A DNA stretch of 64,000 bases from a virus (IMGVR_UViG_3300036546_000207:3002-67001), one strand, 5' to 3'. Positions 1 to 64,000 are shown, counted from the first letter of the stretch. Notes: generated by a model not told the origin, from the letters alone. Translations and numbers: made by a program.

Positions 1-3000
1 CTGCTGTAGCCGTTACGGCCACGGCGAATGGATTCCACCAGATCCCCTGGTCGGTTTTCGCCGCGCTTGGCAACGGACAGGAAGCGCTTGATGATCTCTT
101 GAGGCTCCAGCGGCTCCTTGTCTTCCCTGATCGTATGGGTCTGCGTCCGGTAGTCGTACTCAGCTTCGCGCAGGGTCGCAGCCTCAGTGATCTGACGTTC
201 AATACCCTGCAGCTTCGCTTCCTGCTCAGACAGCAGCATTTCAGTCTTCACCCGCGCCGTTTCGGACATCTTCGGATTGCTCAAGCGCTTACGCAGTTTC
301 TCAACCTGACCCATCGCGATCATCAGCTGACCAAAGTAGCCTGCCACCCAGTCCTGGGGCTTCTCGTTTTGGCTCAGGAACTGATTCTGAGTGCGAATGG
401 TATCGAGATTCACCTCTTGGCGTTCGCGGTTGGTGCGTGCCCGTGCGGCCGCCTCTCGCTTGGCCATGGTATCCTGCAGGCGCGTCACTGCATCAGCATC
501 GCCAATGGCATCAATCAGCGCATCCATCTGGTCACGGGACAGGCCGCCACTGATCTCAATGGTACCTTCACCACCGCCCTGCATCAGCGAGTCGATCCAC
601 GTCGCCTTGTTGCTAACCAGTGTGCGCTTGGCAGTATCGAAGGTGCCATCAGCATCGTAATGGTACACGGTGACACGCTCAGTCTTGTTACCCTGGCGCA
701 CGCCGCGTCCGTTGCGCTGCGTCAGACTGTCCGGCGTCCAGCCAATCGTCAGGTGGTGGATCGCCTGAGTGCCTTTCTGCAGGTTGATACCCACTTCTGC
801 CTTCTCGTTGGCAATGATCACCCGGTATTTATTGTCTTCACCGGCCGCATTGAAGCCATCTTGCACATCAAGGATTTCATCCGGCTTGTTGTTGCGCTGA
901 CCGGTCACGATAGCAATGGCTGACTCAGGAATGCCGGCTCGGTTCGACAACAGGCGCTTGATCTTGTTGTGCATCCCCAGCAGGTCACAGAAGATCAACT
1001 GCTTGGCAAACGGGATGCGGTTGCCTTCGGCATCAATGCCAATGGGGTTCGCCGCTTCCGCCTGCACGTTCTCCAGCATGGCCGCCAGCTTCGGCGGCAC
1101 GCTCACATCCAGCGCCACCTTAGCCCTGGATGCCATCGCCTCGAACTTGTCCTGGGTGTTGGGATCGATGCTGTCGATCAGGATATGGCCGTTTTCAATC
1201 CATGCCTTGACCGGCATCTTGTAGGTGTAGCCGATAACCTCCTTGTCGGCATTGCGAATCGCTTTAGAGCTGATCGCCTCATCTTCGGTGGCATTCGGCC
1301 CTGGACGGCTGCGCTCTTCGGTTACCTTAGCCTTGTTCCACTGATCAACCAGTGCCTGCGCCTGATCAGCCTGACTCTCCTCAATGGCATAGCGGCTGAC
1401 GCGACGATCCAGATCGGGATCAGCAATCAGCATGGTCATTTTGTTGATCAGGTTGAACGGGTGTGCGATCAGCTCCATCGGCTCACCGAAACGTTCGGAT
1501 ACGCGATTGAATGCGTCGATATCGCCCCGGTTGGTGGTCTTTTCGGCGATCTCATCAGCCGCAAAGCGGTATGCCTGCTTGTACTCCTGCAGCAGCGCAA
1601 CGGTCTCCGGCGGCAGTGCCACCTTGGCCGACACTTCGGGTGCATCAGGAATCACCAGCTGACCGCCCACGTCTTCGGCTGACTTGATGGTAGCAACCTG
1701 CTTCAAGGCGCCGGCCAGCATGCCGGTGTTGTTGAGCCCCTTGAACACGTTGATTGCCCGCACCTGGCCATCGATAGACTCGTCGTCTTCGTTTTCGATC
1801 TGGCAGGTTGCATTCATGAAAGCGTCCGCACCGGTCACGCCCACGCATAGGTCGTTGACACGGCTATGACCCACGGCCAGCGACATCATGGAGTAGATCT
1901 CCAGCGGGCTGTTGGTGATCGGAGTGGCCGTCAACAGCATGACACCATCGCCACGCGGGGAGTCACCACGGATAAACCACGCTTTTGCCTGAGCATCGAT
2001 GCCGCGCTTACTGGCCGGGCTTACAGATAGGTACTTGCCGCCTTTGAAGTCGACCGTTGCAGAGGAGTTCTTGAACACATGCGCTTCATCGACAACCAAT
2101 GAGTCAATGCCCATATCCTCCAGGTACGGCGCTGAACCGGACTTGCCACCCAGAATCGCCAATACACCCTTAGCCTTGCCCTTGGCGCGCTCGTCGTCCT
2201 TCTTCGATTCCTGCTCTGCAAATGATGAATCCACACTGCGCATGTAGGTTTCATAGGCGTTAATGGTGTCGTCGCGCAGCCGGATACGCTCAAACGCCTC
2301 CATGGTGACAAAAATCTTGCTGTGACGGTTCTCCATCACCCGCACCAGATCCTCATCGTAGTTGCCGGAGCTGACTTTGGCGTTACCCTGATCATCCACG
2401 CGCAGGCCCACAAACAGACAGTCATCGGTGCTGGTATAAGCCTTTTCGGCCTCTTTTCGCCAGTTAGACAGTACAGAGTTGGGTACCACGAACAGGGTTT
2501 TCTTCTTCACGCCAATGCTCTGCACATACTGCACAGACGCCAGCGAGGTGAAGGTTTTACCCAGACCTACGTTAAAGCCATTGATGCCCGCGAAATCACG
2601 CCCCATCTGGCGAACATATGCATTCTGATAGCCGTGCAGGACCAGATCGGGATTCATGCCAGGGATATTCAGCGGGGATTCGTCCTCAACCTGACGGAAG
2701 CGCAGCTTTTCGGGGTCGTTTGAACGGGCTTCAAGGCGATCGGTAATGCCGCGATTGGAGCGTGCCCAGCCATTGAACTGCTCGTTGGCCGTATTGACCA
2801 TCTTGCGCAATTCAGCCAAGGCGTCGGCATCCTTCATATCAAGCTTGGAGCCGCCCAGGGTGATCGTGCCGTTCTTCAGGTAGGCACCCATGCGGCGAAT
2901 CAGCTTCTCCTTGTCCGTAAGCTTGCTGCCGGGTATATCAAAGCTGATCTCCTGATCACCCGTGCTTTCGTTGAAGCTGATCACCGCACCCGGGTGGACG

Positions 3001-5252
3001 TAGCGGCGCAGGAATTCGGCCTTTTCTTCCAGCGTCACATAAGGACTGAACAGGTTGAAGCTGATCTTGCTGACATCGACCTTGTCCAGACGGCTTTCGG
3101 CAACCAGGCGCTGACGCAGCAGCTTCTGTTTAACATCTTCATTGGGCGCTTGCTGGATCTGGCTATCCAGTCGCTGCAGGAATTCGGCATAGCTGCCCGT
3201 GTAGTAGTCATCGGCACGGCATACCTGAGCCCCATCAGCTGAAATACACCAGTCATCGGATCCGTAGAAGTCGAAGTCACCGCCCATGACCGCCTTGGCT
3301 TCATCCATGGCAATGAACGTGCTCTGACGCTTGTAAACCAGACCGTCAAAGCCTGCCTGTTCGCCGATTTCACGCTGTACTTCTGACTGCACATCGCCAC
3401 GCCATACGCCGCTATAGGCACGCTTGCTGTAGTGGGCCAGCAGTTCACCAATACAGCGCTTGGGTTCGCCGCCCAGCTTGCCACTGATCTTGCGCGCCGC
3501 CGGTGCGTGCTTCTTCATTGCCTCAGACAGTGCCGGATAAGTACCCAGGAAGTCGGTTCCGCTACTACGGCCCTGCTCATCCAGCACCTGAGCTACGGCC
3601 AGACCAACAACTGACGGCGCCCAAGCAGCCTCAGCGTCACCCGTCAGCTTTTTGAATGCCGCCTGAGCGGCAGCCAGCCATGCCGGGATATCGCTGAACC
3701 GGCTCTGCTCGATCATGTGGCGATACAGTGAATCGGCCTGCTCAAAGCTGATGCCAGCCTCAAACGCACTGTAAGCATCGCGGCAGTGGTGCAGCAGGCG
3801 CGCCATTTCGCCGTTGTCGCCCACGCGCTCAAGTACGCGCCATTCACCGTTGCGCAGCTCAAGCGTCTGCCCGGCCTGAGTGATCGTATCGCCATCACGG
3901 TACTGGATCGGCAGGGTTTCAGCGGTTTCCAGCGCATCCCAGTCAACGCGCGAACCGGGGAACTTGCGCAGCATCTTGGCAATATCAGGAATGGCGGCAG
4001 GGTTCTTCACCCGGTCCACATCGCGGAACTTGTTCGGGTCCTTGGGTACGAATTCACCCAGCACAAAGCGCTTGCCTTCACCGGTAAAATACTTGCCTTC
4101 CAGGAACGGCTGCCACAGCACGTTGGCCTCGGACAGCAGGCCGGGGTTCTGTTCGCGCAGCTCCTCGATCTTTTCGGCGGCGTCACGGCTGTATTTGCGG
4201 AAGAAAATCACGTCTGTAATGGTGTCGGCATCGGCAGCACCAAACACACTGTTCGGCAGGCGATACGCGCCCAGAAACTCGGCTTTGACGCTTGCGCGCT
4301 GACGCAACTTGGCCTCGGCGCCACCCTTGCCGGACACACAGCGCGGCGGCACCACAAACGCAGCCAGACCGCCGGGCTTGAGCTTATCCAGTGAGCGCAG
4401 GATGAAGTACGCTTCCAGGGTATCGTTCTGATACTTGGGGTCGGCCAGCTGATTGCCGCCACGGTCGGCCACAGTACCAAAGGGCACGTTGCTGACCACG
4501 GCATCATAGATTTCATCCGGTGTGTTCGCGGCCACGGCCTCAAACGGGCTGATCGTGGTGCTGTAGCTGTCGCTATCATTCACCAGGGAGTTTATGCCGC
4601 CACTGGTGGCATCCAGCTCAACAGCATCCACGGCTGCATTCAGCGGCGCAGTAGCACCGAAGATTCCCACGCCCGCGCAGGGGTCAAGAATCTTGCCACC
4701 TGAGAAGCCCATCTCTTCCAGCGCGCTCCACACGCCTTCCGCAATGGGTTTAGGTGTGTAGTATTCGTAGGCGCTTCCCTTCTTGCCGTCGGCACCGATC
4801 AGCGCGCCGCCGTTACCGGTGTAGCCGGCCAGCACTTCACGGTCGGCATCGGTCAGGTCTTCGCGGGATTTTTCACCGGAGTTGATCGCATCCAGCAGGG
4901 CAATGGCAGCATTGTTCGCCTTCTGGCGCTGCCCTTTGGTGCGCTTTTCATGGAACTGGTACAAGCCAGCCGTATTGCGGCGCGGCTGCTCAAGAGGTTC
5001 TGCCGGCTCTTCATTCATCTGCAGGGCGTTAACAGCCTCGACCGGTTCGGCCTGGGCATCCAGTGCGCCCAACTGCTCGCGCAAACTCAACGCCTCCTTG
5101 ACCAACTGCAGGCGCTGGACGATATTGCCAGCCCCCGCACCCAATGCCAGCACGTCCTTACGCACCTTGGCCAGCGCGCCCACCAGGCGCAGCCGGGCCA
5201 GCATGGATTTAGCGCCGCTGCTTGCGGCGTCATCAAAGATCATATTCATCAT
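1..5252 (-). CDS. darB: DarB-like anti-restriction protein (N6-adenine methyltransferase + SNF2 helicase), 3' end outside window
   Basis: Not in the ORF track because it has no stop in the window. Manual translation from ATG 5252 gives DPCAGVG and NVPF (MTase motifs I and IV), then VGLGKT, DEAH, LLTATP, GINLQ and QRNGRGVRQG (SF2 helicase motifs). Directly downstream of darA. Confidence 0.9.
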   Translation of the reverse strand, partial: MMNMIFDDAASSGAKSMLARLRLVGALAKVRKDVLALGAGAGNIVQRLQLVKEALSLREQLGALDAQAEPVEAVNALQMNEEPAEPLEQPRRNTAGLYQFHEKRTKGQRQKANNAAIALLDAINSGEKSREDLTDADREVLAGYTGNGGALIGADGKKGSAYEYYTPKPIAEGVWSALEEMGFSGGKILDPCAGVGIFGATAPLNAAVDAVELDATSGGINSLVNDSDSYSTTISPFEAVAANTPDEIYDAVVSNVPFGTVADRGGNQLADPKYQNDTLEAYFILRSLDKLKPGGLAAFVVPPRCVSGKGGAEAKLRQRASVKAEFLGAYRLPNSVFGAADADTITDVIFFRKYSRDAAEKIEELREQNPGLLSEANVLWQPFLEGKYFTGEGKRFVLGEFVPKDPNKFRDVDRVKNPAAIPDIAKMLRKFPGSRVDWDALETAETLPIQYRDGDTITQAGQTLELRNGEWRVLERVGDNGEMARLLHHCRDAYSAFEAGISFEQADSLYRHMIEQSRFSDIPAWLAAAQAAFKKLTGDAEAAWAPSVVGLAVAQVLDEQGRSSGTDFLGTYPALSEAMKKHAPAARKISGKLGGEPKRCIGELLAHYSKRAYSGVWRGDVQSEVQREIGEQAGFDGLVYKRQSTFIAMDEAKAVMGGDFDFYGSDDWCISADGAQVCRADDYYTGSYAEFLQRLDSQIQQAPNEDVKQKLLRQRLVAESRLDKVDVSKISFNLFSPYVTLEEKAEFLRRYVHPGAVISFNESTGDQEISFDIPGSKLTDKEKLIRRMGAYLKNGTITLGGSKLDMKDADALAELRKMVNTANEQFNGWARSNRGITDRLEARSNDPEKLRFRQVEDESPLNIPGMNPDLVLHGYQNAYVRQMGRDFAGINGFNVGLGKTFTSLASVQYVQSIGVKKKTLFVVPNSVLSNWRKEAEKAYTSTDDCLFVGLRVDDQGNAKVSSGNYDEDLVRVMENRHSKIFVTMEAFERIRLRDDTINAYETYMRSVDSSFAEQESKKDDERAKGKAKGVLAILGGKSGSAPYLEDMGIDSLVVDEAHVFKNSSATVDFKGGKYLSVSPASKRGIDAQAKAWFIRGDSPRGDGVMLLTATPITNSPLEIYSMMSLAVGHSRVNDLCVGVTGADAFMNATCQIENEDDESIDGQVRAINVFKGLNNTGMLAGALKQVATIKSAEDVGGQLVIPDAPEVSAKVALPPETVALLQEYKQAYRFAADEIAEKTTNRGDIDAFNRVSERFGEPMELIAHPFNLINKMTMLIADPDLDRRVSRYAIEESQADQAQALVDQWNKAKVTEERSRPGPNATEDEAISSKAIRNADKEVIGYTYKMPVKAWIENGHILIDSIDPNTQDKFEAMASRAKVALDVSVPPKLAAMLENVQAEAANPIGIDAEGNRIPFAKQLIFCDLLGMHNKIKRLLSNRAGIPESAIAIVTGQRNNKPDEILDVQDGFNAAGEDNKYRVIIANEKAEVGINLQKGTQAIHHLTIGWTPDSLTQRNGRGVRQGNKTERVTVYHYDADGTFDTAKRTLVSNKATWIDSLMQGGGEGTIEISGGLSRDQMDALIDAIGDADAVTRLQDTMAKREAAARARTNRERQEVNLDTIRTQNQFLSQNEKPQDWVAGYFGQLMIAMGQVEKLRKRLSNPKMSETARVKTEMLLSEQEAKLQGIERQITEAATLREAEYDYRTQTHTIREDKEPLEPQEIIKRFLSVAKRGENRPGDLVESIRRGRNGYS

Positions 5253-5258
5253 TCGTCC

Positions 5259-8200
5259 TTAGAGGTTGGCAGTGGCCTGCATGACGGCATTTTGATAGGC
5301 CATAGCGGCCTGTTCGATCAGGGTTTCCATTTCGGCATCACCGGCGTTGCGACCGAAGATTTCGCCCAGCTTATCGGCGATATCGGACGCCAGCGGATCG
5401 GCAATGGTCTGATCGATGATGGACTGCAGGTAGTCGGTATCAGCTTGCTTTTCGGGCTCCACCGCTTGCTGATCAGGCTCAGTCATCGCTTCAGGCTCTA
5501 CCGGTTCTGGCTCATCAGTCACTGGGTCAGGCTCCGCCGGTGGGCTGAACATATCCAGCGAGGAGATTGCGTATTCACCTTCACCGTACTCCTTGTCCAG
5601 CTCACGGTTGGCCGCGGCAATGATCTCCTCCAGGCTGGCCTGCTGGCTGTCACCGAACATATCTACAGTCTGTCCTCGCTCTGCTTCGACGCGCAAGAAC
5701 TCAGCCATGGCACGGAAGGCCACGCCCAAGCGCTTGCTGCTGCGGTTGTTCTGGTTGATGAACAGGGCCATGGCAGCAGTGGCCGGCGGGATATCGCCGA
5801 ACAGGCCGCGTTGGTTGACCATTTCTTCGACACTGGCACCCTCGGAGCGCGCAATACGCACCAGGTTGGTAGCATCGATGATGGCCTGCACGGCCTGTTC
5901 ATTTAGTGAAACCTCGACGCTGTCCACCAGCTGAGACGCCAGCGCACCGGCACCGTCCTGATCGGCAGCTTGGGCACGGATAAACTCAGGCGCAGCTGCA
6001 TTCAGTGCATTGATCACGTTCGCTACTTCGGGCTTGCTGACATCGGCGGCCATCTCAAGCAGGCGGTCGTCGTTGTAGGCCTTGGCAAAGATCGCTGCTT
6101 GAACGCGGGATATCAGTGACGCGGTCGGAGCGCCGTCGCTTGTCAGGTACTGCGCCGCTTCGGTATCGCCCAGTGACTGCATGAAACCAGCCAGGAAGTC
6201 GCGGTTGCCAGTGGCCAGCAGATCGCCATCGTCTGACATTCGCGCAATCAAAGCCTCATCAATACGATCTGCATCAGCACGGGCCTTTTCGGTGGCGGTC
6301 ATACTCAGCTTGTCATCCTGATTGGCCTCAATGGCGAATTCACGGCGATCAATGGCGGAGGTACGCACGCGAACCAGCACCGGGGCCTTCATGCCGCGCA
6401 CCTTGTCGGCGCTCAGACCGAAGAATTCAGCTTCTTCCATCAGCCATTCGCGGTATTCATCTGCCTTGCCGGAGCGGTAGGCTTCCTGAATCGCCATGGT
6501 GCGGCCGTTACCAGATTCCACTACGCCATCAGGACCCACAATCGGTGCGCCGGTGTCGGCACGGCGGGTTTTGCCCAGGCTGTCTGGGTCGAGCTGGTTG
6601 GCAGTCTTCTTCACCCAGGCGATAGAGGCGTCACGGCCACGGTCACGCGGCTGCAGCTCTTGCGGGTAGTCTGGGTTGGGGTTGCCTGCAGAATCGTGCG
6701 AGGCGATCAGGCTATCAGCTTCAACCAGGGTAAAGCCGGTTTCGATCTGCGTACCCTTGGCTGTTTTCACCAGGTTGGTTGAGCCTTCCGGCACCAGGTC
6801 GCCCTCGGCATTTTCAGCAGCATCCTGATCGGCAACATCGCCAATTGGATAGAGCTCTGCAATAGGCGCATTCATCTGCATACCGCCCACCACAATCACC
6901 GCCGTGGTTTCATCCAGAGGGCCGCGGTAGATGCCAGTTAACGTGCCGTTGTCGTTGCGCCACTCCAGCTCATCGCCTACCTCGAAAGAGGGTCTTGCAG
7001 GCTCGCTATTGTCTGCCTTGGGTGCTTCATTGATCAGGCCTCTCAGGTAGTACGCATAATTGCTTGCGTTGACGTAAAGCCCGATGCCGCCCGTAGAAAT
7101 GGCCTGCTCGTTCTTCTCGATCTGGCCATTGATCCAATTGACCGCATCGCTCTGTTTGGCGCCACGGCCCACTACGCGGCGGGGGGTAATTTTCTTGGCG
7201 CGCAGATCCAGCAGCATCTGACGATATTCAGCAAGACTGTTCTCGATTTCAGCCAGGCTCATGCCTTGGCGTGCACCAGTATTGATTTCCTGCATATACG
7301 CATCAGGCGAAAGCGGGGAGAGGCCCATATCAACCGCTTCGGCGTACAAAGCGGCATACAGATCAGAATTATCATCCTCGCTGCCGCTCACTGCAGTTTC
7401 TGAGCTCTCTTGCTCAGCATCAACCGCCAGCGCATCCACCTCAGCCGCCAGCTCCGCCGGGGTCTTGGTCAGGTCGTCACGGATGCCATTCACCGTCATA
7501 CCTGCCACGTTGGCACCGGCGCCCACCTGAATCAGGTCAAACACCGCAGCTACACCATTCTTCGACAGGGTTTTGAAACGCTCACCTTCCCAGCCCAGTT
7601 CGCGCAGGGCGTTACGCACTTCGATCATGCGTGCCTGGAAGAAACTATCCAGCTGATCCTGAACGGCGGTCAGTGCGGCCTCATCATCCATGATCGCGGC
7701 ATAACCTTCTGGGGTTGTGGGGTCGGCCTGCTCGGTTGCAGCCTCACCAGCCGCCATCAACTCAGCCTCTAGCGCATCGCGGCGCTCTGCCAGTTGCGGC
7801 GTCAGATGCCCTGCGCTTTCTTGCTCTTGCATGATCTGCTCAGCTTCAGTGATCTGAGCAGCGGTGCCTTTTCGGCGCGCCTGTAATACAACAACGGCGC
7901 CGTGATGGTTGTAATCCGTAAGCTCTTCAATGACTGCGTTGAATGCCTTTTCATCAAGAGCGCGTACAACTTCAGGACTTACATCCCAGTTGTCGGCGCT
8001 GAAACTGATCAAATCAAGCCCGCGGCGCTGATCGTCCGGGTGCTGCTGCTTGATCACATCGCGCGGGTCTTTACCTGCTCCAACCTTCAACTCCAGAGCC
8101 TGCGCCATGCGCTGCGCTTCATCATCCGACAGGGCGTCAATGCGCCCATCTAGTTCTGCATGCGCCTTGGCAAGGCCGGCCTCGGCTTCGTCGGTACCGG

Positions 8201-9290
8201 CACTGGCAGGCTTAACCGCTTTCAGGGGCTTGGGGTCAAAATACAGATCCAGCTCGACGCCGTTTTTGGTCAGCTCATCGATGCTGATATACCCAAGTTC
8301 GCCACCCTGCCCCATATCGGCATAGCCGAAGGCCTGCTGAGTGCCGCCCTGGGCGTCCTTTTCAGTAATGAACCAGTCGGCACTGTTCTGGAAGTAATGC
8401 AGGTAGACGGTGGCATTATCGCCCTTGCCGTCCTGATCATAGGTGGCCGCCATACCTTCGATAATGGCCGCAAGCGCTTTGGCACGGTCAGCCATACCGG
8501 CACCTTCTTCACCCTCAATGGCTTCCACCATGGCGCGGTACTGGCTGCGACTCAGGAACTTGCGGAAGCTATTCAGTGCAGCCATGCCAGCCGCTTTGAC
8601 CGCCTTGTACGGGGCCATGGCGCGACTTTCAGCCTCAACCTTGGCAATCTCAATCTGGTCATGCAGGCCTGACAGTTCATATTCCAGATCGGCGATCTCA
8701 GTACGCAGACCTTCGATCATCTCCAGGCGTTCGGCACGCTTGGCGTTGGCCTTGGCAAAGGCGGCGCTGTTCTTCTGCGCCAGTTTCATGATGCGGCGCG
8801 CCACTTCACGAATCTGCAGGTCATTGCCGCGCTCAGGGGCCACCACGATGGTAATGTCCTTCTTGTTGAGTAGCCACTTCCAGCTGATCATCTCGTCATT
8901 GGGCGCGAGCTTGCCGGGGGTGTTATCCGGGTTGTGGAAATACACGGAAACCGTCTGGCCGTCCTGTAGCTCGAATACAGCCGCCACCTGGGCGACGCCG
9001 TTGCGCTTAAACGGGTCGGACACCTGCATGGCCGTCACGCCATAGCCATCAATGGCGCGATCCATGGTGCGAGACAGGATTTCCATCTTGCGCTTGAGCT
9101 TTGAAAAGGGGGTTACCAGGGCATCGAAGGCGAATTGCTCGACACCTTCTTCCTGTAGGATTTCATCAAGGGTAACGCTGTCAAACAGCAGGCCATCCTG
9201 ACTGTCATGGCGGCGCATACGGTAAAGGAGCTGATCGAGCGACAGGCCAACAGGCTCGTTCTGCTCGGTCCAGGCAACGGAGTGGTTCAT
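5259..9290 (-). CDS. darA: DarA-like internal head protein, 1343 aa, with added DUF2958-like and DdrB-like ParB domains
   Basis: N-terminal segment (FELQDGQTVSVYFHNPD...ISWKWLLNKKDITIVVAPE) is the DarA N-terminal domain. Internal LHYF..WFITE..GELGYISIDEL segment and LQPRDR..GAPIV..VESGNGR segment. Lies between hdf and darB. Confidence 0.8.
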   Translation of the reverse strand: MNHSVAWTEQNEPVGLSLDQLLYRMRRHDSQDGLLFDSVTLDEILQEEGVEQFAFDALVTPFSKLKRKMEILSRTMDRAIDGYGVTAMQVSDPFKRNGVAQVAAVFELQDGQTVSVYFHNPDNTPGKLAPNDEMISWKWLLNKKDITIVVAPERGNDLQIREVARRIMKLAQKNSAAFAKANAKRAERLEMIEGLRTEIADLEYELSGLHDQIEIAKVEAESRAMAPYKAVKAAGMAALNSFRKFLSRSQYRAMVEAIEGEEGAGMADRAKALAAIIEGMAATYDQDGKGDNATVYLHYFQNSADWFITEKDAQGGTQQAFGYADMGQGGELGYISIDELTKNGVELDLYFDPKPLKAVKPASAGTDEAEAGLAKAHAELDGRIDALSDDEAQRMAQALELKVGAGKDPRDVIKQQHPDDQRRGLDLISFSADNWDVSPEVVRALDEKAFNAVIEELTDYNHHGAVVVLQARRKGTAAQITEAEQIMQEQESAGHLTPQLAERRDALEAELMAAGEAATEQADPTTPEGYAAIMDDEAALTAVQDQLDSFFQARMIEVRNALRELGWEGERFKTLSKNGVAAVFDLIQVGAGANVAGMTVNGIRDDLTKTPAELAAEVDALAVDAEQESSETAVSGSEDDNSDLYAALYAEAVDMGLSPLSPDAYMQEINTGARQGMSLAEIENSLAEYRQMLLDLRAKKITPRRVVGRGAKQSDAVNWINGQIEKNEQAISTGGIGLYVNASNYAYYLRGLINEAPKADNSEPARPSFEVGDELEWRNDNGTLTGIYRGPLDETTAVIVVGGMQMNAPIAELYPIGDVADQDAAENAEGDLVPEGSTNLVKTAKGTQIETGFTLVEADSLIASHDSAGNPNPDYPQELQPRDRGRDASIAWVKKTANQLDPDSLGKTRRADTGAPIVGPDGVVESGNGRTMAIQEAYRSGKADEYREWLMEEAEFFGLSADKVRGMKAPVLVRVRTSAIDRREFAIEANQDDKLSMTATEKARADADRIDEALIARMSDDGDLLATGNRDFLAGFMQSLGDTEAAQYLTSDGAPTASLISRVQAAIFAKAYNDDRLLEMAADVSKPEVANVINALNAAAPEFIRAQAADQDGAGALASQLVDSVEVSLNEQAVQAIIDATNLVRIARSEGASVEEMVNQRGLFGDIPPATAAMALFINQNNRSSKRLGVAFRAMAEFLRVEAERGQTVDMFGDSQQASLEEIIAAANRELDKEYGEGEYAISSLDMFSPPAEPDPVTDEPEPVEPEAMTEPDQQAVEPEKQADTDYLQSIIDQTIADPLASDIADKLGEIFGRNAGDAEMETLIEQAAMAYQNAVMQATANL

Positions 9291-9323
9291 ACTGGCCTCA
9301 ACACGGTTGGATTGTTAAGGCCA

Positions 9324-9364
9324 ATGGTACGGGGGTAGCAAGACTCGAACGGCGGAGCTTTTCC
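9324..9364 (-). promoter_or_regulatory. Putative late promoter (GGAAA-N30-TACCAT) upstream of darA
   Basis: Same motif and spacing as at 12313, 19516, 23880 and 59653. Confidence 0.6.
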
Positions 9365-9390
9365 AGTCTACCCGCCGATCAGTTGCGGCA

Positions 9391-9867
9391 TTAAGCGGCG
9401 TTCAGTTCAGCCAGTTGCGCCTTGGCGGCTGCTACCTGAGACGCCAGTTCTTCCCGACGCTGCTGCAGGGCAACTTCCATTTTAGGAGCAGCAGTCTTGA
9501 CGCTGGACGGCAGCTTTACTTTCTGCCGGGCCAGCTTCTTTTGGAAGGCGGCGCGACCACGGTCCATGATCGCAACCATCTCCTTGATCGCCTTGGCATG
9601 GTCATCCTGATTGCGAATCGGGATCACCTTCTTGTTCAGCATGACCTGGAAGATATCGCCCGTTTCCTTGATGCGCAGCACAATGGTCTGGCTATCATTG
9701 AACACCAGGTGCAGCTCACGATAGCCCACGCCACTGGTTTTGCGGATTGTAGAGTTAACATCGACCTGGGCGACCGTGGCCCCAGCCTTCTTGAAGTGCT
9801 TGACCGCTTCACGCGCGGTCTTGTCTTTGGTGCTCAGGTCTTCAAAGTTGAACAGTAGGTTGCTCAT
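9391..9867 (-). CDS. hdf: Hdf-like protein (DarA N-terminal domain paralog)
   Basis: FNDSQTIVLRIKETGDIFQVMLNKKVIPI resembles P1 Hdf; adjacent to darA; GAGGA RBS before ATG 9867. Confidence 0.75.
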   Translation of the reverse strand: MSNLLFNFEDLSTKDKTAREAVKHFKKAGATVAQVDVNSTIRKTSGVGYRELHLVFNDSQTIVLRIKETGDIFQVMLNKKVIPIRNQDDHAKAIKEMVAIMDRGRAAFQKKLARQKVKLPSSVKTAAPKMEVALQQRREELASQVAAAKAQLAELNAA

Positions 9868-9875
9868 GGTGATCC

Positions 9876-10502
9876 TCAATGACTATGGTGATTGCTATTC
9901 CCGCCAGCATCCATAATGCTGCCGGAGGCATTTACATTGCCGTCTACTTCGACGTTACCCGAAATGGCAGCCGCCGCACCGCTGCCGCCGGAGCCAGACA
10001 TGCCGCCCTGATAGGTCAGCTTTCCCTTGACCAGCAGGTTGCCTGTGCAGGTTGTATCTGGCGAATCAATCGTTACCTTCGGTGCCTGCACGGTTAAGTG
10101 TGTCCCGGATTTGAGGAGCATGTCACTGCCTGCAATGAACTTCATCAGCGAGTCCGCCAGTAGCTCCATATTCTTGTGATGCCAGCGGCGCCAATCCTTG
10201 GAGTTGCCCACGGTCGGGTTGCGCCAGCCGGTGATCAGCGGGTATCGCGGGTCGCCCTGAATGAACTCAATCCACACCAGATCACCAGGCAATATCTCGA
10301 TCTCAGTCATGGTGGCATGGCGGGACTTATCGCCAATCGGGTACTCAATTTCGGCAATCATGCGCAGCTGCGATCCGTCCGTTTGCCCCGGAATCTCGAT
10401 CTCGCACGTTCGGCTATCCTGATTGTAGGCCGTGACCACTGCCGGCCACTTGCCATACAGCAAACCGCTACCGCTACTCACTACTGCAACCTCCCCAGCC
10501 AA
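9876..10502 (-). CDS. Baseplate spike/puncturing protein (gpV-like)
   Basis: OB-fold-like N-terminus (PGDLVWIEFIQGDPRYPLITGW), beta-strand repeats, C-terminal NHHSH metal-binding tip. Confidence 0.8.
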   Translation of the reverse strand: MAGEVAVVSSGSGLLYGKWPAVVTAYNQDSRTCEIEIPGQTDGSQLRMIAEIEYPIGDKSRHATMTEIEILPGDLVWIEFIQGDPRYPLITGWRNPTVGNSKDWRRWHHKNMELLADSLMKFIAGSDMLLKSGTHLTVQAPKVTIDSPDTTCTGNLLVKGKLTYQGGMSGSGGSGAAAAISGNVEVDGNVNASGSIMDAGGNSNHHSH

Positions 10503-11371
10503 AGCTTTGTGTACTGTTGCGGCGATTCGCCATCAGTGCCCGCTTCGAACACACTTGCCGCCGTGATAACCGCACGATTGCCAACGCCTTGCACCTCAAC
10601 CAAATCACCGGCAGCGATTACGGGCGCATACTTGAAGCGACTGACGCGGTCCACTACCAGGCACGCGGTCATATTGCGCAGTGTGGGTGCGTTAGCCCCT
10701 TGCTGAAAACGCACGGCACGGGTTTTGGTGCGGTTGCCGTACACGAACTGGCCGTCCGCATCCAGGCTGTAGAATGACGGTATTTCATGCCGCTCTCGGA
10801 ATCCTGAATCCACTGTCTCGGCGTTACCGGCAGGCACTGTATCGACCGGTGATTGCTGGAACAGGCCAGGAAGGGATATGAATGCCAGTCGACCATTGCG
10901 CCACCGCACCACGCCGCCTGCCTCCTGCAGCGCACGGGAAATGTGGTAGCTGGGCACTTCGCCCACCAGGCAGGTGTATCGACTGACAGCAAAATCCCCT
11001 TCGATGCCGCGCAATGTTGCGCCTGCAGCCCGGTAAATCTCAGCCAGCGTCGCGCCTCGCTTGATGATGGCGTACGGCTTGATGAACGACACTTCCTTGA
11101 CCGGCTTCAGGATGGCAATGATGCGCACGAATGCGGCCTCGGATTCCCCTTGCACGCGACCGGACGGGATCACCTCTGATTTGACGATCTCCATCTCGTC
11201 ATTGGCATAGGTATGAATCGACCGGCCAACGGTAAAGTAAGGCCCGCTTTCAGCATCAATACGGATATCCGCCTCAAGTGTCAGCGGAACTGGCACCAGG
11301 TCGGAACGCAGTACCGCGCGACGGATAAAATCGCCACGAATCGGCTTGTCAGTGTCATAGAACAGCTGCAT
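10481..11371 (-). CDS. Baseplate hub protein (P1 gp6-like)
   Basis: 296-aa ORF immediately upstream of the spike; synteny with P1 genes 5, 6 and 24. Confidence 0.55.
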   Translation of the reverse strand: MQLFYDTDKPIRGDFIRRAVLRSDLVPVPLTLEADIRIDAESGPYFTVGRSIHTYANDEMEIVKSEVIPSGRVQGESEAAFVRIIAILKPVKEVSFIKPYAIIKRGATLAEIYRAAGATLRGIEGDFAVSRYTCLVGEVPSYHISRALQEAGGVVRWRNGRLAFISLPGLFQQSPVDTVPAGNAETVDSGFRERHEIPSFYSLDADGQFVYGNRTKTRAVRFQQGANAPTLRNMTACLVVDRVSRFKYAPVIAAGDLVEVQGVGNRAVITAASVFEAGTDGESPQQYTKLWLGRLQ

Positions 11372-11377
11372 CGGGCG

Positions 11378-11755
11378 TTACACCGTGATGATCGGAATGC
11401 AGAACACCCGGCGCGGCATATCGGCTTCCATCTGGGTAATATCGTTGCCCACTTCTGAGCTGTTACGGCCGAACACCTCCGCCCCCATTGACCGCGTCGC
11501 CTCCATCTGCAGCGCACTTTCGCGCTCCACGTACAGAAGAAAGAGCGGGCGTATTTCAGCCCACTCAGACACGGATATATCGATATTGGCGGTGATCGGC
11601 TGCCCGAGCTCCGGCGGGGTTTCCAGCTCGGCAAAGCCTGCATAGAACTCCACCGCTGCCAATGCCTGGGCCGTTACAGACTCAGGCGGCAGAATGTTGG
11701 CCGCGCCGCGCTCTTGCAGCAGGAAACGATCAACCAGCTCAGACAGCAGCGCCAT
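11378..11755 (-). CDS. Virion structural protein (P1 gp24-like)
   Basis: 125-aa coupled ORF in the tail/baseplate operon; size and position fit. Confidence 0.45.
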   Translation of the reverse strand: MALLSELVDRFLLQERGAANILPPESVTAQALAAVEFYAGFAELETPPELGQPITANIDISVSEWAEIRPLFLLYVERESALQMEATRSMGAEVFGRNSSEVGNDITQMEADMPRRVFCIPIITV

Positions 11756-12255
11756 CAGCGGTAATCCTTGGAGTTGCCTTCGATCAGCTCGCCGTAGTAG
11801 TGGTAGAACATAGTGCCGCTGAAGGTCAGGATCTGGGTGCGGTTCTCCCAGTCACGGTCGGCGTCATCGATCTGGATAAAGGCATCAACAATACGCTTGT
11901 AGCGCAGGTACTTGTCCGGCGTGCCTTCATAGATCTTGGCATTGAAGGTGCCGCCCTGGGTGATAAGCTCCACCAGCATATTGTCGATAGGCGCATCAAC
12001 GGTTTCCAGGAAGGATACCTGCCCTTGCTTGTTGGGCTTGATCTGCTGCGGCTCATAGATCGGTACACCCAGCGGGGTCGGCACCTCAATTTCACCGGCC
12101 ACGGTGGTAACGGGCCACGGACACTGCTTGGCCAGCAGGTACATGCCCTCGAACCCTTCGATCTCGAAGGTGTAGTCGGAGTTGACCACCTTCTGACCGA
12201 GGGCCTTGGTCTTGTCGTAGTACCCTCGCAGGTACTGGTTAACGGATACGGTCAT
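11755..12255 (-). CDS. Tail tube / baseplate protein (P1 BplB-like)
   Basis: About 166 aa with tube-like alternating beta pattern; GGAG RBS before ATG 12255; follows a late-promoter motif. Confidence 0.55.
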   Translation of the reverse strand: MTVSVNQYLRGYYDKTKALGQKVVNSDYTFEIEGFEGMYLLAKQCPWPVTTVAGEIEVPTPLGVPIYEPQQIKPNKQGQVSFLETVDAPIDNMLVELITQGGTFNAKIYEGTPDKYLRYKRIVDAFIQIDDADRDWENRTQILTFSGTMFYHYYGELIEGNSKDYR

Positions 12256-12312
12256 AATCGGCTCCACGTTTGGATGATCGCAAACCCCAACGCGAGCGCG
12301 CCGGGCAGTATC

Positions 12313-12353
12313 ACTCTACCCAGCGCCACACGCCACCACTGTGCTGTTTTTCC
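12313..12353 (-). promoter_or_regulatory. Putative late promoter (GGAAA-N30-TAGAGT)
   Basis: Motif and spacing shared with four other intergenic sites. Confidence 0.55.
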
Positions 12354-12357
12354 AGCA

Positions 12358-13158
12358 TTATGCCGCCATGCCGGTACGATTCTCTTCAGATATGCGCTCG
12401 TACTCGGCTGCCATTCTGTGGTGATAGCCATGCTTCCAGTAGGCAGGGCCGTTGTAGCCGCGCGCAAACGCAGCCCAATCCTTCTCCTGGAGTGCAGACT
12501 GCAGCGTCCAGTTGACCTTTATGAAGCGCACAAAAGCATCCAGGTGATCACCCTCTGAACGCTTCATCAGCGACACGAATTCATCAATTGAGCTGTATCC
12601 CAGCGCCTTCCAGTGGTAACCCATGATTTGGAATGCACCCCAGGAACACGATTCATGCGCGCAATCGCGGTCGATCTCGATGGCAGATGCCAGTCGGTCA
12701 TACTCCCTCAGGCCGCCGATATAGCCACCGGTGGCGGTGTTGACCAGGCTCGGAGGCAAGCCCTCAACGCTGATGCCAGCCGCCAACAATCGACGGCGCA
12801 TAATGTGGCGTTCATACAGAATGGCTGGCTGGCCGGCAGCAAAGAACCCGTCGCCCCGGCTTTCGACTGCATTCACCGCCCGTATCACGGCCATCTCAAC
12901 ACCCAGTTCTTCGGCGGCACGGTATAGATCCTTGTCCTGCAGCAGGTAATCAACACGCACGCCAGATAGCGCGTTAAGCGTCTTGCTACCGGCGATACCG
13001 TCCACGACCAGACCCATGTAACGCTGAAACTCACGAACAGCCTTCTCTGTCGCCGGGCCGTAGTGCCCATCAGGCACCAGCGCAAAACCATTGGCACCCA
13101 GCTGGCTCTGCAGGGTGCGCACATCAGCTCCCTTGTCGCCTATTCTCATGATGGTCAT
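12358..13158 (-). CDS. Endolysin: peptidoglycan-binding domain + DUF3380-type N-acetylmuramidase
   Basis: DGHYGPATEKAVREFQ..VDGIAGSKT (PG-binding), then VESRG..ILYERH..SWGAFQIMGYH..FARGYNGP. ATG 13158 overlaps the upstream stop (ATGA). Confidence 0.9.
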   Translation of the reverse strand: MTIMRIGDKGADVRTLQSQLGANGFALVPDGHYGPATEKAVREFQRYMGLVVDGIAGSKTLNALSGVRVDYLLQDKDLYRAAEELGVEMAVIRAVNAVESRGDGFFAAGQPAILYERHIMRRRLLAAGISVEGLPPSLVNTATGGYIGGLREYDRLASAIEIDRDCAHESCSWGAFQIMGYHWKALGYSSIDEFVSLMKRSEGDHLDAFVRFIKVNWTLQSALQEKDWAAFARGYNGPAYWKHGYHHRMAAEYERISEENRTGMAA

Positions 13159-13385
13159 CGTCTCGATCCTGCTATGGTTTTCACAATGGCGCCGCACGCG
13201 CGAATGACGTTGTTCAGACGATCTGCAATGCCCGCCTGCAGCTTCAACTCCCCTTCCTTGCCCTTTCGCCAGTCAGCAAAGGCTTTGCCTTCGAAGAATG
13301 CATACGCATCGCTATGCGGCATTCCGAGGGCGTCAGGCAGGGGTGTCGAGGCATACAGGGACAGGTTATGCGCGATCATCTCCAT
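13155..13385 (-). CDS. Small tail-associated protein (76 aa), possible assembly chaperone partner
   Basis: 3' part of track ORF 13155..13664; ATG 13385 overlaps the end of the upstream gene; stop coupled to the endolysin start. Confidence 0.5.
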   Translation of the reverse strand: MEMIAHNLSLYASTPLPDALGMPHSDAYAFFEGKAFADWRKGKEGELKLQAGIADRLNNVIRACGAIVKTIAGSRR

Positions 13386-14133
13386 ACTCTCGACCCATTC
13401 GGCGCGCAAACGAGGTGATGCAGGTGCTAACTGGAAACCTGGCCGGCGGTTTTGCCGCATTGCCCTCCTTATCGCTGGGCAGCACAACGATGCCGGTACG
13501 GTCAAACGATATATTGAGCAGGTGTTTGAGCTGATCTGCGCCTGCATGGAAGCGCTCCAGCAGCTGTATAAACACGCTTTCGGGGTACTGAGCGAATACG
13601 CGCATGCGCTCCAGCAGCAGCGTATCCAGCTCACCATCCTGCTCTGGCATCTCCATGCGACCATTCGGAACCATCTGCGCCGCCATCAGGCCCACCTGCC
13701 AATGCGCGTATCCGGCAATCCCGTCAACTTCGCCTTCCAATCGCTCGATTGCACTTGCCAGGCGTCCGGTCAGGGTCCGAATGGCCCACTTATCGCCCTC
13801 GACTTCACCCAGATCAAAGTGGTCACCGGGGTAGTCTTCGCCACCAATCAGGTAGTCGGAGTAACGCGCGTCGCCGCCTGCCAGAGCAAAGTCAGGCCCA
13901 TCATCAAAGGTGGCCGACATATAGTGACAAATCGCCATGGTCCGCTCTTGCACGGTCCAGTCATCAGGGCTTTCAATACCGTCCGACTGCTCGATAACGG
14001 CGTTCAGAAAAAAGGATGCTGAGGCCTGCTGCAGGCGGTCAGGAATAGTTGCCAGCGCAATGGCATCCTTCATTGATATCTCTTTCATCTGCACCGTCAG
14101 GCGCTTGGTGCGTAGCGGCGGTATATTGATCAT
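13366..14133 (-). CDS. Morphogenetic protein (P1 PmgG-like)
   Basis: 255-aa coupled ORF; P1 order is 23-22-21-pmgG-bplB. Confidence 0.45.
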   Translation of the reverse strand: MINIPPLRTKRLTVQMKEISMKDAIALATIPDRLQQASASFFLNAVIEQSDGIESPDDWTVQERTMAICHYMSATFDDGPDFALAGGDARYSDYLIGGEDYPGDHFDLGEVEGDKWAIRTLTGRLASAIERLEGEVDGIAGYAHWQVGLMAAQMVPNGRMEMPEQDGELDTLLLERMRVFAQYPESVFIQLLERFHAGADQLKHLLNISFDRTGIVVLPSDKEGNAAKPPARFPVSTCITSFARRMGREYGDDRA

Positions 14134-14900
14134 TAACGATTCCTCATAGCCATCCAGTCGGCACGGTCTTTACCTGTCAGGGTGGCCAGCGTTACAGGGA
14201 CTTTCATTTGGGTGAACCGGCCAAATCGATCAACGGGACTGCCAAGCGGCACGCCCACACGCTCAATCACCATCGGGGAGTAGGTGCGGCCCTTGTAGGT
14301 CAGGGCCACCAGTGCCGGCACCTTGGATGGGAAGGCGGATTCAATCATGCCCTTATCGGAGGTGGCGTAATCGAGCACGGCCGTCACCAGTGTGCCCTCG
14401 GGGGCCAGATACTCAGGCAGCGCCCACTGAATCAACTGATCGATCGGCGCTTCCACTTCACTGACAGGATCGGACCAGGCGCGGAACAGCAGTTCGCCCT
14501 GGATGCGCAAGGGCGGCATACCGTTGAAGATCTGCGTACTGTTCAGCTTGGTCATGCCAGAACGACCTATAGCCGCCTTGGCTGCACCTGATAGCCCGTC
14601 AAATATGGACGTATCCAGCTGTTCTCCGACCTTTTCGGTGATTGCCGGTATGGCGCCAGACTGCAGCATGCTACTCAGAGCCGGGGCAGCGCCCTCTGCA
14701 CCGGCGCCCTCAAAGGGGCTTTGCCAGTTCATCTCGAGGTCAAGCTGAACATCTTCGACAAACGGAGCCTGCAACTCGATGTCGCCCACCGGATTGCCGT
14801 CAATGTCGACTTCATGCAGGCTGGCCAGCAGGTGACGGCTCAAACCGTCCCACTTTGACCCCGTGCGAGCCATCAGCGTGCCAGATTCGTTTCCAGCCAT
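14133..14900 (-). CDS. Baseplate / tail tube initiator (P1 gp21-like)
   Basis: About 255 aa ORF in the tail operon downstream of the sheath; synteny. Confidence 0.45.
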   Translation of the reverse strand: MAGNESGTLMARTGSKWDGLSRHLLASLHEVDIDGNPVGDIELQAPFVEDVQLDLEMNWQSPFEGAGAEGAAPALSSMLQSGAIPAITEKVGEQLDTSIFDGLSGAAKAAIGRSGMTKLNSTQIFNGMPPLRIQGELLFRAWSDPVSEVEAPIDQLIQWALPEYLAPEGTLVTAVLDYATSDKGMIESAFPSKVPALVALTYKGRTYSPMVIERVGVPLGSPVDRFGRFTQMKVPVTLATLTGKDRADWMAMRNR

Positions 14901-14913
14901 CGTGTGAAACCTC

Positions 14914-14941
14914 AAAAAAGGAGCGGCCCGTCAGGACCGCT
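14914..14941 (-). terminator. Intrinsic terminator after the capsid-sheath operon
   Basis: Imperfect GC hairpin (agcggtcc/ggccgct) followed by CCTTTTTT on the minus strand. Confidence 0.5.
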
Positions 14942-14954
14942 TGAAGTGCGTCAA

Positions 14955-15638
14955 TTACAGACCCAGCTTGCGCCGGACTTTCATCGACTTCATGCGGCGC
15001 ACCTTGGCACCTGCAGAACGCGCTTTACGCTGAGCCTTGCGGATTGCCACCTTCTGCTTGCCGCTCAGGCGCACATTGCCACCCACGCGCTTGTTGATGC
15101 GCACTTTCTTGCCACCGCGCACCGCCACTTTCTTGCGGTAAACGGCGTCAAAAACGGCTTCCTGCGCCTCTTCACCGAAGACAAAGTTATCCATTTCGTC
15201 ATCGGTGGCGTCCGCTTCCATGCTGGCAGAGACCAGATCATGCACGCGAACAGCCGCATCGGCGTCCCACTCGTTCAACAGCAGATCAAGGTCTTCATCA
15301 TCCACGCCCATCATGGACAGGTAATCCCACGCGGCTTCCAATGCGGACACCATGACCTCCTGTTCGTCGTCTTCCAGCTCGCCCTCTTGATCGTCATCGG
15401 CAATGCCGACCATCAGTGCAAGCAGGCGATCGGACAGCTGTTCGCCATCGTCCAAATCACCGTCTTCAATCCATTGATTGATCGCAGCAGCCGCTTCCAT
15501 GCGTGCCGTCATGGTTTCGTATTTTGCAGCGGAATCCATCGCCGGTTCGACGGCGCTATCAAGCGCCGCCTTCCGTGCCTGGGCCTGCTGCTCTTCGTCC
15601 ATCAGGTCATACAAATGACCACGCAGAGCATTGCTCAT
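14955..15638 (-). CDS. Putative prohead core/scaffold protein
   Basis: Very acidic body with a very basic C-terminal tail ending RRKLGL, reminiscent of T4 prohead core proteins; carries LDS/MDS motifs. Confidence 0.45.
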   Translation of the reverse strand: MSNALRGHLYDLMDEEQQAQARKAALDSAVEPAMDSAAKYETMTARMEAAAAINQWIEDGDLDDGEQLSDRLLALMVGIADDDQEGELEDDEQEVMVSALEAAWDYLSMMGVDDEDLDLLLNEWDADAAVRVHDLVSASMEADATDDEMDNFVFGEEAQEAVFDAVYRKKVAVRGGKKVRINKRVGGNVRLSGKQKVAIRKAQRKARSAGAKVRRMKSMKVRRKLGL

Positions 15639-15649
15639 TCTGAATCTCC

Positions 15650-17299
15650 TTAACGGTTCAGAGTCTGTGTAACAAAGGTCTGACGGTTGGTGCCGTCATA
15701 ACGAACCCAGTAGCTCACGTCCATGCGGTCGTAAGGGCTGGCCTCATTGGGCGCCACCACGAAGCGGAACGATGCGCCACCCATAGCAGGATCATCCGAA
15801 GGCACGATCCAGTCAGAGGCCTCTGCACCTTCAAACAGCACCTGCAGGAAATCAGCGGTACGCTTGACGGCTACTTTCATCGGCTTCTGCAGCGCATCCT
15901 TGGCAAAGCGGGTCACGGCATCATCGATGCTGGTCGACATATCAACCACGGCGATCAGCTTCTTCAACGAGTTGGTCACCGGTGCGCAGGTCAGGGAATC
16001 GCGCCACACGTAGCGACCGCCACCGGTGTAGGTCTCATGGATCACCGGGTTGATCTTGGCGCGTGCCAGCATGTCCAGTTCCTGATTGTCAGGGGTGTAG
16101 GTCTGGATGATGCCAGTGCGGTCAACCTGCCATTCACGACCTGCAACCGGGTAGTTCTTCGGTGCAAAGCCCTTGGCATTGGTCTGAGCGTTACGCGCGC
16201 ACGCCTTGGCAATGTTGAGTGCAGCGGTACCGAAATAGCCCTTGGCATTGATACCGGAGGGGTCATTCGACTTGAGCGGAGCCCAGAAGGCATGCGCAAG
16301 GTGCGCAGAGGTGTTGGCAGAGATGTTCATCTGCTCAATCCACGCCACCGCCTCCTCCGGTGTCAGATCACCCGGCACGTCGATGCGCAACTGACGGTTG
16401 GTGTTGTGCATCAGGTCCAGCAGTGAGGCCAACAGGGTTGCAGACTGAGTACCACCAGAGGCGATATACGCATAGTTGTACTGCGTATCCTGCAGCTGCT
16501 TAGTGGCGCGCTGGCAGTCTTCCACCGTGTAAACAGTGCTGCCCTCGGTGAAGTAAAGCTGCACATCGGAGGTTGCCCACTTCAGCTGCGTACCGCTGAA
16601 ACCATAGGCATCAGATGTCGGTGCAATGCTGGTGGTTTCGCCCACCATGACCTCGAGCGCATCAGTGCGCAGCTCAATCACGTCCGGCAGGTAGATGGAG
16701 TTGCCGGTGTCGTCCTGCGCGCCGGGAACCAGCGAGCCGGTGTACTCGGACAGCACGTCATCATCCTTGTCCAGAAGGCGCAGCGTGATCACGTCAGTGG
16801 CAGAATTCACGCCGCCCACACGGTTTTCATCCGCATGAATCGCGACCTTGATGCCGTCATTGAAGCAATCAAGGTGCTTGATGGCCAACAGGTACGGCAG
16901 GACCGGTTCAGTCTCGGATACAGCGAAAGACAGCGCGCCGGTCGGCTCTTGGCTTACGCCGTCCAGCTCTTCGGTTACCACGATCCAGTTCAGCTTGGCA
17001 TCAGCAGTATGCAAGCGACTGACAACGGCGGTGTACGCGCCCTTGTTCAGCGCCTCTACCACCTGCACCCAGGCTTCATTCTGGGTGTTTGCGCGCATGG
17101 ACTCGCCCTTACCCAGACGGGTGCGGACATTGCCTGCATTGACCGTGAAAGCACGATCGATACGGCCTCGAGTTGCCCGCATGGCGATGCCGAACATCTG
17201 ATCAGCATTGCTGCCGCTCGGAAGCTCGGAGTTGTCGCGCAACGGGTTAAGCTGAACGCCGGATTCGGCACCCAGCTGGCGTACAAAAGATACGGCCAT
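15650..17299 (-). CDS. Tail sheath protein (P1 gp22-like)
   Basis: 549 aa; C-terminal sheath-like region (AKINPV..WRDSLT..RMDVSYWVRYDGTNRQ); two genes downstream of the capsid gene. Confidence 0.8.
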   Translation of the reverse strand: MAVSFVRQLGAESGVQLNPLRDNSELPSGSNADQMFGIAMRATRGRIDRAFTVNAGNVRTRLGKGESMRANTQNEAWVQVVEALNKGAYTAVVSRLHTADAKLNWIVVTEELDGVSQEPTGALSFAVSETEPVLPYLLAIKHLDCFNDGIKVAIHADENRVGGVNSATDVITLRLLDKDDDVLSEYTGSLVPGAQDDTGNSIYLPDVIELRTDALEVMVGETTSIAPTSDAYGFSGTQLKWATSDVQLYFTEGSTVYTVEDCQRATKQLQDTQYNYAYIASGGTQSATLLASLLDLMHNTNRQLRIDVPGDLTPEEAVAWIEQMNISANTSAHLAHAFWAPLKSNDPSGINAKGYFGTAALNIAKACARNAQTNAKGFAPKNYPVAGREWQVDRTGIIQTYTPDNQELDMLARAKINPVIHETYTGGGRYVWRDSLTCAPVTNSLKKLIAVVDMSTSIDDAVTRFAKDALQKPMKVAVKRTADFLQVLFEGAEASDWIVPSDDPAMGGASFRFVVAPNEASPYDRMDVSYWVRYDGTNRQTFVTQTLNR

Positions 17300-17313
17300 T
17301 GGTTAAACCTCTC

Positions 17314-17757
17314 TTACTTGGTTGCCGGTTTGCGGCGTGTAGTGGTGCGCTTGGGCGCTGCCGGTTCAGGCTCTGTCGTTACTTCGGTCTCTTGAGCATC
17401 GGTATCCGGCTCAACCTGATCCTGATCAGCCTCATTGCTATCAGCTACGACCTCATCAGCCCGTTCAGCTTCATCCAGCGACTCAGCCTTCAGCGTGACC
17501 AGCTTGGCGCTTGCGTTCAGCTCGGCCACCTGGGCTGCGCTGCGAACCATGCGCGCCAGTGAGGCCGCATCAGCAACAGTGAACGCACGGGTTTCGCTCG
17601 GTCGCAGGAATACACGGGCTTCCGGCAAGCTCAGGTTGAACGGCGCGTGACTGGTGATATCAAGCACCAGCGGGAACTCTGCATCCTGCAGCTTTGCCGC
17701 CAGCGCGTCGGCGCTCTCACCGATCAGGGTGGGAGCGCCAATGGTCAACATTCGCAT
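17314..17757 (-). CDS. Hypothetical virion protein (possible head decoration)
   Basis: 147-aa ORF between the capsid and sheath genes. Confidence 0.5.
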   Translation of the reverse strand: MRMLTIGAPTLIGESADALAAKLQDAEFPLVLDITSHAPFNLSLPEARVFLRPSETRAFTVADAASLARMVRSAAQVAELNASAKLVTLKAESLDEAERADEVVADSNEADQDQVEPDTDAQETEVTTEPEPAAPKRTTTRRKPATK

Positions 17758-17770
17758 TGGCGCACCTCGG

Positions 17771-19453
17771 TTAGATCAGGTTGGTGACGTTGATCCGCGC
17801 ACACGCCTTGGAAGACGGGTTATGCGGGTTAACGGCGGTGAAGTTGCGCGCGTAGAAGCCCGCACCGGACTTGAGATCAGCGCCGGTAGACAGCGGGATC
17901 ACGGTCGGCGCAACGGCATCACCCAGCACGAACGGGTTGCGGGTTACGTCGGTTGCCTGACCTACACAGATGATCTCTGCAGCGCTGCCATCAACGGCTT
18001 CCATCACCACTTTCGGCGCGTAGTACACGTCATACTTGCCGAACAGGCGACCCAGACGGTAGATACCCGGACGCTCGGAGACGCCAGACGGCTGCCAGAT
18101 ATCCAACGGCAGACCCTGCATGATGGCGCCCATCAGGTCGCCCACGTACAGGTGGGTAATGCCGTGGTTCATGGTGTCGTTGGCCATCTTCTGAGACAGC
18201 TTGCCCAGGACAGACGACAGGTCGCGCATCACATCGGCGCGGGTCTTGTAATCGCCGCGGGTTGCCCACGCGAAGTCGAAGGTTTCCTGATTGCCTGCAG
18301 ACAGACGCTTGGCCTTGCGCAGCACGTCGTAGTGACGCTCGTTGGCAAACTGGCCCTGAATGGCAATCACGCCCTCAGAGTACGGATCCAGACCCAGTTC
18401 GTTGCTCATCTGAGTGCGAGCATCGATAGACTGAGTAGTGATCACGCGCCACGGCTTCGCGTACAGCGAGAACACTTCAACGTCGGTGATCACACGCGGC
18501 GTCAGAGTGTCGTCACGCTCGTAGTCGATGAAGCCTTCCACCAGCACTTCATTACCTTCCGGCAGCGCCGGGGTGGCCGTCAGTGCGATAACACCGGTAT
18601 CGGTGTTGATGGTGCCGCCGATCTGATGAACGGTGCCGGCCACTTCGATCTGACCGGATACGCTGGAGTTGCCGGAGCCTGAAGTGCTGATCTCGGTAGC
18701 TGCAACGCGACCGTTGACGTACACAATAGAGCGACCGCGCAGCAGTGGTACCTCTGCAGCTGCCGGATCACAGGTGCTATCGGTATCCTGGATAGCGGTC
18801 AGCTTGCCGGTGATGTCACCAGTGGGCGCACCGGCATTCAGTACGATCTCACATAGGTGCTCACGGCTGGTGGAAATGTAGCGGTCACCAGAGCTAACGC
18901 CATCCATCAGGCCGCCCTGCTTGTAGGCGCCATAGGTTGAGCCAGCCTGGTGCGTCATGATCGCAAGACGCGCTTCGTTCGACTGCAGGTCTGCAGGCAG
19001 GTAGTGCGCAAACGGAATTGCTTCACTCAGGGTGGACAGAATGGCTACCACAGCGCGATTCGGCTGCAGCGACAGGGCATCATGGTTGTCAGAAGTCGCA
19101 CTATCCAGTGCCAGCTTCTTAGCGGCCACGCGAGTGGTGCCATACGCCAGATGCATAGCCTGCTCAAGCAGGTCGCCCGGCGCATCGGTGCCGTGCATCT
19201 TCTCGTAGTTGGCGGCGCCATCCAGAATGGCACGGGTAATCATGCGCTTCTGTTTTTCGTCAGCCTCGTCGAACACAGCCTGCAGGGTTTCCGGCACCTT
19301 GACGGAACCGGCACGGTCCAGAGCGTTATCCACGAACTCGGTCGCTGCGGCGCTATCAAACGCACCGCCCTTGATGGACTCGTTCTTCAGCCCGGCAACG
19401 AAGTTGGCCGCTTCGCTGGTTGCCCGGCGAGTGTGGTCTTGTTTCTTCGCCAT
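17771..19453 (-). CDS. Major capsid protein (P1 gp23-like)
   Basis: 560 aa from ATG 19453 with GGAGA RBS; size, LDS putative processing site and position before the sheath match P1 gene 23. Confidence 0.8.
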   Translation of the reverse strand: MAKKQDHTRRATSEAANFVAGLKNESIKGGAFDSAAATEFVDNALDRAGSVKVPETLQAVFDEADEKQKRMITRAILDGAANYEKMHGTDAPGDLLEQAMHLAYGTTRVAAKKLALDSATSDNHDALSLQPNRAVVAILSTLSEAIPFAHYLPADLQSNEARLAIMTHQAGSTYGAYKQGGLMDGVSSGDRYISTSREHLCEIVLNAGAPTGDITGKLTAIQDTDSTCDPAAAEVPLLRGRSIVYVNGRVAATEISTSGSGNSSVSGQIEVAGTVHQIGGTINTDTGVIALTATPALPEGNEVLVEGFIDYERDDTLTPRVITDVEVFSLYAKPWRVITTQSIDARTQMSNELGLDPYSEGVIAIQGQFANERHYDVLRKAKRLSAGNQETFDFAWATRGDYKTRADVMRDLSSVLGKLSQKMANDTMNHGITHLYVGDLMGAIMQGLPLDIWQPSGVSERPGIYRLGRLFGKYDVYYAPKVVMEAVDGSAAEIICVGQATDVTRNPFVLGDAVAPTVIPLSTGADLKSGAGFYARNFTAVNPHNPSSKACARINVTNLI

Positions 19454-19515
19454 GAGTTGTATCTCCGTAATCTCAATTGGGGAAATAGAGCCGACCAAAT
19501 CGGCCGGGTGGAGAC

Positions 19516-19556
19516 AGTGTGCGGCGATTGAGAGGGTGTCTTTCGGGTGATTTTCC
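19516..19556 (-). promoter_or_regulatory. Putative late promoter (GGAAA-N30-CACACT) of the capsid operon
   Basis: Shared motif and spacing. Confidence 0.55.
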
Positions 19557-19569
19557 GGTTTAAAGCCGC

Positions 19570-19866
19570 CTACGACAGGCAGACGGCTATCAGGGAGCAG
19601 GCAGCAGCAGGGATGACCACATCAAGCATGGAATCCAGAGTCCATCCATGTATGACGCCCTCATACCCTCTGATCGGCAGCGACTGGCCCCACGACCAAC
19701 CGGTATTGATGGCGTGCTTGTATTCGTGCTGGGCGATCTCCCGCCCCAGGAAGACGGCGCAGGCAATCGCACCGGCCGCCCACCAGTCAGCAAGCCCGGT
19801 CAGAGCGATAAGCGACTGGATGGCAACCGCCGCAACCGTGTGTTCAATATGGGTTCGATTGATCAT
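19570..19866 (-). CDS. Small membrane protein
   Basis: 98 aa with two or three hydrophobic segments; coupled to the upstream gene. Confidence 0.55.
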   Translation of the reverse strand: MINRTHIEHTVAAVAIQSLIALTGLADWWAAGAIACAVFLGREIAQHEYKHAINTGWSWGQSLPIRGYEGVIHGWTLDSMLDVVIPAAACSLIAVCLS

Positions 19867-20375
19867 GGCTCTATGGCCTCCTCCCCGGGCATCAGGTCGA
19901 GATCAGCGCGCCGGTTGGTGATGTAGCGGGACACATACGGCGGCACGTTGACCGTCGCTTCCACGTCGACAATTTCATAGGCCACCTTGGCCGCGGCATC
20001 GCCTTCACCCAGTAGCAGATAGATCACGTCGTTTTTCTTCACCTCGAAGCCACCGGGGTTGCCGATCATCTCCTCAGGCTCGATCAGGAAGCGGTGCTGT
20101 TCTTCCCCCAGAGCGGCATCACGCCGGTCCATCATTGACGCGCCCTGGAACATATCGGCAGGCAATGAATAACCCATGCCCACGAATGCCCACTTCACTT
20201 CGGATTCATCATCAGCACTGAGCACCATCATGCCGCCAAGTGTCGGTGCGCCACCGGCCTCAGGATCGGTGCGCATCACTTCTTTGCGGTACACCTCACA
20301 GTTGAATGCATTGGGGTGATTGATAATCACGTTTCGGGCCATCGCATTGATGCCCATAGGGATGCGGTTCAGCAT
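19863..20375 (-). CDS. Putative head-tail connector / neck protein
   Basis: 170-aa coupled ORF in a structural operon; beta-rich pattern. Confidence 0.4.
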   Translation of the reverse strand: MLNRIPMGINAMARNVIINHPNAFNCEVYRKEVMRTDPEAGGAPTLGGMMVLSADDESEVKWAFVGMGYSLPADMFQGASMMDRRDAALGEEQHRFLIEPEEMIGNPGGFEVKKNDVIYLLLGEGDAAAKVAYEIVDVEATVNVPPYVSRYITNRRADLDLMPGEEAIEP

Positions 20376-21445
20376 TACCCGGTTGCTCCTTTCAGAATGG
20401 CAATTGCTTGTTCGCGCGAAATGCCCAGCTGTTGAATGGTTGCCATCAGTGCGGCCTCAGCCTTGGGATCACCTGCAACGGCGACAACTCGCTTACTGCC
20501 GGACGCCACACGTTTGGGCTTGGTAGTGGTGGCCCGACTCTGCTTGCGCAGTGCAGCGCGGGACCTGTCGTAATCGCGGTCACCAGTGTTACCTGACGCC
20601 TTCGGCCTGGCCGCCTGCTTGCGCGCCAGCTTGTCGGCATCCTTCTGCCGGGTGCGGATATTGGCCGCGCCATCGCCAGCCTTGCGCCCTTTCTCGATAG
20701 CCCGGACAAGGAAGTTCTGCACCATGGCTGAGGACTGTATTTCAGCCATCACGCGCAGGACGTGCTTGCATGCCACGCCATTCAGGTTCGGGTTGCGCAC
20801 CTTGGGATAGCCGTTTTCAGGTCGGCCAGCATGGTAATTACCAATGGTGGCCACATACCGATACCAGAACCGGTGCCGGCCACAGTCGCAGTCAAAACGG
20901 ATCGGTTGCTGCTTGAGCCACGCGGCAGCCTTGTGGGGTGACTTGTCACCTGCCGCAATGGCCGTGGCGTAGCCCAAAAAGTTGACCGTGACAAAGTGGC
21001 GAGTTGCGCCGTACTTGAGGCTTGCATTGGTCACAAATCGGACTTCCAGCGCCTCGATATTGGTACCCGACCCTTTCACGCCTCGAGCGCTGCCCGGTAC
21101 CGCCACTGTGATCTCTTGTCGCGCGCGCTTGCGGTCAATCGCCGTCGACATATCGATGACCTGGCGGGGATTGATGCCGCCCTTGAACCGCTTACCCAGC
21201 GTGCGCACGTTTTGCCGGAAGGCAGCAAGGTCATCAGCGGTTAACGGCCGGGGCTTGCCATCGGGGGTGTTGAGCGTCGTGGTCAGTACATCGGCAGCGT
21301 CGAAGTCATTGATGTTCCCGCGCAGATCATCGGGATTGAGGATGCGCGGCGCGTTCTTCCGTGCAGCTGCGTCCTGCTTGGCAAGCGCTTTGGCTTCAGA
21401 AACCGTGCCCGACAGCTTGCCGATCAGCGTTTCATCACCGGCCAT
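20375..21445 (-). CDS. SWIM-type zinc-finger protein
   Basis: FDCDCGRH...ACKHVLRV pattern (CxC-n-CxH); basic C-terminus. Confidence 0.6.
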   Translation of the reverse strand: MAGDETLIGKLSGTVSEAKALAKQDAAARKNAPRILNPDDLRGNINDFDAADVLTTTLNTPDGKPRPLTADDLAAFRQNVRTLGKRFKGGINPRQVIDMSTAIDRKRARQEITVAVPGSARGVKGSGTNIEALEVRFVTNASLKYGATRHFVTVNFLGYATAIAAGDKSPHKAAAWLKQQPIRFDCDCGRHRFWYRYVATIGNYHAGRPENGYPKVRNPNLNGVACKHVLRVMAEIQSSAMVQNFLVRAIEKGRKAGDGAANIRTRQKDADKLARKQAARPKASGNTGDRDYDRSRAALRKQSRATTTKPKRVASGSKRVVAVAGDPKAEAALMATIQQLGISREQAIAILKGATG

Positions 21446-21780
21446 CAGTCAGTCCTCCAGGTGGGTGCACCTTTTTCACGGTAGTCGTGACGCGATTCAA
21501 ACCCTGCTTTGAACTTGAGCTGTCGCAACTGAGACTCGGTAGGTAGCACAATGCGCCTTTGATCCAGCGGCTCATCCACTGAGCTGATCCCTGCAGCTGC
21601 GAGGACCGTCATGTACTCGGATCGACGCCCATACACCCGCTGAGATACCAGAGTGGCGTCCCATTGCTCATCGGGGCGCACGTCGTAGTTAATCGCCTCA
21701 TCCCAGGGCTTTTTCGATTCGGCAAAGTCGCGCACCAGTCGCCAGAACACGCGGGCCGCTTGGTTGTTTTGATCAAGCAT
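21445..21780 (-). CDS. Baseplate wedge protein (P1 gp26 / LysM-like)
   Basis: YDVRPDEQWDATLVSQRVYG..VLAAAG..IVLPT pattern. Confidence 0.65.
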   Translation of the reverse strand: MLDQNNQAARVFWRLVRDFAESKKPWDEAINYDVRPDEQWDATLVSQRVYGRRSEYMTVLAAAGISSVDEPLDQRRIVLPTESQLRQLKFKAGFESRHDYREKGAPTWRTD

Positions 21781-22286
21781 CAGTCATGCAATCCTATGGT
21801 CAGTACATGGCCGTCCATAATCCGCATCACGTCCATGATGTCGTCAGCCATGCCGAGGGTGTCATCGATCGCGGTATGGCGGGCGGCATAGGCACAAATT
21901 GCCAAGGTCGCGATATGGGCGTTACTGGCATCCGGCGCGATACGGTACTTGGGACCGCTTACATCGACGCCATCATGCTCAATCACCGCCGCCGGATCGG
22001 CCGTTGCCGCAAGCTCGCGAAAGCGCAGGCAGCTGGTAATGCCATCCTCTGCCACCGAACCCTTGAGCTTGAAGTAGCCACTGATTGCCTCGACCAGGTC
22101 GCCGTCAGTGAATAGCGAGTCACGGTCACCATGCTGATCAGCAGCAATGAGAAAGCTGTCCTCGAATCGCGCAATCATTGGCACCGACTTGGCAACGACC
22201 AGAATGCCGGTCTCCTCATCCAGCGCGGCCAGAACTGTGGTCGGCTTGCCCATGTAGCCCTGAATATTCGCCTGAATCTTGAGCAT
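21780..22286 (-). CDS. Tail-associated protein (P1 gp25 N-terminal-like)
   Basis: NAHIATLAICAYAA segment; sits between gp7-like and gp26-like genes as in P1. Confidence 0.45.
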   Translation of the reverse strand: MLKIQANIQGYMGKPTTVLAALDEETGILVVAKSVPMIARFEDSFLIAADQHGDRDSLFTDGDLVEAISGYFKLKGSVAEDGITSCLRFRELAATADPAAVIEHDGVDVSGPKYRIAPDASNAHIATLAICAYAARHTAIDDTLGMADDIMDVMRIMDGHVLTIGLHD

Positions 22287-23005
22287 CAGACCTCCTTGGC
22301 CGTGGTATCCACCACCTCGACCAGCGGATAGCCTGCAGGGTCATCTGTGCCCGGCACACCTTTGCCGTCGTTAGGCTCACCCTCCGCCGGTGCCTGGAAC
22401 AACGGAATGGAGCACTTCAGGGTCAGATCCACCGCCAGCACGGTCATATTCTTGCTGCCGGTGTCGATATTCATGGCCGGGTTGTCCGGGGCTTCGATCT
22501 GCACGGGGAACTCGTTATCGACCCCGGCGAACGGAAATACTGCCTTGAAGCCACGATTGCTCGGGCTGTCCAGAAACAGCAGGAACTGAGCCGCGATGCT
22601 TTTGGCAGTCGGCTCGTCGTGGGCGAATATGGCGATCTGCGCGCGAATCTCTCCCTGGATCAGGCGCATCTCGAAGTAGCGGTGCTTGGGGTCATCCGGA
22701 ATGAAGATATCGATTGGATCAGCAATCTGGGTGCCGAAGTCACGACTGATCGGGGTGTAGTCCTTGGCCACAGCCACCAACACGACCGGCAGCTTTGGCG
22801 GACGGGTCGCGCCCTGATCAGTATCGTTTTTGTTCCAAGCGGCCAGCATCTCCTCAGCCTTGTCGACCATGCGCGTAGGCGCCCAGGCAACGCAGTAGGG
22901 AAAGCCACGCGCGACGAACTCATGCATACTGGTGGTTGTGGGCACTACACCGGCATAAAACCGGTGCATGAATCCCCCCAGGCCAGTCTTGACCGGCTCA
23001 AACAT
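22286..23005 (-). CDS. Tail completion/stability protein (P1 gp7-like)
   Basis: 239 aa; synteny 7-25-26. Confidence 0.5.
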   Translation of the reverse strand: MFEPVKTGLGGFMHRFYAGVVPTTTSMHEFVARGFPYCVAWAPTRMVDKAEEMLAAWNKNDTDQGATRPPKLPVVLVAVAKDYTPISRDFGTQIADPIDIFIPDDPKHRYFEMRLIQGEIRAQIAIFAHDEPTAKSIAAQFLLFLDSPSNRGFKAVFPFAGVDNEFPVQIEAPDNPAMNIDTGSKNMTVLAVDLTLKCSIPLFQAPAEGEPNDGKGVPGTDDPAGYPLVEVVDTTAKEV

Positions 23006-23846
23006 GCGGCACCACCCGGCGTGACAGGCTCAGGTATTCCGCTTCAGCCTCGTCGTTATCGACCTCCTCCGGAATCAGGAAGGTCGGCAGCGCCGAATCC
23101 ATAAACTGTTTGGATTCACGCTTCATGCGCACAGCCTCGGGATTGGCGCCGCCGGTCACCACATCATCGAACGCCAGTCGGTTATCAGTGACTTTGGCTG
23201 TAGCCGCATTCTGTCGCGCCAGCAGGTCCAGCAATTCGTTGTTGTCCTGCTCCAGTCGAGACGCTGCATCCAGTGCCAGCCCCATGCTGCGCTCCATGGT
23301 ATCGATCAGCAGGCGCTGCGCCTCGATCTTCTCTTGCTGCTCAGCCAGGATCACGTCGGTGATTGACATACCGCCATCGGCTGCAGAATCCAACGCCAGC
23401 TCGTAGCCGCGATTGGTGGAGTAGTTGGGGTCGTTCACCCAGTCGAAGCCATACAGCTCAGGCGCGTCCATATCGATCGCCGAGCTGAATCCACCCACAC
23501 GGTTGGCATACATACGCGCTGCCAGCTGGCCGGTTTCAGTGTCCAGGAACTCGGTTTGATGCTCTACAGTGCCATCGGGGTGCGCCTTCAGGTAGACGGT
23601 CACGACCGCAGGCTCGATTGACTGCGCCTTGCCATCGGCAATACCACCCTCAGCAGGCTCCATGCCGAAACGCAGGCGCGGCCAGTGGCCGAAGTACCCC
23701 AGCATGCCGCGGGTTTTGACACGCTCCTGGGTAGCAGGGCCGTTGATCGATGCGACCAGAGACGGGATATCGAAGTTGCGCTCAACGCCGCGATACTTGC
23801 GGCCACGCTCTTTCAGGTTGTAGGTAATGATCGGTGGTTGCTGCAT
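22998..23846 (-). CDS. pro: Prohead protease (P1 Pro-like)
   Basis: GYFGHWPR..VEHQTEFLDT..GGFSSA..GFDWVNDPNY catalytic-type pattern; coiled-coil C-terminus. Confidence 0.7.
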   Translation of the reverse strand: MQQPPIITYNLKERGRKYRGVERNFDIPSLVASINGPATQERVKTRGMLGYFGHWPRLRFGMEPAEGGIADGKAQSIEPAVVTVYLKAHPDGTVEHQTEFLDTETGQLAARMYANRVGGFSSAIDMDAPELYGFDWVNDPNYSTNRGYELALDSAADGGMSITDVILAEQQEKIEAQRLLIDTMERSMGLALDAASRLEQDNNELLDLLARQNAATAKVTDNRLAFDDVVTGGANPEAVRMKRESKQFMDSALPTFLIPEEVDNDEAEAEYLSLSRRVVPHV

Positions 23847-23847
23847 G

Positions 23848-23879
23848 AAAAAGCCCTCAGTGCAGTTGCATTGAGGGCT
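23848..23879 (-). terminator. Intrinsic terminator ending the moron transcript
   Basis: AGCCCTCAaTGCA-ac-TGCAcTGAGGGCT hairpin followed by TTTT. Confidence 0.65.
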
Positions 23880-23920
23880 ATGGTAGGGGTGTTACGCCGG
23901 TCGCCTGCTGGCAGCTTTCC
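23880..23920 (-). promoter_or_regulatory. Putative late promoter (GGAAA-N30-TACCAT) upstream of pro
   Basis: Shared motif and spacing. Confidence 0.6.
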
Positions 23921-23934
23921 GGTTCAGGTGCCGA

Positions 23935-24660
23935 TCACTTAAAGTTATCAGGGTTGTTCAGGTATTCGATCATATCGCCAATGAAAAGCAGTCGCTCGTT
24001 ATAGCTTTGCATCAGGCAGTCCGCATTCCTGCAGGTGTTGCGCTTGCCAATCCATTCACGCTGCTGATTGCGGATGTACGCCTTGCCTTCTTCGTCGCCT
24101 GCATAGCTCAACAGTGTTTTGTAGCCGGTCGCCATGGCAAGATCCATTGAGGATAGCGCACTGCTTCCACAGATCAGGAATTCAACCTGGTTGCCAGCCT
24201 TGGCGCAGTCGAAGCTCGGGCCAGACGCCTGCTTGCTTTCACTCTTCTCCTCGACGACCTCATAGCCTTCAAACTTAGCCAGGTCATGCCGGGTTAGCGC
24301 CCTTACGCGCTGCATGTATATCGCATCGCCGTCAGCCAGCGTCATTATGGCCTGGTTATGGTTCAGCTCGAACGTGACCAGCTCACCGGAGCCGTCCAGC
24401 ATGTGCACAACCTGCTCAGTTCCGGCCATATTGAACAGGACCTGATCGATATCGTAATACCCGGCATTCTCCCCTTGAATGACAAACAACCGCTTCCCGC
24501 TGCGTTTGAATAGCGCAAGCCCATCATTACCCACGATAGACCGATACACCCCGGCCACCTTGTTATCGACAACATTCAGGCCACCTTGGGATACGGCCAT
24601 TGCCGGAGTAGCCAGCACCAGCGCCAGCACGGTTGTAACTGCAGTGATTAGCTTTTTCAT
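23935..24660 (-). CDS. Secreted protein with C-terminal LprI/DUF1311-like lysozyme-inhibitor domain
   Basis: Signal peptide (MKKLITAVTTVLALVLATPAMA); GPSFDCAKA..EFLIC..Q REW..RNTC..DCL..Y.ERL four-cysteine pattern. Confidence 0.75.
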   Translation of the reverse strand: MKKLITAVTTVLALVLATPAMAVSQGGLNVVDNKVAGVYRSIVGNDGLALFKRSGKRLFVIQGENAGYYDIDQVLFNMAGTEQVVHMLDGSGELVTFELNHNQAIMTLADGDAIYMQRVRALTRHDLAKFEGYEVVEEKSESKQASGPSFDCAKAGNQVEFLICGSSALSSMDLAMATGYKTLLSYAGDEEGKAYIRNQQREWIGKRNTCRNADCLMQSYNERLLFIGDMIEYLNNPDNFK

Positions 24661-24863
24661 GTGTTGCTCCTTGCGTTCTTTTCAGATTCCAACTGCTGAA
24701 TTTTCAGCAGCGCCAAAATCAGCTTCTCTGTGTGTGCAGGCACTGGACGTATGCCAGCGTTGTATTTTTTGTGGCTCGACTCACTAATGCCCAGCGCATC
24801 AAGCCACTCAGGCAGGGAAAGGCCCAGCGTGAGCCGGGCCTGATGGTATTCAGATGGCGCCAT
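24657..24863 (-). CDS. Small XRE-type helix-turn-helix protein
   Basis: ARLTLGLSLPEWLDALGISESSHKKY..G.RPVP HTH pattern. Confidence 0.65.
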   Translation of the reverse strand: MAPSEYHQARLTLGLSLPEWLDALGISESSHKKYNAGIRPVPAHTEKLILALLKIQQLESEKNARSNT

Positions 24864-25107
24864 TATTTAACCACTCGGATGGCTGGTATACTTTCGTAAC
24901 CGCTGCAGTCGGTGTCCCGGCGACGCTCATCAATCCAGTCTCAAAAAGCACTGCAGACACAACGGTGCAATTTTCTGCTAGGCTCCTGATCAAATTTCGC
25001 GCAGTCATTAGCCGATCACTGGATGGCAGTTCGGTGTTTATTTGCTTTCTGGTTGAAAAATGCTCACCGCTATCAGATAAGTAAACGATCGTCAGTGTGG
25101 ATTCCAT
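24850..25107 (-). CDS. Hypothetical protein (85 aa), first gene of the moron
   Basis: AGGTGA RBS before ATG 25107; overlaps the next gene. Confidence 0.55.
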   Translation of the reverse strand: MESTLTIVYLSDSGEHFSTRKQINTELPSSDRLMTARNLIRSLAENCTVVSAVLFETGLMSVAGTPTAAVTKVYQPSEWLNNGAI

Positions 25108-25159
25108 TTTAATCACCTTTTCCTTAGATCGGCAGGGCCATCCCCTTACCGTTGAGTTC

Positions 25160-25188
25160 AATTTAGTTCCTTATAGGAACCTTTGCAA
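25160..25188 (-). promoter_or_regulatory. Sigma70-type moron promoter TTGCAA-N17-TAAATT with palindrome GTTCC-N5-GGAAC in the spacer
   Basis: Read directly; palindrome at 25166..25180. Confidence 0.55.
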
Positions 25189-25196
25189 GCCTTTTT

Positions 25197-26717
25197 TTAC
25201 ACCTCAGCAAAAAGATCATCCACCTCACTCTCCACCGCCTCGGCTACACTGCGCTCGGCAACGGCCGCACCCGACACCGGGATATAGGCCACATTCTCCA
25301 AGAATGCGAAGCATATGCTGTCCCAAAGGTCAGGCGACGCCATGCCCTCCCACTCAGTCGAGTGTTTCGGCGGCACACGCACACGCCCCTTATCGGTAAA
25401 CGTCTTCGGTATGCGGCTGGATTGGGCCTGTACGGCGTTTCGGTGCTCCTGCGTCAGAATGGACAGCCTACCCTCTCGCGCCGCTCTCGCAGCTTGATGC
25501 ATGGCCTGAGCGCGTAGATTCAGGTAACGGTCCTTGTTCTTGTTCTGGAAGCAGGGATTACCCCAGTTCACCCGGTGCACCACCTTGTTCATGTCCTCAA
25601 GGTCCTGGCACACGTTGATACCCAGACCACCGGAGTCAATCACGTAGGTGACGCCCTCCTTGTCGCTGGCCACCTCAACCGCAGCCGACGCGATACGGTT
25701 GGAGCGTATGCCGTTAGTGTGAATCGGGATCTGGACCACCTCTACGCGCCGCGCATTGGGCCCACGATCACCGTAGCCAATCACGCGCGCCAGCACGATT
25801 GCCGACTTGTCGCGTACACCCTCGCCGCTGGCAACGTCCCCCAGGCACAACCAGCCGTAGGCCTCTCCCGGCTCAATGATGCGCCCACGCTTATACATGC
25901 TCATGGCATCCGGCAGGCTCATCATGTGCTTGGAGCTGTCTTGCGGGAATAGCCCCAGCAGACGCACACGGCGTTCGTCGTCGTCGTAGCTGTCCCAGAG
26001 CTCACGCAGGGCTTCATCCGATACCAGTGGCGATTCCAGCGAGCTGAACGTCAGGTTGTGCCACTCCCCGCCATTGCCTTTCGCCAGCTCATGATGCGTG
26101 CGCCAGAAGAACCCGGCATTTCGGGTTGGCTGGCTGGTCAACAGCATACGGTTGTGCTGCTCAGTCAACGCACCGCGCAGGGTGGTCAGCACGTTATCGC
26201 CCAGAGTTGATGCCTCGTCGCCGATGATCATCAGCCATTCACCGTGGCGACCGGCCATCTTGTTGGCGGTCTTGTCGTTGGCGGTCTTGGACTCAACGAA
26301 CCAGGTATCCTCAAACCCCTTGATGCGCATGGTGGCGTTCGCCAGTATGTCGATATGATCCGCGATCCAGCCATGCTCGGGGTTGCGCTTGATGCGCTGC
26401 ACCGCCACGCCGATCTCTTTCCACAGCGTCACCTTGAGCTGATCCATGTCGTTGGCGGTCAGCAGGGTGATCGATTGCGGGAAGCAGAGCATGTGCCAGA
26501 GAACCACGTTGGCTATGCTGGTCGTCTTGCCGGTACCGTGCCCCGAAGCCACCGACACCCGAGACCGCGACACCGCAACGCCCGCATACAGCTCCAACTG
26601 CTGAGGCGTAGGCGTTACACCCTGCACCTCTACCGCAAAGCGTGCAGGATCCGGTGCATAGCGTTCGCAGAATGGCAGCCAGCGAGGATCCTCATGTAGC
26701 GGAATCCGCTTCGCCAT
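25197..26717 (-). CDS. terL: Terminase large subunit (PacB-like)
   Basis: Walker A SGHGTGKT, Walker B IIGDEAS, LLTSQPTR, nuclease LGDVASG..DKS..SPDLWDS. Confidence 0.92.
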   Translation of the reverse strand: MAKRIPLHEDPRWLPFCERYAPDPARFAVEVQGVTPTPQQLELYAGVAVSRSRVSVASGHGTGKTTSIANVVLWHMLCFPQSITLLTANDMDQLKVTLWKEIGVAVQRIKRNPEHGWIADHIDILANATMRIKGFEDTWFVESKTANDKTANKMAGRHGEWLMIIGDEASTLGDNVLTTLRGALTEQHNRMLLTSQPTRNAGFFWRTHHELAKGNGGEWHNLTFSSLESPLVSDEALRELWDSYDDDERRVRLLGLFPQDSSKHMMSLPDAMSMYKRGRIIEPGEAYGWLCLGDVASGEGVRDKSAIVLARVIGYGDRGPNARRVEVVQIPIHTNGIRSNRIASAAVEVASDKEGVTYVIDSGGLGINVCQDLEDMNKVVHRVNWGNPCFQNKNKDRYLNLRAQAMHQAARAAREGRLSILTQEHRNAVQAQSSRIPKTFTDKGRVRVPPKHSTEWEGMASPDLWDSICFAFLENVAYIPVSGAAVAERSVAEAVESEVDDLFAEV

Positions 26718-27730
26718 CAGTCATCCTCCCCCGCGTGGCGGTAGTCGACATCCATGACCAGCCCCAGGCGTTCGGCCCGGCTCAGCATGCGCTCTTGGGT
26801 TTCAGCCGCCTGCTGCAGAACCTTGTCGTACACTTCGTCCATCTTCTCCTTATCGACCAATGCAATAGTGGGCTTCTCTACCACCTCAACCTTGTCCTTC
26901 CACATCTCCGGCTGTCGGTTCTTCAGCCAGAACATCGCGCAGTGCGGGTCTGGCGGGTAATGCTTGGTGACCGTCACGCGCTCGATATGACCGTCCACCA
27001 CCTTGATCTCTTCGGCTTCATGGGTATAGCCCATTGCACGCTGGTACAGGCGCGCTGCCACGGCAGTATCGGCTGCCTCCCGACCACCGGCCAACGCTGC
27101 AGAAAAGTCAGGGTAGGCTTTCTCCCAGGTGTAAAGCGTTTGCTTGCACACACCCAGCAGCTTGGCTAGGTTGTCCATCGTCGATCCCAGCAGCATGAAG
27201 CGGAAGGCGATCACCGCGTACTCGGGACGGTATGAGGTCTGTTCCCCCGGCAGCTTGCCCATCAGGTCCACCAGCCCACCGTATTCGAAGTCCGCCATGC
27301 CGGGGTCACGCCCGCCCCCGCGAATGCGTCTATGGCCGTTTTGGCCCCCGCCCCCCTTCGTATTCCGGTTTCCGTTCGCCTCCTCGACCACAGAAACCTC
27401 AGTCTTTGCGAGGGGTTCAGCGGTTTCGGTTTCCGCTTTGGTTTCCGGCTTCCCTGAATTATTGGTTTTCGCCGTGGTTTTCGGCTTGGTTTTCGGTTTT
27501 CCGGCCTTGGCTGAGACTGCATTCTGCGCTGCATGCCGCGTCTTTGCTGGGGTTTTCGGAAGGTTTTCGTTTTTCACCCAACCTTCTTTCAGGGCTCGTT
27601 TACGCACCGCCGGACCGGACACCGGCAAATTCAGCTCACGGATCAGCCACGCATACCCATCGCGCGGATCTTTACGCCATACTGCGTATACATCCGCCCA
27701 TTGATCCTCGCTCACTTTGATTACAGGCAT
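26717..27730 (-). CDS. terS: Terminase small subunit (PacA-like)
   Basis: YRPEYA..LGST..LAKLLGVCKQTLYTWEKAYPDF..LYQRAMGY..YPPD....FWLKNRQPEMW; coupled to terL. Confidence 0.85.
   Translation of the reverse strand: MPVIKVSEDQWADVYAVWRKDPRDGYAWLIRELNLPVSGPAVRKRALKEGWVKNENLPKTPAKTRHAAQNAVSAKAGKPKTKPKTTAKTNNSGKPETKAETETAEPLAKTEVSVVEEANGNRNTKGGGGQNGHRRIRGGGRDPGMADFEYGGLVDLMGKLPGEQTSYRPEYAVIAFRFMLLGSTMDNLAKLLGVCKQTLYTWEKAYPDFSAALAGGREAADTAVAARLYQRAMGYTHEAEEIKVVDGHIERVTVTKHYPPDPHCAMFWLKNRQPEMWKDKVEVVEKPTIALVDKEKMDEVYDKVLQQAAETQERMLSRAERLGLVMDVDYRHAGEDD
27422..27575. repeat. Cluster of about nine GGTTT(T)C motifs inside terS (candidate pac site)
   Basis: Copies at 27422, 27428, 27440, 27464, 27476, 27488, 27495, 27551 and 27562. 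Confidence 0.55.
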
Positions 27731-28359
27731 CAGATAAACACCAGATCCAACTGCGGGCATCCACCCGACATCTTGTTCTCGTTACGGAAGCGCTTCACCT
27801 TGGCACTGGAGTGTCGTGCCGCACTGGCTGTGCGCTCTACAGCCGCTTCAAGCCGTGCACCGCCGCGCGATTCCAGCCAGTTTTTGCGGTTCAGCTCGAT
27901 ATAGCGCTGCATCGCTTCCTGCAGTTCACCGGCTTCTCGACTCACCAGCAGCGCCGTATCTTCAACGCTGACAATCCGCTCCACTAGAGCACCAATCACT
28001 TTCGCATCACGGGAGCGCATGTTCTCCCACGACTCCCGCATGTGGATCATGATCTCGCGCCTCATGGAGTCCCTGTCTTCGTCACGCTCCATCGTTTCGG
28101 TAATACCGGTAAGGTAGTCGAGCGACACGTCGTACAGCTCAGCCGCACGCTTGAGCACCCACAGCGGTATTTGGCTTGAATGCCGACCACTCTCGATCTT
28201 GCTCAGTTTTGTGCTGTTGCTGTAGCCCAGTAGCTTTGCCGCCTGCTGCTGGCTTAGGCACGCCATTTCACGCGCCTCCTTCAACCTCAGGCCCACCGCG
28301 TGCGCTAATTCCGCCTGCTCAGCACGGGTAGGTAACTTCTTGACCTTGTGATCTGCCAC
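27730..28359 (-). CDS. XRE-family HTH regulator, candidate late-gene activator
   Basis: RLKEAREMACLSQQQAAKLLGYSNSTKLSKIESG HTH; occupies the position of P1 lpa just upstream of the terminase. Confidence 0.7.
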   Translation of the reverse strand: MADHKVKKLPTRAEQAELAHAVGLRLKEAREMACLSQQQAAKLLGYSNSTKLSKIESGRHSSQIPLWVLKRAAELYDVSLDYLTGITETMERDEDRDSMRREIMIHMRESWENMRSRDAKVIGALVERIVSVEDTALLVSREAGELQEAMQRYIELNRKNWLESRGGARLEAAVERTASAARHSSAKVKRFRNENKMSGGCPQLDLVFI

Positions 28360-28388
28360 TCACAACTCCTTACCGGTGGGACCAGGCG

Positions 28389-28847
28389 TTATGCCTGGCT
28401 CAGTCCGAAACGTCCGATCAAAACCGCATCTGCAAGGGCTTGCCCCTTGGCTTTCAAATCAAATTCTCTACAGGTGGGGTACAGCTGGACGCACCGGCTG
28501 CGAGCTGCATCCTTGTCCTGCCCGATCAGGCCTGCGTGCTTCTTCCAGGCTTGAGGGGTTACCAGCGTGAGCGGGACACCCGCCCCCACTACCACGCCCT
28601 CCACCAGCCCGGCGGAGTGCCCAAAGGTGAATGTGGATGAAACCCCTTGCCCCGGCATGCTGGAGACCCGCTCCAGGTAGCAGTGCGTAGGCTTATGGTC
28701 ATTGATAAACGCAGCCACAGCGGCCCCGTTGACCCGGTTCTGACTGCCCACTTTGATCACCGGCATATGCATGAACGCCTGAATATCGCCATTGGTGTTC
28801 AGAACCACTAGGCATCCGGTTGTACCCGGGTCGATTGCCACGATCAT
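28389..28847 (-). CDS. ruvC: RuvC-like Holliday junction resolvase
   Basis: IVAIDPG..YLERV..F.FG..G...G..PQAWKK..ADAVLI. Confidence 0.85.
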   Translation of the reverse strand: MIVAIDPGTTGCLVVLNTNGDIQAFMHMPVIKVGSQNRVNGAAVAAFINDHKPTHCYLERVSSMPGQGVSSTFTFGHSAGLVEGVVVGAGVPLTLVTPQAWKKHAGLIGQDKDAARSRCVQLYPTCREFDLKAKGQALADAVLIGRFGLSQA

Positions 28848-29149
28848 GCCTTCACTCCTTTCACTGAAATTATTCCCTTCTCAAGCAACCGCATCTGAGT
28901 TTCAGCCAGTGCGCGCACCACTTCCCAGCCTTCGGCCTCAATCCCGGTGCGGCTGTCGAGCGCATCGTGACAGCCGCTGCAGGCATGCACGGCGAAAAGA
29001 TCGGGAACCTTCATGCCCATGCCGCCCATGCCGCACGGAACGTGGGCCAGCACGGTGGTGGCGGGGTCGTAGTTGCAGGCACCCGGGATGCGCAGCGTAC
29101 AATCTTCGCCCCGGGCGCTATCACGGATCGCCTTTGATACCAGTCTCAT
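28844..29149 (-). CDS. DUF1364/YbcO-like putative nuclease
   Basis: IRDSARGEDCTLRIPGAC..TTVLAH..ACSGCHDALD. Confidence 0.75.
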   Translation of the reverse strand: MRLVSKAIRDSARGEDCTLRIPGACNYDPATTVLAHVPCGMGGMGMKVPDLFAVHACSGCHDALDSRTGIEAEGWEVVRALAETQMRLLEKGIISVKGVKA

Positions 29150-29637
29150 GCTGCCTTCCGCCCCTCTGCCGCTTCCTTGTATTCGGCGTACACGGCCAGT
29201 GCCGGCTCACTCCACTCGACACCCATCTCGACGCCTTGGGCATGCAGGTATTCGATAAAAGCCGCGGCCTCATGTTTGAGAAAGTCTTTCGTACTCGGTC
29301 GCACGGTAATGGTGCGCTGGCCGTCCAGGCTAGTGATTAGGCGTCCGGGCTTGCGCAGCGGCGTGCCCATAGCCTTCATTTCCTGATCGAATTGCTCAAC
29401 CAACAGGGCTTTCCAGACTTCTGGCGTATAGCGCTTGGTGCCGAAGAACGTGATCTGCTTTGCGATATCGTTAATCAGCGCATGATATTTTTTCTCCTGC
29501 ATCCGGTTCTTGCTTTCACGGCTCAGCGTGATCACTACCGGGCCACCCTGGATGCCATGCTTCACCAGCTCCCACACGCGCAGCATGATCGGACGCAGTC
29601 GGGCTTCATCGGGAATTGTCAGCGTCTTCTCACTCAC
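29146..29637 (-). CDS. ninB: NinB/YbcN-like recombination protein
   Basis: SKNRMQEKKYHALINDIAKQ..WKALL..STKDF....AAFIEYLHAQG. Confidence 0.75.
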   Translation of the reverse strand: MSEKTLTIPDEARLRPIMLRVWELVKHGIQGGPVVITLSRESKNRMQEKKYHALINDIAKQITFFGTKRYTPEVWKALLVEQFDQEMKAMGTPLRKPGRLITSLDGQRTITVRPSTKDFLKHEAAAFIEYLHAQGVEMGVEWSEPALAVYAEYKEAAEGRKAA

Positions 29638-29878
29638 AGATCACCCCCAGCGCCTTCAGCTTCTTGATCGGCAGCACGATCGCTACCGGCTCGCCCTGTC
29701 GGGTCAGGCTGTATGGATTTGCCAGCCGTGACTTGGCCATGATGCGCTTATGGTCGATCAGTCCGACTGCGTGCTCTTGTCCACACTCCAACAGAGTGCG
29801 GATTTCGCTCAGAGCGCGCTCGTATTTTGCGATAGTGCGCTGCTGCGCGCTGATGATGCGGTCCTTTTCGCTGCTCAT
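29630..29878 (-). CDS. Hypothetical protein (82 aa)
   Basis: Coupled ORF between dnaB and ninB. Confidence 0.5.
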   Translation of the reverse strand: MSSEKDRIISAQQRTIAKYERALSEIRTLLECGQEHAVGLIDHKRIMAKSRLANPYSLTRQGEPVAIVLPIKKLKALGVICE

Positions 29879-31230
29879 CAGAATCCTTCCTCGTAATACT
29901 GGGGTGCCAAGTTTTCAAAGCGGAATGTTGCGCCATCCCAAGCCGTGCGAATCTTGCCAATCGGCCCATGCCGGTTCTTGCAGATACCCAACTCGGCAAT
30001 GCCCTTGTCAGCGGTGTCTGGGTTGTAAACCTCGTCACGGTAGATAGTCATCACCATGTCAGCTTCCTTCTCAATGATCGATGCGTCGGCAATGTCGCCC
30101 ATGCTCGGACGCTTGTTATCGCGCTTCTCACACTCACGGTTGACCTGCGCCAGCGCGATCACAGGGATGCCAAGCTCTTTCGCCAGCGACTTGAGACCGG
30201 TCGTTACGTCGGCAACCTGCTGGTGTTTGGGTAGCCGCGGGTCAGTCGGGTAGATGCGCTGGATGTAGTCGACAAACAGCACCTTGATGCCATGGCTGTA
30301 GAACCACTTTCGGGCCTGCCGGCGGATGCCGTCGATCGTGATCGTGGCGTCGTCATTGATCCAGAAGTTGCGGCGCATCAGCGACTGAGCCCCTGCCGAA
30401 AGCTTGCTCCAGTCCTCTTCCTGCAACCGGCCCTGGCGAATTTTGTTACCGGATACACGGCCGCTGATGCTCAGCATGCGGACGCCCATCTGGTCGTGAG
30501 ACTGCTCCGAAGAGATGATTCCAAACGGAACATCGGCGTTGAGCGCCAGGTTGAGAAGCATGGCGGTCTTACCCATGGCCGGGCGCGCCGGAATCACAAC
30601 CAGGTCAGTGTCGTGCCAGCCACCGGTCGCCTTGTCCAGATCGGTCAAGCCCGTAGGTAGGCCAACCAGCTCCCCGTTATTGCCTCGCTCGAACGCCTCT
30701 TCGGTGTACTCGATCGCGCCGCGCACAATGCTTTTGGCGTCGTGGTCATGGCTGGACTCAACGGTATCCAGCTCCATGAGCTCACGAATGGCATCATCGA
30801 CAGCGGCCTGCCCCTTGCGGCTTTCAGCCATCAGGCGGCGGGCAATGCGCTCTGCAGATCGGCGGGTATGGGCGTCACGCAGAATCGACACGTAAGTTTC
30901 GACCGATTCCGGGCGTGCCATGTTGTTTCGGTTCAACTCAGCCAGCGTTGCCAGCCAGTTAACACCCGGGTCGGTGCCGTCCAGGTAATCGCTGACGGAG
31001 ATGTAATCAGCCACCTGACGCTGATCAACCAGTGCTTTGATCGCGCCATAGCTTTTGCGCCACACGGTGCTGGAGAACCACTCCTGACTGACCTGATTTG
31101 CTTGAAATACGCCGTTGTCACACAGCATCAGGTGGATCAGGGACGCCTCGGACTCACCGGCTCTGCGGGCTTCACGCGCCAGCTCTTCCTGCTCGTGGTC
31201 GATATCCATGTATTCGGTCATTGCGTTCAT
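29878..31230 (-). CDS. dnaB: Replicative DNA helicase DnaB
   Basis: GLPTGLTDLD..ARPAMGKT..VDYIQ..LAQVNRECE.R.NKRP..IEKEAD..KNRHGP. Confidence 0.95.
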   Translation of the reverse strand: MNAMTEYMDIDHEQEELAREARRAGESEASLIHLMLCDNGVFQANQVSQEWFSSTVWRKSYGAIKALVDQRQVADYISVSDYLDGTDPGVNWLATLAELNRNNMARPESVETYVSILRDAHTRRSAERIARRLMAESRKGQAAVDDAIRELMELDTVESSHDHDAKSIVRGAIEYTEEAFERGNNGELVGLPTGLTDLDKATGGWHDTDLVVIPARPAMGKTAMLLNLALNADVPFGIISSEQSHDQMGVRMLSISGRVSGNKIRQGRLQEEDWSKLSAGAQSLMRRNFWINDDATITIDGIRRQARKWFYSHGIKVLFVDYIQRIYPTDPRLPKHQQVADVTTGLKSLAKELGIPVIALAQVNRECEKRDNKRPSMGDIADASIIEKEADMVMTIYRDEVYNPDTADKGIAELGICKNRHGPIGKIRTAWDGATFRFENLAPQYYEEGF

Positions 31231-31233
31231 CGA

Positions 31234-32130
31234 TCAGTCCTCAAATTGAAAATCAGGCAGTGCAGGTGCAGCGGATCCAACGGCACTCAGGTGCGTGCCG
31301 GTCAGTGGTCGCTGTTGCTGGATAGGTTCAAGTTCGTCTTCCCAGGCTTTGGCGTTGAGCCAAGTGCTTGGGTGCTTGAACTCAGGTGCGAACTGTCCGG
31401 CTGCCTGGAGTTTCTGGCGATGATCGATCTGTTGACCAATGGCCTTGATCATGCGGTTCAGCATGAGGTCATCAGGGTTGAGCTTGGCGAATGTTTTCTC
31501 AGCCTGACCCTTGGATTTTTTGACAGGGTACGCATCCCAGAATCGCTGGAAGCGATCAACGTTCACTGCACCCCGGTCACGGGGGGTAAGGGGGGTTTTA
31601 TTCTCTTCTCTTCTCTTCTCTTCTCTGCGGTTACGCGTTACGTCACTCGTTACGTCACTCTCAGCGTCACCCTCAGGCATAACATCAGCGTTACGTTTGC
31701 GCTCCCGATACTCCTTCTGGCGCTGCGCTGCAGTCTTTGCAGCCCCTGAGCGTTCGCGGCCAGAAGTGTTGTATTCCGTGAAGTTCGGCAGGATTACCGT
31801 CCCTTCTTCTGCGTCATATTCGGCCCATCCAACGGTGGCCATTGCTTCACCGAAACCGGGAATGCCAACCATGTCATCAAGGTCAGAAAGATCTGCGTTA
31901 CGGAATACGCCGTCAGTTGTGTGCTCATTTGCTGCGCCCCATATAACAAGCAGTGACGCGACCGTTACGTTACGCATAACGTTACGCGTAACGATTTCAG
32001 ACATAACGCCGTTATTGCCAGTAGACAGTGACCGACCGACAGCGAAATCACGCTCCAGAATGCGAGCAATACCATTCACCTTCGGGCTCGTCATCAAAGA
32101 CGGACGCATCTTGATCCAGTCACCAGCCAT
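31234..32130 (-). CDS. Phage replication initiator protein
   Basis: MAGDWIK N-terminus, REEKRREE linker, FQRFWDAYP.K..K..A and HPSTWLN..WEDE C-terminus; directly upstream of dnaB. Confidence 0.85.
   Translation of the reverse strand: MAGDWIKMRPSLMTSPKVNGIARILERDFAVGRSLSTGNNGVMSEIVTRNVMRNVTVASLLVIWGAANEHTTDGVFRNADLSDLDDMVGIPGFGEAMATVGWAEYDAEEGTVILPNFTEYNTSGRERSGAAKTAAQRQKEYRERKRNADVMPEGDAESDVTSDVTRNRREEKRREENKTPLTPRDRGAVNVDRFQRFWDAYPVKKSKGQAEKTFAKLNPDDLMLNRMIKAIGQQIDHRQKLQAAGQFAPEFKHPSTWLNAKAWEDELEPIQQQRPLTGTHLSAVGSAAPALPDFQFED
31629..31696. repeat. GTTAC/GTCAC iteron-like repeats, probable replication origin inside the initiator gene
   Basis: ggttacgcgttacgtcactcgttacgtcac..gcgtcac..cgttac; a second cluster lies at about 31962..31993. 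Confidence 0.65.
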
Positions 32131-32303
32131 CAGATACCTACCTCAGCGGCAATGCGCTTAACCTGCTTTTCATACTCTTCACTGGAAATGCTCGGGAACT
32201 GTTCAAGCAATGCACGCTTGCGCCGTGAATACTCTCTGCAGCGGCTTACGTGCTGGTCGGTATCCAGCGCTTCAGCCTTGTCGTATTCGTTGATCTGGTT
32301 CAT
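32130..32303 (-). CDS. Hypothetical protein (57 aa)
   Basis: Manual translation MNQINEYDKAEALD...AAEVGI; GGAG RBS; TGATG overlap with the initiator start. Below the ORF-track cutoff. Confidence 0.6.
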   Translation of the reverse strand: MNQINEYDKAEALDTDQHVSRCREYSRRKRALLEQFPSISSEEYEKQVKRIAAEVGI

Positions 32304-32379
32304 AATGAACTCCGTTATTGATTACCCCGTCGCGGCTGCCCAGCCATATCAGCGTCGGGGTTTTCTTTTGCCTGTAATC

Positions 32380-32455
32380 TGGTGGACCCGGCCGGAATCG
32401 AACCGGTCGTCTATGCAGTTATGAGCTGCCTCGCTTTGCCATAAGCTACAGGTCC
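32380..32455 (-). tRNA. tRNA with CAT anticodon, probably Ile2
   Basis: 76 nt: acceptor GGACCTG/CGGGTCC + ACCA, D stem GCTT/AAGC, anticodon loop CTCATAA, T loop TTCGATT. C4-G69 and C5-G68 pairs are the TilS determinants. Confidence 0.85.
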
Positions 32456-32828
32456 TTCAAAGTCCCGGTTACGCCATCCGGGGCGCTTCTGGTGGCCCTC
32501 AGGCCATGCGCCGTTATCACCCTCGATTTGTGCTTGCTCTGCAGAGGCATGGGGATCTGTTGCGCTTACTGCTGCAACGGAAAGCGGTCTGTCGTTTCTA
32601 ACGCCCCGGCGATGATTCAGGGTGTTCAGACCGCTTTGCGTTGTCCTCTCTTGTCGCCCCTGGTGAGAGGATCACCAGTCAGAAGGTCGCATTTCACCCG
32701 GCTTGATGCTTATTCACCTGCTTGTGCGCGACTTCAGCGGCAAATGTATCCGCTCGCTAACACTGCAGGCATGGCGAACACCCGCGCTTTCCCCCTACCG
32801 CAATTGCTGAGTACAGCCTGTACTCTGA

Positions 32829-33026
32829 TTAACCCTGATTCTTTGGCGCGCCGAAAATGTGCTGTCTAAGCTGAAATTGCTCCTCTTCGGTGGCGATATC
32901 TTTTTCGATAAGGCCGCGAACATACCCTGCAGCTGACAGGCCTTTGAGCTCAGCCAGTCCATCAACGATGGCGCGCACTTCGGGGGTAACATGAACGTTG
33001 ATCTGCATGAGCAACTTGTCAGACAT
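32829..33026 (-). CDS. Small ribbon-helix-helix-like DNA-binding protein (cII position)
   Basis: QINVHVTPEVRAIVDGLAELKGLSAAGYVRGLIEK pattern; follows cro. Confidence 0.6.
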   Translation of the reverse strand: MSDKLLMQINVHVTPEVRAIVDGLAELKGLSAAGYVRGLIEKDIATEEEQFQLRQHIFGAPKNQG

Positions 33027-33047
33027 GGTGAGCATCCTTATTGGGGG

Positions 33048-33251
33048 TTAGGCGGCTTTGTATTTTTGATTCGGCTCATCCTTGCGTTTTGCAACCAAGG
33101 CCCCGCCGGAGTCTTTCTCAAGAACGCACTGGAGCGGATATGAAAAACCACCTTCACTCTTGCACTGAGAGACGCGGGCATTGCTCAAGCAAAGAGCTTC
33201 CGCTATTGCCTTCTGGGTTTTGTAAAATTTCAGCGCTTGAGCAAATGTCAT
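33048..33251 (-). CDS. cro: Cro-like repressor
   Basis: MTFAQALKFYKTQKAIAEALCLSNARVSQ HTH; divergent from cI. Confidence 0.85.
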   Translation of the reverse strand: MTFAQALKFYKTQKAIAEALCLSNARVSQCKSEGGFSYPLQCVLEKDSGGALVAKRKDEPNQKYKAA

Positions 33252-33280
33252 CCGCCACGTCCTCCAAAAATTATGAACCG

Positions 33281-33345
33281 AGTTTAAAAAGACTAAACAT
33301 AACAGTCAAGGATTTATGGACTTGGAAGGTTTAGAATCCTTAACC
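33281..33345 (-). promoter_or_regulatory. OR region: PR promoter TTGACT-N17-TAAACT and three 17-bp operators
   Basis: Operators 33282..33298 GTTTAAAAAGACTAAAC, 33305..33321 GTCAAGGATTTATGGAC, 33329..33345 GTTTAGAATCCTTAACC. -35 at 33309..33304 and -10 at 33286..33281. Confidence 0.75.
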
Positions 33346-33997
33346 ATGAATATGATCGATCGAATCAGACAGAAGATGGCTGAGCGGGGTCTGGAGCAAA
33401 AGGATCTTGTGGTGCGACTTGGCGTCTCAAAGGGCACTATCAGCAACTGGCTTAACGAAAAAAAACAAAGGTATCAGCGAGGAAAGCCTTGAGCAGCTTT
33501 CAAGAATACTGAAAACCACGCCTTTGTATCTTCGTTACGGTTTCGACCCAGCATCAGCAGCAGAAGTCAGCAATGTTGCACCAACCTACTTCAAGGAGCC
33601 GCGCAAGTTTCCTGTGATAAGCTGGGTGCAGGCTGGTGAATGGTCGGAGGCTATTGATATGTTTCAGCCTGGCCATGCAGACCAGTGGGAGGCTTCTGAC
33701 TCCAATGTAAGCAATCAGTCTTTCTGGTTGCGTGTCGTCGGTGACAGTATGACGTCGCCAAGTGGAATCAGCATTCCTGAAGGACATATGATTCTAGTTG
33801 ACCCATCAGCCGCGGCAGACAATGGCAGCTTAGTCATCGCTAAGCTTACGGACTCGCACGAAGTAACATTCAAGAAACTGGTCCTTGATGCTGGTCAGCG
33901 TTACTTAAAGCCGCTTAATCCCAACTACCGAACTATAGAAATTAATGGCAATTGCCGTATTGTCGGTGTCGTAAAAGAAGCAAAGATTAAGCTATGA
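33346..33997 (+). pseudogene. cI: CI repressor (XRE HTH + S24 peptidase) split by one extra A in an A8 run
   Basis: The ATG 33346 frame encodes the HTH (RQKMAERGLEQKDLVVRLGVSKGTISNWLN) then stops after 48 aa. The S24 domain (GDSM..TFKKL) is in the next frame. Deleting one A from 33458..33465 fuses them into 216 aa. Confidence 0.9.
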
Positions 33998-34083
33998 AGC
34001 CTGCCAGCAAGGTCAAAAGACCCAGCCGGCAAGGGTAGGGGCGACTGTTACAATCGGTCGATCGCGCTGCTAATCTGCATCCA

Positions 34084-34926
34084 TTAGCACCCGCTTCTTT
34101 GAGAAAGAATAGACTTAACCTTGTTTGCACTACAGCATGCTTTGGTAGCTATATCCTTGTTCGACACTCCCTGATCTGCGAGCTCGCAAACAAGCTTTGG
34201 CAGCACCTCCATATCGAAAATCACCTTGGCTTTGTCCCCTATCGAGTATATCTCCAACTGGGTAACTTCATCAAAGTCACTCTCTGTCGCTAAGTGCTTT
34301 TCAGCAAAGTGCCTTCTCTGGTCTCTGTTTCGCGCTAATCCAAAGCCTGGCTCTCTAGCCAGCTTACCCGCAAGCTCTGAAGCGCGCTCTTCGCTGATGC
34401 CTGGCAGCTCTTCATCCCAATCATCATCATCATCATCCAAGGGATGCTGGTATGCGACACCCGTCTCTTCAGCTTCGCACTCTGCGAAGATCAGCTGCTG
34501 AATCGTTGCTTGCCGCATAATGATATGCAAACCATCTGCGATCAAAATCACGCTTAAAGCAACAGGCTTCCCAGCCAGCGCCTGATGCATTTTGCGTGCA
34601 CGGTCTACGGGCCGATCGGTACCAACCAGTAAGCGCAAAGCCTCATCTCCTTTGTTGTTCCAGAAAACAGTCTGCTTGAACTCCCTTGCAGCTAGATCAG
34701 TAGCAAGGATGACCGCCTTTATACTTATGCCTTGGGCGCACAGTCTTTCTACTCTGTCAGCAAGCCATTCATGTGCAGCCTCGGTCGTCACCACGCTTGC
34801 GCTGCCATGCTCGACACTGCCATGCATGCAGGCAATACCTCGTTTCGAGCATAGCTGTTCAATGTCATTTATCTGCCTCAACAGCGTCTCAGCGTTGAAG
34901 ATTTCTTGTGCGATATCTGAAGTCAT
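34084..34926 (-). CDS. Hypothetical protein (280 aa) between cI and OL, possible C-terminal HTH
   Basis: Long ORF, more AT-rich than the flanks; acidic linker DDDDDDW; no family recognised. Confidence 0.7.
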   Translation of the reverse strand: MTSDIAQEIFNAETLLRQINDIEQLCSKRGIACMHGSVEHGSASVVTTEAAHEWLADRVERLCAQGISIKAVILATDLAAREFKQTVFWNNKGDEALRLLVGTDRPVDRARKMHQALAGKPVALSVILIADGLHIIMRQATIQQLIFAECEAEETGVAYQHPLDDDDDDWDEELPGISEERASELAGKLAREPGFGLARNRDQRRHFAEKHLATESDFDEVTQLEIYSIGDKAKVIFDMEVLPKLVCELADQGVSNKDIATKACCSANKVKSILSQRSGC

Positions 34927-35043
34927 CCATGAAGCCTCTTGTTAATCAGGATACACCGACCCCGCCGGGGCGGGATCTTCACTTATACCACGCAAAACCG
35001 AATATTTGGTGAATCCATCACCCAGAAGGAAATCGCAACCAAA

Positions 35044-35116
35044 GTTTATTTTTTTTAAACAAATCACTTGACCGTTGGCGTTTAACTTTCTTAAACTTAG
35101 TTCAGTAAGATTGAAC
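35044..35116 (+). promoter_or_regulatory. OL region: PL promoter TTGACC-N18-TAAACT and three 17-bp operators
   Basis: 35044..35060 GTTTATTTTTTTTAAAC, 35080..35096 GTTTAACTTTCTTAAAC, 35100..35116 GTTCAGTAAGATTGAAC; same consensus as OR. Confidence 0.75.
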
Positions 35117-35138
35117 AACAGCAGACACATATCTGCAC

Positions 35139-35147
35139 CGCTCTTTA
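35139..35147 (+). promoter_or_regulatory. boxA antitermination element
   Basis: CGCTCTTTA(AAAA) just downstream of PL. Confidence 0.7.
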
Positions 35148-35432
35148 AAAATTCCGAACCTCGCGAGGGAATCCCCGGTAACGGGCACAGCGCGAGCAAG
35201 AAACTTTCCCTCCATGGTGGATCTGACCCACCCGCTGCACGGCAGCGCTCCCCGAATGCTCCCTTCACAGATAGCCCTCAGAACGGGCTGATGCACTGAG
35301 TACAGCACAAGGGTTGATAAGCAATCGCCTCCTTCGATGGCGTGTAATCGATACGCAAGACCTGCAACACCTGAAAATTCTCGTAGCGCCTTGGCAACAG
35401 GGCGTTACCGGAATCGAAACAGGAGAACCGCA

Positions 35433-35585
35433 ATGGAAGCGCTTTACCTACTGGCCTTTTGCTTCGGCATTTGTGCCCTCTTCTTCGCCGGCTGGTGTGT
35501 AGCTGTGGCCGGCACTGCAATCCACGCGATGTATCGCGGCCAATGTGTACGCACCGCCATAAGGCCGCTGCTGGAGGAGCTATGA
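35433..35585 (+). CDS. Small membrane protein (50 aa), first PL gene
   Basis: AGGAG RBS; hydrophobic N-terminal helix. Confidence 0.55.
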   Translation: MEALYLLAFCFGICALFFAGWCVAVAGTAIHAMYRGQCVRTAIRPLLEEL

Positions 35586-35878
35586 ACCAGAATCCAGAAA
35601 CAATAATTGTCGAATTTGTGCCAAACCCGGCAGCAGCAGGACGCTTACTAACTGATACCGAACTGCTGAACCGCTCAATGGATACACTCAAGCGAGTTGC
35701 TGAAGAAAACCACCGACTGCGCCAGGCAATAACAGCCGTTTTGGCCGCCCCTGAGGATGCATTTGACGAGGCATTGGCAGCAGCCTTTGAAATCGCGGAA
35801 TCGCCGGTTCCGTATTCGCTGACCGACTTCCTCCCTGCCTTACGGTCCGCAAGCAAAACGCAAGGACAGTGCGCATGA
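35582..35878 (+). CDS. Hypothetical protein (98 aa)
   Basis: GGAGG RBS; ATGA coupling. Confidence 0.6.
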   Translation: MNQNPETIIVEFVPNPAAAGRLLTDTELLNRSMDTLKRVAEENHRLRQAITAVLAAPEDAFDEALAAAFEIAESPVPYSLTDFLPALRSASKTQGQCA

Positions 35879-36258
35879 ACACCGAGCAGCATTATTACAA
35901 CGCCCTACGTGACTTTGCATTTGCCCAGTACATGGGCGCTATTGAGCGTGAGGCGGCGCTAGAGCAGCTCCTGAGCTCAAAAATCGATGCCTTCCACCAG
36001 CATAAAGGCCTGTGGGCCCACGGACAGTACCTGACACTGCTTCATGCCCGCATCGAGGTCATGGACCACCCTGAAATGCTTGAGATGTGTGACCGCATCG
36101 ATGAGGCCACCGATCCGGAAGCGCTTGAGCAGCTGGGTCGAGAGGCGGCTGAGCTGGACGAACGACTGATGGCCGAGGCCATACAGCGGATTGCAGAAGC
36201 GTCAATTGAGTATGACGCACAGATCAACGCCGAAGACGCCTGCGACGACGCAGCCTGA
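35875..36258 (+). CDS. Hypothetical protein (127 aa)
   Basis: ATGA coupling in the PL operon. Confidence 0.6.
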   Translation: MNTEQHYYNALRDFAFAQYMGAIEREAALEQLLSSKIDAFHQHKGLWAHGQYLTLLHARIEVMDHPEMLEMCDRIDEATDPEALEQLGREAAELDERLMAEAIQRIAEASIEYDAQINAEDACDDAA

Positions 36259-36279
36259 GGCCAACACGGATGCTGAATA

Positions 36280-36420
36280 ATGACCACTTTGAACGCAGCT
36301 TCAACGCCATCTTCGGCGATCTTCATTCACCCGCGCATGACTCAGCGCCAGGTGATCAAAACCCTGTCGCACCACGGCAAAAAGCTGATCTGGGTGCGCC
36401 GCAAGCAGGAGGCCCGCTGA
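36280..36420 (+). CDS. Hypothetical basic peptide (46 aa)
   Basis: Manual translation MTTLNAAS...RRKQEAR; its stop abuts the recE start. Confidence 0.35.
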   Translation: MTTLNAASTPSSAIFIHPRMTQRQVIKTLSHHGKKLIWVRRKQEAR

Positions 36421-37302
36421 ATGAATGCCCCCGTCAACCCCTTCGATCTGATCAACGCGCCGGCCACTGAGCCGGTTTTTTCTGCCCAGGCCAAGCGCTT
36501 TGGCGGTGCGCCCGGCTTCTACACACACCTGAGCAATGCTGAGTACCACTCTGGCCCCGGCATCAGCAAGAGCGGTCTGGATCTGGTGGCGCACTGCCCC
36601 TCTTCGCTGCCCTGGTCGCGTGAGGCGCCGGTGCATGAGGAGAAGCTGAAAGCGTTGGACTTCGGTACCGCGCTGCACACCCTGCTGCTGGAGCCGCACG
36701 AATTCGACAACCAGTTCGTGGTCGCGCCAGTGTTCAACCTGCGAACCAATGACGGCAAGGCTGCCAAGGCTGAGTTTGAGGCCGAACACGGCGACAAGCT
36801 GATTATGTCCGCCGAGGATCACCAGAAGCTGATGATCATGGCCGACAGTGTGCAGGCCCACCCCACGGCACGCTGGATCTTCGAGCAACAGGGCGTCAAT
36901 GAGGCCTCGATCTACTGGACCGATGAGCAGACCGGCGAACTCTGCCGGGTTCGACCCGACCGCATCCTAACCGAACATCACATTATTGTGGATGTGAAAG
37001 CGGTGGCCGGACTTGATCGATTCTATTGGCATGCCGTTGACTTCCGCTACTTCGTTCAAGACGCGATGTACTCAGCTGGCTATGAATCCCATTTTGGCGT
37101 GCGGCCCTCTTTCTGGTTTCTGGCCGTTAGCACAACCGCCAACTGCGGCCGCTATCCAGTCATGGTCTACGAGCTCAATGCGGATATGAAGACCAAGGGT
37201 GAAGAGGAGTTCAGGCGCTGCCTTGAGATTTACCACCGATGCCGTACCGAGGATGACTGGGTGCACGTTCCCATCCTCGAGAAGCCCGTCCGGGCGATTT
37301 AA
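36421..37302 (+). CDS. recE: RecE/exonuclease VIII-like PD-(D/E)XK nuclease (DUF3799)
   Basis: LSNAEYH.GPGISKSGLD..FGTALH...LEP..CRVRPD..DVK..Y..Q.A.Y. Confidence 0.88.
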   Translation: MNAPVNPFDLINAPATEPVFSAQAKRFGGAPGFYTHLSNAEYHSGPGISKSGLDLVAHCPSSLPWSREAPVHEEKLKALDFGTALHTLLLEPHEFDNQFVVAPVFNLRTNDGKAAKAEFEAEHGDKLIMSAEDHQKLMIMADSVQAHPTARWIFEQQGVNEASIYWTDEQTGELCRVRPDRILTEHHIIVDVKAVAGLDRFYWHAVDFRYFVQDAMYSAGYESHFGVRPSFWFLAVSTTANCGRYPVMVYELNADMKTKGEEEFRRCLEIYHRCRTEDDWVHVPILEKPVRAI

Positions 37303-37312
37303 GGAGAGTGAA

Positions 37313-37876
37313 ATGCAACAGCTATCTCAAGAGTACCTAAATGAGATGTTTTCCTACGATCCGGACACTGGTGTTTTGATCTGGAAAACACGACCGCGCC
37401 ACCACTTTCCTGATTTGAGGTCGTTTAAGACGATGAATTCAAAGCTAGCCGGAAAGGAGGCTGGAGCAATTGTTTCTGGCTACAGGCTCATAAACCACAA
37501 AGGCACCCCGTACAGAGCGCACCGCCTCATATGGATTATGGTGCATGGGCACATCGATGAGTCACTTTCTATCGACCACATCGATGGGAATGGCCTCAAC
37601 AACAGGATCAGCAACCTTCGCCTGGTTTCTCATAAGGCAAACCTTAGAAACCAGAGAATGAGATCCAGCAACACCTCGGGTTTTACCGGCGTGTCCTTTG
37701 TAAAAGGCCGAGGGCTGTGGGAGGCGCACATAGGTGGATGTAATGGAAAGAAAAAAACACTTGGCCAGTTCGCCAACAAGGCTGATGCGATTGCAGCTCG
37801 GCGCTCGGCTGAACTGGAGCTTGGATACCACCCAAACCACGGCAAACCACGGACACACGAACGGAGAATGTCATGA
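37313..37876 (+). CDS. HNH homing endonuclease with AP2-like DNA-binding domain
   Basis: AHRLIW..IDHIDGNGLNNRISNLR then NTSGFTGVS..W.A.I..LG.F..A..AR..AE; lower GC than flanks. Confidence 0.88.
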   Translation: MQQLSQEYLNEMFSYDPDTGVLIWKTRPRHHFPDLRSFKTMNSKLAGKEAGAIVSGYRLINHKGTPYRAHRLIWIMVHGHIDESLSIDHIDGNGLNNRISNLRLVSHKANLRNQRMRSSNTSGFTGVSFVKGRGLWEAHIGGCNGKKKTLGQFANKADAIAARRSAELELGYHPNHGKPRTHERRMS

Positions 37877-38823
37877 ACGAGAACACCATGCAGGCCTACC
37901 AGCAGCGCGCTGTTGCCGAACACCAGCCGGACATGCAGGCCCCTTACGCCACGCACACGGCCAATATGCTGATGTCGCCCCAGATCATGGGGCAGATCCA
38001 GAAGTTTGCCGAAGTCATGGCCACCGGCCGTTCCACTGTGCCCAAGCATCTGCAGGGCAGCATGGGCGATTGCATGGCGGTGACCATGCAGGCCGCGCAG
38101 TGGGGCATGAACCCCTTCGCCGTGGCGCAGAAGACGCACCTGGTCAACGGCACTCTGGGTTATGAGGCCCAACTGGTCAATGCGGTAATCAGCTCCTCCC
38201 GGGCAATTCAGGGCCGCTTCAAGTATGAGTACGGCGGCGACTGGCTCAATGAGTCCAAGAAGGATGCCTGGGTGCGTACCGGGGCGATCCTTGCAGGTGA
38301 AAACGAGATCACTTGGGGTGAGCCGGTGTACCTGCATACGATCACTACGCGCAACAGCCCGTTGTGGAAAACAAACCCCAAGCAGCAGGCCGCATACCTG
38401 GCGGTGAAATACTGGGCACGCATGTACTGCCCTGATGTGATTCTGGGCGTCTACACGCCGGACGAGCTGCATGATCGTATCCCGCCGGAGCGTGAGATCA
38501 ACCCGGCAGCCGGCGCCACTCAGGCCAGCTCGCTCAAGAATCGCATGAAGAAAACCCGCGAACCCATCGATGCCGAACCGGCGCCGCGTGATGCGCCCCA
38601 GGCCATGCCGAACTTTGATGAACCGCCACCCGCCCGCGACTTCACCAGCGCGCTGCAGACCATGATCGACGGCATCAAGGAATGCACCAGCGCCGAAGAG
38701 CTGGGCCACTGGGGACAGGACATCAAGGAGTTTGCAGAAGAGCATCCTGAGGTCAATCTGGACACTGTTCGCCAGGCCTTCCACATGAAACAGCGCATCA
38801 TCAAAGGAGATAGCCCCGCATGA
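37873..38823 (+). CDS. recT: RecT-like single-strand annealing protein
   Basis: VPKHLQG..GDCMAV..QA.QWGMNPFAVAQKT..VNG.LGYEAQL..W..Y.PDVILGVYTPDE. Confidence 0.9.
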   Translation: MNENTMQAYQQRAVAEHQPDMQAPYATHTANMLMSPQIMGQIQKFAEVMATGRSTVPKHLQGSMGDCMAVTMQAAQWGMNPFAVAQKTHLVNGTLGYEAQLVNAVISSSRAIQGRFKYEYGGDWLNESKKDAWVRTGAILAGENEITWGEPVYLHTITTRNSPLWKTNPKQQAAYLAVKYWARMYCPDVILGVYTPDELHDRIPPEREINPAAGATQASSLKNRMKKTREPIDAEPAPRDAPQAMPNFDEPPPARDFTSALQTMIDGIKECTSAEELGHWGQDIKEFAEEHPEVNLDTVRQAFHMKQRIIKGDSPA

Positions 38824-39869
38824 ATGCCCCGATACACGACACTGCGCTGATTTCGATCAGCGCCACCCCCGCCGCCATCGCCTTCAACTATGAAGAGACA
38901 CGCGCTTGGCTGGAGCAAGAACTGCAGCAGTACGACATTGTTGTGACTGCAGAAACACTGGCCGGCAGTAAGAAGCTGGCCACTGAGCTGAACAAACTGG
39001 CTGCCGAAATCAGCAAGCGTCGCAAAGAAGCGGTTGCCGAAGTCAGCGCGCCGATCAAGGACTTTGATGACAAGGCCAAATCCCTTGAGCAGATGTGCAA
39101 AGACGGCCGGCAGCGCGTACTCGATCAGGTCAAAGTGTTCGAGGACGAAACCCGAGCACAAGTATTGCGCGTGCTGGTTGATGAGCGCGCGGCGGCATGG
39201 GAGGCGCTAGGTGTTGCTGATGAGTTCCGGCAGTCGATTGTCGATGACCTGGTGAAACTGACCGGATTGACCAAAACCGGCAAGCTGAGCGCTGCCCTGT
39301 CCAACGAGCTGAACAGCCGGGTGCAGGCCGACAAGCAGCTGCAGCAGCAGACTGAAATGCGCCTGCTTCATCTGGAGAACCAGTCATACAAGGCTGGCCT
39401 GGCCGCGCCGCTGTCCCGCGCGCACGTCGAGACATTCCTGTTTGCGCCGGATGATGAGTATGACCAGCGCCTGAGCGCCCTGCTCGACTCTGAACGGGAG
39501 CGTGAACGTATCGCCGAAGAGCGTACCCGTCAGCGCATGGCAGCCGAACAGCGCCGCGCCGAAGAAGAGGCCCAGCGCAGGGCTGCAGTTGAAGTGGTAA
39601 CGCCTGAACCCGAGCCCGTCCGCCAAGCCCATGAGCCTGAATCGACGGTGCAGACACCTGCGACTGAAGAGACTGCAGCTGAAGAAACCTTTGCCTTTGG
39701 CGCCCTGTCCGACCCGGCTGCAGCCAAGGTGGTGAAAGCCACCGCTGCACAGGTCGAGCAGGCCGCCATCGAAACCTCGGAAGAGGCGCCCCTGACACCG
39801 ATCGGCATCTGGCAGCCCGCCGGACTGATCGCCATCGTCTTTAACGCCACTGTTTATCGTAAGGATTGA
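38820..39869 (+). CDS. DUF1351-like coiled-coil protein
   Basis: AIAFNYEE..SKKLATELNKLA..ISKRRKE....SAPI..F; follows recT. Confidence 0.65.
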   Translation: MNAPIHDTALISISATPAAIAFNYEETRAWLEQELQQYDIVVTAETLAGSKKLATELNKLAAEISKRRKEAVAEVSAPIKDFDDKAKSLEQMCKDGRQRVLDQVKVFEDETRAQVLRVLVDERAAAWEALGVADEFRQSIVDDLVKLTGLTKTGKLSAALSNELNSRVQADKQLQQQTEMRLLHLENQSYKAGLAAPLSRAHVETFLFAPDDEYDQRLSALLDSERERERIAEERTRQRMAAEQRRAEEEAQRRAAVEVVTPEPEPVRQAHEPESTVQTPATEETAAEETFAFGALSDPAAAKVVKATAAQVEQAAIETSEEAPLTPIGIWQPAGLIAIVFNATVYRKD

Positions 39870-39872
39870 GCC

Positions 39873-40157
39873 ATGAATAAAGCACAGCTGATTGCCAAGA
39901 TCGCCGCCGAAGCCGATATCACCAAATCAGCAGCAGGCCGGGCACTCGATGCCCTGCTCTGCGCCATTGAGGAAACGCTGGTCAGTGGTGAGTCGATGAG
40001 CCTGAAGGGCTTTGGCACCTTTTCGGTACGCGAACGCGAAGCTCGCGAAGGCCGCAACCCGCGCACCGGTGAGAAAATGACCGTCGATGCGCGCCGCATT
40101 GCGAAATTCAAGCCCAGCGCCATGCTGGTGGATCGCATCAACGGGGAGCCAAACTGA
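39873..40157 (+). CDS. HU-family histone-like DNA-binding protein
   Basis: [37 protein letters not shown]. Confidence 0.95.
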
Positions 40158-40645
40158 TGGCACGTGGAGTTAACCGCGTAATCCTGATCGGGAATTTGGG
40201 GGGCGACCCCGAGCAGCGCGCAATGCCAAACGGCAATGCCGTAACCAATATCACGCTGGCAACCTCTGAAAGCTGGAAAGACAAGAACACCGGCCAGCAA
40301 CAGGAGCGGACTGAGTGGCATCGCGTGATCTTCTTCAACCGCCTGGCGGAGATTGCGGGTCAGTACCTGGCTAAAGGCTCCAAAGTGTACGTCGAAGGCT
40401 CGCTACGGACGCGCAAATGGCAGGATCAGAGCGGCAATGACCGCTACACCACGGAGATCGTGGCCAGCGAATTGCAAATGCTGGATAGCCGGGGTGATAG
40501 TGGAGCGCCGAATCAGCAACAGGCTCCACAGCGCCAACAACAGCAGCGCCAAGCGCCGCAACAGCAACAGGCGCCCGGCGGTGGTATGCCGGACTTCGAT
40601 GACGACATTCCCTTCGCGCCGTACATGCGCACCATGTGCGTGTAA
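40157..40645 (+). CDS. ssb: Single-stranded DNA-binding protein
   Basis: [42 protein letters not shown]. Confidence 0.95.
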
Positions 40646-40665
40646 TCAACTCCCCGCTTTAATCC

Positions 40666-40691
40666 ATGCCCGGCACTGACCGGGCATTTTA
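40666..40691 (+). terminator. Intrinsic terminator after ssb
   Basis: ATGCCCGG-cactga-CCGGGCAT followed by TTTAT. Confidence 0.7.
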
Positions 40692-40703
40692 TTGGAGAAC
40701 GCC

Positions 40704-41636
40704 ATGTTCCAGCTGAAAAACGTCATTACCTATCAGGCCGCCAACCTGCCGGATGCAGCAACGCTGAACGCTGCGCTTGAGAGTGAGCCCTTTAAGTCCC
40801 CTGGCTCACAGGAACTGTCCAGCAGCGGCTGGACAGCGCCTGCCAGCTTCATCGAAGGCATGGTGGCCGATTGCCACGGCATCCTATTGATCGCCCTGAA
40901 GTAGGAAGAGCGCATGCTGCCTCCGGCGGTTGTACGCGACCAGCTGCAGGCCAAGGTTGAGCTGATCGAAGCCGAACAGAATCGCAAGGTCTACCGCAAG
41001 GAAAAGCTGCAGCTCAAGGATGAAGTTATTTTCGACCTGCTGCCCCAGGCCTTTCTGAAAAGCCGTGTCACCTATGCCCTCATTTGCCCGGAGCAGGGCC
41101 TGATCCATGTCGATGCATCCAGCCACAAACGCGCGGAAGACCTGTTGAATAACCTGCGTCATGCGCTGGGCACACTGTCGGTTCGACTGCCTCAAACAGC
41201 GATATCGCCCGATAAGGTGATGACCAGCTGGCTCAATGGCGAATCCATGCCGCAGGGCTGGCTGCTTGAGGATGAATGCGAGCTGCGCGACCCGGTGACC
41301 AAAGGCGGCCAGATCGTGGCCAAGGGCCAGGATCTGCTCAGTGACGAGATCACCGCGCATATTGAAGGCGGCTATGTCGTTAAGCGCCTGGCACTGGAGT
41401 GGAACCAGCGCCTCAGCTTTGTGCTGCATTCAGATCTGACCCTGCACCGCATTCGCCTTTGTGATGAGTACCGCGAATCCATCGATGCAGAGGCGCCTGA
41501 AGATGCCCAGGCCTATCTCGAATCCGCTGTCTGGTTGTGGGGCAAAGATCTTCACCAGCTCAGCACCGAGCTGATCGAGATTATGGGCGGCGATAACTTC
41601 GCACTCGAACAGGAAACAGACGGCGTAGCGGCCTAA
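40704..41636 (+). pseudogene. rdgC: RdgC recombination-associated protein with in-frame TAG at 40902..40904
   Basis: Track ORFs 40692..40904 and 40914..41636 are in the same frame. Read through they give MFQLKN..GWTAP..LK*EERMLPPAVV..LLPQAF..V.RLALEW, a continuous RdgC. Confidence 0.85.
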
Positions 41637-41674
41637 TCAACCCTTCTGAAAACCCTATCAAGGAACCCGAATAC

Positions 41675-42142
41675 ATGGCTTTTGAATCACTGAATACCCT
41701 GATCACCCGTGCCGGCCAGGTAACGCGCAACCGCAACACCGGCGGCATCACGCTGGCAACCGATCGCCAGAACCCCAAACAGCCCGGTGACGAAGTGCGT
41801 TACACCCTGCGCCTTGATATCAGCGCCGAGGTTGCCAAGCAGGCGCGCCTGATCATGGGCGACCGCGTGGATATCCTGATTGATCGGGAGTCGCGCAAGA
41901 TGATGCTCAAGCGCGTCCATGACGGCGGCTGGAAGCTGGCTCGCTCGGGTGGTGGCGGCAACTTGAAGATCCAGGTGCGCTACCTCGAAGGCATGCCCAG
42001 CGTTCCGGTCTCAGCAGCCTGCAGCAGTGTGCAGCTGACCGATGATGGCGTGGTGTTCAACGTGCCGAAAAGTGCCCGGTTCGATATCAATGCGCGCAAA
42101 GAGCGTGACGAAGAGCCCAAGCAGACCGAAATCGCCGCATAA
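41675..42142 (+). CDS. Hypothetical protein (155 aa)
   Basis: Clean ORF with phage-like codon usage. Confidence 0.65.
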   Translation: MAFESLNTLITRAGQVTRNRNTGGITLATDRQNPKQPGDEVRYTLRLDISAEVAKQARLIMGDRVDILIDRESRKMMLKRVHDGGWKLARSGGGGNLKIQVRYLEGMPSVPVSAACSSVQLTDDGVVFNVPKSARFDINARKERDEEPKQTEIAA

Positions 42143-42157
42143 CGGCAAGGAATACCG

Positions 42158-42589
42158 ATGCAAACCATAGCCAGAAATCACTGGGAGCGTGACAACGCTA
42201 TCAGCGAGATCAACTCAGCCGGGCATATCCCGGTTTCTTTTTACCTGAGCGATATCAAAGCGTGGTTGATCACCACCGAGGAGAACGGAATGCAGGCAGT
42301 AGCCAGAGAGAAAGACGTTATCAAATGGGCCTGTGAACGCAATATCTTTGAAACGGCAACGCCGGTCAGTCAGCACGGTAAAACACTTGAGGAAGTGAAC
42401 GAGCTGACACTTGCCTTGATGATGGGGGACGACGCCGAAACCAAGGACGCCATTGGCGACATTGCCGTGACTCTGATTCTGCAGGCGCATATGCACGGCT
42501 GGACGCTGGGAGAGTGCCTGGAATCAGCCTATCAGGTGATCAAAGACCGCAAGGGCAAGATGGTCGACGGCGTTTTTGTGAAGGAGTAA
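42158..42589 (+). CDS. MazG-like nucleotide pyrophosphohydrolase
   Basis: KTLEEVNEL..KDAIGDIAVTL..CLESAY..IKDRKGKMVDGVFVKE. Confidence 0.8.
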   Translation: MQTIARNHWERDNAISEINSAGHIPVSFYLSDIKAWLITTEENGMQAVAREKDVIKWACERNIFETATPVSQHGKTLEEVNELTLALMMGDDAETKDAIGDIAVTLILQAHMHGWTLGECLESAYQVIKDRKGKMVDGVFVKE

Positions 42590-42592
42590 CCA

Positions 42593-42964
42593 ATGAACTT
42601 CGGACGCATTCGCCCGGGTGACGTGAATCACCAACTGGTTGCAACGGTGTGCGATGCCCTGACCATTGCCGGATTGGAGATGCTTTCTGACCCGGATATG
42701 GTCGCTTACACCACGACTGAATCGCAGCGGATCCGCAAGCGCATCGCCATTGATGACCACAAGCGCGCGACCATTCGCCGCGTGCTCCGGTCTGACGTTA
42801 AGTTCAAGGCCACCACGGCAGACCCTGAGTACATCTTCCTGCTGTCGCGCTTGGCGGCGGTGCCAGACACCACGCTGCTGACGGCAGTCAACGAAATCAA
42901 GGGCGTGCTCGATACCGTGCCCTTTGCCCAATACCACCGCGAACTATCGGAGCTGAGTCTGTGA
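42593..42964 (+). CDS. Hypothetical protein (123 aa)
   Basis: AAGGAG RBS; coupled ORF. Confidence 0.6.
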   Translation: MNFGRIRPGDVNHQLVATVCDALTIAGLEMLSDPDMVAYTTTESQRIRKRIAIDDHKRATIRRVLRSDVKFKATTADPEYIFLLSRLAAVPDTTLLTAVNEIKGVLDTVPFAQYHRELSELSL

Positions 42965-43161
42965 CATCTGAGATCAAATGGAACCCTGCTGCAGATCTGC
43001 CAGAGCGCGGCCTGCGCCTTGTTATTGAGTTGGTCGATGGTCGCGTGGTCGATGGCATCCGGCCACTGGTGGACGCCTCGCACCGCACCAACCCTGACTG
43101 GCGGGATATGCAGGGCAATCGCTTGAATGAAGAGGAGATACTGCAGTGGGCAAGAAAATGA
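42961..43161 (+). CDS. Hypothetical protein (66 aa)
   Basis: GTGA/ATGA coupling on both sides. Confidence 0.55.
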   Translation: MTSEIKWNPAADLPERGLRLVIELVDGRVVDGIRPLVDASHRTNPDWRDMQGNRLNEEEILQWARK

Positions 43162-43850
43162 GCCGCATTGATCAGCAAGCCACTGGTGACCACTACCTCG
43201 AAGACGTGGGTGACGAGCAGCAGCATGTCGACACCCGCGCCGAGCCAGTCGACCAGCGACCGGCAACGGCTCAATACTGGAGAGCTGGCGTGCCGGGCTG
43301 GTACAAAGTGGCGCACGACGGCGAGTGGTGGTCCTGGCCCACTGGCGCGACCAGCTGGAGGCGCACCGTAAGGCCGGCAGAATACGTGATCAGAAACATG
43401 GTTCCGTTGCCGCCGGAAGGAGCGCAGTTCTACTGCCCGGAATCAAATCGATACTTGCGTATGAGCGGAACGGAACCGCCAGATCAGGTATGGACTGAGG
43501 GGGCAGGATGGCAGTTTTATGCGCCGCTTTCGAGCCGTGAAGGGCTGATTGAGCTGGACCATTCCGGTGACACCACCGAAAAGGCCGATCATATTGCCGA
43601 CGCTGGCAAAAAGACCAGAATGGCCGAGCTGTACCCGAAGTATTACAAGGACTTCACCGGTGTTGATGAGGCTGATGTGTACCTGGTTCACGACCGATTC
43701 CAGATCGATGACCCGTCCGGCTGCATCCACCACGCCAGTAAAAAGCTGTTGCTGTGTGGTGTGCGCACCGGTGGCAAGGATATGGCAACCGAGATCAAAG
43801 AAGCCCGCGACACCCTGACGCGGAAACTGCAGTTGATGGGGGTGGAGTGA
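43158..43850 (+). CDS. Hypothetical protein (230 aa), C-terminal DUF3310-like segment
   Basis: YPKYYK..DVY..HHASKKLL..G.RTGGKD..EIKEA pattern. Confidence 0.5.
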   Translation: MSRIDQQATGDHYLEDVGDEQQHVDTRAEPVDQRPATAQYWRAGVPGWYKVAHDGEWWSWPTGATSWRRTVRPAEYVIRNMVPLPPEGAQFYCPESNRYLRMSGTEPPDQVWTEGAGWQFYAPLSSREGLIELDHSGDTTEKADHIADAGKKTRMAELYPKYYKDFTGVDEADVYLVHDRFQIDDPSGCIHHASKKLLLCGVRTGGKDMATEIKEARDTLTRKLQLMGVE

Positions 43851-44224
43851 AGTGGACGACCCGGCATGATCGTGAATTGGTAAGGCTTTGGCCGGACCTT
43901 TCGATACCAGAGATCGAGGAGCAGATAGGGTTCAAAGCCCGCACCATTCGCGACCATGCCAGACGCCTCGGACTCCCCAAGAAATCCACCTGCAATCGTC
44001 GATACACTCCCATTCCCAAAGCCGCAATTGCTGGCCTCGTTACCAGAGGGTACGGCATCACTCAGATAGCCGCCCGCCTGGGTGTTAGCCGCAACACCCT
44101 CACAAAGCAGATGAAGGTCCGGATGCCCACCATATACCAGAGGGTTATCTCGGATTACGGCTACCGGGCACGCGACACGCGGCGGCGAAACAAGGAGCAG
44201 AATAATGACACCAGAACAACTTGA
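43847..44224 (+). CDS. Tandem HTH DNA-binding protein (GcrA-like N-terminus)
   Basis: WT...D.EL..LW...SI.EI...IG.....IR..ARRLGL; second HTH ITQIAARLGVSRNTL. Confidence 0.6.
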   Translation: MKWTTRHDRELVRLWPDLSIPEIEEQIGFKARTIRDHARRLGLPKKSTCNRRYTPIPKAAIAGLVTRGYGITQIAARLGVSRNTLTKQMKVRMPTIYQRVISDYGYRARDTRRRNKEQNNDTRTT

Positions 44225-44468
44225 GCAAGCAGCCCGTCTTTGGAACCGGGTCTGCAATCTACAGCTGAGCGTTACCAGTCTTGGGCATGGCGGCCTGACC
44301 GATATCGTTATGCGCTTTGATGATGGCACAGCCAAGCGTATTACGGATGAATCCTTGATACTGGCCCGCGCCGGTATTGAGCAGGCATTCAGGCGTGAGA
44401 TCGACCAGATCAAGCATGAGCTGCGCACCGAGTTTGGCGTGACTGAAACCGTCCGAGGGGTGGCATGA
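44205..44468 (+). CDS. Hypothetical protein (87 aa)
   Basis: AAGGAG RBS; coupled. Confidence 0.55.
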   Translation: MTPEQLEQAARLWNRVCNLQLSVTSLGHGGLTDIVMRFDDGTAKRITDESLILARAGIEQAFRREIDQIKHELRTEFGVTETVRGVA

Positions 44469-44686
44469 TGCGTGAAAGATTGATTAACGCCTATTGTAAT
44501 ATCGACAACTCAACCATAGACGATTTCACGCTTGCGATGATGGCAAATGTAGAAAACGCCCTCTTAGCTGCAGGCGCGACTCCAGGTGTAGATTACACAT
44601 ACCGCGACCTGCTCAATGCGGTTTCGCCTATCGTTGCTGACCAGTTTCGTTCTGATGCATTGACCTATGCGGTGGAGTGGGATTAA
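44465..44686 (+). CDS. Hypothetical protein (73 aa)
   Basis: Coupled ORF. Confidence 0.55.
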   Translation: MMRERLINAYCNIDNSTIDDFTLAMMANVENALLAAGATPGVDYTYRDLLNAVSPIVADQFRSDALTYAVEWD

Positions 44687-44859
44687 TGACCCAGACAACC
44701 CATTACCCAAAAGGCGGCCGCTGCGCCGCCTGCAAGCACCGTGACAGCGACTGTTCATGGCGGGACTTTGAAAACATGCAGCCGTTGGTAGCCAAAGACA
44801 GCACTGACGAGCAGTTGGTGATCGTGAAATGCACCGGATTTGAGAGGATCGACCGATGA
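44686..44859 (+). CDS. Small Cys-rich protein (57 aa)
   Basis: CAACKH..C..C; TAATG coupling. Confidence 0.55.
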   Translation: MTQTTHYPKGGRCAACKHRDSDCSWRDFENMQPLVAKDSTDEQLVIVKCTGFERIDR

Positions 44860-45344
44860 ATGAATTTGTGTGGCCCAGCGATTTCGACAGGGCTGAAAGC
44901 GATGAGCTGAACCGGGTGTGTGAGTACGCGGAGGAACTGTGGGACGAGGTGGAGCGGTTGCGTGCTCGGCTGTCAGCAGGTGTGGAACCTAGGCCTAACA
45001 TAACAAGACCCCGATCTGGAGCGTCGCAAGCAGCACAGTGGTTTGCCTACTGTCCAGACGGTGGTTTCGAATTTTACAGCACCGAAGCAGAGGCGCTGGA
45101 GGCTGGCGACAGGATCATTCACGGCTTTCTCAACGACTGCTGGGCTGAAGAAGTTTCTGATGTTTTTGTGGGTAAGGCCGCGCACCGTACAGCGCAGGTT
45201 GACCGTGTAGAGCGCCCCGATCTCGTCGATGAAGACGGTAACGGTAGCGATGGGCGGTACTGGGCTGACGAGTGGTCATATATCTGCAACTACGAATTAC
45301 AGCCCATTCAACAAGACATTAAGGAGCAAGCCGATGCATCGTGA
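44856..45344 (+). CDS. Hypothetical protein (162 aa)
   Basis: Coupled ORF. Confidence 0.6.
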   Translation: MNEFVWPSDFDRAESDELNRVCEYAEELWDEVERLRARLSAGVEPRPNITRPRSGASQAAQWFAYCPDGGFEFYSTEAEALEAGDRIIHGFLNDCWAEEVSDVFVGKAAHRTAQVDRVERPDLVDEDGNGSDGRYWADEWSYICNYELQPIQQDIKEQADAS

Positions 45345-46104
45345 ACAGATCAAAGAACTAGCCCTGGCCAACGGCTTCAAGCTGAAACCCCAGCCGGACG
45401 GCACCGAAGACCTGAACCCGTATGTGTATGAGTTTGCGGCGGCGCTTATGGCACCGCTGCAGGCCGAACTGAAACGGCAGCAGGATGAGAACAGCCGCCT
45501 GCTGTTCGCCAACCGGTACAACGCCGATATGTACCGGCAGATCGATGATGAGCGGAAAAGGTTGCAGGCCGAGGTGGAGCGGTTGCAACGCGAGATCGCA
45601 CACTTGCAGATTGAAGTCACAAACCTGCGCGGCCTGAAACCCGAAATTCCACCGATGCCCGGTGAAGACTGGCCGGAAGAGCTGCCTCGCTACATTCTGC
45701 GATGGAATGGTCATAATCAGCCGACATCAGTACCGTATAAAGACGGTTATTGGACGCCGTGGTATTTAGCAAACCGGTTATATGAGGAACTGGAACGCGA
45801 GCGAAAAGCGGTAAAGACGGCTTGGGAGTATCATGGGGATATGAAGCGAGAGCGCGATCAACTGAATGACGAGTTGCGCAGAATGGTCAATAAGCTGAAA
45901 GATGCTTTGGAGGAAGATTGTTTTGTCTCTGAAGACTGGCTGATTCAGCACGATGCCGATGTGATTGAGCGGCTGAAGAATAAACTTTTGGAGTTTGCTA
46001 AGAAATCGCACAGGCATAGGGGGCCAGGTATCGAATTCGCTGTTGATTTGATGGATGACCGTATCGACCAGCTCCGCCATCAGGTTAAGGAGGTGAAGTC
46101 GTGA
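45334..46104 (+). CDS. Hypothetical coiled-coil protein (256 aa)
   Basis: AAGGAG RBS before MHREQIKELALANGFKLK. Confidence 0.6.
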   Translation: MHREQIKELALANGFKLKPQPDGTEDLNPYVYEFAAALMAPLQAELKRQQDENSRLLFANRYNADMYRQIDDERKRLQAEVERLQREIAHLQIEVTNLRGLKPEIPPMPGEDWPEELPRYILRWNGHNQPTSVPYKDGYWTPWYLANRLYEELERERKAVKTAWEYHGDMKRERDQLNDELRRMVNKLKDALEEDCFVSEDWLIQHDADVIERLKNKLLEFAKKSHRHRGPGIEFAVDLMDDRIDQLRHQVKEVKS

Positions 46105-46490
46105 CTAAGCCTGCAGAGATATGGGCCGAAGAGGTTAACGAGGCCATTGACAACCTGAGCGGTGATTGCCCGCTGGCATCAGCTGAGGCAATCGTCTGGG
46201 CCGACAGCGAGATCAAGCGGTTGACCGCCGAAGTCAAAAGCCTGAATAACCAGCTCCAGTGGGCAAATGCAGAATGCAAACGCGCCCGTCTGGATGAACG
46301 CCAGGCCATGACATACCTGAGTCAGGTACGCATTGCCGCCGAGCATGACGGCGACTTCCCTTCACTGGTGGAGCACGTCAAACAGATGACCGAGGCGTTA
46401 CGGGCCGCGCATGAGATGGCCAAGGCGGCATGGATTGAAGGCAGTGAAGCAGGATGGAGAGCTGCGAGGGGTGAAGACAATGACGCATGA
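46101..46490 (+). CDS. Hypothetical coiled-coil protein (129 aa)
   Basis: AGGAGG RBS; GTG start. Confidence 0.6.
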   Translation: MTKPAEIWAEEVNEAIDNLSGDCPLASAEAIVWADSEIKRLTAEVKSLNNQLQWANAECKRARLDERQAMTYLSQVRIAAEHDGDFPSLVEHVKQMTEALRAAHEMAKAAWIEGSEAGWRAARGEDNDA

Positions 46491-46776
46491 AGTGTGTTAC
46501 CAGTGCGGCGGTTTCGGTTGCGCCCACTGCAATTACCATGGGCATCTCGGCCAGCAAGCTGATCCACCAGAGTTCAAATGGCGTGACCTCGGTGACGGGA
46601 AACCAGTCAAAGTGCAGGTATGCCAGATGTGCGGGGTCGCCCCAAGCAACGTAGACGACTGCGGCGAATTCGGTAACCCAGAGTGTCCGTACTTCGGGAT
46701 TGGGCGTGAAGAGTACGAGCAGCGTCAGCTGACAAAAAATAGCAGCGATTCCGGATGGAAGGCAGCGAGGGGTTAG
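46480..46776 (+). CDS. Small zinc-binding protein (98 aa)
   Basis: CYQCGGFGCAHC and CQMCG..C....C.YF motifs. Confidence 0.55.
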   Translation: MTHEVCYQCGGFGCAHCNYHGHLGQQADPPEFKWRDLGDGKPVKVQVCQMCGVAPSNVDDCGEFGNPECPYFGIGREEYEQRQLTKNSSDSGWKAARG

Positions 46777-46778
46777 GA

Positions 46779-47006
46779 ATGAACGATCCGTTCGACTACA
46801 GCGCAACCATCGCAAAGGCTGCAAGCCGCGCTCGAGGCGACAGGCTTGCCGACCTATACCAGATTTGTGAGCAGCAAAAAACAATCTCAACACGAAGGCT
46901 TTGGTGCCTACTTGAAGAGTTGCGGTATGGGGATAGTCAGGACGCCATTCACTTCAAGGCGCTGGCAGACAAGCTGAAGTCGATGCGTCAGGGAGATAGC
47001 CGATGA
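46779..47006 (+). CDS. Hypothetical protein (75 aa)
   Basis: Coupled ORF. Confidence 0.5.
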   Translation: MNDPFDYSATIAKAASRARGDRLADLYQICEQQKTISTRRLWCLLEELRYGDSQDAIHFKALADKLKSMRQGDSR

Positions 47007-47215
47007 CCCTACCTCTTGACGTATCCCGGTGCTCGGGCCGGTACGACTTTGACCCGGACGGCGAGTGGTGCCCGGAACGCATGAGTTGTGAGCGGTACCG
47101 GGCGTGGATGCTGGGCGATTAAGAAGCAGGCATCCCACATTACAAAGGCATCCCGATCAGCATGGCTGTGCGGGATTGTGAGCATAAGATTGAGGTGAGT
47201 GATGGCGCAGTTTGA
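47003..47215 (+). pseudogene. Small Cys-rich protein with probable premature TAA at 47120..47122
   Basis: MTLPLDVSRC..WCPERMSCERY..LGD*EAGIPH..RDCEHKIEVSDGAV*. The frame stays open for 30 codons after the stop and then overlaps the next gene. Confidence 0.45.
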
Positions 47216-47393
47216 AGAATTACAGAAGGTCAAACACATCAACGGCGGAATATACCGCATCCGTCGCATTCCTGATTATCGAAAGCTGGAGCACAACGGC
47301 GAGGCTTTCTACGAATATGAATCTATTGCTGACGGACAGGTGTGGATTCGATGCCAGTCGGAAATGGAAGATGGCCGTTTCGAGGAAATATGA
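47202..47393 (+). CDS. Hypothetical protein (63 aa)
   Basis: GAGGTG RBS; VKHINGGIYRI..YEYES..VWIR...EMEDGRF. Confidence 0.6.
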   Translation: MAQFEELQKVKHINGGIYRIRRIPDYRKLEHNGEAFYEYESIADGQVWIRCQSEMEDGRFEEI

Positions 47394-47440
47394 CACCGCA
47401 ATTATGAGGCATACCCGATAACAGAATTAAAAGGTAAAGC

Positions 47441-47689
47441 ATGAAGAAATCAAAACTCGCCCTGGCATGCGCCGAGGCAATGACATCACCAATTGCCGCA
47501 CAAGCCGATGCAGTGCTTTATGGTCCCGGTCTGATCACGATTGATGACCCGGACATGAGAGAAATAGAACGCCAGCTGCACTGGGGACGGGTTGAATCAG
47601 TCACTCAGACACATGAGCCGCAGCCAGTACCCTCAACCTACTGGGACTGGCGGGCAGTGTCGCGTGATATGAACCGGAGGCGTCAGTGA
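47441..47689 (+). CDS. Hypothetical protein (82 aa)
   Basis: AAGG RBS; coupled to the next ORF. Confidence 0.5.
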   Translation: MKKSKLALACAEAMTSPIAAQADAVLYGPGLITIDDPDMREIERQLHWGRVESVTQTHEPQPVPSTYWDWRAVSRDMNRRRQ

Positions 47690-47772
47690 TCAAGCTGTTC
47701 CTGGCGCTATTCGTGACAATGATATTCACGGCCTGGCTACTGGCTCGGGCCGCTATGGATGATGAGGATTGA
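47686..47772 (+). CDS. Single-pass membrane peptide (28 aa)
   Basis: GGAGG RBS, GTG start, MIKLFLALFVTMIFTAWLLARAAMDDED. Confidence 0.4.
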   Translation: MIKLFLALFVTMIFTAWLLARAAMDDED

Positions 47773-47773
47773 T

Positions 47774-47974
47774 ATGGACTGGATCAGACTTCCCCAGTAC
47801 CTTGCGCAGACCGGCGAAAGCCGCCGAACCTGGAACAGACTCATCGAAGAAGGCGAACTTCTTGAAGAGTTGCACTATCGTTACGATAATCGCAACCGGG
47901 TATGGGTCAATTTGAAGGCAATGTCAGCATGGGTAGAAGGCAAAAAACCACGGAGACGCCGGAACGCGGCGTAA
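47774..47974 (+). CDS. xis: Excisionase (Xis)
   Basis: MDWIRLPQY..GE...W..EELHY..RVWVNL.AM..WVE winged-helix pattern; overlaps the integrase start. Confidence 0.7.
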   Translation: MDWIRLPQYLAQTGESRRTWNRLIEEGELLEELHYRYDNRNRVWVNLKAMSAWVEGKKPRRRRNAA

Positions 47975-49170
47975 GCATACGCAAAACGCCATCGGGCAAA
48001 GAAGCCCTGCAAATTCAATACACCTTCAGGCGCAAGCGCTACCGCCACTCCCTGAACGTCCCGCCTACCCCGGCCAACATACGGGCCGCAAACCAGAAGA
48101 TCAGCCAGATTCGGCTTGAGATCGAAATGGGCATGTATGACCCTGATCGTCATTTCGCGCCCAAGACTCAAGATGCACGCATCATAGAGCGAACCATTGC
48201 GGAACTGGTCAAAGACCGCATGGACCGCAAGCTGAGACTGTCCGGCTCACAGGGCTGGGAAGAGTCCACCTATGGCGAACGCTTGAAGATGTTTGAAAAG
48301 CATATCAAGCCGAACTTTGGCCACCTCACCCTGCCGGAACTAACCGGTCGTCATATCAAGGCATGGCTCGAAAAAGCTGAGTTTGGCCTGACGCATGGCC
48401 AGCTCATCATGAGCCTGCTCAATCCCATTGTGCGCGAGGCTTTGGCCGAAGGCACTATCGACAAACACCCCTACCAACACATACGGCTGGCCGAATATCT
48501 CGGCCAAGCCACCACTCGCCAGCGGAAAGAGCGCATCGATCCGTTGGGTGAAGAGGAGATACACCTGCTGCTGCAGGCATTCACCGATCCCCAGGTGCGC
48601 AACTACTACCAGTTTATGCTGTTCACCGGACTGCGCCTGCAGGAGGGCCCGGTGGTTGAATGGGGCGACATAGACTGGAACAACCGGACGATAACCGTAT
48701 CGAGAGCCGTAGGCTTTGCCAATAACGAGGAGTACCTGAAAACCACAAAGACCGGCGAAGAGCGCATTGTGGAGTTGCTGCCACCGGCCTGGGAGGCCCT
48801 GCAGGACCAGCGCCAATACAGCCAGCTCGCAGGCGGCCTGATATTCAGGCCAAAGAACAAAACCCGAGGCAACCGTTACGACTGGATGGCCCGGACCCAC
48901 CTTCGAAGTTTGTGGACCAGCGGGCTGAAGAGAGCGGGCATCCGGCACACTAACCGGTCACCGAAGCAGACCCGACACACGTTTTGCTCATTGATGATTG
49001 CGGCAGGCAAGCCGCTTACGTGGGTAGCCCAGCAGGCAGGCCATTCGAGCCTTGCCATGCTCGAGCGGCACTACGCCAAGGCGGTGCGCCTGGCAGCAGG
49101 CAAGCATCAGGACTACGACTTTACCAAAGCGCTCGAGGAGGCCCGTGAGCGTGCGGCGCAGGCTGAATAG
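47929..49170 (+). CDS. int: Tyrosine integrase with N-terminal arm-binding domain (DUF3596-like)
   Basis: TGLRLQE, KTTKT, QTRHTF, AGHSS..HY catalytic set. Start could be 47902 or 47929. Confidence 0.92.
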   Translation: MGRRQKTTETPERGVSIRKTPSGKEALQIQYTFRRKRYRHSLNVPPTPANIRAANQKISQIRLEIEMGMYDPDRHFAPKTQDARIIERTIAELVKDRMDRKLRLSGSQGWEESTYGERLKMFEKHIKPNFGHLTLPELTGRHIKAWLEKAEFGLTHGQLIMSLLNPIVREALAEGTIDKHPYQHIRLAEYLGQATTRQRKERIDPLGEEEIHLLLQAFTDPQVRNYYQFMLFTGLRLQEGPVVEWGDIDWNNRTITVSRAVGFANNEEYLKTTKTGEERIVELLPPAWEALQDQRQYSQLAGGLIFRPKNKTRGNRYDWMARTHLRSLWTSGLKRAGIRHTNRSPKQTRHTFCSLMIAAGKPLTWVAQQAGHSSLAMLERHYAKAVRLAAGKHQDYDFTKALEEARERAAQAE

Positions 49171-49171
49171 C

Positions 49172-49389
49172 CGTGTGTCAAACGTGTGTCAAAATTTGGC
49201 ACATTATGTCCTATCATGGCCGACTACTGTACGGAAAGACATAGCCTAATTTATTGAAAAACAAGCAAAAACGTTATTTTCAGGTCGTCCCATGAACACC
49301 ATGAACCAGTTCTGAAAAGGGTGAATTTCACCTTTAAAAACAAAGGGTTGAAAATATAAGATATTACGTGTGTCAAACGTGTGTCAAAA
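49172..49389. other. attP-like site: two tandem pairs of arm-type repeats, two IHF-like sites and a central core region
   Basis: CGTGTGTCAAA at 49172, 49183, 49367 and 49378. YAANNNNTTGA at 49247 and 49341. Phage genes on both sides. Confidence 0.75.
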
Positions 49390-49402
49390 AGACCCTTAAA
49401 TG

Positions 49403-49438
49403 ACGCGCCGCTCTTCCCCTAGGTGGCGCGTTTTTTTT
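49403..49438 (+). terminator. Intrinsic terminator of the early/integrase transcript
   Basis: ACGCGCC/GGCGCGT stem followed by T8. Confidence 0.65.
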
Positions 49439-49443
49439 CGCAT

Positions 49444-49465
49444 AAAAAAAGGCGCCGTAGCGCCT
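49444..49465 (-). terminator. Intrinsic terminator of the lysis operon
   Basis: AGGCGC-TACG-GCGCCT (UNCG tetraloop) followed by T7. Confidence 0.75.
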
Positions 49466-49481
49466 ATCTCTGATTGCCATA

Positions 49482-49964
49482 TCACCTCGGCTTGAGCACC
49501 TCTGTACTCACCCCCGCCCGCTTGTCGATCGAACGCATCGCACCAATGCCAAGCATGGCACCCAGTAAGCCGATCAGATCGGTCAATCCAAGGTCAGGGA
49601 ACTCCGGCAGCATCAGATCACCCTCTGCAGGCATTCCTGCACCCAGGACGATATAGCAATTCCACGCCCACATGGCAGTCAGTAGCAATGCCTTTGGCAT
49701 GTACGCCATCGCCAGCGAGATAGCCGCTACCCACCCGACCATTGGACGCCACCCAGCCACAAACAGGCTCTTGTGCTGAGCCTCAGCCTTGTTGACCTCA
49801 ACCTGGGCCAGCATTAGCTGTACGTGCGCCTGCAGCTCGGCAAGGCTGCCCTTCTGTGCCAGTTCGGCCAGCTTGCGCTGTTCTTCGGCCTGCTGGGCAG
49901 GATCCGGCCAGATGCGCTTAATTGCCGCATCACCGATCGAAAGAATCGCAGATATTGCATCCAT
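49482..49964 (-). CDS. Holin (3TM / GTA-holin-like family)
   Basis: IWPDP..QVEVNKAEAQHKSLFVAGWRP.VGW..LLGAMLGIGAMRS.DK. Confidence 0.8.
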   Translation of the reverse strand: MDAISAILSIGDAAIKRIWPDPAQQAEEQRKLAELAQKGSLAELQAHVQLMLAQVEVNKAEAQHKSLFVAGWRPMVGWVAAISLAMAYMPKALLLTAMWAWNCYIVLGAGMPAEGDLMLPEFPDLGLTDLIGLLGAMLGIGAMRSIDKRAGVSTEVLKPR

Positions 49965-50422
49965 TACGCCTTCACCTCTTCGTCAACACTCAGAATGATC
50001 GCCATTAGTCGCTGCTTGAGCTCTTCAACAACGCCCGGGCTGCCAACCCCCTCACCCAGCAGCATATATGCCTCCAACGCCTCTTTCTTGACGCCGTGGT
50101 GCCGGTCCTGCAGATCGGCAATGCGCGTCTCGAGGCCGTGGATTCGCTTCATCAGCTCTTCGCGCTCTGAGGCATGCTCTCGCTTAATGGATTCGATATC
50201 GTCCTTGTGGCGCTGCTCCAGGCGCTGCTGGGCCTGCGACAGACGCTCAACCTCAAGGCGTAGGGTTTCGATTACACTGACCTGAGCCCCGTCTTGAATG
50301 GTGGAGACCCGTGTAGCTGAAAATTCAGACCATAGCCTGCGCAAAATCAGCAGTATCGCGATCAGGCCACCCGCCCCGCCGCCGGTTGTCATGAGCACCT
50401 TGATAGTCTCAGCTTCGCTCAC
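49964..50422 (-). CDS. Membrane-anchored coiled-coil protein (lysis accessory / antiholin candidate)
   Basis: One N-terminal TM helix followed by a coiled coil; coupled to the holin. Confidence 0.55.
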   Translation of the reverse strand: MSEAETIKVLMTTGGGAGGLIAILLILRRLWSEFSATRVSTIQDGAQVSVIETLRLEVERLSQAQQRLEQRHKDDIESIKREHASEREELMKRIHGLETRIADLQDRHHGVKKEALEAYMLLGEGVGSPGVVEELKQRLMAIILSVDEEVKA

Positions 50423-50921
50423 AGTCGCGCCCCTTCTTCTGTAGCGCCATCCATTGAATGTCGCGCCGCTTAATCCCTGTACGTATCAACACCCATCCTG
50501 CAGCACAACCAAGCGAAAGCTCACTGCCAGTAGCGGCCGGCAGCGTGCCTGCTGAGGTGAACAACCCGATGATGATGTACCACCAAAGGAAGGCATTAAA
50601 ACCCGCAAAAGCCGCCGAAACGCGACCGTGATACCGCCCTGATATCAAGATTGTCCATTGCGCCAGCGCGGTCAGAGTGAACACGATAGCCCAAGACGTT
50701 TGCCCCATTACCTGAGTCATGGCGGCATAGTGGTCTGCGCTCAGTGCGTTATCGGTGCAAAACAGACTGACCGCCCAAAATGTCTCAGCCAGCGCCAATG
50801 AAAAGCGCGTTGCTGTCAGATCAACCTCGATGGTCAAGCGTTTGATCATAGACAGAATGCGCTCCAGCGCTGACGGCTTTTCGTGTCGTGCCTTGCGGTC
50901 ACAATGTGAGAGGTTGCTCAT
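50409..50921 (-). CDS. Multi-pass membrane protein (170 aa)
   Basis: About four hydrophobic helices; first gene of the putative lysis operon. Confidence 0.6.
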   Translation of the reverse strand: MSNLSHCDRKARHEKPSALERILSMIKRLTIEVDLTATRFSLALAETFWAVSLFCTDNALSADHYAAMTQVMGQTSWAIVFTLTALAQWTILISGRYHGRVSAAFAGFNAFLWWYIIIGLFTSAGTLPAATGSELSLGCAAGWVLIRTGIKRRDIQWMALQKKGRDCERS

Positions 50922-50951
50922 GGGGTTGCCTGGTTGAATGGTTACAGGCTC

Positions 50952-50991
50952 ATTGTGGCGGCGCGGGCATGCCGAGACTCGCTATTTTTCC
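50952..50991 (-). promoter_or_regulatory. Putative late promoter (GGAAA-N29-CACAAT) of the lysis operon, overlapping the RT stop codon
   Basis: Shared motif; spacing is one base shorter than at the other five sites. Confidence 0.45.
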
Positions 50992-52031
50992 GGGATAGAC
51001 TTTGTGTTACGCACCAAGACAAGATCGCCAAGGACGCCTTCAACCGTCTTGTGTGCCTGGCAGTGCTTTGTATAAGCCAAGAACGACATTACCCGGCTCC
51101 TTACAGTTGAAAATGATTCCCTGCCATTCGCGTATCGCTTCGAAAGCGCGCGGAAATCTCTACGGGCGCGCTTTATGTTTCTTTTGCGAGGCAGAATATG
51201 CGTTGGCCATGTCCGGTAACCACAGAAGTCTATGCCACGCTGCCATGGATGAATTGCAGTTTTGGGATTCATGCTGAGCCCAAGGCTATTTACCTCAGAG
51301 GTAAGGGCTTTAAGAGTTTTTACTGCTGTTTTTTTATCAGGAAGAACAGCAACAAAGTCATCCATATACCGAACATAATATTCAATACCTAAATCGTCCT
51401 TTGCAAAGTGATCTAGTCTGTTAAGCACTATGTTCGCACCAAGCTGGCTTGTAAGGGCGCCTACCGGCAATCCAACACCTTCATCATGCCCATAACCAGA
51501 GCAGTTCCTAAACCACAAGTCTACAATCTTTTTGTCGGATATAACTCTGCCAAATTCGTGCATTAAAACATCATGCTTAATACTGGCAAAATATCGACTA
51601 ATATCAGCTTTCAATATGTAGCAGCTATTGCCCCACTTCCTTAGCGCACATCGAATAAAATGCTGAACTCGATTCACAGCTCGCTGGGTGCCTTTGTTAC
51701 GACGACAAGCGTATGAGTCGTAGATAAACCTGTCCTCAAAGAATGGCTCAACCAAACCAACAAGAGCATGATGCAACACCCTGTCACCAAATGGCGGCGC
51801 CTGTATGGCCCTGCGCTTTGGCTCAAATACTACAAACTCTCTCGGCTTGCCTGGGCGCCATGAGTTCCAGATAAGGTGGTTTTGAAGATTTACAATATTT
51901 TCTTCCACGTTGGATGTGTATTTAAGAACCTCTGGCTGGTAACGCTTACTTGCTCTTGCTCGAAGATAAGCGCTATAAAGACTCTCAAACTGGATCAAGT
52001 CTTCCCATAGGTTTTTAATTGTGCGAGGCAT
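50982..52031 (-). CDS. DGR reverse transcriptase
   Basis: F.DRVLHHAL, LKADISRYF.SI.H, GLPVGALTSQ (DGR-type GxxxSQ), YVRYMDDF, GIDFCGY. Confidence 0.95.
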   Translation of the reverse strand: MPRTIKNLWEDLIQFESLYSAYLRARASKRYQPEVLKYTSNVEENIVNLQNHLIWNSWRPGKPREFVVFEPKRRAIQAPPFGDRVLHHALVGLVEPFFEDRFIYDSYACRRNKGTQRAVNRVQHFIRCALRKWGNSCYILKADISRYFASIKHDVLMHEFGRVISDKKIVDLWFRNCSGYGHDEGVGLPVGALTSQLGANIVLNRLDHFAKDDLGIEYYVRYMDDFVAVLPDKKTAVKTLKALTSEVNSLGLSMNPKTAIHPWQRGIDFCGYRTWPTHILPRKRNIKRARRDFRALSKRYANGRESFSTVRSRVMSFLAYTKHCQAHKTVEGVLGDLVLVRNTKSIPEK

Positions 52032-52196
52032 TAATCTATCTCAGAGGAATGTTGTTGACAGGCACTGCCACATTCGCGGTTATATAGCTACTAGCCGCAG
52101 CGCCCTATATATCTTCGACCACATGGTCATGATACTGGCCCCAAAGGATACGCACTGGCAAGCACTCCTTAAAGCACTTACTTCTGGCGATAGTCG

Positions 52197-52303
52197 TTTG
52201 CGAGGCGGCCGCCGATGTTCGTGTTCGAGTTCGAAGCAGCGTTGTTGACGTTCAGATAGAAGAGACCAGCGTTGGCCCCGTTGCTCCAATTGCCGCCGTG
52301 TTA
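52197..52303 (-). repeat. DGR template repeat (TR)
   Basis: 107 bp aligning without gaps to 53635..53741; non-coding; eight AAC triplets in the target frame. Confidence 0.95.
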
Positions 52304-52321
52304 AGCCAGCACCATCTATTC

Positions 52322-52678
52322 TTATTTTCTAGAAGCATCTGCCTCCTGCTTTATCCAGCCGCCGACCATTCGGCCAACTTCGTTTATGTGCCGCATCCAG
52401 ATATCAAGCCGCCGTGTATTTATATAGCCAAGCCTGTGGGATTTTCGAACGCGCGCGCGCAGAACTTCAATTTCAACATCGATATCAAAAAGGGCAGCTG
52501 ATTTTTGGCGGCGTTTCCATGCAATGACAACAAGCCGCATAAGCTGGCCTGTCGAGTCGCGTATATCAGCGCACAACAAATGGCGCTCAAGTTTGGGGAA
52601 TTGGTGCAAAACCGTATGGCTGTAGCTGTCCAACTCCTCAAGCTTTACCATAAGCGCGAGCGATTCAACACCACTCAT
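52322..52678 (-). CDS. avd: DGR accessory variability determinant Avd
   Basis: 118-aa basic four-helix protein (QFPK.ER..L..I..EVGRMVGGWIK) immediately upstream of TR. Confidence 0.92.
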   Translation of the reverse strand: MSGVESLALMVKLEELDSYSHTVLHQFPKLERHLLCADIRDSTGQLMRLVVIAWKRRQKSAALFDIDVEIEVLRARVRKSHRLGYINTRRLDIWMRHINEVGRMVGGWIKQEADASRK

Positions 52679-52992
52679 GACAGAGGAGGCGTCGGTTTGC
52701 CTCGGTCGTGCTCAATGCTTTTTTCGCAGTGATTGGGATCCAGGCGATCCAAAAAACGGCACAGCAAGCACCCCCACTTGCGCCCCCTGCGCGCAGCTTT
52801 TCCGGCCCGACTGCTGATGGTTTCATCTTCATGACCACCAAAAACCACATTTGCCAGTTGATCGTGTGCGACCGCAAGGCGCCATGCGCGCTGACTACCT
52901 GCCAGAGCAGAAAGCAGCATCCAGAGGCAGGCCAAAATGCCTGCCGCCGTGCAGATTAACCAAAGCATCAGCAATGCAATCCGCTTTACCAT
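52675..52992 (-). CDS. Small membrane-associated phage protein (105 aa)
   Basis: N-terminal TM, DQLANV.FGG.EDETISSR.G..W...C..L..LDPNHC; stop overlaps the avd start. Confidence 0.65.
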   Translation of the reverse strand: MVKRIALLMLWLICTAAGILACLWMLLSALAGSQRAWRLAVAHDQLANVVFGGHEDETISSRAGKAARRGRKWGCLLCRFLDRLDPNHCEKSIEHDRGKPTPPLS

Positions 52993-53564
52993 TGCAAAAG
53001 CTCCAGCTCTTCAACCGTTGTAGCGCGCTCAACTTGATCCTCGAGCGACTGCCTCCGACCGATGATCTCGCCAGCCGCTGCCGCGTAAGCCTCCATCTTC
53101 AATACTACGCGCGCTGCGAGATCACTCAACTCAACACCACGCGCAGACGAGATTGCAGAAAGCAACGGCGCTGGCTGTGTGGGATCGGCAAGGATGCGCT
53201 CAGCCTCCTTTACTTGCTGAGGCCAGCTGGAGACTTCATGTTCAGGGTACTGACTTGCTAGTTTCGCGATCTCTTCATCACAAGACTGGCTTAGCTGGGT
53301 TATCAGCTCGCGTTTTCGGTGCCTCAGGCGTGCATTACCACTCGGCTCAATCGCGATCTGTTTCAGTAGCCGGTAGGAACCAGTCGCACACGCAGGCACC
53401 TCTTCGACGGCACCGTTTTCAGTGACAGAAACAAATATTCCTTTTTCACGATACTCTTCCGGAACACTCCAGATTGAGACCGAAGCCTCTCTGCCGGTTT
53501 CAGGGATCGTCATCATGGCTTTGCCATTGATATGCAAAATATGATCAATAATCTCGATATTCAT
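52986..53564 (-). CDS. Tail fibre assembly-like protein (DUF4376-like C-terminus)
   Basis: YP.HE..SWPQQ..EA..APLL.AI..ARG...LA.RV..K...Y....G..IGRRQ.LED. Confidence 0.65.
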   Translation of the reverse strand: MNIEIIDHILHINGKAMMTIPETGREASVSIWSVPEEYREKGIFVSVTENGAVEEVPACATGSYRLLKQIAIEPSGNARLRHRKRELITQLSQSCDEEIAKLASQYPEHEVSSWPQQVKEAERILADPTQPAPLLSAISSARGVELSDLAARVVLKMEAYAAAAGEIIGRRQSLEDQVERATTVEELELLQW

Positions 53565-53578
53565 AATCTAGCTCCTGA

Positions 53579-53597
53579 CCTCCCGCTTGGCGGGAGG
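53579..53597 (-). other. DGR target-recognition hairpin/cruciform downstream of VR
   Basis: CCTCCCGC-caa-GCGGGAGG perfect 8-bp GC stem, about 30 nt after the target stop codon. Confidence 0.8.
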
Positions 53598-53627
53598 CCG
53601 TAGACAAAACACAAGTTACAAAACCCG

Positions 53628-56195
53628 TTACACCTTTGCGAGGCGGCCGCCGAGGCCCGTGTACGAGAACGAAGCAGCGTCGGTGACGTACAGACAGAAG
53701 AGACCAGCGTTGGCCCCGTTGGACCAATTGCCGCCGTGGTAGGCGACCTTGTCCGCACCATTGCTGTAGAAACGGTCCGCATACGTTCCGTTGCTGTCTG
53801 TTGCATCAGTAGTTGCAGGCGCAAAGACCGAGCTCATGTCGTAACCAGCACCGGATTCGGTTTCCATGGTGATGGGGTAACCCGTTGCAGGCACGGTCTT
53901 GTTAGTGGATATGTAGGTCTGATTACCGTTTTCGTCCCAGATTTTGTAGCGGCTATTGGCATCCGTACCGAAGCCGTCGACCATCTGCCACACGTTGCCC
54001 CACAGGCCAACAAAGCCGCGCCATGTAGCCTGTGCAACCGTTGCATCGTCTGTATTAAGTGCCGAGCTACCACTGACATGACCCTGGCCGATCAGGCTTT
54101 GAGAGTCGGAACCTCCCATCTCGATCAGGGCGAGCGTCTGGATCGCGGCCAGTTGGTAGATTGACCACAGCATAAACCCGCTGACGCCGCTCACATTGCG
54201 TGCCGCAGCGCGTGCCTGCATTGTCGGGAAGTCAATACTGACCAAAGGCTTCAATCCTGGCGCAGACCCCAGCTTTGCGCCATCTGCAGTGCCTTGGTAT
54301 TTACCAGCCCAGAACTGTTCTATCTCTACGCCTGCATTCATAAAGGCAGGGTGTAGCGAAAAACCGTCCGCCGGCTGATCCGAGATCATCCAGAACCGTT
54401 TTCCTGTATAAGGGCCGCTAGGCACAAGACCACCCTTATAGTAAAACTTGGGCACCTTATTCATGGCCTGCCCATCGATGGTCTGGCCTATTACACCCGC
54501 GTACACAGGGTGATTGTTGAAAGTTGCGCTGGTCGTGGATAGTGCGTTAAAGCTCTCATCCACGCGCTGCCAGGAGCCTGATCCGCCGCCGGTGCTGACC
54601 TGTACGATGCCAATTATTTGCGCGAACAGCTCCTTGGTGGAGAACGTTATTTCCTGACTCCATTCAGACCATCCAAGCGCCGCCCCAAGGTGTCGAACGC
54701 GGACAACGTATTGCGTCTGCCCAGCCTGCAGTACACCAGCAGGAACGGTGTGCGCAGTCTTATCGGTTACTTCGCCGGAGTCATATTCAGGGGCAGTCCA
54801 TGAGCCGCCTGAAAGTCTGATCTGCCACTGGCTTCCTTGGTGTGTATCTTCACCACCCACGGACGCGAACGCGCCAGACTGCAGTGTTGGCTGCTCAGCA
54901 ATGTCTGTTTGGCCATTTGTTGGGCTGATAACCTGGGGCGTATCCACATAGGCAAAGCTGGCCTTTGTGGTGAAGCTGGTAATCGTGCACCAGTCAGAAA
55001 CAAGCCCTGCTGCGTCTTTAAAGCGAGCGCGCAGATAGTATGTTGTCGCAGCTCCGATAATACCGGCCGGCAGCGAGTACGACATGCCCGGAATATCGCC
55101 AGAGTCATGCAGTACAGAGCTGAACGATGATGCGGCGCTCAGCTGGAATTGCGCGAACGCAAACGCATTGCCTGCAGGGCTGACAAAGTCGGTAACCGTG
55201 AGCGTTGGTCGCTCACTGACATCAACTGCATTGTCGGCAGGACTTGTCACGGAAGGCGCACCAGGTCGCATTTCGGGGTTGATGTAGCCACCCAGATCGG
55301 TGGTACCCCCAAGCGCGGCAATGTGAAGAACTTCGATCGATTCGCCTTCGACCTCCATTCGCAAATACCCATCTCCGCGCATCGGGATAAGGTACTCGTA
55401 GTCAGCAAACCCCTCAGGCACACCTGTCGTCCCGCCACCGGCACGACGCACGGACCAGTATGCCTCTGTCCAATCTTTGCTCGCATCGCGATAGAAAAAA
55501 CGGGCATTGGCCGCATTGAGTGTCCGACGGATAACTACTGCCCGGGAATCATTATCGGTCCCGAGGTTGATGGCACCTGACGCCCAGACACCTCCAGCCT
55601 GAGCAGATACACCACCACCGACACGGCCTGTAAGAGTACTGCCGGTAATAACTGAGCCAGAGCCCCAATTGCGGCCGAGGTTTGATGACAATCGAAGTCG
55701 AGTCATCGACAGAACGTCTTTGACTCGAACCAGTGAAATGTTTTCGCCATCGGACAGGAAGTAATCCTGACCCGGATTTATTCCGGCCGTGCTCTCGATA
55801 TCAAGGGAATCATCGCCCATGACGCCGGATATGATGTTGACGTTGCTCAGGCCCTGGATAGTGTAGCCTTCCGCAAATAGCTCAATGGCGATGCGGCGAC
55901 CACGGTACAGCCAGTCAAGGCCGACCGCCTTCTGAATTGATGCAGGGCTGGCAAGGCTAATCAAATCATCGGAAATGCCACCTACCTGCTGCACGATCTC
56001 AGCAATAGCTTCGCCCAGGCTCGACCTGCCCTGGCGCGCCTCGCTAATTTCGTCTTCTGTGCTGGTGACCCGGGCATCCAGATCGCTGAAGTTTTCATCG
56101 ATCTCACGGTATGTGTTATTCCAAAGCTCAGGTACTGCATCCGGCTCGGTTTCTGGAATTTTCGTAATATCAGGGTGTGGAATACGCGACGCCAT
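53628..56195 (-). CDS. Tail fibre / receptor-binding protein, DGR target with C-terminal C-type-lectin-fold (Mtd-like) domain
   Basis: 855 aa; two FN3/Ig-like repeats (PSVTSP.. / PQVISP..); C-terminal GLWGNVWQMVDG...HGGNWSNG..AGLF..GGRL containing the VR. Confidence 0.9.
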   Translation of the reverse strand: MASRIPHPDITKIPETEPDAVPELWNNTYREIDENFSDLDARVTSTEDEISEARQGRSSLGEAIAEIVQQVGGISDDLISLASPASIQKAVGLDWLYRGRRIAIELFAEGYTIQGLSNVNIISGVMGDDSLDIESTAGINPGQDYFLSDGENISLVRVKDVLSMTRLRLSSNLGRNWGSGSVITGSTLTGRVGGGVSAQAGGVWASGAINLGTDNDSRAVVIRRTLNAANARFFYRDASKDWTEAYWSVRRAGGGTTGVPEGFADYEYLIPMRGDGYLRMEVEGESIEVLHIAALGGTTDLGGYINPEMRPGAPSVTSPADNAVDVSERPTLTVTDFVSPAGNAFAFAQFQLSAASSFSSVLHDSGDIPGMSYSLPAGIIGAATTYYLRARFKDAAGLVSDWCTITSFTTKASFAYVDTPQVISPTNGQTDIAEQPTLQSGAFASVGGEDTHQGSQWQIRLSGGSWTAPEYDSGEVTDKTAHTVPAGVLQAGQTQYVVRVRHLGAALGWSEWSQEITFSTKELFAQIIGIVQVSTGGGSGSWQRVDESFNALSTTSATFNNHPVYAGVIGQTIDGQAMNKVPKFYYKGGLVPSGPYTGKRFWMISDQPADGFSLHPAFMNAGVEIEQFWAGKYQGTADGAKLGSAPGLKPLVSIDFPTMQARAAARNVSGVSGFMLWSIYQLAAIQTLALIEMGGSDSQSLIGQGHVSGSSALNTDDATVAQATWRGFVGLWGNVWQMVDGFGTDANSRYKIWDENGNQTYISTNKTVPATGYPITMETESGAGYDMSSVFAPATTDATDSNGTYADRFYSNGADKVAYHGGNWSNGANAGLFCLYVTDAASFSYTGLGGRLAKV
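53635..53741 (-). repeat. DGR variable repeat (VR)
   Basis: Differs from TR at 13 of 107 positions, 12 of them TR adenines. Confidence 0.95.
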
Positions 56196-56211
56196 GTCGA
56201 ATCCTCTTTAT

Positions 56212-56589
56212 TCAGTAACGAATCTTGATGTTTACTCGAAATGCCTCATCGGCTTCTTTCGGCTTGGCCTTGAAGTGCCTGAACGCAACTACACGCCCCA
56301 GATCGTCAAACACGGCAACCTCGGAGATGTCAGAACCGACCAGTTCATTCTTGTCGAGCGATGCAGTGACGGTTGCGGAATAGTCATCCTCTTGGAATGG
56401 AATAACTTCCTTCCGAAGTAGCTCGTTGATCAGCCCTTCAGCATCTCGGTCAACGGGTACCACCGTGCCATCCGGGTTCGCTGCACCATCACCAAACGCA
56501 ACAAAGCGCAGTGGTCGGACGCTTGTTTCGGCGGTTGCTGTTGCTGCCGCCATGCGTCGGCGATGGCTATTGGCCAGTACACCGCTCAT
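56212..56589 (-). CDS. Tail fibre/baseplate attachment protein (P1 gpR-like)
   Basis: 125 aa; FVAFGDG..ISEVAVFDDLG..VA...F..K.K..; directly upstream of the fibre. Confidence 0.6.
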   Translation of the reverse strand: MSGVLANSHRRRMAAATATAETSVRPLRFVAFGDGAANPDGTVVPVDRDAEGLINELLRKEVIPFQEDDYSATVTASLDKNELVGSDISEVAVFDDLGRVVAFRHFKAKPKEADEAFRVNIKIRY

Positions 56590-57857
56590 GTAGTAAACCC
56601 TCGCTTATTTGAAATCGTGATAACGGGCGATATGACACCCGACAGGCGCCACGCTCCATCAACCTTCAGGCGCGCTACTCCCTGAGGAATGTAGGAGCGC
56701 TGATTGGACTGAATCTTAAACCGCCCAATCTTTGGTGTTGCGTACATTTTCCGGGTTGGCATTCTGCGCCCATCAAGCAAGAACGAACCCAGGCGCAACG
56801 CTCCCCCTACGCGCCAGTCGCCGTTTACCTGGCGATACACGACAGCCAGACGAACGGGGGCCTTCGTGAACACGGGTTCTGGAGTTGGCGGCAAGGTTTC
56901 GGTCTGCCAGAAGCCAGTATCAATATCGACATCGGTCTGCATGTCGGTGACGACCACTCGACTTCCGACCTGCCAATACGCCTCGCCGCCGGCAGCATGT
57001 CCAATCCTGAATGAGCCAAACGCAGCCGACAGTGTTGGGTAGCTGTCATCCCGACCCATTTTGATAGTTCGCTCATCATCAGAAGTGATGAGCTTTCGAT
57101 CCCACGGGTAGCGGGCCTCAATAGACTTTTCGGTTTCTATCCCGGCATCAGCCTGAATCAAAACCAAAACAAGGACGGCCAGCCACATCACAATATCGGG
57201 TGACAGCCGGGCCGGTATGATCGACTGAAAAATCGGCAGGAGACTGGCAATAGACGGCGGTACTGACCCGATGTCTGCTGAAATCTCAATTCGGCTGGTT
57301 AGCCACAGGCCATCGGTGCCGCGGTCGGAGCTGCTTTTTCGCTCCTCAAGCTCTGCAGGATCTGAAATCCACCGCCCAATCCCCCAGTTACCGCTGAGTG
57401 TCAGCTCCGGCTCGCCGATTTGGTGCAACCACCAGGAGGTCTGATTGGTTGCTCCTCCCGTGAGCGCCGTAGGGTACGGTTTAGATTTATCGTGCCAAAG
57501 CTGTGTGACCTGAAACATGCCGGGCGCAAGCAGCTCCAAGTACGTGCGCAGAAAATGGAGTCCACGCTTCTGCACATCGCCAGACTTCCATGCGCGATAC
57601 AGGTAGCGTGTTGCCGCCTCTTCCCGCTCACCTGGCAGCAAAACCAGACCGTCATGGTTGACCATGCGGCGCACCAAATCGAACGAACCCAGATGCGCAG
57701 CGCCCAATACGTTGGCGTCGAATGAGTCTTGGCCCAGCGCTTCGAACAGATCAAGGAACACCTGCTTAAGCTCATGCTCAATATCGCCGACGGTGTGACT
57801 GTTGCGAAGAGGTGAGGCTGCCGGCACCTGAGATGCCTTGAAATCAAACTGACTCAC
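56586..57857 (-). CDS. Baseplate protein (P1 gp16-like)
   Basis: RGLHFLRTYL..L.P motif; synteny bplA-16-R-S. Confidence 0.6.
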   Translation of the reverse strand: MSQFDFKASQVPAASPLRNSHTVGDIEHELKQVFLDLFEALGQDSFDANVLGAAHLGSFDLVRRMVNHDGLVLLPGEREEAATRYLYRAWKSGDVQKRGLHFLRTYLELLAPGMFQVTQLWHDKSKPYPTALTGGATNQTSWWLHQIGEPELTLSGNWGIGRWISDPAELEERKSSSDRGTDGLWLTSRIEISADIGSVPPSIASLLPIFQSIIPARLSPDIVMWLAVLVLVLIQADAGIETEKSIEARYPWDRKLITSDDERTIKMGRDDSYPTLSAAFGSFRIGHAAGGEAYWQVGSRVVVTDMQTDVDIDTGFWQTETLPPTPEPVFTKAPVRLAVVYRQVNGDWRVGGALRLGSFLLDGRRMPTRKMYATPKIGRFKIQSNQRSYIPQGVARLKVDGAWRLSGVISPVITISNKRGFTT

Positions 57858-59353
57858 AGCCCAGCTCCCCAGTAAGGCGTGAGCACGTTGCCTGATGTTA
57901 CAGAGACTTCCAGCGACGAATCAGACACATAACGCCACAACTCTGGCCGCGAGTCGGCCAGCGCTGATTCCTCAATTACTACGCGCAAATCAGCCCGTCC
58001 TACGCTCAGAGCGGGCACTTTGCCGCGAATGATCTGGTAAATCTGCTGATACAATGGCGTTGAGTGGCCGCGGCGGGACTGGGCTGCAGCTTCACCGAAT
58101 TGCTCCAGAATTGCCGTCCTGATCTGACTGGCTACCACGCTTTCATCGTATGAGGATGCAACAGTAGCGGTCACCTGTACCGGAATTTCGCGCCTAATTG
58201 CTGAATAGAACCGCACACGATAGCTGTCATCAGCTGCTTCGATCTTTGCTTTAATCTGCTGCATAGTGGCGGTCAACTCGGTAAATTCGACGGGTGCGAC
58301 CGGGCCCGTTTCGACTGTCTCATTAAGCACGGTCTCGGCACCGGCTTCAGACAGGCAGGCCACAAACAGCGCATTGATGTTGTCCAGATGCATGCCGCGC
58401 ACGGACTCTTCAACCTGCTCATTCCAGACAGACAGGAAACGCAAGGACGGGAAGTGGCGACGCACCAGGAAGTCGAATTCCCCCAGGAATACGGCGTTGT
58501 GATTGTAGACGGAGGGGTAGCGGGCCAGTTCGCGCAATGTCTGCATGGTCGGCGGGTTCTGACCAGCCGCTAGCAGCGTTGTGATCTTCATTTCGATCTG
58601 CGACTCAACCGGTGCCTGTATAGTCTCAAACACAAGCTGCTCACCGGCCGAAAAATCCACTGCGCCCATGGAGTAGAACCCCGTCAGCGTGATATCAGCC
58701 CCATCGATCGGCTGAGTGCCCACCACGCCTTCTTGACCAAAGCGCACATACACGCGGCGGCGCTCGTCCACTTCCAAGTGGTAGACCTTTTCACCTGCTG
58801 TCGTATTGACGTAGCGTTCCCGGTACTCATAAGCGCCGCTGCTGTCGCGCACGGACAGTCCGCACAGGTGCGAGTCATCATCCGCCAGTGCAACCGGTAT
58901 CTCATAGAATGGCCGCGATCCTGCTACCGTGTGCACTTGCTCCTTGGCATACAGCTGCACGGCCACGAAGGTGCCGGTACCGCCTGCCTCGACGATAACT
59001 GAGGTATCAGCTCGATACAGGCGCCCCTGAGAGTCCATCAGGCTGCGACCCTGGGCCACCTCGACGATGGTGGTGCTGGCATTGTGAACTTGAACTTCCA
59101 CGCTGGCCGGAACGGCTTTCGGTATCAGGCCGCGCATGGCCGCATCCGCCATGACCGTGCTGTCACGGGATTTTTCGAACGGCTCAGCCTGTGCAACCTC
59201 CAGCTGGGCGGAATACATCTCCAGCATGGTCGCCATCGCCTCAATCTGCTGCATGACGCGCGGATCACCCGCCTTTACCAGCGTCGCGACAGACGGGTAC
59301 TTGGCAATACTGGCCTCGATGGCCTTTTGGACAAACTCTTCGCGGGTAAACAT
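57854..59353 (-). CDS. Baseplate wedge protein (P1 BplA / gpJ-like)
   Basis: 499 aa; RD STV.ADA..G..P, V.FG....G..P; synteny. Confidence 0.7.
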   Translation of the reverse strand: MFTREEFVQKAIEASIAKYPSVATLVKAGDPRVMQQIEAMATMLEMYSAQLEVAQAEPFEKSRDSTVMADAAMRGLIPKAVPASVEVQVHNASTTIVEVAQGRSLMDSQGRLYRADTSVIVEAGGTGTFVAVQLYAKEQVHTVAGSRPFYEIPVALADDDSHLCGLSVRDSSGAYEYRERYVNTTAGEKVYHLEVDERRRVYVRFGQEGVVGTQPIDGADITLTGFYSMGAVDFSAGEQLVFETIQAPVESQIEMKITTLLAAGQNPPTMQTLRELARYPSVYNHNAVFLGEFDFLVRRHFPSLRFLSVWNEQVEESVRGMHLDNINALFVACLSEAGAETVLNETVETGPVAPVEFTELTATMQQIKAKIEAADDSYRVRFYSAIRREIPVQVTATVASSYDESVVASQIRTAILEQFGEAAAQSRRGHSTPLYQQIYQIIRGKVPALSVGRADLRVVIEESALADSRPELWRYVSDSSLEVSVTSGNVLTPYWGAGL

Positions 59354-59646
59354 CAGGCGATCTCGCTCAAGTTAAAGGTGCGGCCAGACACTTCCAGCAC
59401 GATCTGGTAGCGGTCGATTCCGTCCGGTGTGCCATACAGGTTGATTTGATCCGGTGGTAGCGAGGTCAACAGCACCAGGTCTTCCTTCAGCTTGCGCAAC
59501 AAGGCATTCGCCTCGCGATCCGAGTGCGGCTTCTGCAACAACGCCTTGATATCCTGGCCGTAGCCACTACCCAGGTAGCCGTGCACCGGCGTATTCAGCC
59601 AGTGCTCTACCATTGCTTCGAGTTCGGTGCCGGTGATTTTGATCAT
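59353..59646 (-). CDS. Baseplate protein (P1 PmgA / gp25-like)
   Basis: HWLNTPV.GYLGSGYG; between the tape measure and BplA. Confidence 0.6.
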   Translation of the reverse strand: MIKITGTELEAMVEHWLNTPVHGYLGSGYGQDIKALLQKPHSDREANALLRKLKEDLVLLTSLPPDQINLYGTPDGIDRYQIVLEVSGRTFNLSEIA

Positions 59647-59652
59647 GAGGGT

Positions 59653-59693
59653 ATGCTATCCATTCAAAAGGGGTGGACGGGGGCGGCTTTTCC
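59653..59693 (-). promoter_or_regulatory. Putative late promoter (GGAAA-N30-TAGCAT) of the baseplate-fibre-DGR operon
   Basis: Shared motif and spacing. Confidence 0.6.
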
Positions 59694-59694
59694 G

Positions 59695-62600
59695 CTACCC
59701 CATGCCGCTGTAAGCGCCGGTGACAATGTGTGCAATGCGACCATCGGAGATATTGCGACCCACGTCGCTAGGCTCGCGACTGCGATCTTCACCCTTTGAT
59801 TTGGCGCTATCGCCCATTGGCGCTGAAACGCTTGGTGCATCAGCAATCGCCACTGGAGGCACTGCAGCCGCTTTGATCGGCCGTGGTGCGGCGCTGGCCA
59901 CTACAACCGAAGAGTTGGAGCTGCGCAGGTTCTCATCTGTTATGCCTGATGCCTCACGCTCTCGCTGGATGCGCGCAAGCGTCTGCTCGCGCTCATAGGC
60001 GATCATCTCGGCCTGAGTGTTGAAGTATTTGACGTTGGGACCGCCGCCGTTAACGATCTGATCTTGCCGGGCAAGCGCTTCATCAATCTCACGCTGATCC
60101 TGCTCTGCTTGAAAATCACGAGGCTTTTCGGCAGCCTGAGGCGCAGCCGCTACAGCAACAGACGGCGTAGCATTCAGCTCACCGCCGTGGGCTTCTGGTA
60201 GGTACTCTCGCGTCAGCGCAATGCGATCCGCAAGGCCATTGGTACCGCCGTTGATCTTGCGGGTGACCGCCTCGACATCGCCGGACTTGGCAGCATCACT
60301 CAGGCCGGGGCGGCTCTTCCAGTACCAGGTCGCGATCTTTGCAGCCACTTCGGGGTCAGCCGCCATATCGGGGTTGTTGACCAGATCCAAGCCCAGCGCT
60401 TCGCCTGCAGCTGCATAGTTGGCACGGCCTGTCAGCTGGGTGTAGCCACGGCCTCGGAAGTTATAGCCGTCGCCCTCTTCGGTGTTGCCAAGGTTTTTGC
60501 GGCCCCACTCACCGCCATACATGGCTTCACCCATGGCCCCCTTGCCTTGCGCAATAATGGCCTTGGCTTCATCCACGGTGCTGATGCCGGCTCGCTTGCC
60601 AAACAGCTTGAGGAACTGCTCAGGCTTGTAATTCAGGTTCTCCTCAACCTGGGTGAAGCCTGCAGACTCATGGTGCATCTGTGCCATGAATTGCGCCTGC
60701 TCCATCGGGTCTGTGATCCCGGAGTTCGCCATCTCTTGACGCAGTGCCTGCTTGCCTACCGCATAGTTCGAGCTTTTACGCGAGGCCTCAACAAGGCCCT
60801 TGGCTCCAGTAGCCTCGTAGACGCTGGAACCCGCCTTTTTGGCCCAACCCCACAGCGACTCACCCACGCCAATGATCTTGTCCTTGGCACCTTCAACCAC
60901 CTCCCCTGCTTTCTCTTTGGCTGCAGAGTAGGTTTCGCTGACCACCTGACCAGCGGTTGAGACGGTTTCGGCAATGTCGATGCCAGTCTTTTCCTTGACG
61001 TACTCATTGGCCTGGCTGGCAACATCCTTGATGGAGCCCCACCACTTTTCAGCAAGGCCGGTCACCTTGTCCCAGGCTTCACCCATGCCTGCAACGGCGG
61101 TAGACCACTTCTCAGAAATACCGTCTGCAATGGTGTTCCACTTGTCCGTGAACGCGGTTGATATGCCATCCCAAGTGGTTGAGAGCGTGCCTGTTACTGT
61201 TGACCAGGTCTCGCTGACTTTTGTGGTAGTGCTGTTCCAGGCATCCGATACCGTCGTGGTTACCGAACTCCACGCGTTCGATACCGTGCTGGTAACAGTG
61301 TTCCACTTCTCCGATACCGCGTTGCTGGCCTGGCCCCACAGGTGCGAGGCAAAGTCTGTTGTCTGATTCCATGCGGATACGATTGAACTGCCGATCTTGG
61401 AATCGCGCAGATCACCAACCCATTCACCGACCTTTTCACCGATCACGTCGCCAGCCGAATCACCCAGCCAGCCGCCTACGGCTGCGCCCACAATGCCGCC
61501 AATGGCCGTGCCAATGACCGGTACCACAGACCCGAGCGCCGCGCCGGCAGCCGCACCGGCCGCCATGCCGCCAATACCGCCAACACCGCGACCAACTGCA
61601 GAGCCCGTCGCCTTGTCTTTCTCCTTGCGCGTCATGTCGCTGGTTTCGGAGGCGTGAACATCGTTCGCCATCAGCCCGAGACTGAGCAACGTTCCCAGGA
61701 TGGGAACCCTCTTGCCCAGCTTGGACGCGCCACGCAGCGCCTTGCCGCCACCGGTCTTGAGCATGCCGCGAATGCCGCCCCTGGCTGCACCTGAACCCGC
61801 TCTGGTTCCCGCCTTCGCCGCGCTTGCCGCCTTGGCACCACCTGCAGCCGCCGCTGCCTTAGACGCCTTACTGCCACCCGCAGCCGCACCTGCCAGCCTG
61901 GTTGCAAGCCCTTTGGCGCCAAGCGCCTTCGCAATTTTCGCCAGCAACCCAAGCGGGACCAACGCCTTCAAAATCCCGGCAAGGAAGGTCAGAATTGGTG
62001 CGAACAGTCCGCCCAGCGCCCCGAGCAGGCCGCCCTTTTTGCCGCCTTGGGCATCCTCGATATCATCCAGCTGATCGACAATCTCGGTATGCTGCTTGTT
62101 GTCGCGCTTGCGTCCTTGGCGCATCTGTCTCCAGAAGCGTCGATACCACCGATCTTGACCCGCATCGCCACCGCCAAAGATCTTGCCAAACCCGCGCTGC
62201 AGAGGCTGTGCCACCTCATTGAACGCCTTTACTGCAGGGTCCGACTCTTCGTTTACGGCCATCTCGCTAACCGCCCCGGTCAGACGGTCGCCCAGGTCGC
62301 TGATAGCGCCGCTCAATGCACCGCCTTCGCTACCACCCTCATCATCAGGCGTTTTGGCTCCGACGAACCGGCCAGAGGCATCCCGCTGGGCACTCGATTT
62401 GCTGGAATCGGGAATAGTTGAAGGCCGAGCTGCTGTCTGATCGCTAGCCGCTGGCTTGGCATCGGTAGACGCTACTGGCCCCGCGCCACCACCACTATCA
62501 ATCGCCCTGGCTCCGGATAATCGTCCCGAATCAATAACTGTCGGCTCAACCACGGTCCGGCTGGGTGCGGAGTCATTTGCAGCTGAGCGGCCGCTACTTG

Positions 62601-62769
62601 CATTAGGAACGCTACCGTTTCTCGATTTCGTTACCGGCGTGCTGACCGCGCCGATCGCGCGTGAAATAGCCTTCAGCTCGTCCAGAATATCGCCAAGGTA
62701 TCCATGCAGATCATCCTGCTGGACGCGCTGACCGGTCAGAAAGCCCTGTTCATCGTATTGCAGTGCCAT
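59695..62769 (-). CDS. Tape measure protein with GH19 (chitinase/lysozyme-like) muralytic domain
   Basis: Gly/Ala-rich TM region, 11-residue Trp-periodic repeats, then FMAQMHHESAGF..EGDGYNFRGRGYTQLTGR.NY..TRKINGGTNGLADR. Confidence 0.85.
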   Translation of the reverse strand: MALQYDEQGFLTGQRVQQDDLHGYLGDILDELKAISRAIGAVSTPVTKSRNGSVPNASSGRSAANDSAPSRTVVEPTVIDSGRLSGARAIDSGGGAGPVASTDAKPAASDQTAARPSTIPDSSKSSAQRDASGRFVGAKTPDDEGGSEGGALSGAISDLGDRLTGAVSEMAVNEESDPAVKAFNEVAQPLQRGFGKIFGGGDAGQDRWYRRFWRQMRQGRKRDNKQHTEIVDQLDDIEDAQGGKKGGLLGALGGLFAPILTFLAGILKALVPLGLLAKIAKALGAKGLATRLAGAAAGGSKASKAAAAAGGAKAASAAKAGTRAGSGAARGGIRGMLKTGGGKALRGASKLGKRVPILGTLLSLGLMANDVHASETSDMTRKEKDKATGSAVGRGVGGIGGMAAGAAAGAALGSVVPVIGTAIGGIVGAAVGGWLGDSAGDVIGEKVGEWVGDLRDSKIGSSIVSAWNQTTDFASHLWGQASNAVSEKWNTVTSTVSNAWSSVTTTVSDAWNSTTTKVSETWSTVTGTLSTTWDGISTAFTDKWNTIADGISEKWSTAVAGMGEAWDKVTGLAEKWWGSIKDVASQANEYVKEKTGIDIAETVSTAGQVVSETYSAAKEKAGEVVEGAKDKIIGVGESLWGWAKKAGSSVYEATGAKGLVEASRKSSNYAVGKQALRQEMANSGITDPMEQAQFMAQMHHESAGFTQVEENLNYKPEQFLKLFGKRAGISTVDEAKAIIAQGKGAMGEAMYGGEWGRKNLGNTEEGDGYNFRGRGYTQLTGRANYAAAGEALGLDLVNNPDMAADPEVAAKIATWYWKSRPGLSDAAKSGDVEAVTRKINGGTNGLADRIALTREYLPEAHGGELNATPSVAVAAAPQAAEKPRDFQAEQDQREIDEALARQDQIVNGGGPNVKYFNTQAEMIAYEREQTLARIQREREASGITDENLRSSNSSVVVASAAPRPIKAAAVPPVAIADAPSVSAPMGDSAKSKGEDRSREPSDVGRNISDGRIAHIVTGAYSGMG
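61050..61375 (-). repeat. Approximately 33-bp degenerate coding repeats in the tape measure (W every 11 aa)
   Basis: KWNTVTSTVSNAWSSVTTTVSDAWNSTTTKVSETWSTVTGTLSTTW... Confidence 0.75.
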
Positions 62770-62770
62770 A

Positions 62771-63664
62771 TCAGGGCCTCATAAATGTATCGAGCTGGGT
62801 AAACGTCATCTGCACCTCTTCGAGCGCATCGTCACGGCGTGACAGGGATATCTCGTAGCTGACCGGACGGAAAAGCCCCTTGGTTTTGAAGCCGCCCATA
62901 TCGGTCACGAATGAATGAATGATCTCGATGGTCACCGCGTACTCAGCTGGCACGCCCACCGTGCCATCCACCGATGCCGCCGCAGCCGAGTGCTGCTCAA
63001 ACCAGTTACGGATAGTGCCGCGCTGATCATCCAGCGTCGTCATGCGAATCTCGTCCACTTCGGTGCCGGTAACACCATCCACCACGGCAGTGCCGATTTT
63101 GTGCTTATCACCGGTAATGGTGACCGGGCCATGCTCGATATCGGTACAGAACAGATTGAAGTCGTCCGAAAAGTCGCCCATCAAAGGACTGGTAATGCGG
63201 ACCAGAAACAGGTTCTTCTTGCCACGCCGTGTACCGATCGCTTCCTGATGGATGCGCTTCGCCTCTTTGGGCGTTATGCCACCATAAAGCTGAGTCGGAG
63301 AACTCTGATGCCTGTCTGAGCTTGCGCGGCCACCAAAAGAGCCACCGAAGCCGCCGCCGATATCGCCTTCGATCACACCGGCAATCAGCTCTTCAAATCC
63401 TTTCTGCTGCAGGACTTGAGCGGCCTGACTCCCTACGTTGATTGCATTTCGAACCTCAGGCGGAATACGATCAGCCGCCCGACCAATGGCCGACCCAAGC
63501 TCACCGGCCACACGGTTGCCAATGGCACCCGGGATAACACCGTAAGCTCCAGCGCTGCCGCCAATCGCCTGAACACCCTTTTGAACAGAACGAGTAGCGC
63601 CACCGACAGCATCACGACCACCCAAACTGGACGTGATCGAATCAAACATACCCATCGTCATCAC
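62771..63664 (-). CDS. Baseplate/tube-like protein (P1 PmgB-like)
   Basis: 297 aa upstream of the tape measure; Gly-rich N-terminus; C-terminal tube-like beta domain. Confidence 0.5.
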   Translation of the reverse strand: MMTMGMFDSITSSLGGRDAVGGATRSVQKGVQAIGGSAGAYGVIPGAIGNRVAGELGSAIGRAADRIPPEVRNAINVGSQAAQVLQQKGFEELIAGVIEGDIGGGFGGSFGGRASSDRHQSSPTQLYGGITPKEAKRIHQEAIGTRRGKKNLFLVRITSPLMGDFSDDFNLFCTDIEHGPVTITGDKHKIGTAVVDGVTGTEVDEIRMTTLDDQRGTIRNWFEQHSAAAASVDGTVGVPAEYAVTIEIIHSFVTDMGGFKTKGLFRPVSYEISLSRRDDALEEVQMTFTQLDTFMRP

Positions 63665-64000
63665 CCTGAGAGGCTTTCAGTGACTGGGCATACAGCTTGG
63701 CCTGCTCTTCATCCAGCTGCATGAGGTCGGTCAGATAGTTCACGGCCACTTCTTCGCTGACGTTCATTTCTTTGAGCTGCTGCAAGGCCTGAATCAGCAT
63801 CAAACCCACGCTCATACCCTCGGAGCGGGTGCGCTGCTTCTCGGCCTCAAGCGCCGAAATTGAGCCAAAGAAATTGATCTGCCAGGGCCGCTCGGATGGC
63901 GGAATGACGACGCCGTATTTTTTCAGCGTATGGATATCGATAACGTGATTGAAGAACTCAGACAGGGATACCCGTATCACGCGCGCGCGCTCGGCCACCT
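63642..64000 (-). CDS. Portal protein (P1 Prt-like), C-terminal fragment; 5' part outside window
   Basis: ERARVIR..EFFNHVIDIH..KYG..RPWQINFFG.ISALE.E resembles the P1 portal C-terminus; the frame is open to the window edge. Confidence 0.7.
   Translation of the reverse strand, partial: VAERARVIRVSLSEFFNHVIDIHTLKKYGVVIPPSERPWQINFFGSISALEAEKQRTRSEGMSVGLMLIQALQQLKEMNVSEEVAVNYLTDLMQLDEEQAKLYAQSLKASQGDDDGYV

Follow-up and report, generated by a model that had tools for sequence, protein, structure and literature searches.

An apparently complete BPP-1-type DGR at the fibre-like gene of a temperate, distantly P1-type myovirus

How does a phage with P1-like virion genes vary its receptor-binding tip when the place of the P1 invertible fibre segment holds a reverse transcriptase (RT)? 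An initial annotation, made from the sequence alone, read this locus as a complete, apparently active DGR that was acquired as a cassette and replaced the P1 Cin switch on one virion chassis. We analysed the window, that is, the whole 64,000-nt stretch of viral DNA containing the locus, together with about 135 related loci. The region is very probably a complete BPP-1-type DGR linked to the receptor-binding fibre gene of a distantly P1-type myovirus, which is temperate and encodes an integrase. The DGR part of the first reading held up well; its account of a replaced Cin switch did not.

The DGR and its target

All genes of the region lie on the minus strand, and its features are as follows.

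50982–52031 (−), DGR RT, 349 aa (RVT_1, 6e-22; phrog_1423, 4e-115)
52032–52196 (−), TR–RT spacer, predicted structured 3′ part of the DGR RNA
52197–52303 (−), template repeat (TR), non-coding, between avd and RT
52322–52678 (−), Avd accessory protein, 118 aa (PF22296 bAvd, 3e-23; phrog_3206)
52675–52992 (−), 105-aa protein that travels with the fibre (phrog_34710)
52986–53564 (−), 192-aa protein in the fibre-chaperone position, its putative function taken from that position only (phrog_2618)
53579–53597 (−), GC-rich hairpin downstream of VR, 8-bp stem CCTCCCGC-CAA-GCGGGAGG
53635–53741 (−), variable repeat (VR), last 35 codons of the target, ending 2 codons before the stop
53628–56195 (−), DGR target, tail-fibre-like, 855 aa
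56212–56589 (−), tail-collar-like protein, 125 aa, upstream of the fibre (phrog_9521, 4618, 1780)
56586–57857 (−), baseplate-associated protein, 423 aa (phrog_4620)
57854–59353 (−), baseplate J / P1 bplA homologue, 499 aa, a chassis gene outside the cassette (phrog_1369, the P1 bplA family)

At an offset of 1438, TR and VR form a gapless alignment in which 94 of 107 bases agree, and all but one of the 13 differences fall at TR adenines. Since only 28 of the 107 TR bases are A, the probability of at least 12 of 13 differences falling there by chance is 1.0e-6. The thirteenth is a G→C change beside a mutated A (AGC→TCC, with Ser kept), which points to either a point mutation acquired after the last homing or an RT error. 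In translation, VR departs from TR by eight residues; the repeat coordinates, the alignment and both translations had been given correctly at the outset. Fourteen TR codons contain A, nine of them AAY, and none can mutate to a stop; the TR allows about 3.9e13 protein variants. The whole 67-kb record holds just these two copies, and a search across the genome for a second VR found none.

Both repeats close with the GC-rich 14-mer GGCGGCCGCCTCGC, and their tails part after GCAAA. The GC-rich IMH core of VR lies at 53638–53651, followed by a tail unlike the IMH* of TR and by the GC-rich hairpin. In most relatives that bear the module, a hairpin stands at the matching site, 33–44 nt past the homology, its stem varying in sequence with compensatory changes. 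Guo et al. 2011 (PMC3240598) described a downstream hairpin as a target-recognition element, with a GRNA loop consensus and a distance of 4–34 bp. The hairpin here, 37 nt past the homology and with a CAA loop, matches that element save for its loop and the slightly longer distance.

The protein and RNA components are likewise present. The RT carries VGALTSQ and YMDD, the motifs of the DGR clade ([LIV]GxxxSQ in motif 4, and YxDD), and is 36% identical to BPP-1 Brt (E 4e-51); among PDB sequences it matches 8ub7 best (E 7e-45). Avd scores 95.7 bits against the NCBIfam equivalog NF033474 (cutoff 80) and is 25% identical to BPP-1 Avd. In the spacer, Rfam RT-14 (RF02921) covers 52059–52193 over the full model at 42.2 bits, below its gathering score of 48.1, so we used this match as a hint only; at the gathering threshold, RT-14 gave no match in 14 relatives. 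Aligned with 13 relatives, the spacer RNA has 42 predicted pairs, 23 of them with compensatory changes, and the GC-rich 3′ end of TR is predicted to pair with a conserved TTTGGGGCC. Every element on which the claim of a complete DGR was built, from the repeats, avd and RT motifs to the GC-rich element, diverging tails and 8-bp hairpin, was recovered.

Two further genes lie between target and avd. The 105-aa gene stands before avd in some relatives and after RT in others and is therefore not a fixed part of the DGR. The 192-aa gene comes after the fibre in relatives both with and without a DGR, and profile comparison of its product with P1 U detected no similarity (probability 0.9%).

The target begins with N-terminal helices and a beta domain, continues through tandem FN3/Ig-like domains and ends in a C-terminal lectin-fold domain. 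An AlphaFold model of the C-terminal part (pLDDT 84, low at the extreme C-terminus) has as its top PDB match the DGR variable protein TaqVP (5vf4, E 1.5e-10), which is also found from the target sequence alone (1.3e-5). Pfam searches of the target, whole and in halves and even at E values up to 5, returned an Ig-like match only and no lectin or FGE-sulfatase domain. Modelling of the fibre tip, which had been proposed as a check, places the variable residues on display on a predicted C-type-lectin-type fold.

If the 855-aa protein were instead some other component of the tail or surface, such as a decoration or depolymerase-like accessory, its diversification would not set host range. We consider this highly unlikely. 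In its favour, no homology to P1 S was detected for the target, and many relatives have a second, short target (about 330–390 aa) elsewhere in the genome that consists of the lectin domain alone, so the lectin domain is not restricted to fibres. Against this, the target gene directly follows baseplate and tail-collar genes on both P1-type and P2-type chassis, and the first 47 aa of its product share 53% identity with the Xanthomonas phage Rb1 fibre. The protein also has an elongated FN3-tandem build, its N-terminal model matching FN3 tandems that include the lambda tail tip, and phrog_5302 (‘tail protein’) matches residues 573–853. On its position, PHROG name and fold, we describe the target as fibre-like, in agreement with the earlier view of a BPP-1-type DGR that diversifies the C-terminal lectin-fold tip of a fibre-like protein encoded just past the baseplate genes.

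Activity in the family

The same DGR module is present in about 60 related loci from phages and prophages, and TR/VR differences are adenine-specific in about 30 relatives. Five of these loci (L024, L025, L026, L033 and L034) have identical TRs, while their VRs differ at 7–15 positions, 7–14 of which are TR adenines. The closest of these comparisons is L024 with L026, which are 99.9% identical over 900 nt upstream yet have 11 VR differences, 10 of them at TR adenines. Such near-identical relatives with identical TRs and unlike VRs indicate that the DGR family is active in nature; VRs uniform across relatives, which would have spoken against the initial annotation, were not what we found.

For the source phage itself, the nearest relative, L006, has a TR that differs at 6 of 107 positions, so the lineage offers no comparison at equal TR. 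The ‘apparently active’ of the initial annotation therefore stands firmly for the family, and for this phage we infer it from the intact parts and the relatives. A recently silenced fossil, whose TR/VR differences record past homing events, is an unlikely reading. It could draw on the one non-adenine difference in VR, and on the decayed cassettes of L008 and L023, where the TR is gone along with part of avd and most of the RT. In the source phage, however, every component (RT, Avd, TR, IMH, hairpin, spacer) is intact and conserved, and relatives are demonstrably active. The off-adenine change is a single one in 13 and lies near the 5′ end of VR, a part that in BPP-1 is not necessarily replaced in each homing event.

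The chassis and exchange of the cassette

The source phage is predicted to be a temperate, contractile-tailed myovirus with a tyrosine integrase. Sixteen ORFs of the window match P1 by tblastn at 23–53% amino acid identity, among them capsid, sheath, portal, pacB, DarA/DdrB, sit, tub and gene 25. In the same search, P1 rep, par, cre and c1 had no match among the window ORFs, and the plasmid-prophage trait of Punavirus (repA/parAB, cre-lox, c1 immunity) is accordingly lacking. A 422-aa tyrosine integrase is instead encoded at 47902–49170, on the strand opposite to the fibre and DGR genes, and relatives sit integrated in bacterial chromosomes. This 422-aa ORF had also come up as a possible second DGR target, and was rejected as such on being identified as the integrase. 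Megablast of the region against phage and plasmid collections found no nucleotide match, and an Rfam search of the whole window returned one tRNA only, with C4 RNA absent. The source phage, to judge from these comparisons, is not P1; it has a distantly P1-type virion on an integrase-bearing genome.

Could a Cin/cix invertible fibre segment nonetheless have been the ancestral state on a P1 chassis, with the DGR taking its place directly? The gene order invites the idea: tape measure, small protein, bplA, a further gene, collar, fibre, chaperone-position gene, switch and holin, the last adjoining the cassette, parallel P1 sit-pmgA-bplA-16-R-S-U-[C segment, cin]-lyd, and about 16 proteins are distantly homologous to those of P1. 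The evidence on the switch itself makes such a replacement extremely improbable. First, a Cin/Gin homologue is absent from the window (best E 0.87) and from the roughly 135 related loci, and the Punavirus Cin invertase with an invertible S/U segment is absent with it; in the survey of relatives that had been suggested, about 60 loci have a DGR and none has cin. Second, the proteins at the 16, R, S and U positions fall outside the P1 PHROGs, including the 125-aa tail-collar-like protein relative to P1 R, leaving the bplA-like protein as the only member of the fibre module detectably in common with P1. Third, in the cultured relative Xanthomonas phage Rb1 the fibre is followed by no DGR and no cin. 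The Rb1 baseplate wedge protein is 53% identical to the 499-aa bplA homologue, and the Rb1 protein at the position of the 423-aa gene also matches phrog_4620; the C-terminal half of the 423-aa protein is common to the gpI-like proteins of P2/Mu-type relatives, its C-terminal matches overlapping P2-I-like matches. Finally, the nearest chassis relatives keep other DGRs in the slot. The swap observed is thus DGR for DGR, and we treat the link to Cin only as a positional analogy.

That swap is seen by comparing the window with its closest chassis relatives, L123 and L124, which carry a different DGR in the same slot (RT identity 39–41%) with adenine-specific TR/VR pairs of their own. Window and L123 share 84–88% nucleotide identity on both sides and are unrelated across 57529–50961, save for a TR-to-TR match. 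The converse case is provided by L074, on a P1-type chassis, and L073, a Gulbenkiania prophage. These two have the stretch from fibre start codon to RT stop codon in common at 89% nucleotide identity, across hosts of different bacterial orders, and share nothing outside it; upstream, L073 has a gpI-like baseplate protein, and bplA found no match in this prophage. On the P2-type chassis the target occupies the gpH position, between the I-like and sheath genes. In an RT tree built by a ‘quick’ method, with chassis labels taken from tblastn matches in the flanks, the two chassis types interleave, requiring five changes, at least three of them forced by well-supported branches. The Gulbenkiania MuA-like transposase has no match in five related virus records, so the Mu-type label comes from the Gulbenkiania contig alone, and tblastn of the relatives’ flanks against the Mu tail region gave no matches.

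These comparisons show the fibre-to-RT block as one discrete exchangeable unit, a putative host-range cassette found on P1-type and P2/Mu-type chassis. We think it probable that this self-contained hypervariable cassette has been exchanged horizontally among unrelated contractile-tailed chassis (P1-, P2- and Mu-type), competing with other DGR cassettes for one slot. If so, possession of a DGR belongs to the fibre module and not to the phage lineage, which bears on phage host-range evolution: DGR distribution would have to be interpreted in terms of modules, not of phage taxonomy.

Acquisition of the cassette had first been proposed from base composition, GC being 45.2% in the RT as against 55.7% in the target and 56.8% over the window. 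Each of the 22 relatives measured has an RT poorer in GC than its target, by 0.4 to 7.6 points; we therefore rejected low RT GC as proof of recent acquisition, a family-wide trait being weak evidence by itself. What survives of that proposal is the exchangeability of the whole block.

Mechanism and comparison with known systems

By homology with BPP-1, we infer that the avd-TR-spacer-RT region would be transcribed, and that the RNA would dock on an RT–Avd complex through its structured spacer and the GC-rich 3′ end of TR. The RT would copy TR into cDNA, misreading adenines, and the cDNA would replace VR. Guidance to VR would come from the GC-rich element common to both repeats, from the tail in which VR has diverged (IMH) and from the DNA hairpin downstream. 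Up to 14 codons of the lectin tip could thereby be rewritten, none to a stop, giving about 4e13 variants and leaving TR unchanged.

The DGR itself is textbook, and its mere presence on a tail fibre is not news. Of more interest are the natural demonstration of activity, in the unlike VRs of near-identical phages with identical TRs, and the single, sharply bounded recombination unit that fibre and DGR appear to form, for which other DGR cassettes are swapped in on the same chassis. The attractive story of a replaced Cin switch is corrected, as nothing shows such a replacement. A limited text search of the literature, weak as evidence, found no description of this DGR clade or of cassette exchange between P1-type and P2/Mu-type phages, and the literature searched held nothing relevant on DGRs with P1-like phages, the host genera, RT-14 or 8UB7. 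Cultured lysogens suited to further study are Gulbenkiania mobilis DSM 18507, Pseudomonas antarctica DSM 15318T, Castellaniella denitrificans CCUG 39541 and Bordetella hinzii LMG 13501.

The P1 C segment with Cin and the Mu G segment with Gin occupy the same position, between the fibre and chaperone-position genes on one side and the lysis genes on the other, and presumably serve the same purpose of changing receptor specificity. Their mechanism is a two-state DNA inversion by a serine invertase, whereas that proposed here is hypermutation by reverse transcription, and no invertase, duplicated fibre end or S/U homology was found in the source phage. TaqVP of Thermus aquaticus (PDB 5vf4) is the best structural match to the C-terminal 296 aa (TM 0.57) and likewise has its VR at the C-terminal end of a lectin-type fold, although sequence identity is 18% and TaqVP is a cellular, non-phage protein without a fibre shaft.

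The likeness to the BPP-1 DGR (mtd-avd-TR-brt) covers the order of target, avd, TR and RT, the VR at the 3′ end of the target, adenine-specific mismatches, a GC-rich element followed by a diverged tail and a downstream hairpin, and the SQ and YMDD motifs; the lysis genes and attachment site come after the cassette in BPP-1 and the source phage alike. BPP-1, however, is short-tailed, and its Mtd is a separate 381-aa protein beside a tail-fibre gene. In the contractile-tailed, distantly P1-type source phage, the lectin domain is fused to the 855-aa fibre-like protein, the 192- and 105-aa genes stand between target and avd, and the loop of the hairpin reads CAA, not GRNA. Benler et al. 2018 (PMC6199706) catalogued phage tail-fibre DGRs, and Roux et al. 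2021 (PMC8144416) found DGR targets in viral clades to be mostly tail-structure proteins, including fibres with Ig-like domains beside the VR domain, which is the architecture of the 855-aa target.

Layout of the DGR

All the DGR elements listed in the initial annotation were found on the minus strand at the coordinates given there, within the following gene order.

57854-59353, minus strand: bplA-like baseplate gene
56586-57857, minus strand: 423-aa gene
56212-56589, minus strand: tail-collar-like gene
53628-56195, minus strand: 855-aa target, ending in the variable repeat (VR; last 35 codons before AKV-stop)
53579-53597, minus strand: hairpin
Between hairpin and avd, minus strand: 192-aa gene, then 105-aa gene
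52322-52678, minus strand: avd, followed by the template repeat (TR) and a 165-nt spacer
50982-52031, minus strand: RT
Between RT and holin: two small genes
49482-49964: holin
47902-49170, opposite strand: tyrosine integrase

TR (52197-52303) and VR (53635-53741) form a gapless alignment (offset 1438) in which 94 of 107 bases agree, and 12 of the 13 mismatches fall at TR adenines (P = 1.0e-6 for at least 12 of 13 by chance, with 28 A in 107 TR bases). The initial translations of the two repeats and the count of eight residue changes were correct on re-check. The complete virus record (67,001 b, with direct terminal repeats) contains no other TR/VR copies. Fourteen TR codons contain A, nine of them AAY; none is mutable to stop, and the protein variants allowed number ~3.9e13 in total.

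The lone non-adenine mismatch, a G→C change that adjoins a mutated A and leaves Ser unchanged (AGC→TCC, 53722-53723), sits near the VR 5′ end. Non-adenine changes directly beside mutated adenines recur, and could be RT dinucleotide errors or reflect selection for particular residues; at TR position 45, three lineages (L012, L024 and L031) have GCT or GTT in place of TAT (T→G). In BPP-1, the VR 5′ end need not be overwritten in each homing event, and a later point mutation could equally account for the change in the window.

The RT matches RVT_1 (6e-22) and phrog_1423 (4e-115) and carries the motifs VGALTSQ and YMDD. Its identity to BPP-1 Brt is 36% (E 4e-51), and of the solved structures 8ub7 matches it best; the residues of 8ub7 in that alignment coincide with those of Brt. 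Avd scores 95.7 bits against NF033474, a curated NCBIfam equivalog with a cutoff of 80. No convincing candidate for an internal promoter was found.

TR and VR share the end GGCGGCCGCCTCGC-AAA, beyond which their tails differ. The window hairpin, a GC-rich 8-bp stem with the loop CAA, lies 37 nt past the end of homology and conforms to the target-recognition element described by Guo et al. 2011 (GC-rich stems of 7-10 bp, 4-34 bp from VR, GRNA loops; PMC3240598), with slight deviation in loop and distance. Most module-bearing relatives have a hairpin at the equivalent site, 33-44 nt past the homology, with stems that vary in sequence (GGCCCGC, TGCCCCGCGC, GCCCGCGCC, GGATCGCGC and others); structure, not sequence, is therefore conserved. 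The spacer matches Rfam RT-14 over its full length at a sub-threshold score (42.2 bits versus 48.1), and covariation is evident in its alignment with 13 relatives, where 23 of 42 predicted pairs show compensatory changes. The predicted pairs include the GC-rich TR 3′ end with the conserved TTTGGGGCC.

By homology with BPP-1, RT-Avd would bind the TR-spacer RNA, and copying of TR would misincorporate bases opposite its adenines. The resulting cDNA would replace VR, guided by the IMH and the hairpin, and TR would be spared because its tail differs. We infer priming, integration, expression and an effect on adsorption.

The target protein and activity across relatives

Pfam finds only an Ig-like domain in the target. 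An AlphaFold model of its C-terminal 296 aa (40-sequence alignment, pLDDT 84) has as its only strong PDB matches the chains of TaqVP (5vf4, E 1.5e-10, TM 0.57), a DGR variable protein whose fold it resembles; 5vf4 was also found by sequence search (1.3e-5). The model of the N-terminal 559 aa (pLDDT 80) comprises helices of low confidence, a beta domain and FN3/Ig-like domains in tandem, with the lambda tail tip among its matches. Over its first 47 aa the target shares 53% identity with the Xanthomonas phage Rb1 fibre, which occupies the same position after homologous baseplate genes, and in one P2-type relative the target gene is in the gpH position. We take the 855-aa target to be a putative receptor-binding fibre.

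Searches with the target and RT returned 68 viral loci, and a further search returned 46 loci in bacterial genomes. About 60 loci carry the same fibre and DGR, with prophages in Gulbenkiania, Bordetella hinzii, Castellaniella, Pigmentiphaga, Pseudomonas and Burkholderiaceae genomes; some cassettes are partly deleted (L008, L023). Lysogens available in culture include Gulbenkiania mobilis DSM 18507, Pseudomonas antarctica DSM 15318T and Castellaniella denitrificans CCUG 39541. Across about 30 non-redundant pairs, TR/VR differences lie overwhelmingly at TR adenines. Five loci (L024, L025, L026, L033 and L034) have identical TRs, and their VRs differ pairwise at 7-15 positions, 7-14 of them TR adenines. 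Two of these, L024 and L026, share 99.9% identity across the 900 nt that precede VR, and differ within VR at 11 positions, 10 of which are TR adenines. This natural diversity of VRs behind identical TRs bears the mark of mutagenic homing that is ongoing in the fibre-DGR family. The same-TR comparisons cover these five loci; the TR of L006, the nearest relative, differs from that of the window at 6 positions, and on the basis of its intact parts we regard the window DGR as putatively active.

Exchange of the fibre-plus-DGR block

The mobile unit is the whole fibre-plus-DGR block, found on both P1-type and P2/Mu-type chassis (the phage backbone outside the fibre-to-RT block). L074, on a P1-type chassis (bplA 55%), and L073, a Gulbenkiania prophage that has a gpI-like protein upstream, gave no bplA hit and comes from a record lacking a P1-type capsid, share 89% nt identity over exactly the stretch bounded by the fibre start codon and the RT stop codon, and nothing in their flanks (>5 kb compared per side). 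L058 and L059 behave in the same way. The source of L025, a complete phage of 40,964 b with terminal repeats, follows the P2 order V-W-J-I-collar-fibre-192 aa-105 aa-avd-TR-RT-sheath-tube. In a quick maximum-likelihood tree of 28 RTs, the two chassis types are interleaved, requiring 5 chassis changes, no fewer than 3 of which are imposed by well-supported branches. Between the window and L006, nt identity is 61-81% in the fibre-to-RT block and 84-90% in the flanks.

The initial proposal that the cassette was acquired thus holds in a broader sense, the whole block being mobile. Its argument from the low GC of the RT is weak because all 22 relatives examined have lower GC in the RT than in the target, with gaps of 0.4 to 7.6 points; at 10.5 points, the gap in the window is the largest.

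The closest chassis relatives, found by baseplate-protein search, carry another DGR at this slot. L123 is 91% identical to the window in bplA and 94-97% (aa) in the genes beyond RT, and in its slot are a fibre of 307 aa, a separate variable protein of 350 aa and another DGR (Avd 32%, RT 39%), whose own TR/VR pair is adenine-specific (12/13). The slot of L124 is similar, with 10/10 TR/VR differences at adenines. Nucleotide identity between the window and L123 is 84% at 58899-57529 and 88% at 50961-49193, and between 57529 and 50961 the TRs alone match. Because the match resumes at 50961, the right boundary lies within ~20 nt of the RT stop codon.

The left boundary against L123, at about 57529, falls inside the 423-aa gene (56586-57857). 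Its protein is chimeric: the N-terminal part follows the P1-type chassis, and the C-terminal half (about 200-419) is common to gpI-like proteins of P2/Mu-type relatives. The TR match, the sole one inside the swapped block, joins window 52210-52298 to L123:6359-6447 and L124:7559-7656 at 77-80% nt identity; the cassettes are otherwise unrelated (RTs 39-41% identical).

Arrangements also vary among relatives. Many (L039-L049, L088-L109; for example L089:7701-8879) encode a second DGR target at another genomic site, of about 330-390 aa, essentially the lectin domain alone, with a VR-like end ...GGRLAKV and in some cases its own GC-rich hairpin downstream; in Gulbenkiania mobilis it directly follows MuA/MuB-like transposition genes (phrog_310, phrog_296). 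The phage in the window lacks a second VR. Two tandem avd-TR-RT cassettes (Avd 43% and RT 41%, then Avd 73% and RT 64%) stand behind one fibre gene in L065, L066 and L067 (about 5660-9050), apparently a double DGR in that one slot. Both target-avd-TR-RT-192 aa-105 aa (L013-L019, L036, L085, L095) and target-192 aa-105 aa-avd-TR-RT occur, and the DGR core is therefore placed on either side of the 192-aa and 105-aa fibre-associated genes.

Comparison with P1 and other phages

The virion is distantly P1-type, since a tblastn search with the window ORFs finds 16 matches in P1 that are 23-53% identical at the aa level (DarA/DdrB, gene 5, sheath, capsid, gene 25, pro, pacB, ban, ssb, hrdC, sit, tub and portal); the same search gave no hits to rep, par, cre, c1 or cin, and the lifestyle is integrative. 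A glycoside hydrolase 19 (chitinase/lysozyme-like) domain is embedded in the window's 1024-aa tape-measure-like protein (59695-62769); the corresponding domain of P1 Sit is an SLT transglycosylase. The sole tRNA gene of the window is at 32383-32455, minus strand (Rfam tRNA, 41.7 bits). A C4 antisense RNA, a P1/P7-type immunity RNA, was found in a DGR-bearing relative (L051:2258-2330; RF01695, 56 bits, above the gathering score) and not in the window.

The initial annotation read the DGR as having replaced the Cin-invertible tail-fibre switch of P1. The window gene order parallels the P1 order sit-pmgA-bplA-16-R-S-U-[C segment, cin]-lyd, so the comparison with Cin is a fair positional analogy. 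A replacement event is unsupported: no Cin/Gin homologue was found in the window (best E 0.87), nor did any of the related loci yield one. Within the fibre module, bplA alone shares a PHROG with P1, whose 16, R, S and U belong to other families, and the 192-aa protein has no profile similarity to P1 U. In Xanthomonas phage Rb1, the region after the fibre contains no DGR and no cin. DGRs of phage tail fibres are well catalogued (PMC8144416; PMC6199706); what is worth keeping here is the sharp-edged exchange of the cassette between chassis and the swap of one DGR for another at a single slot.
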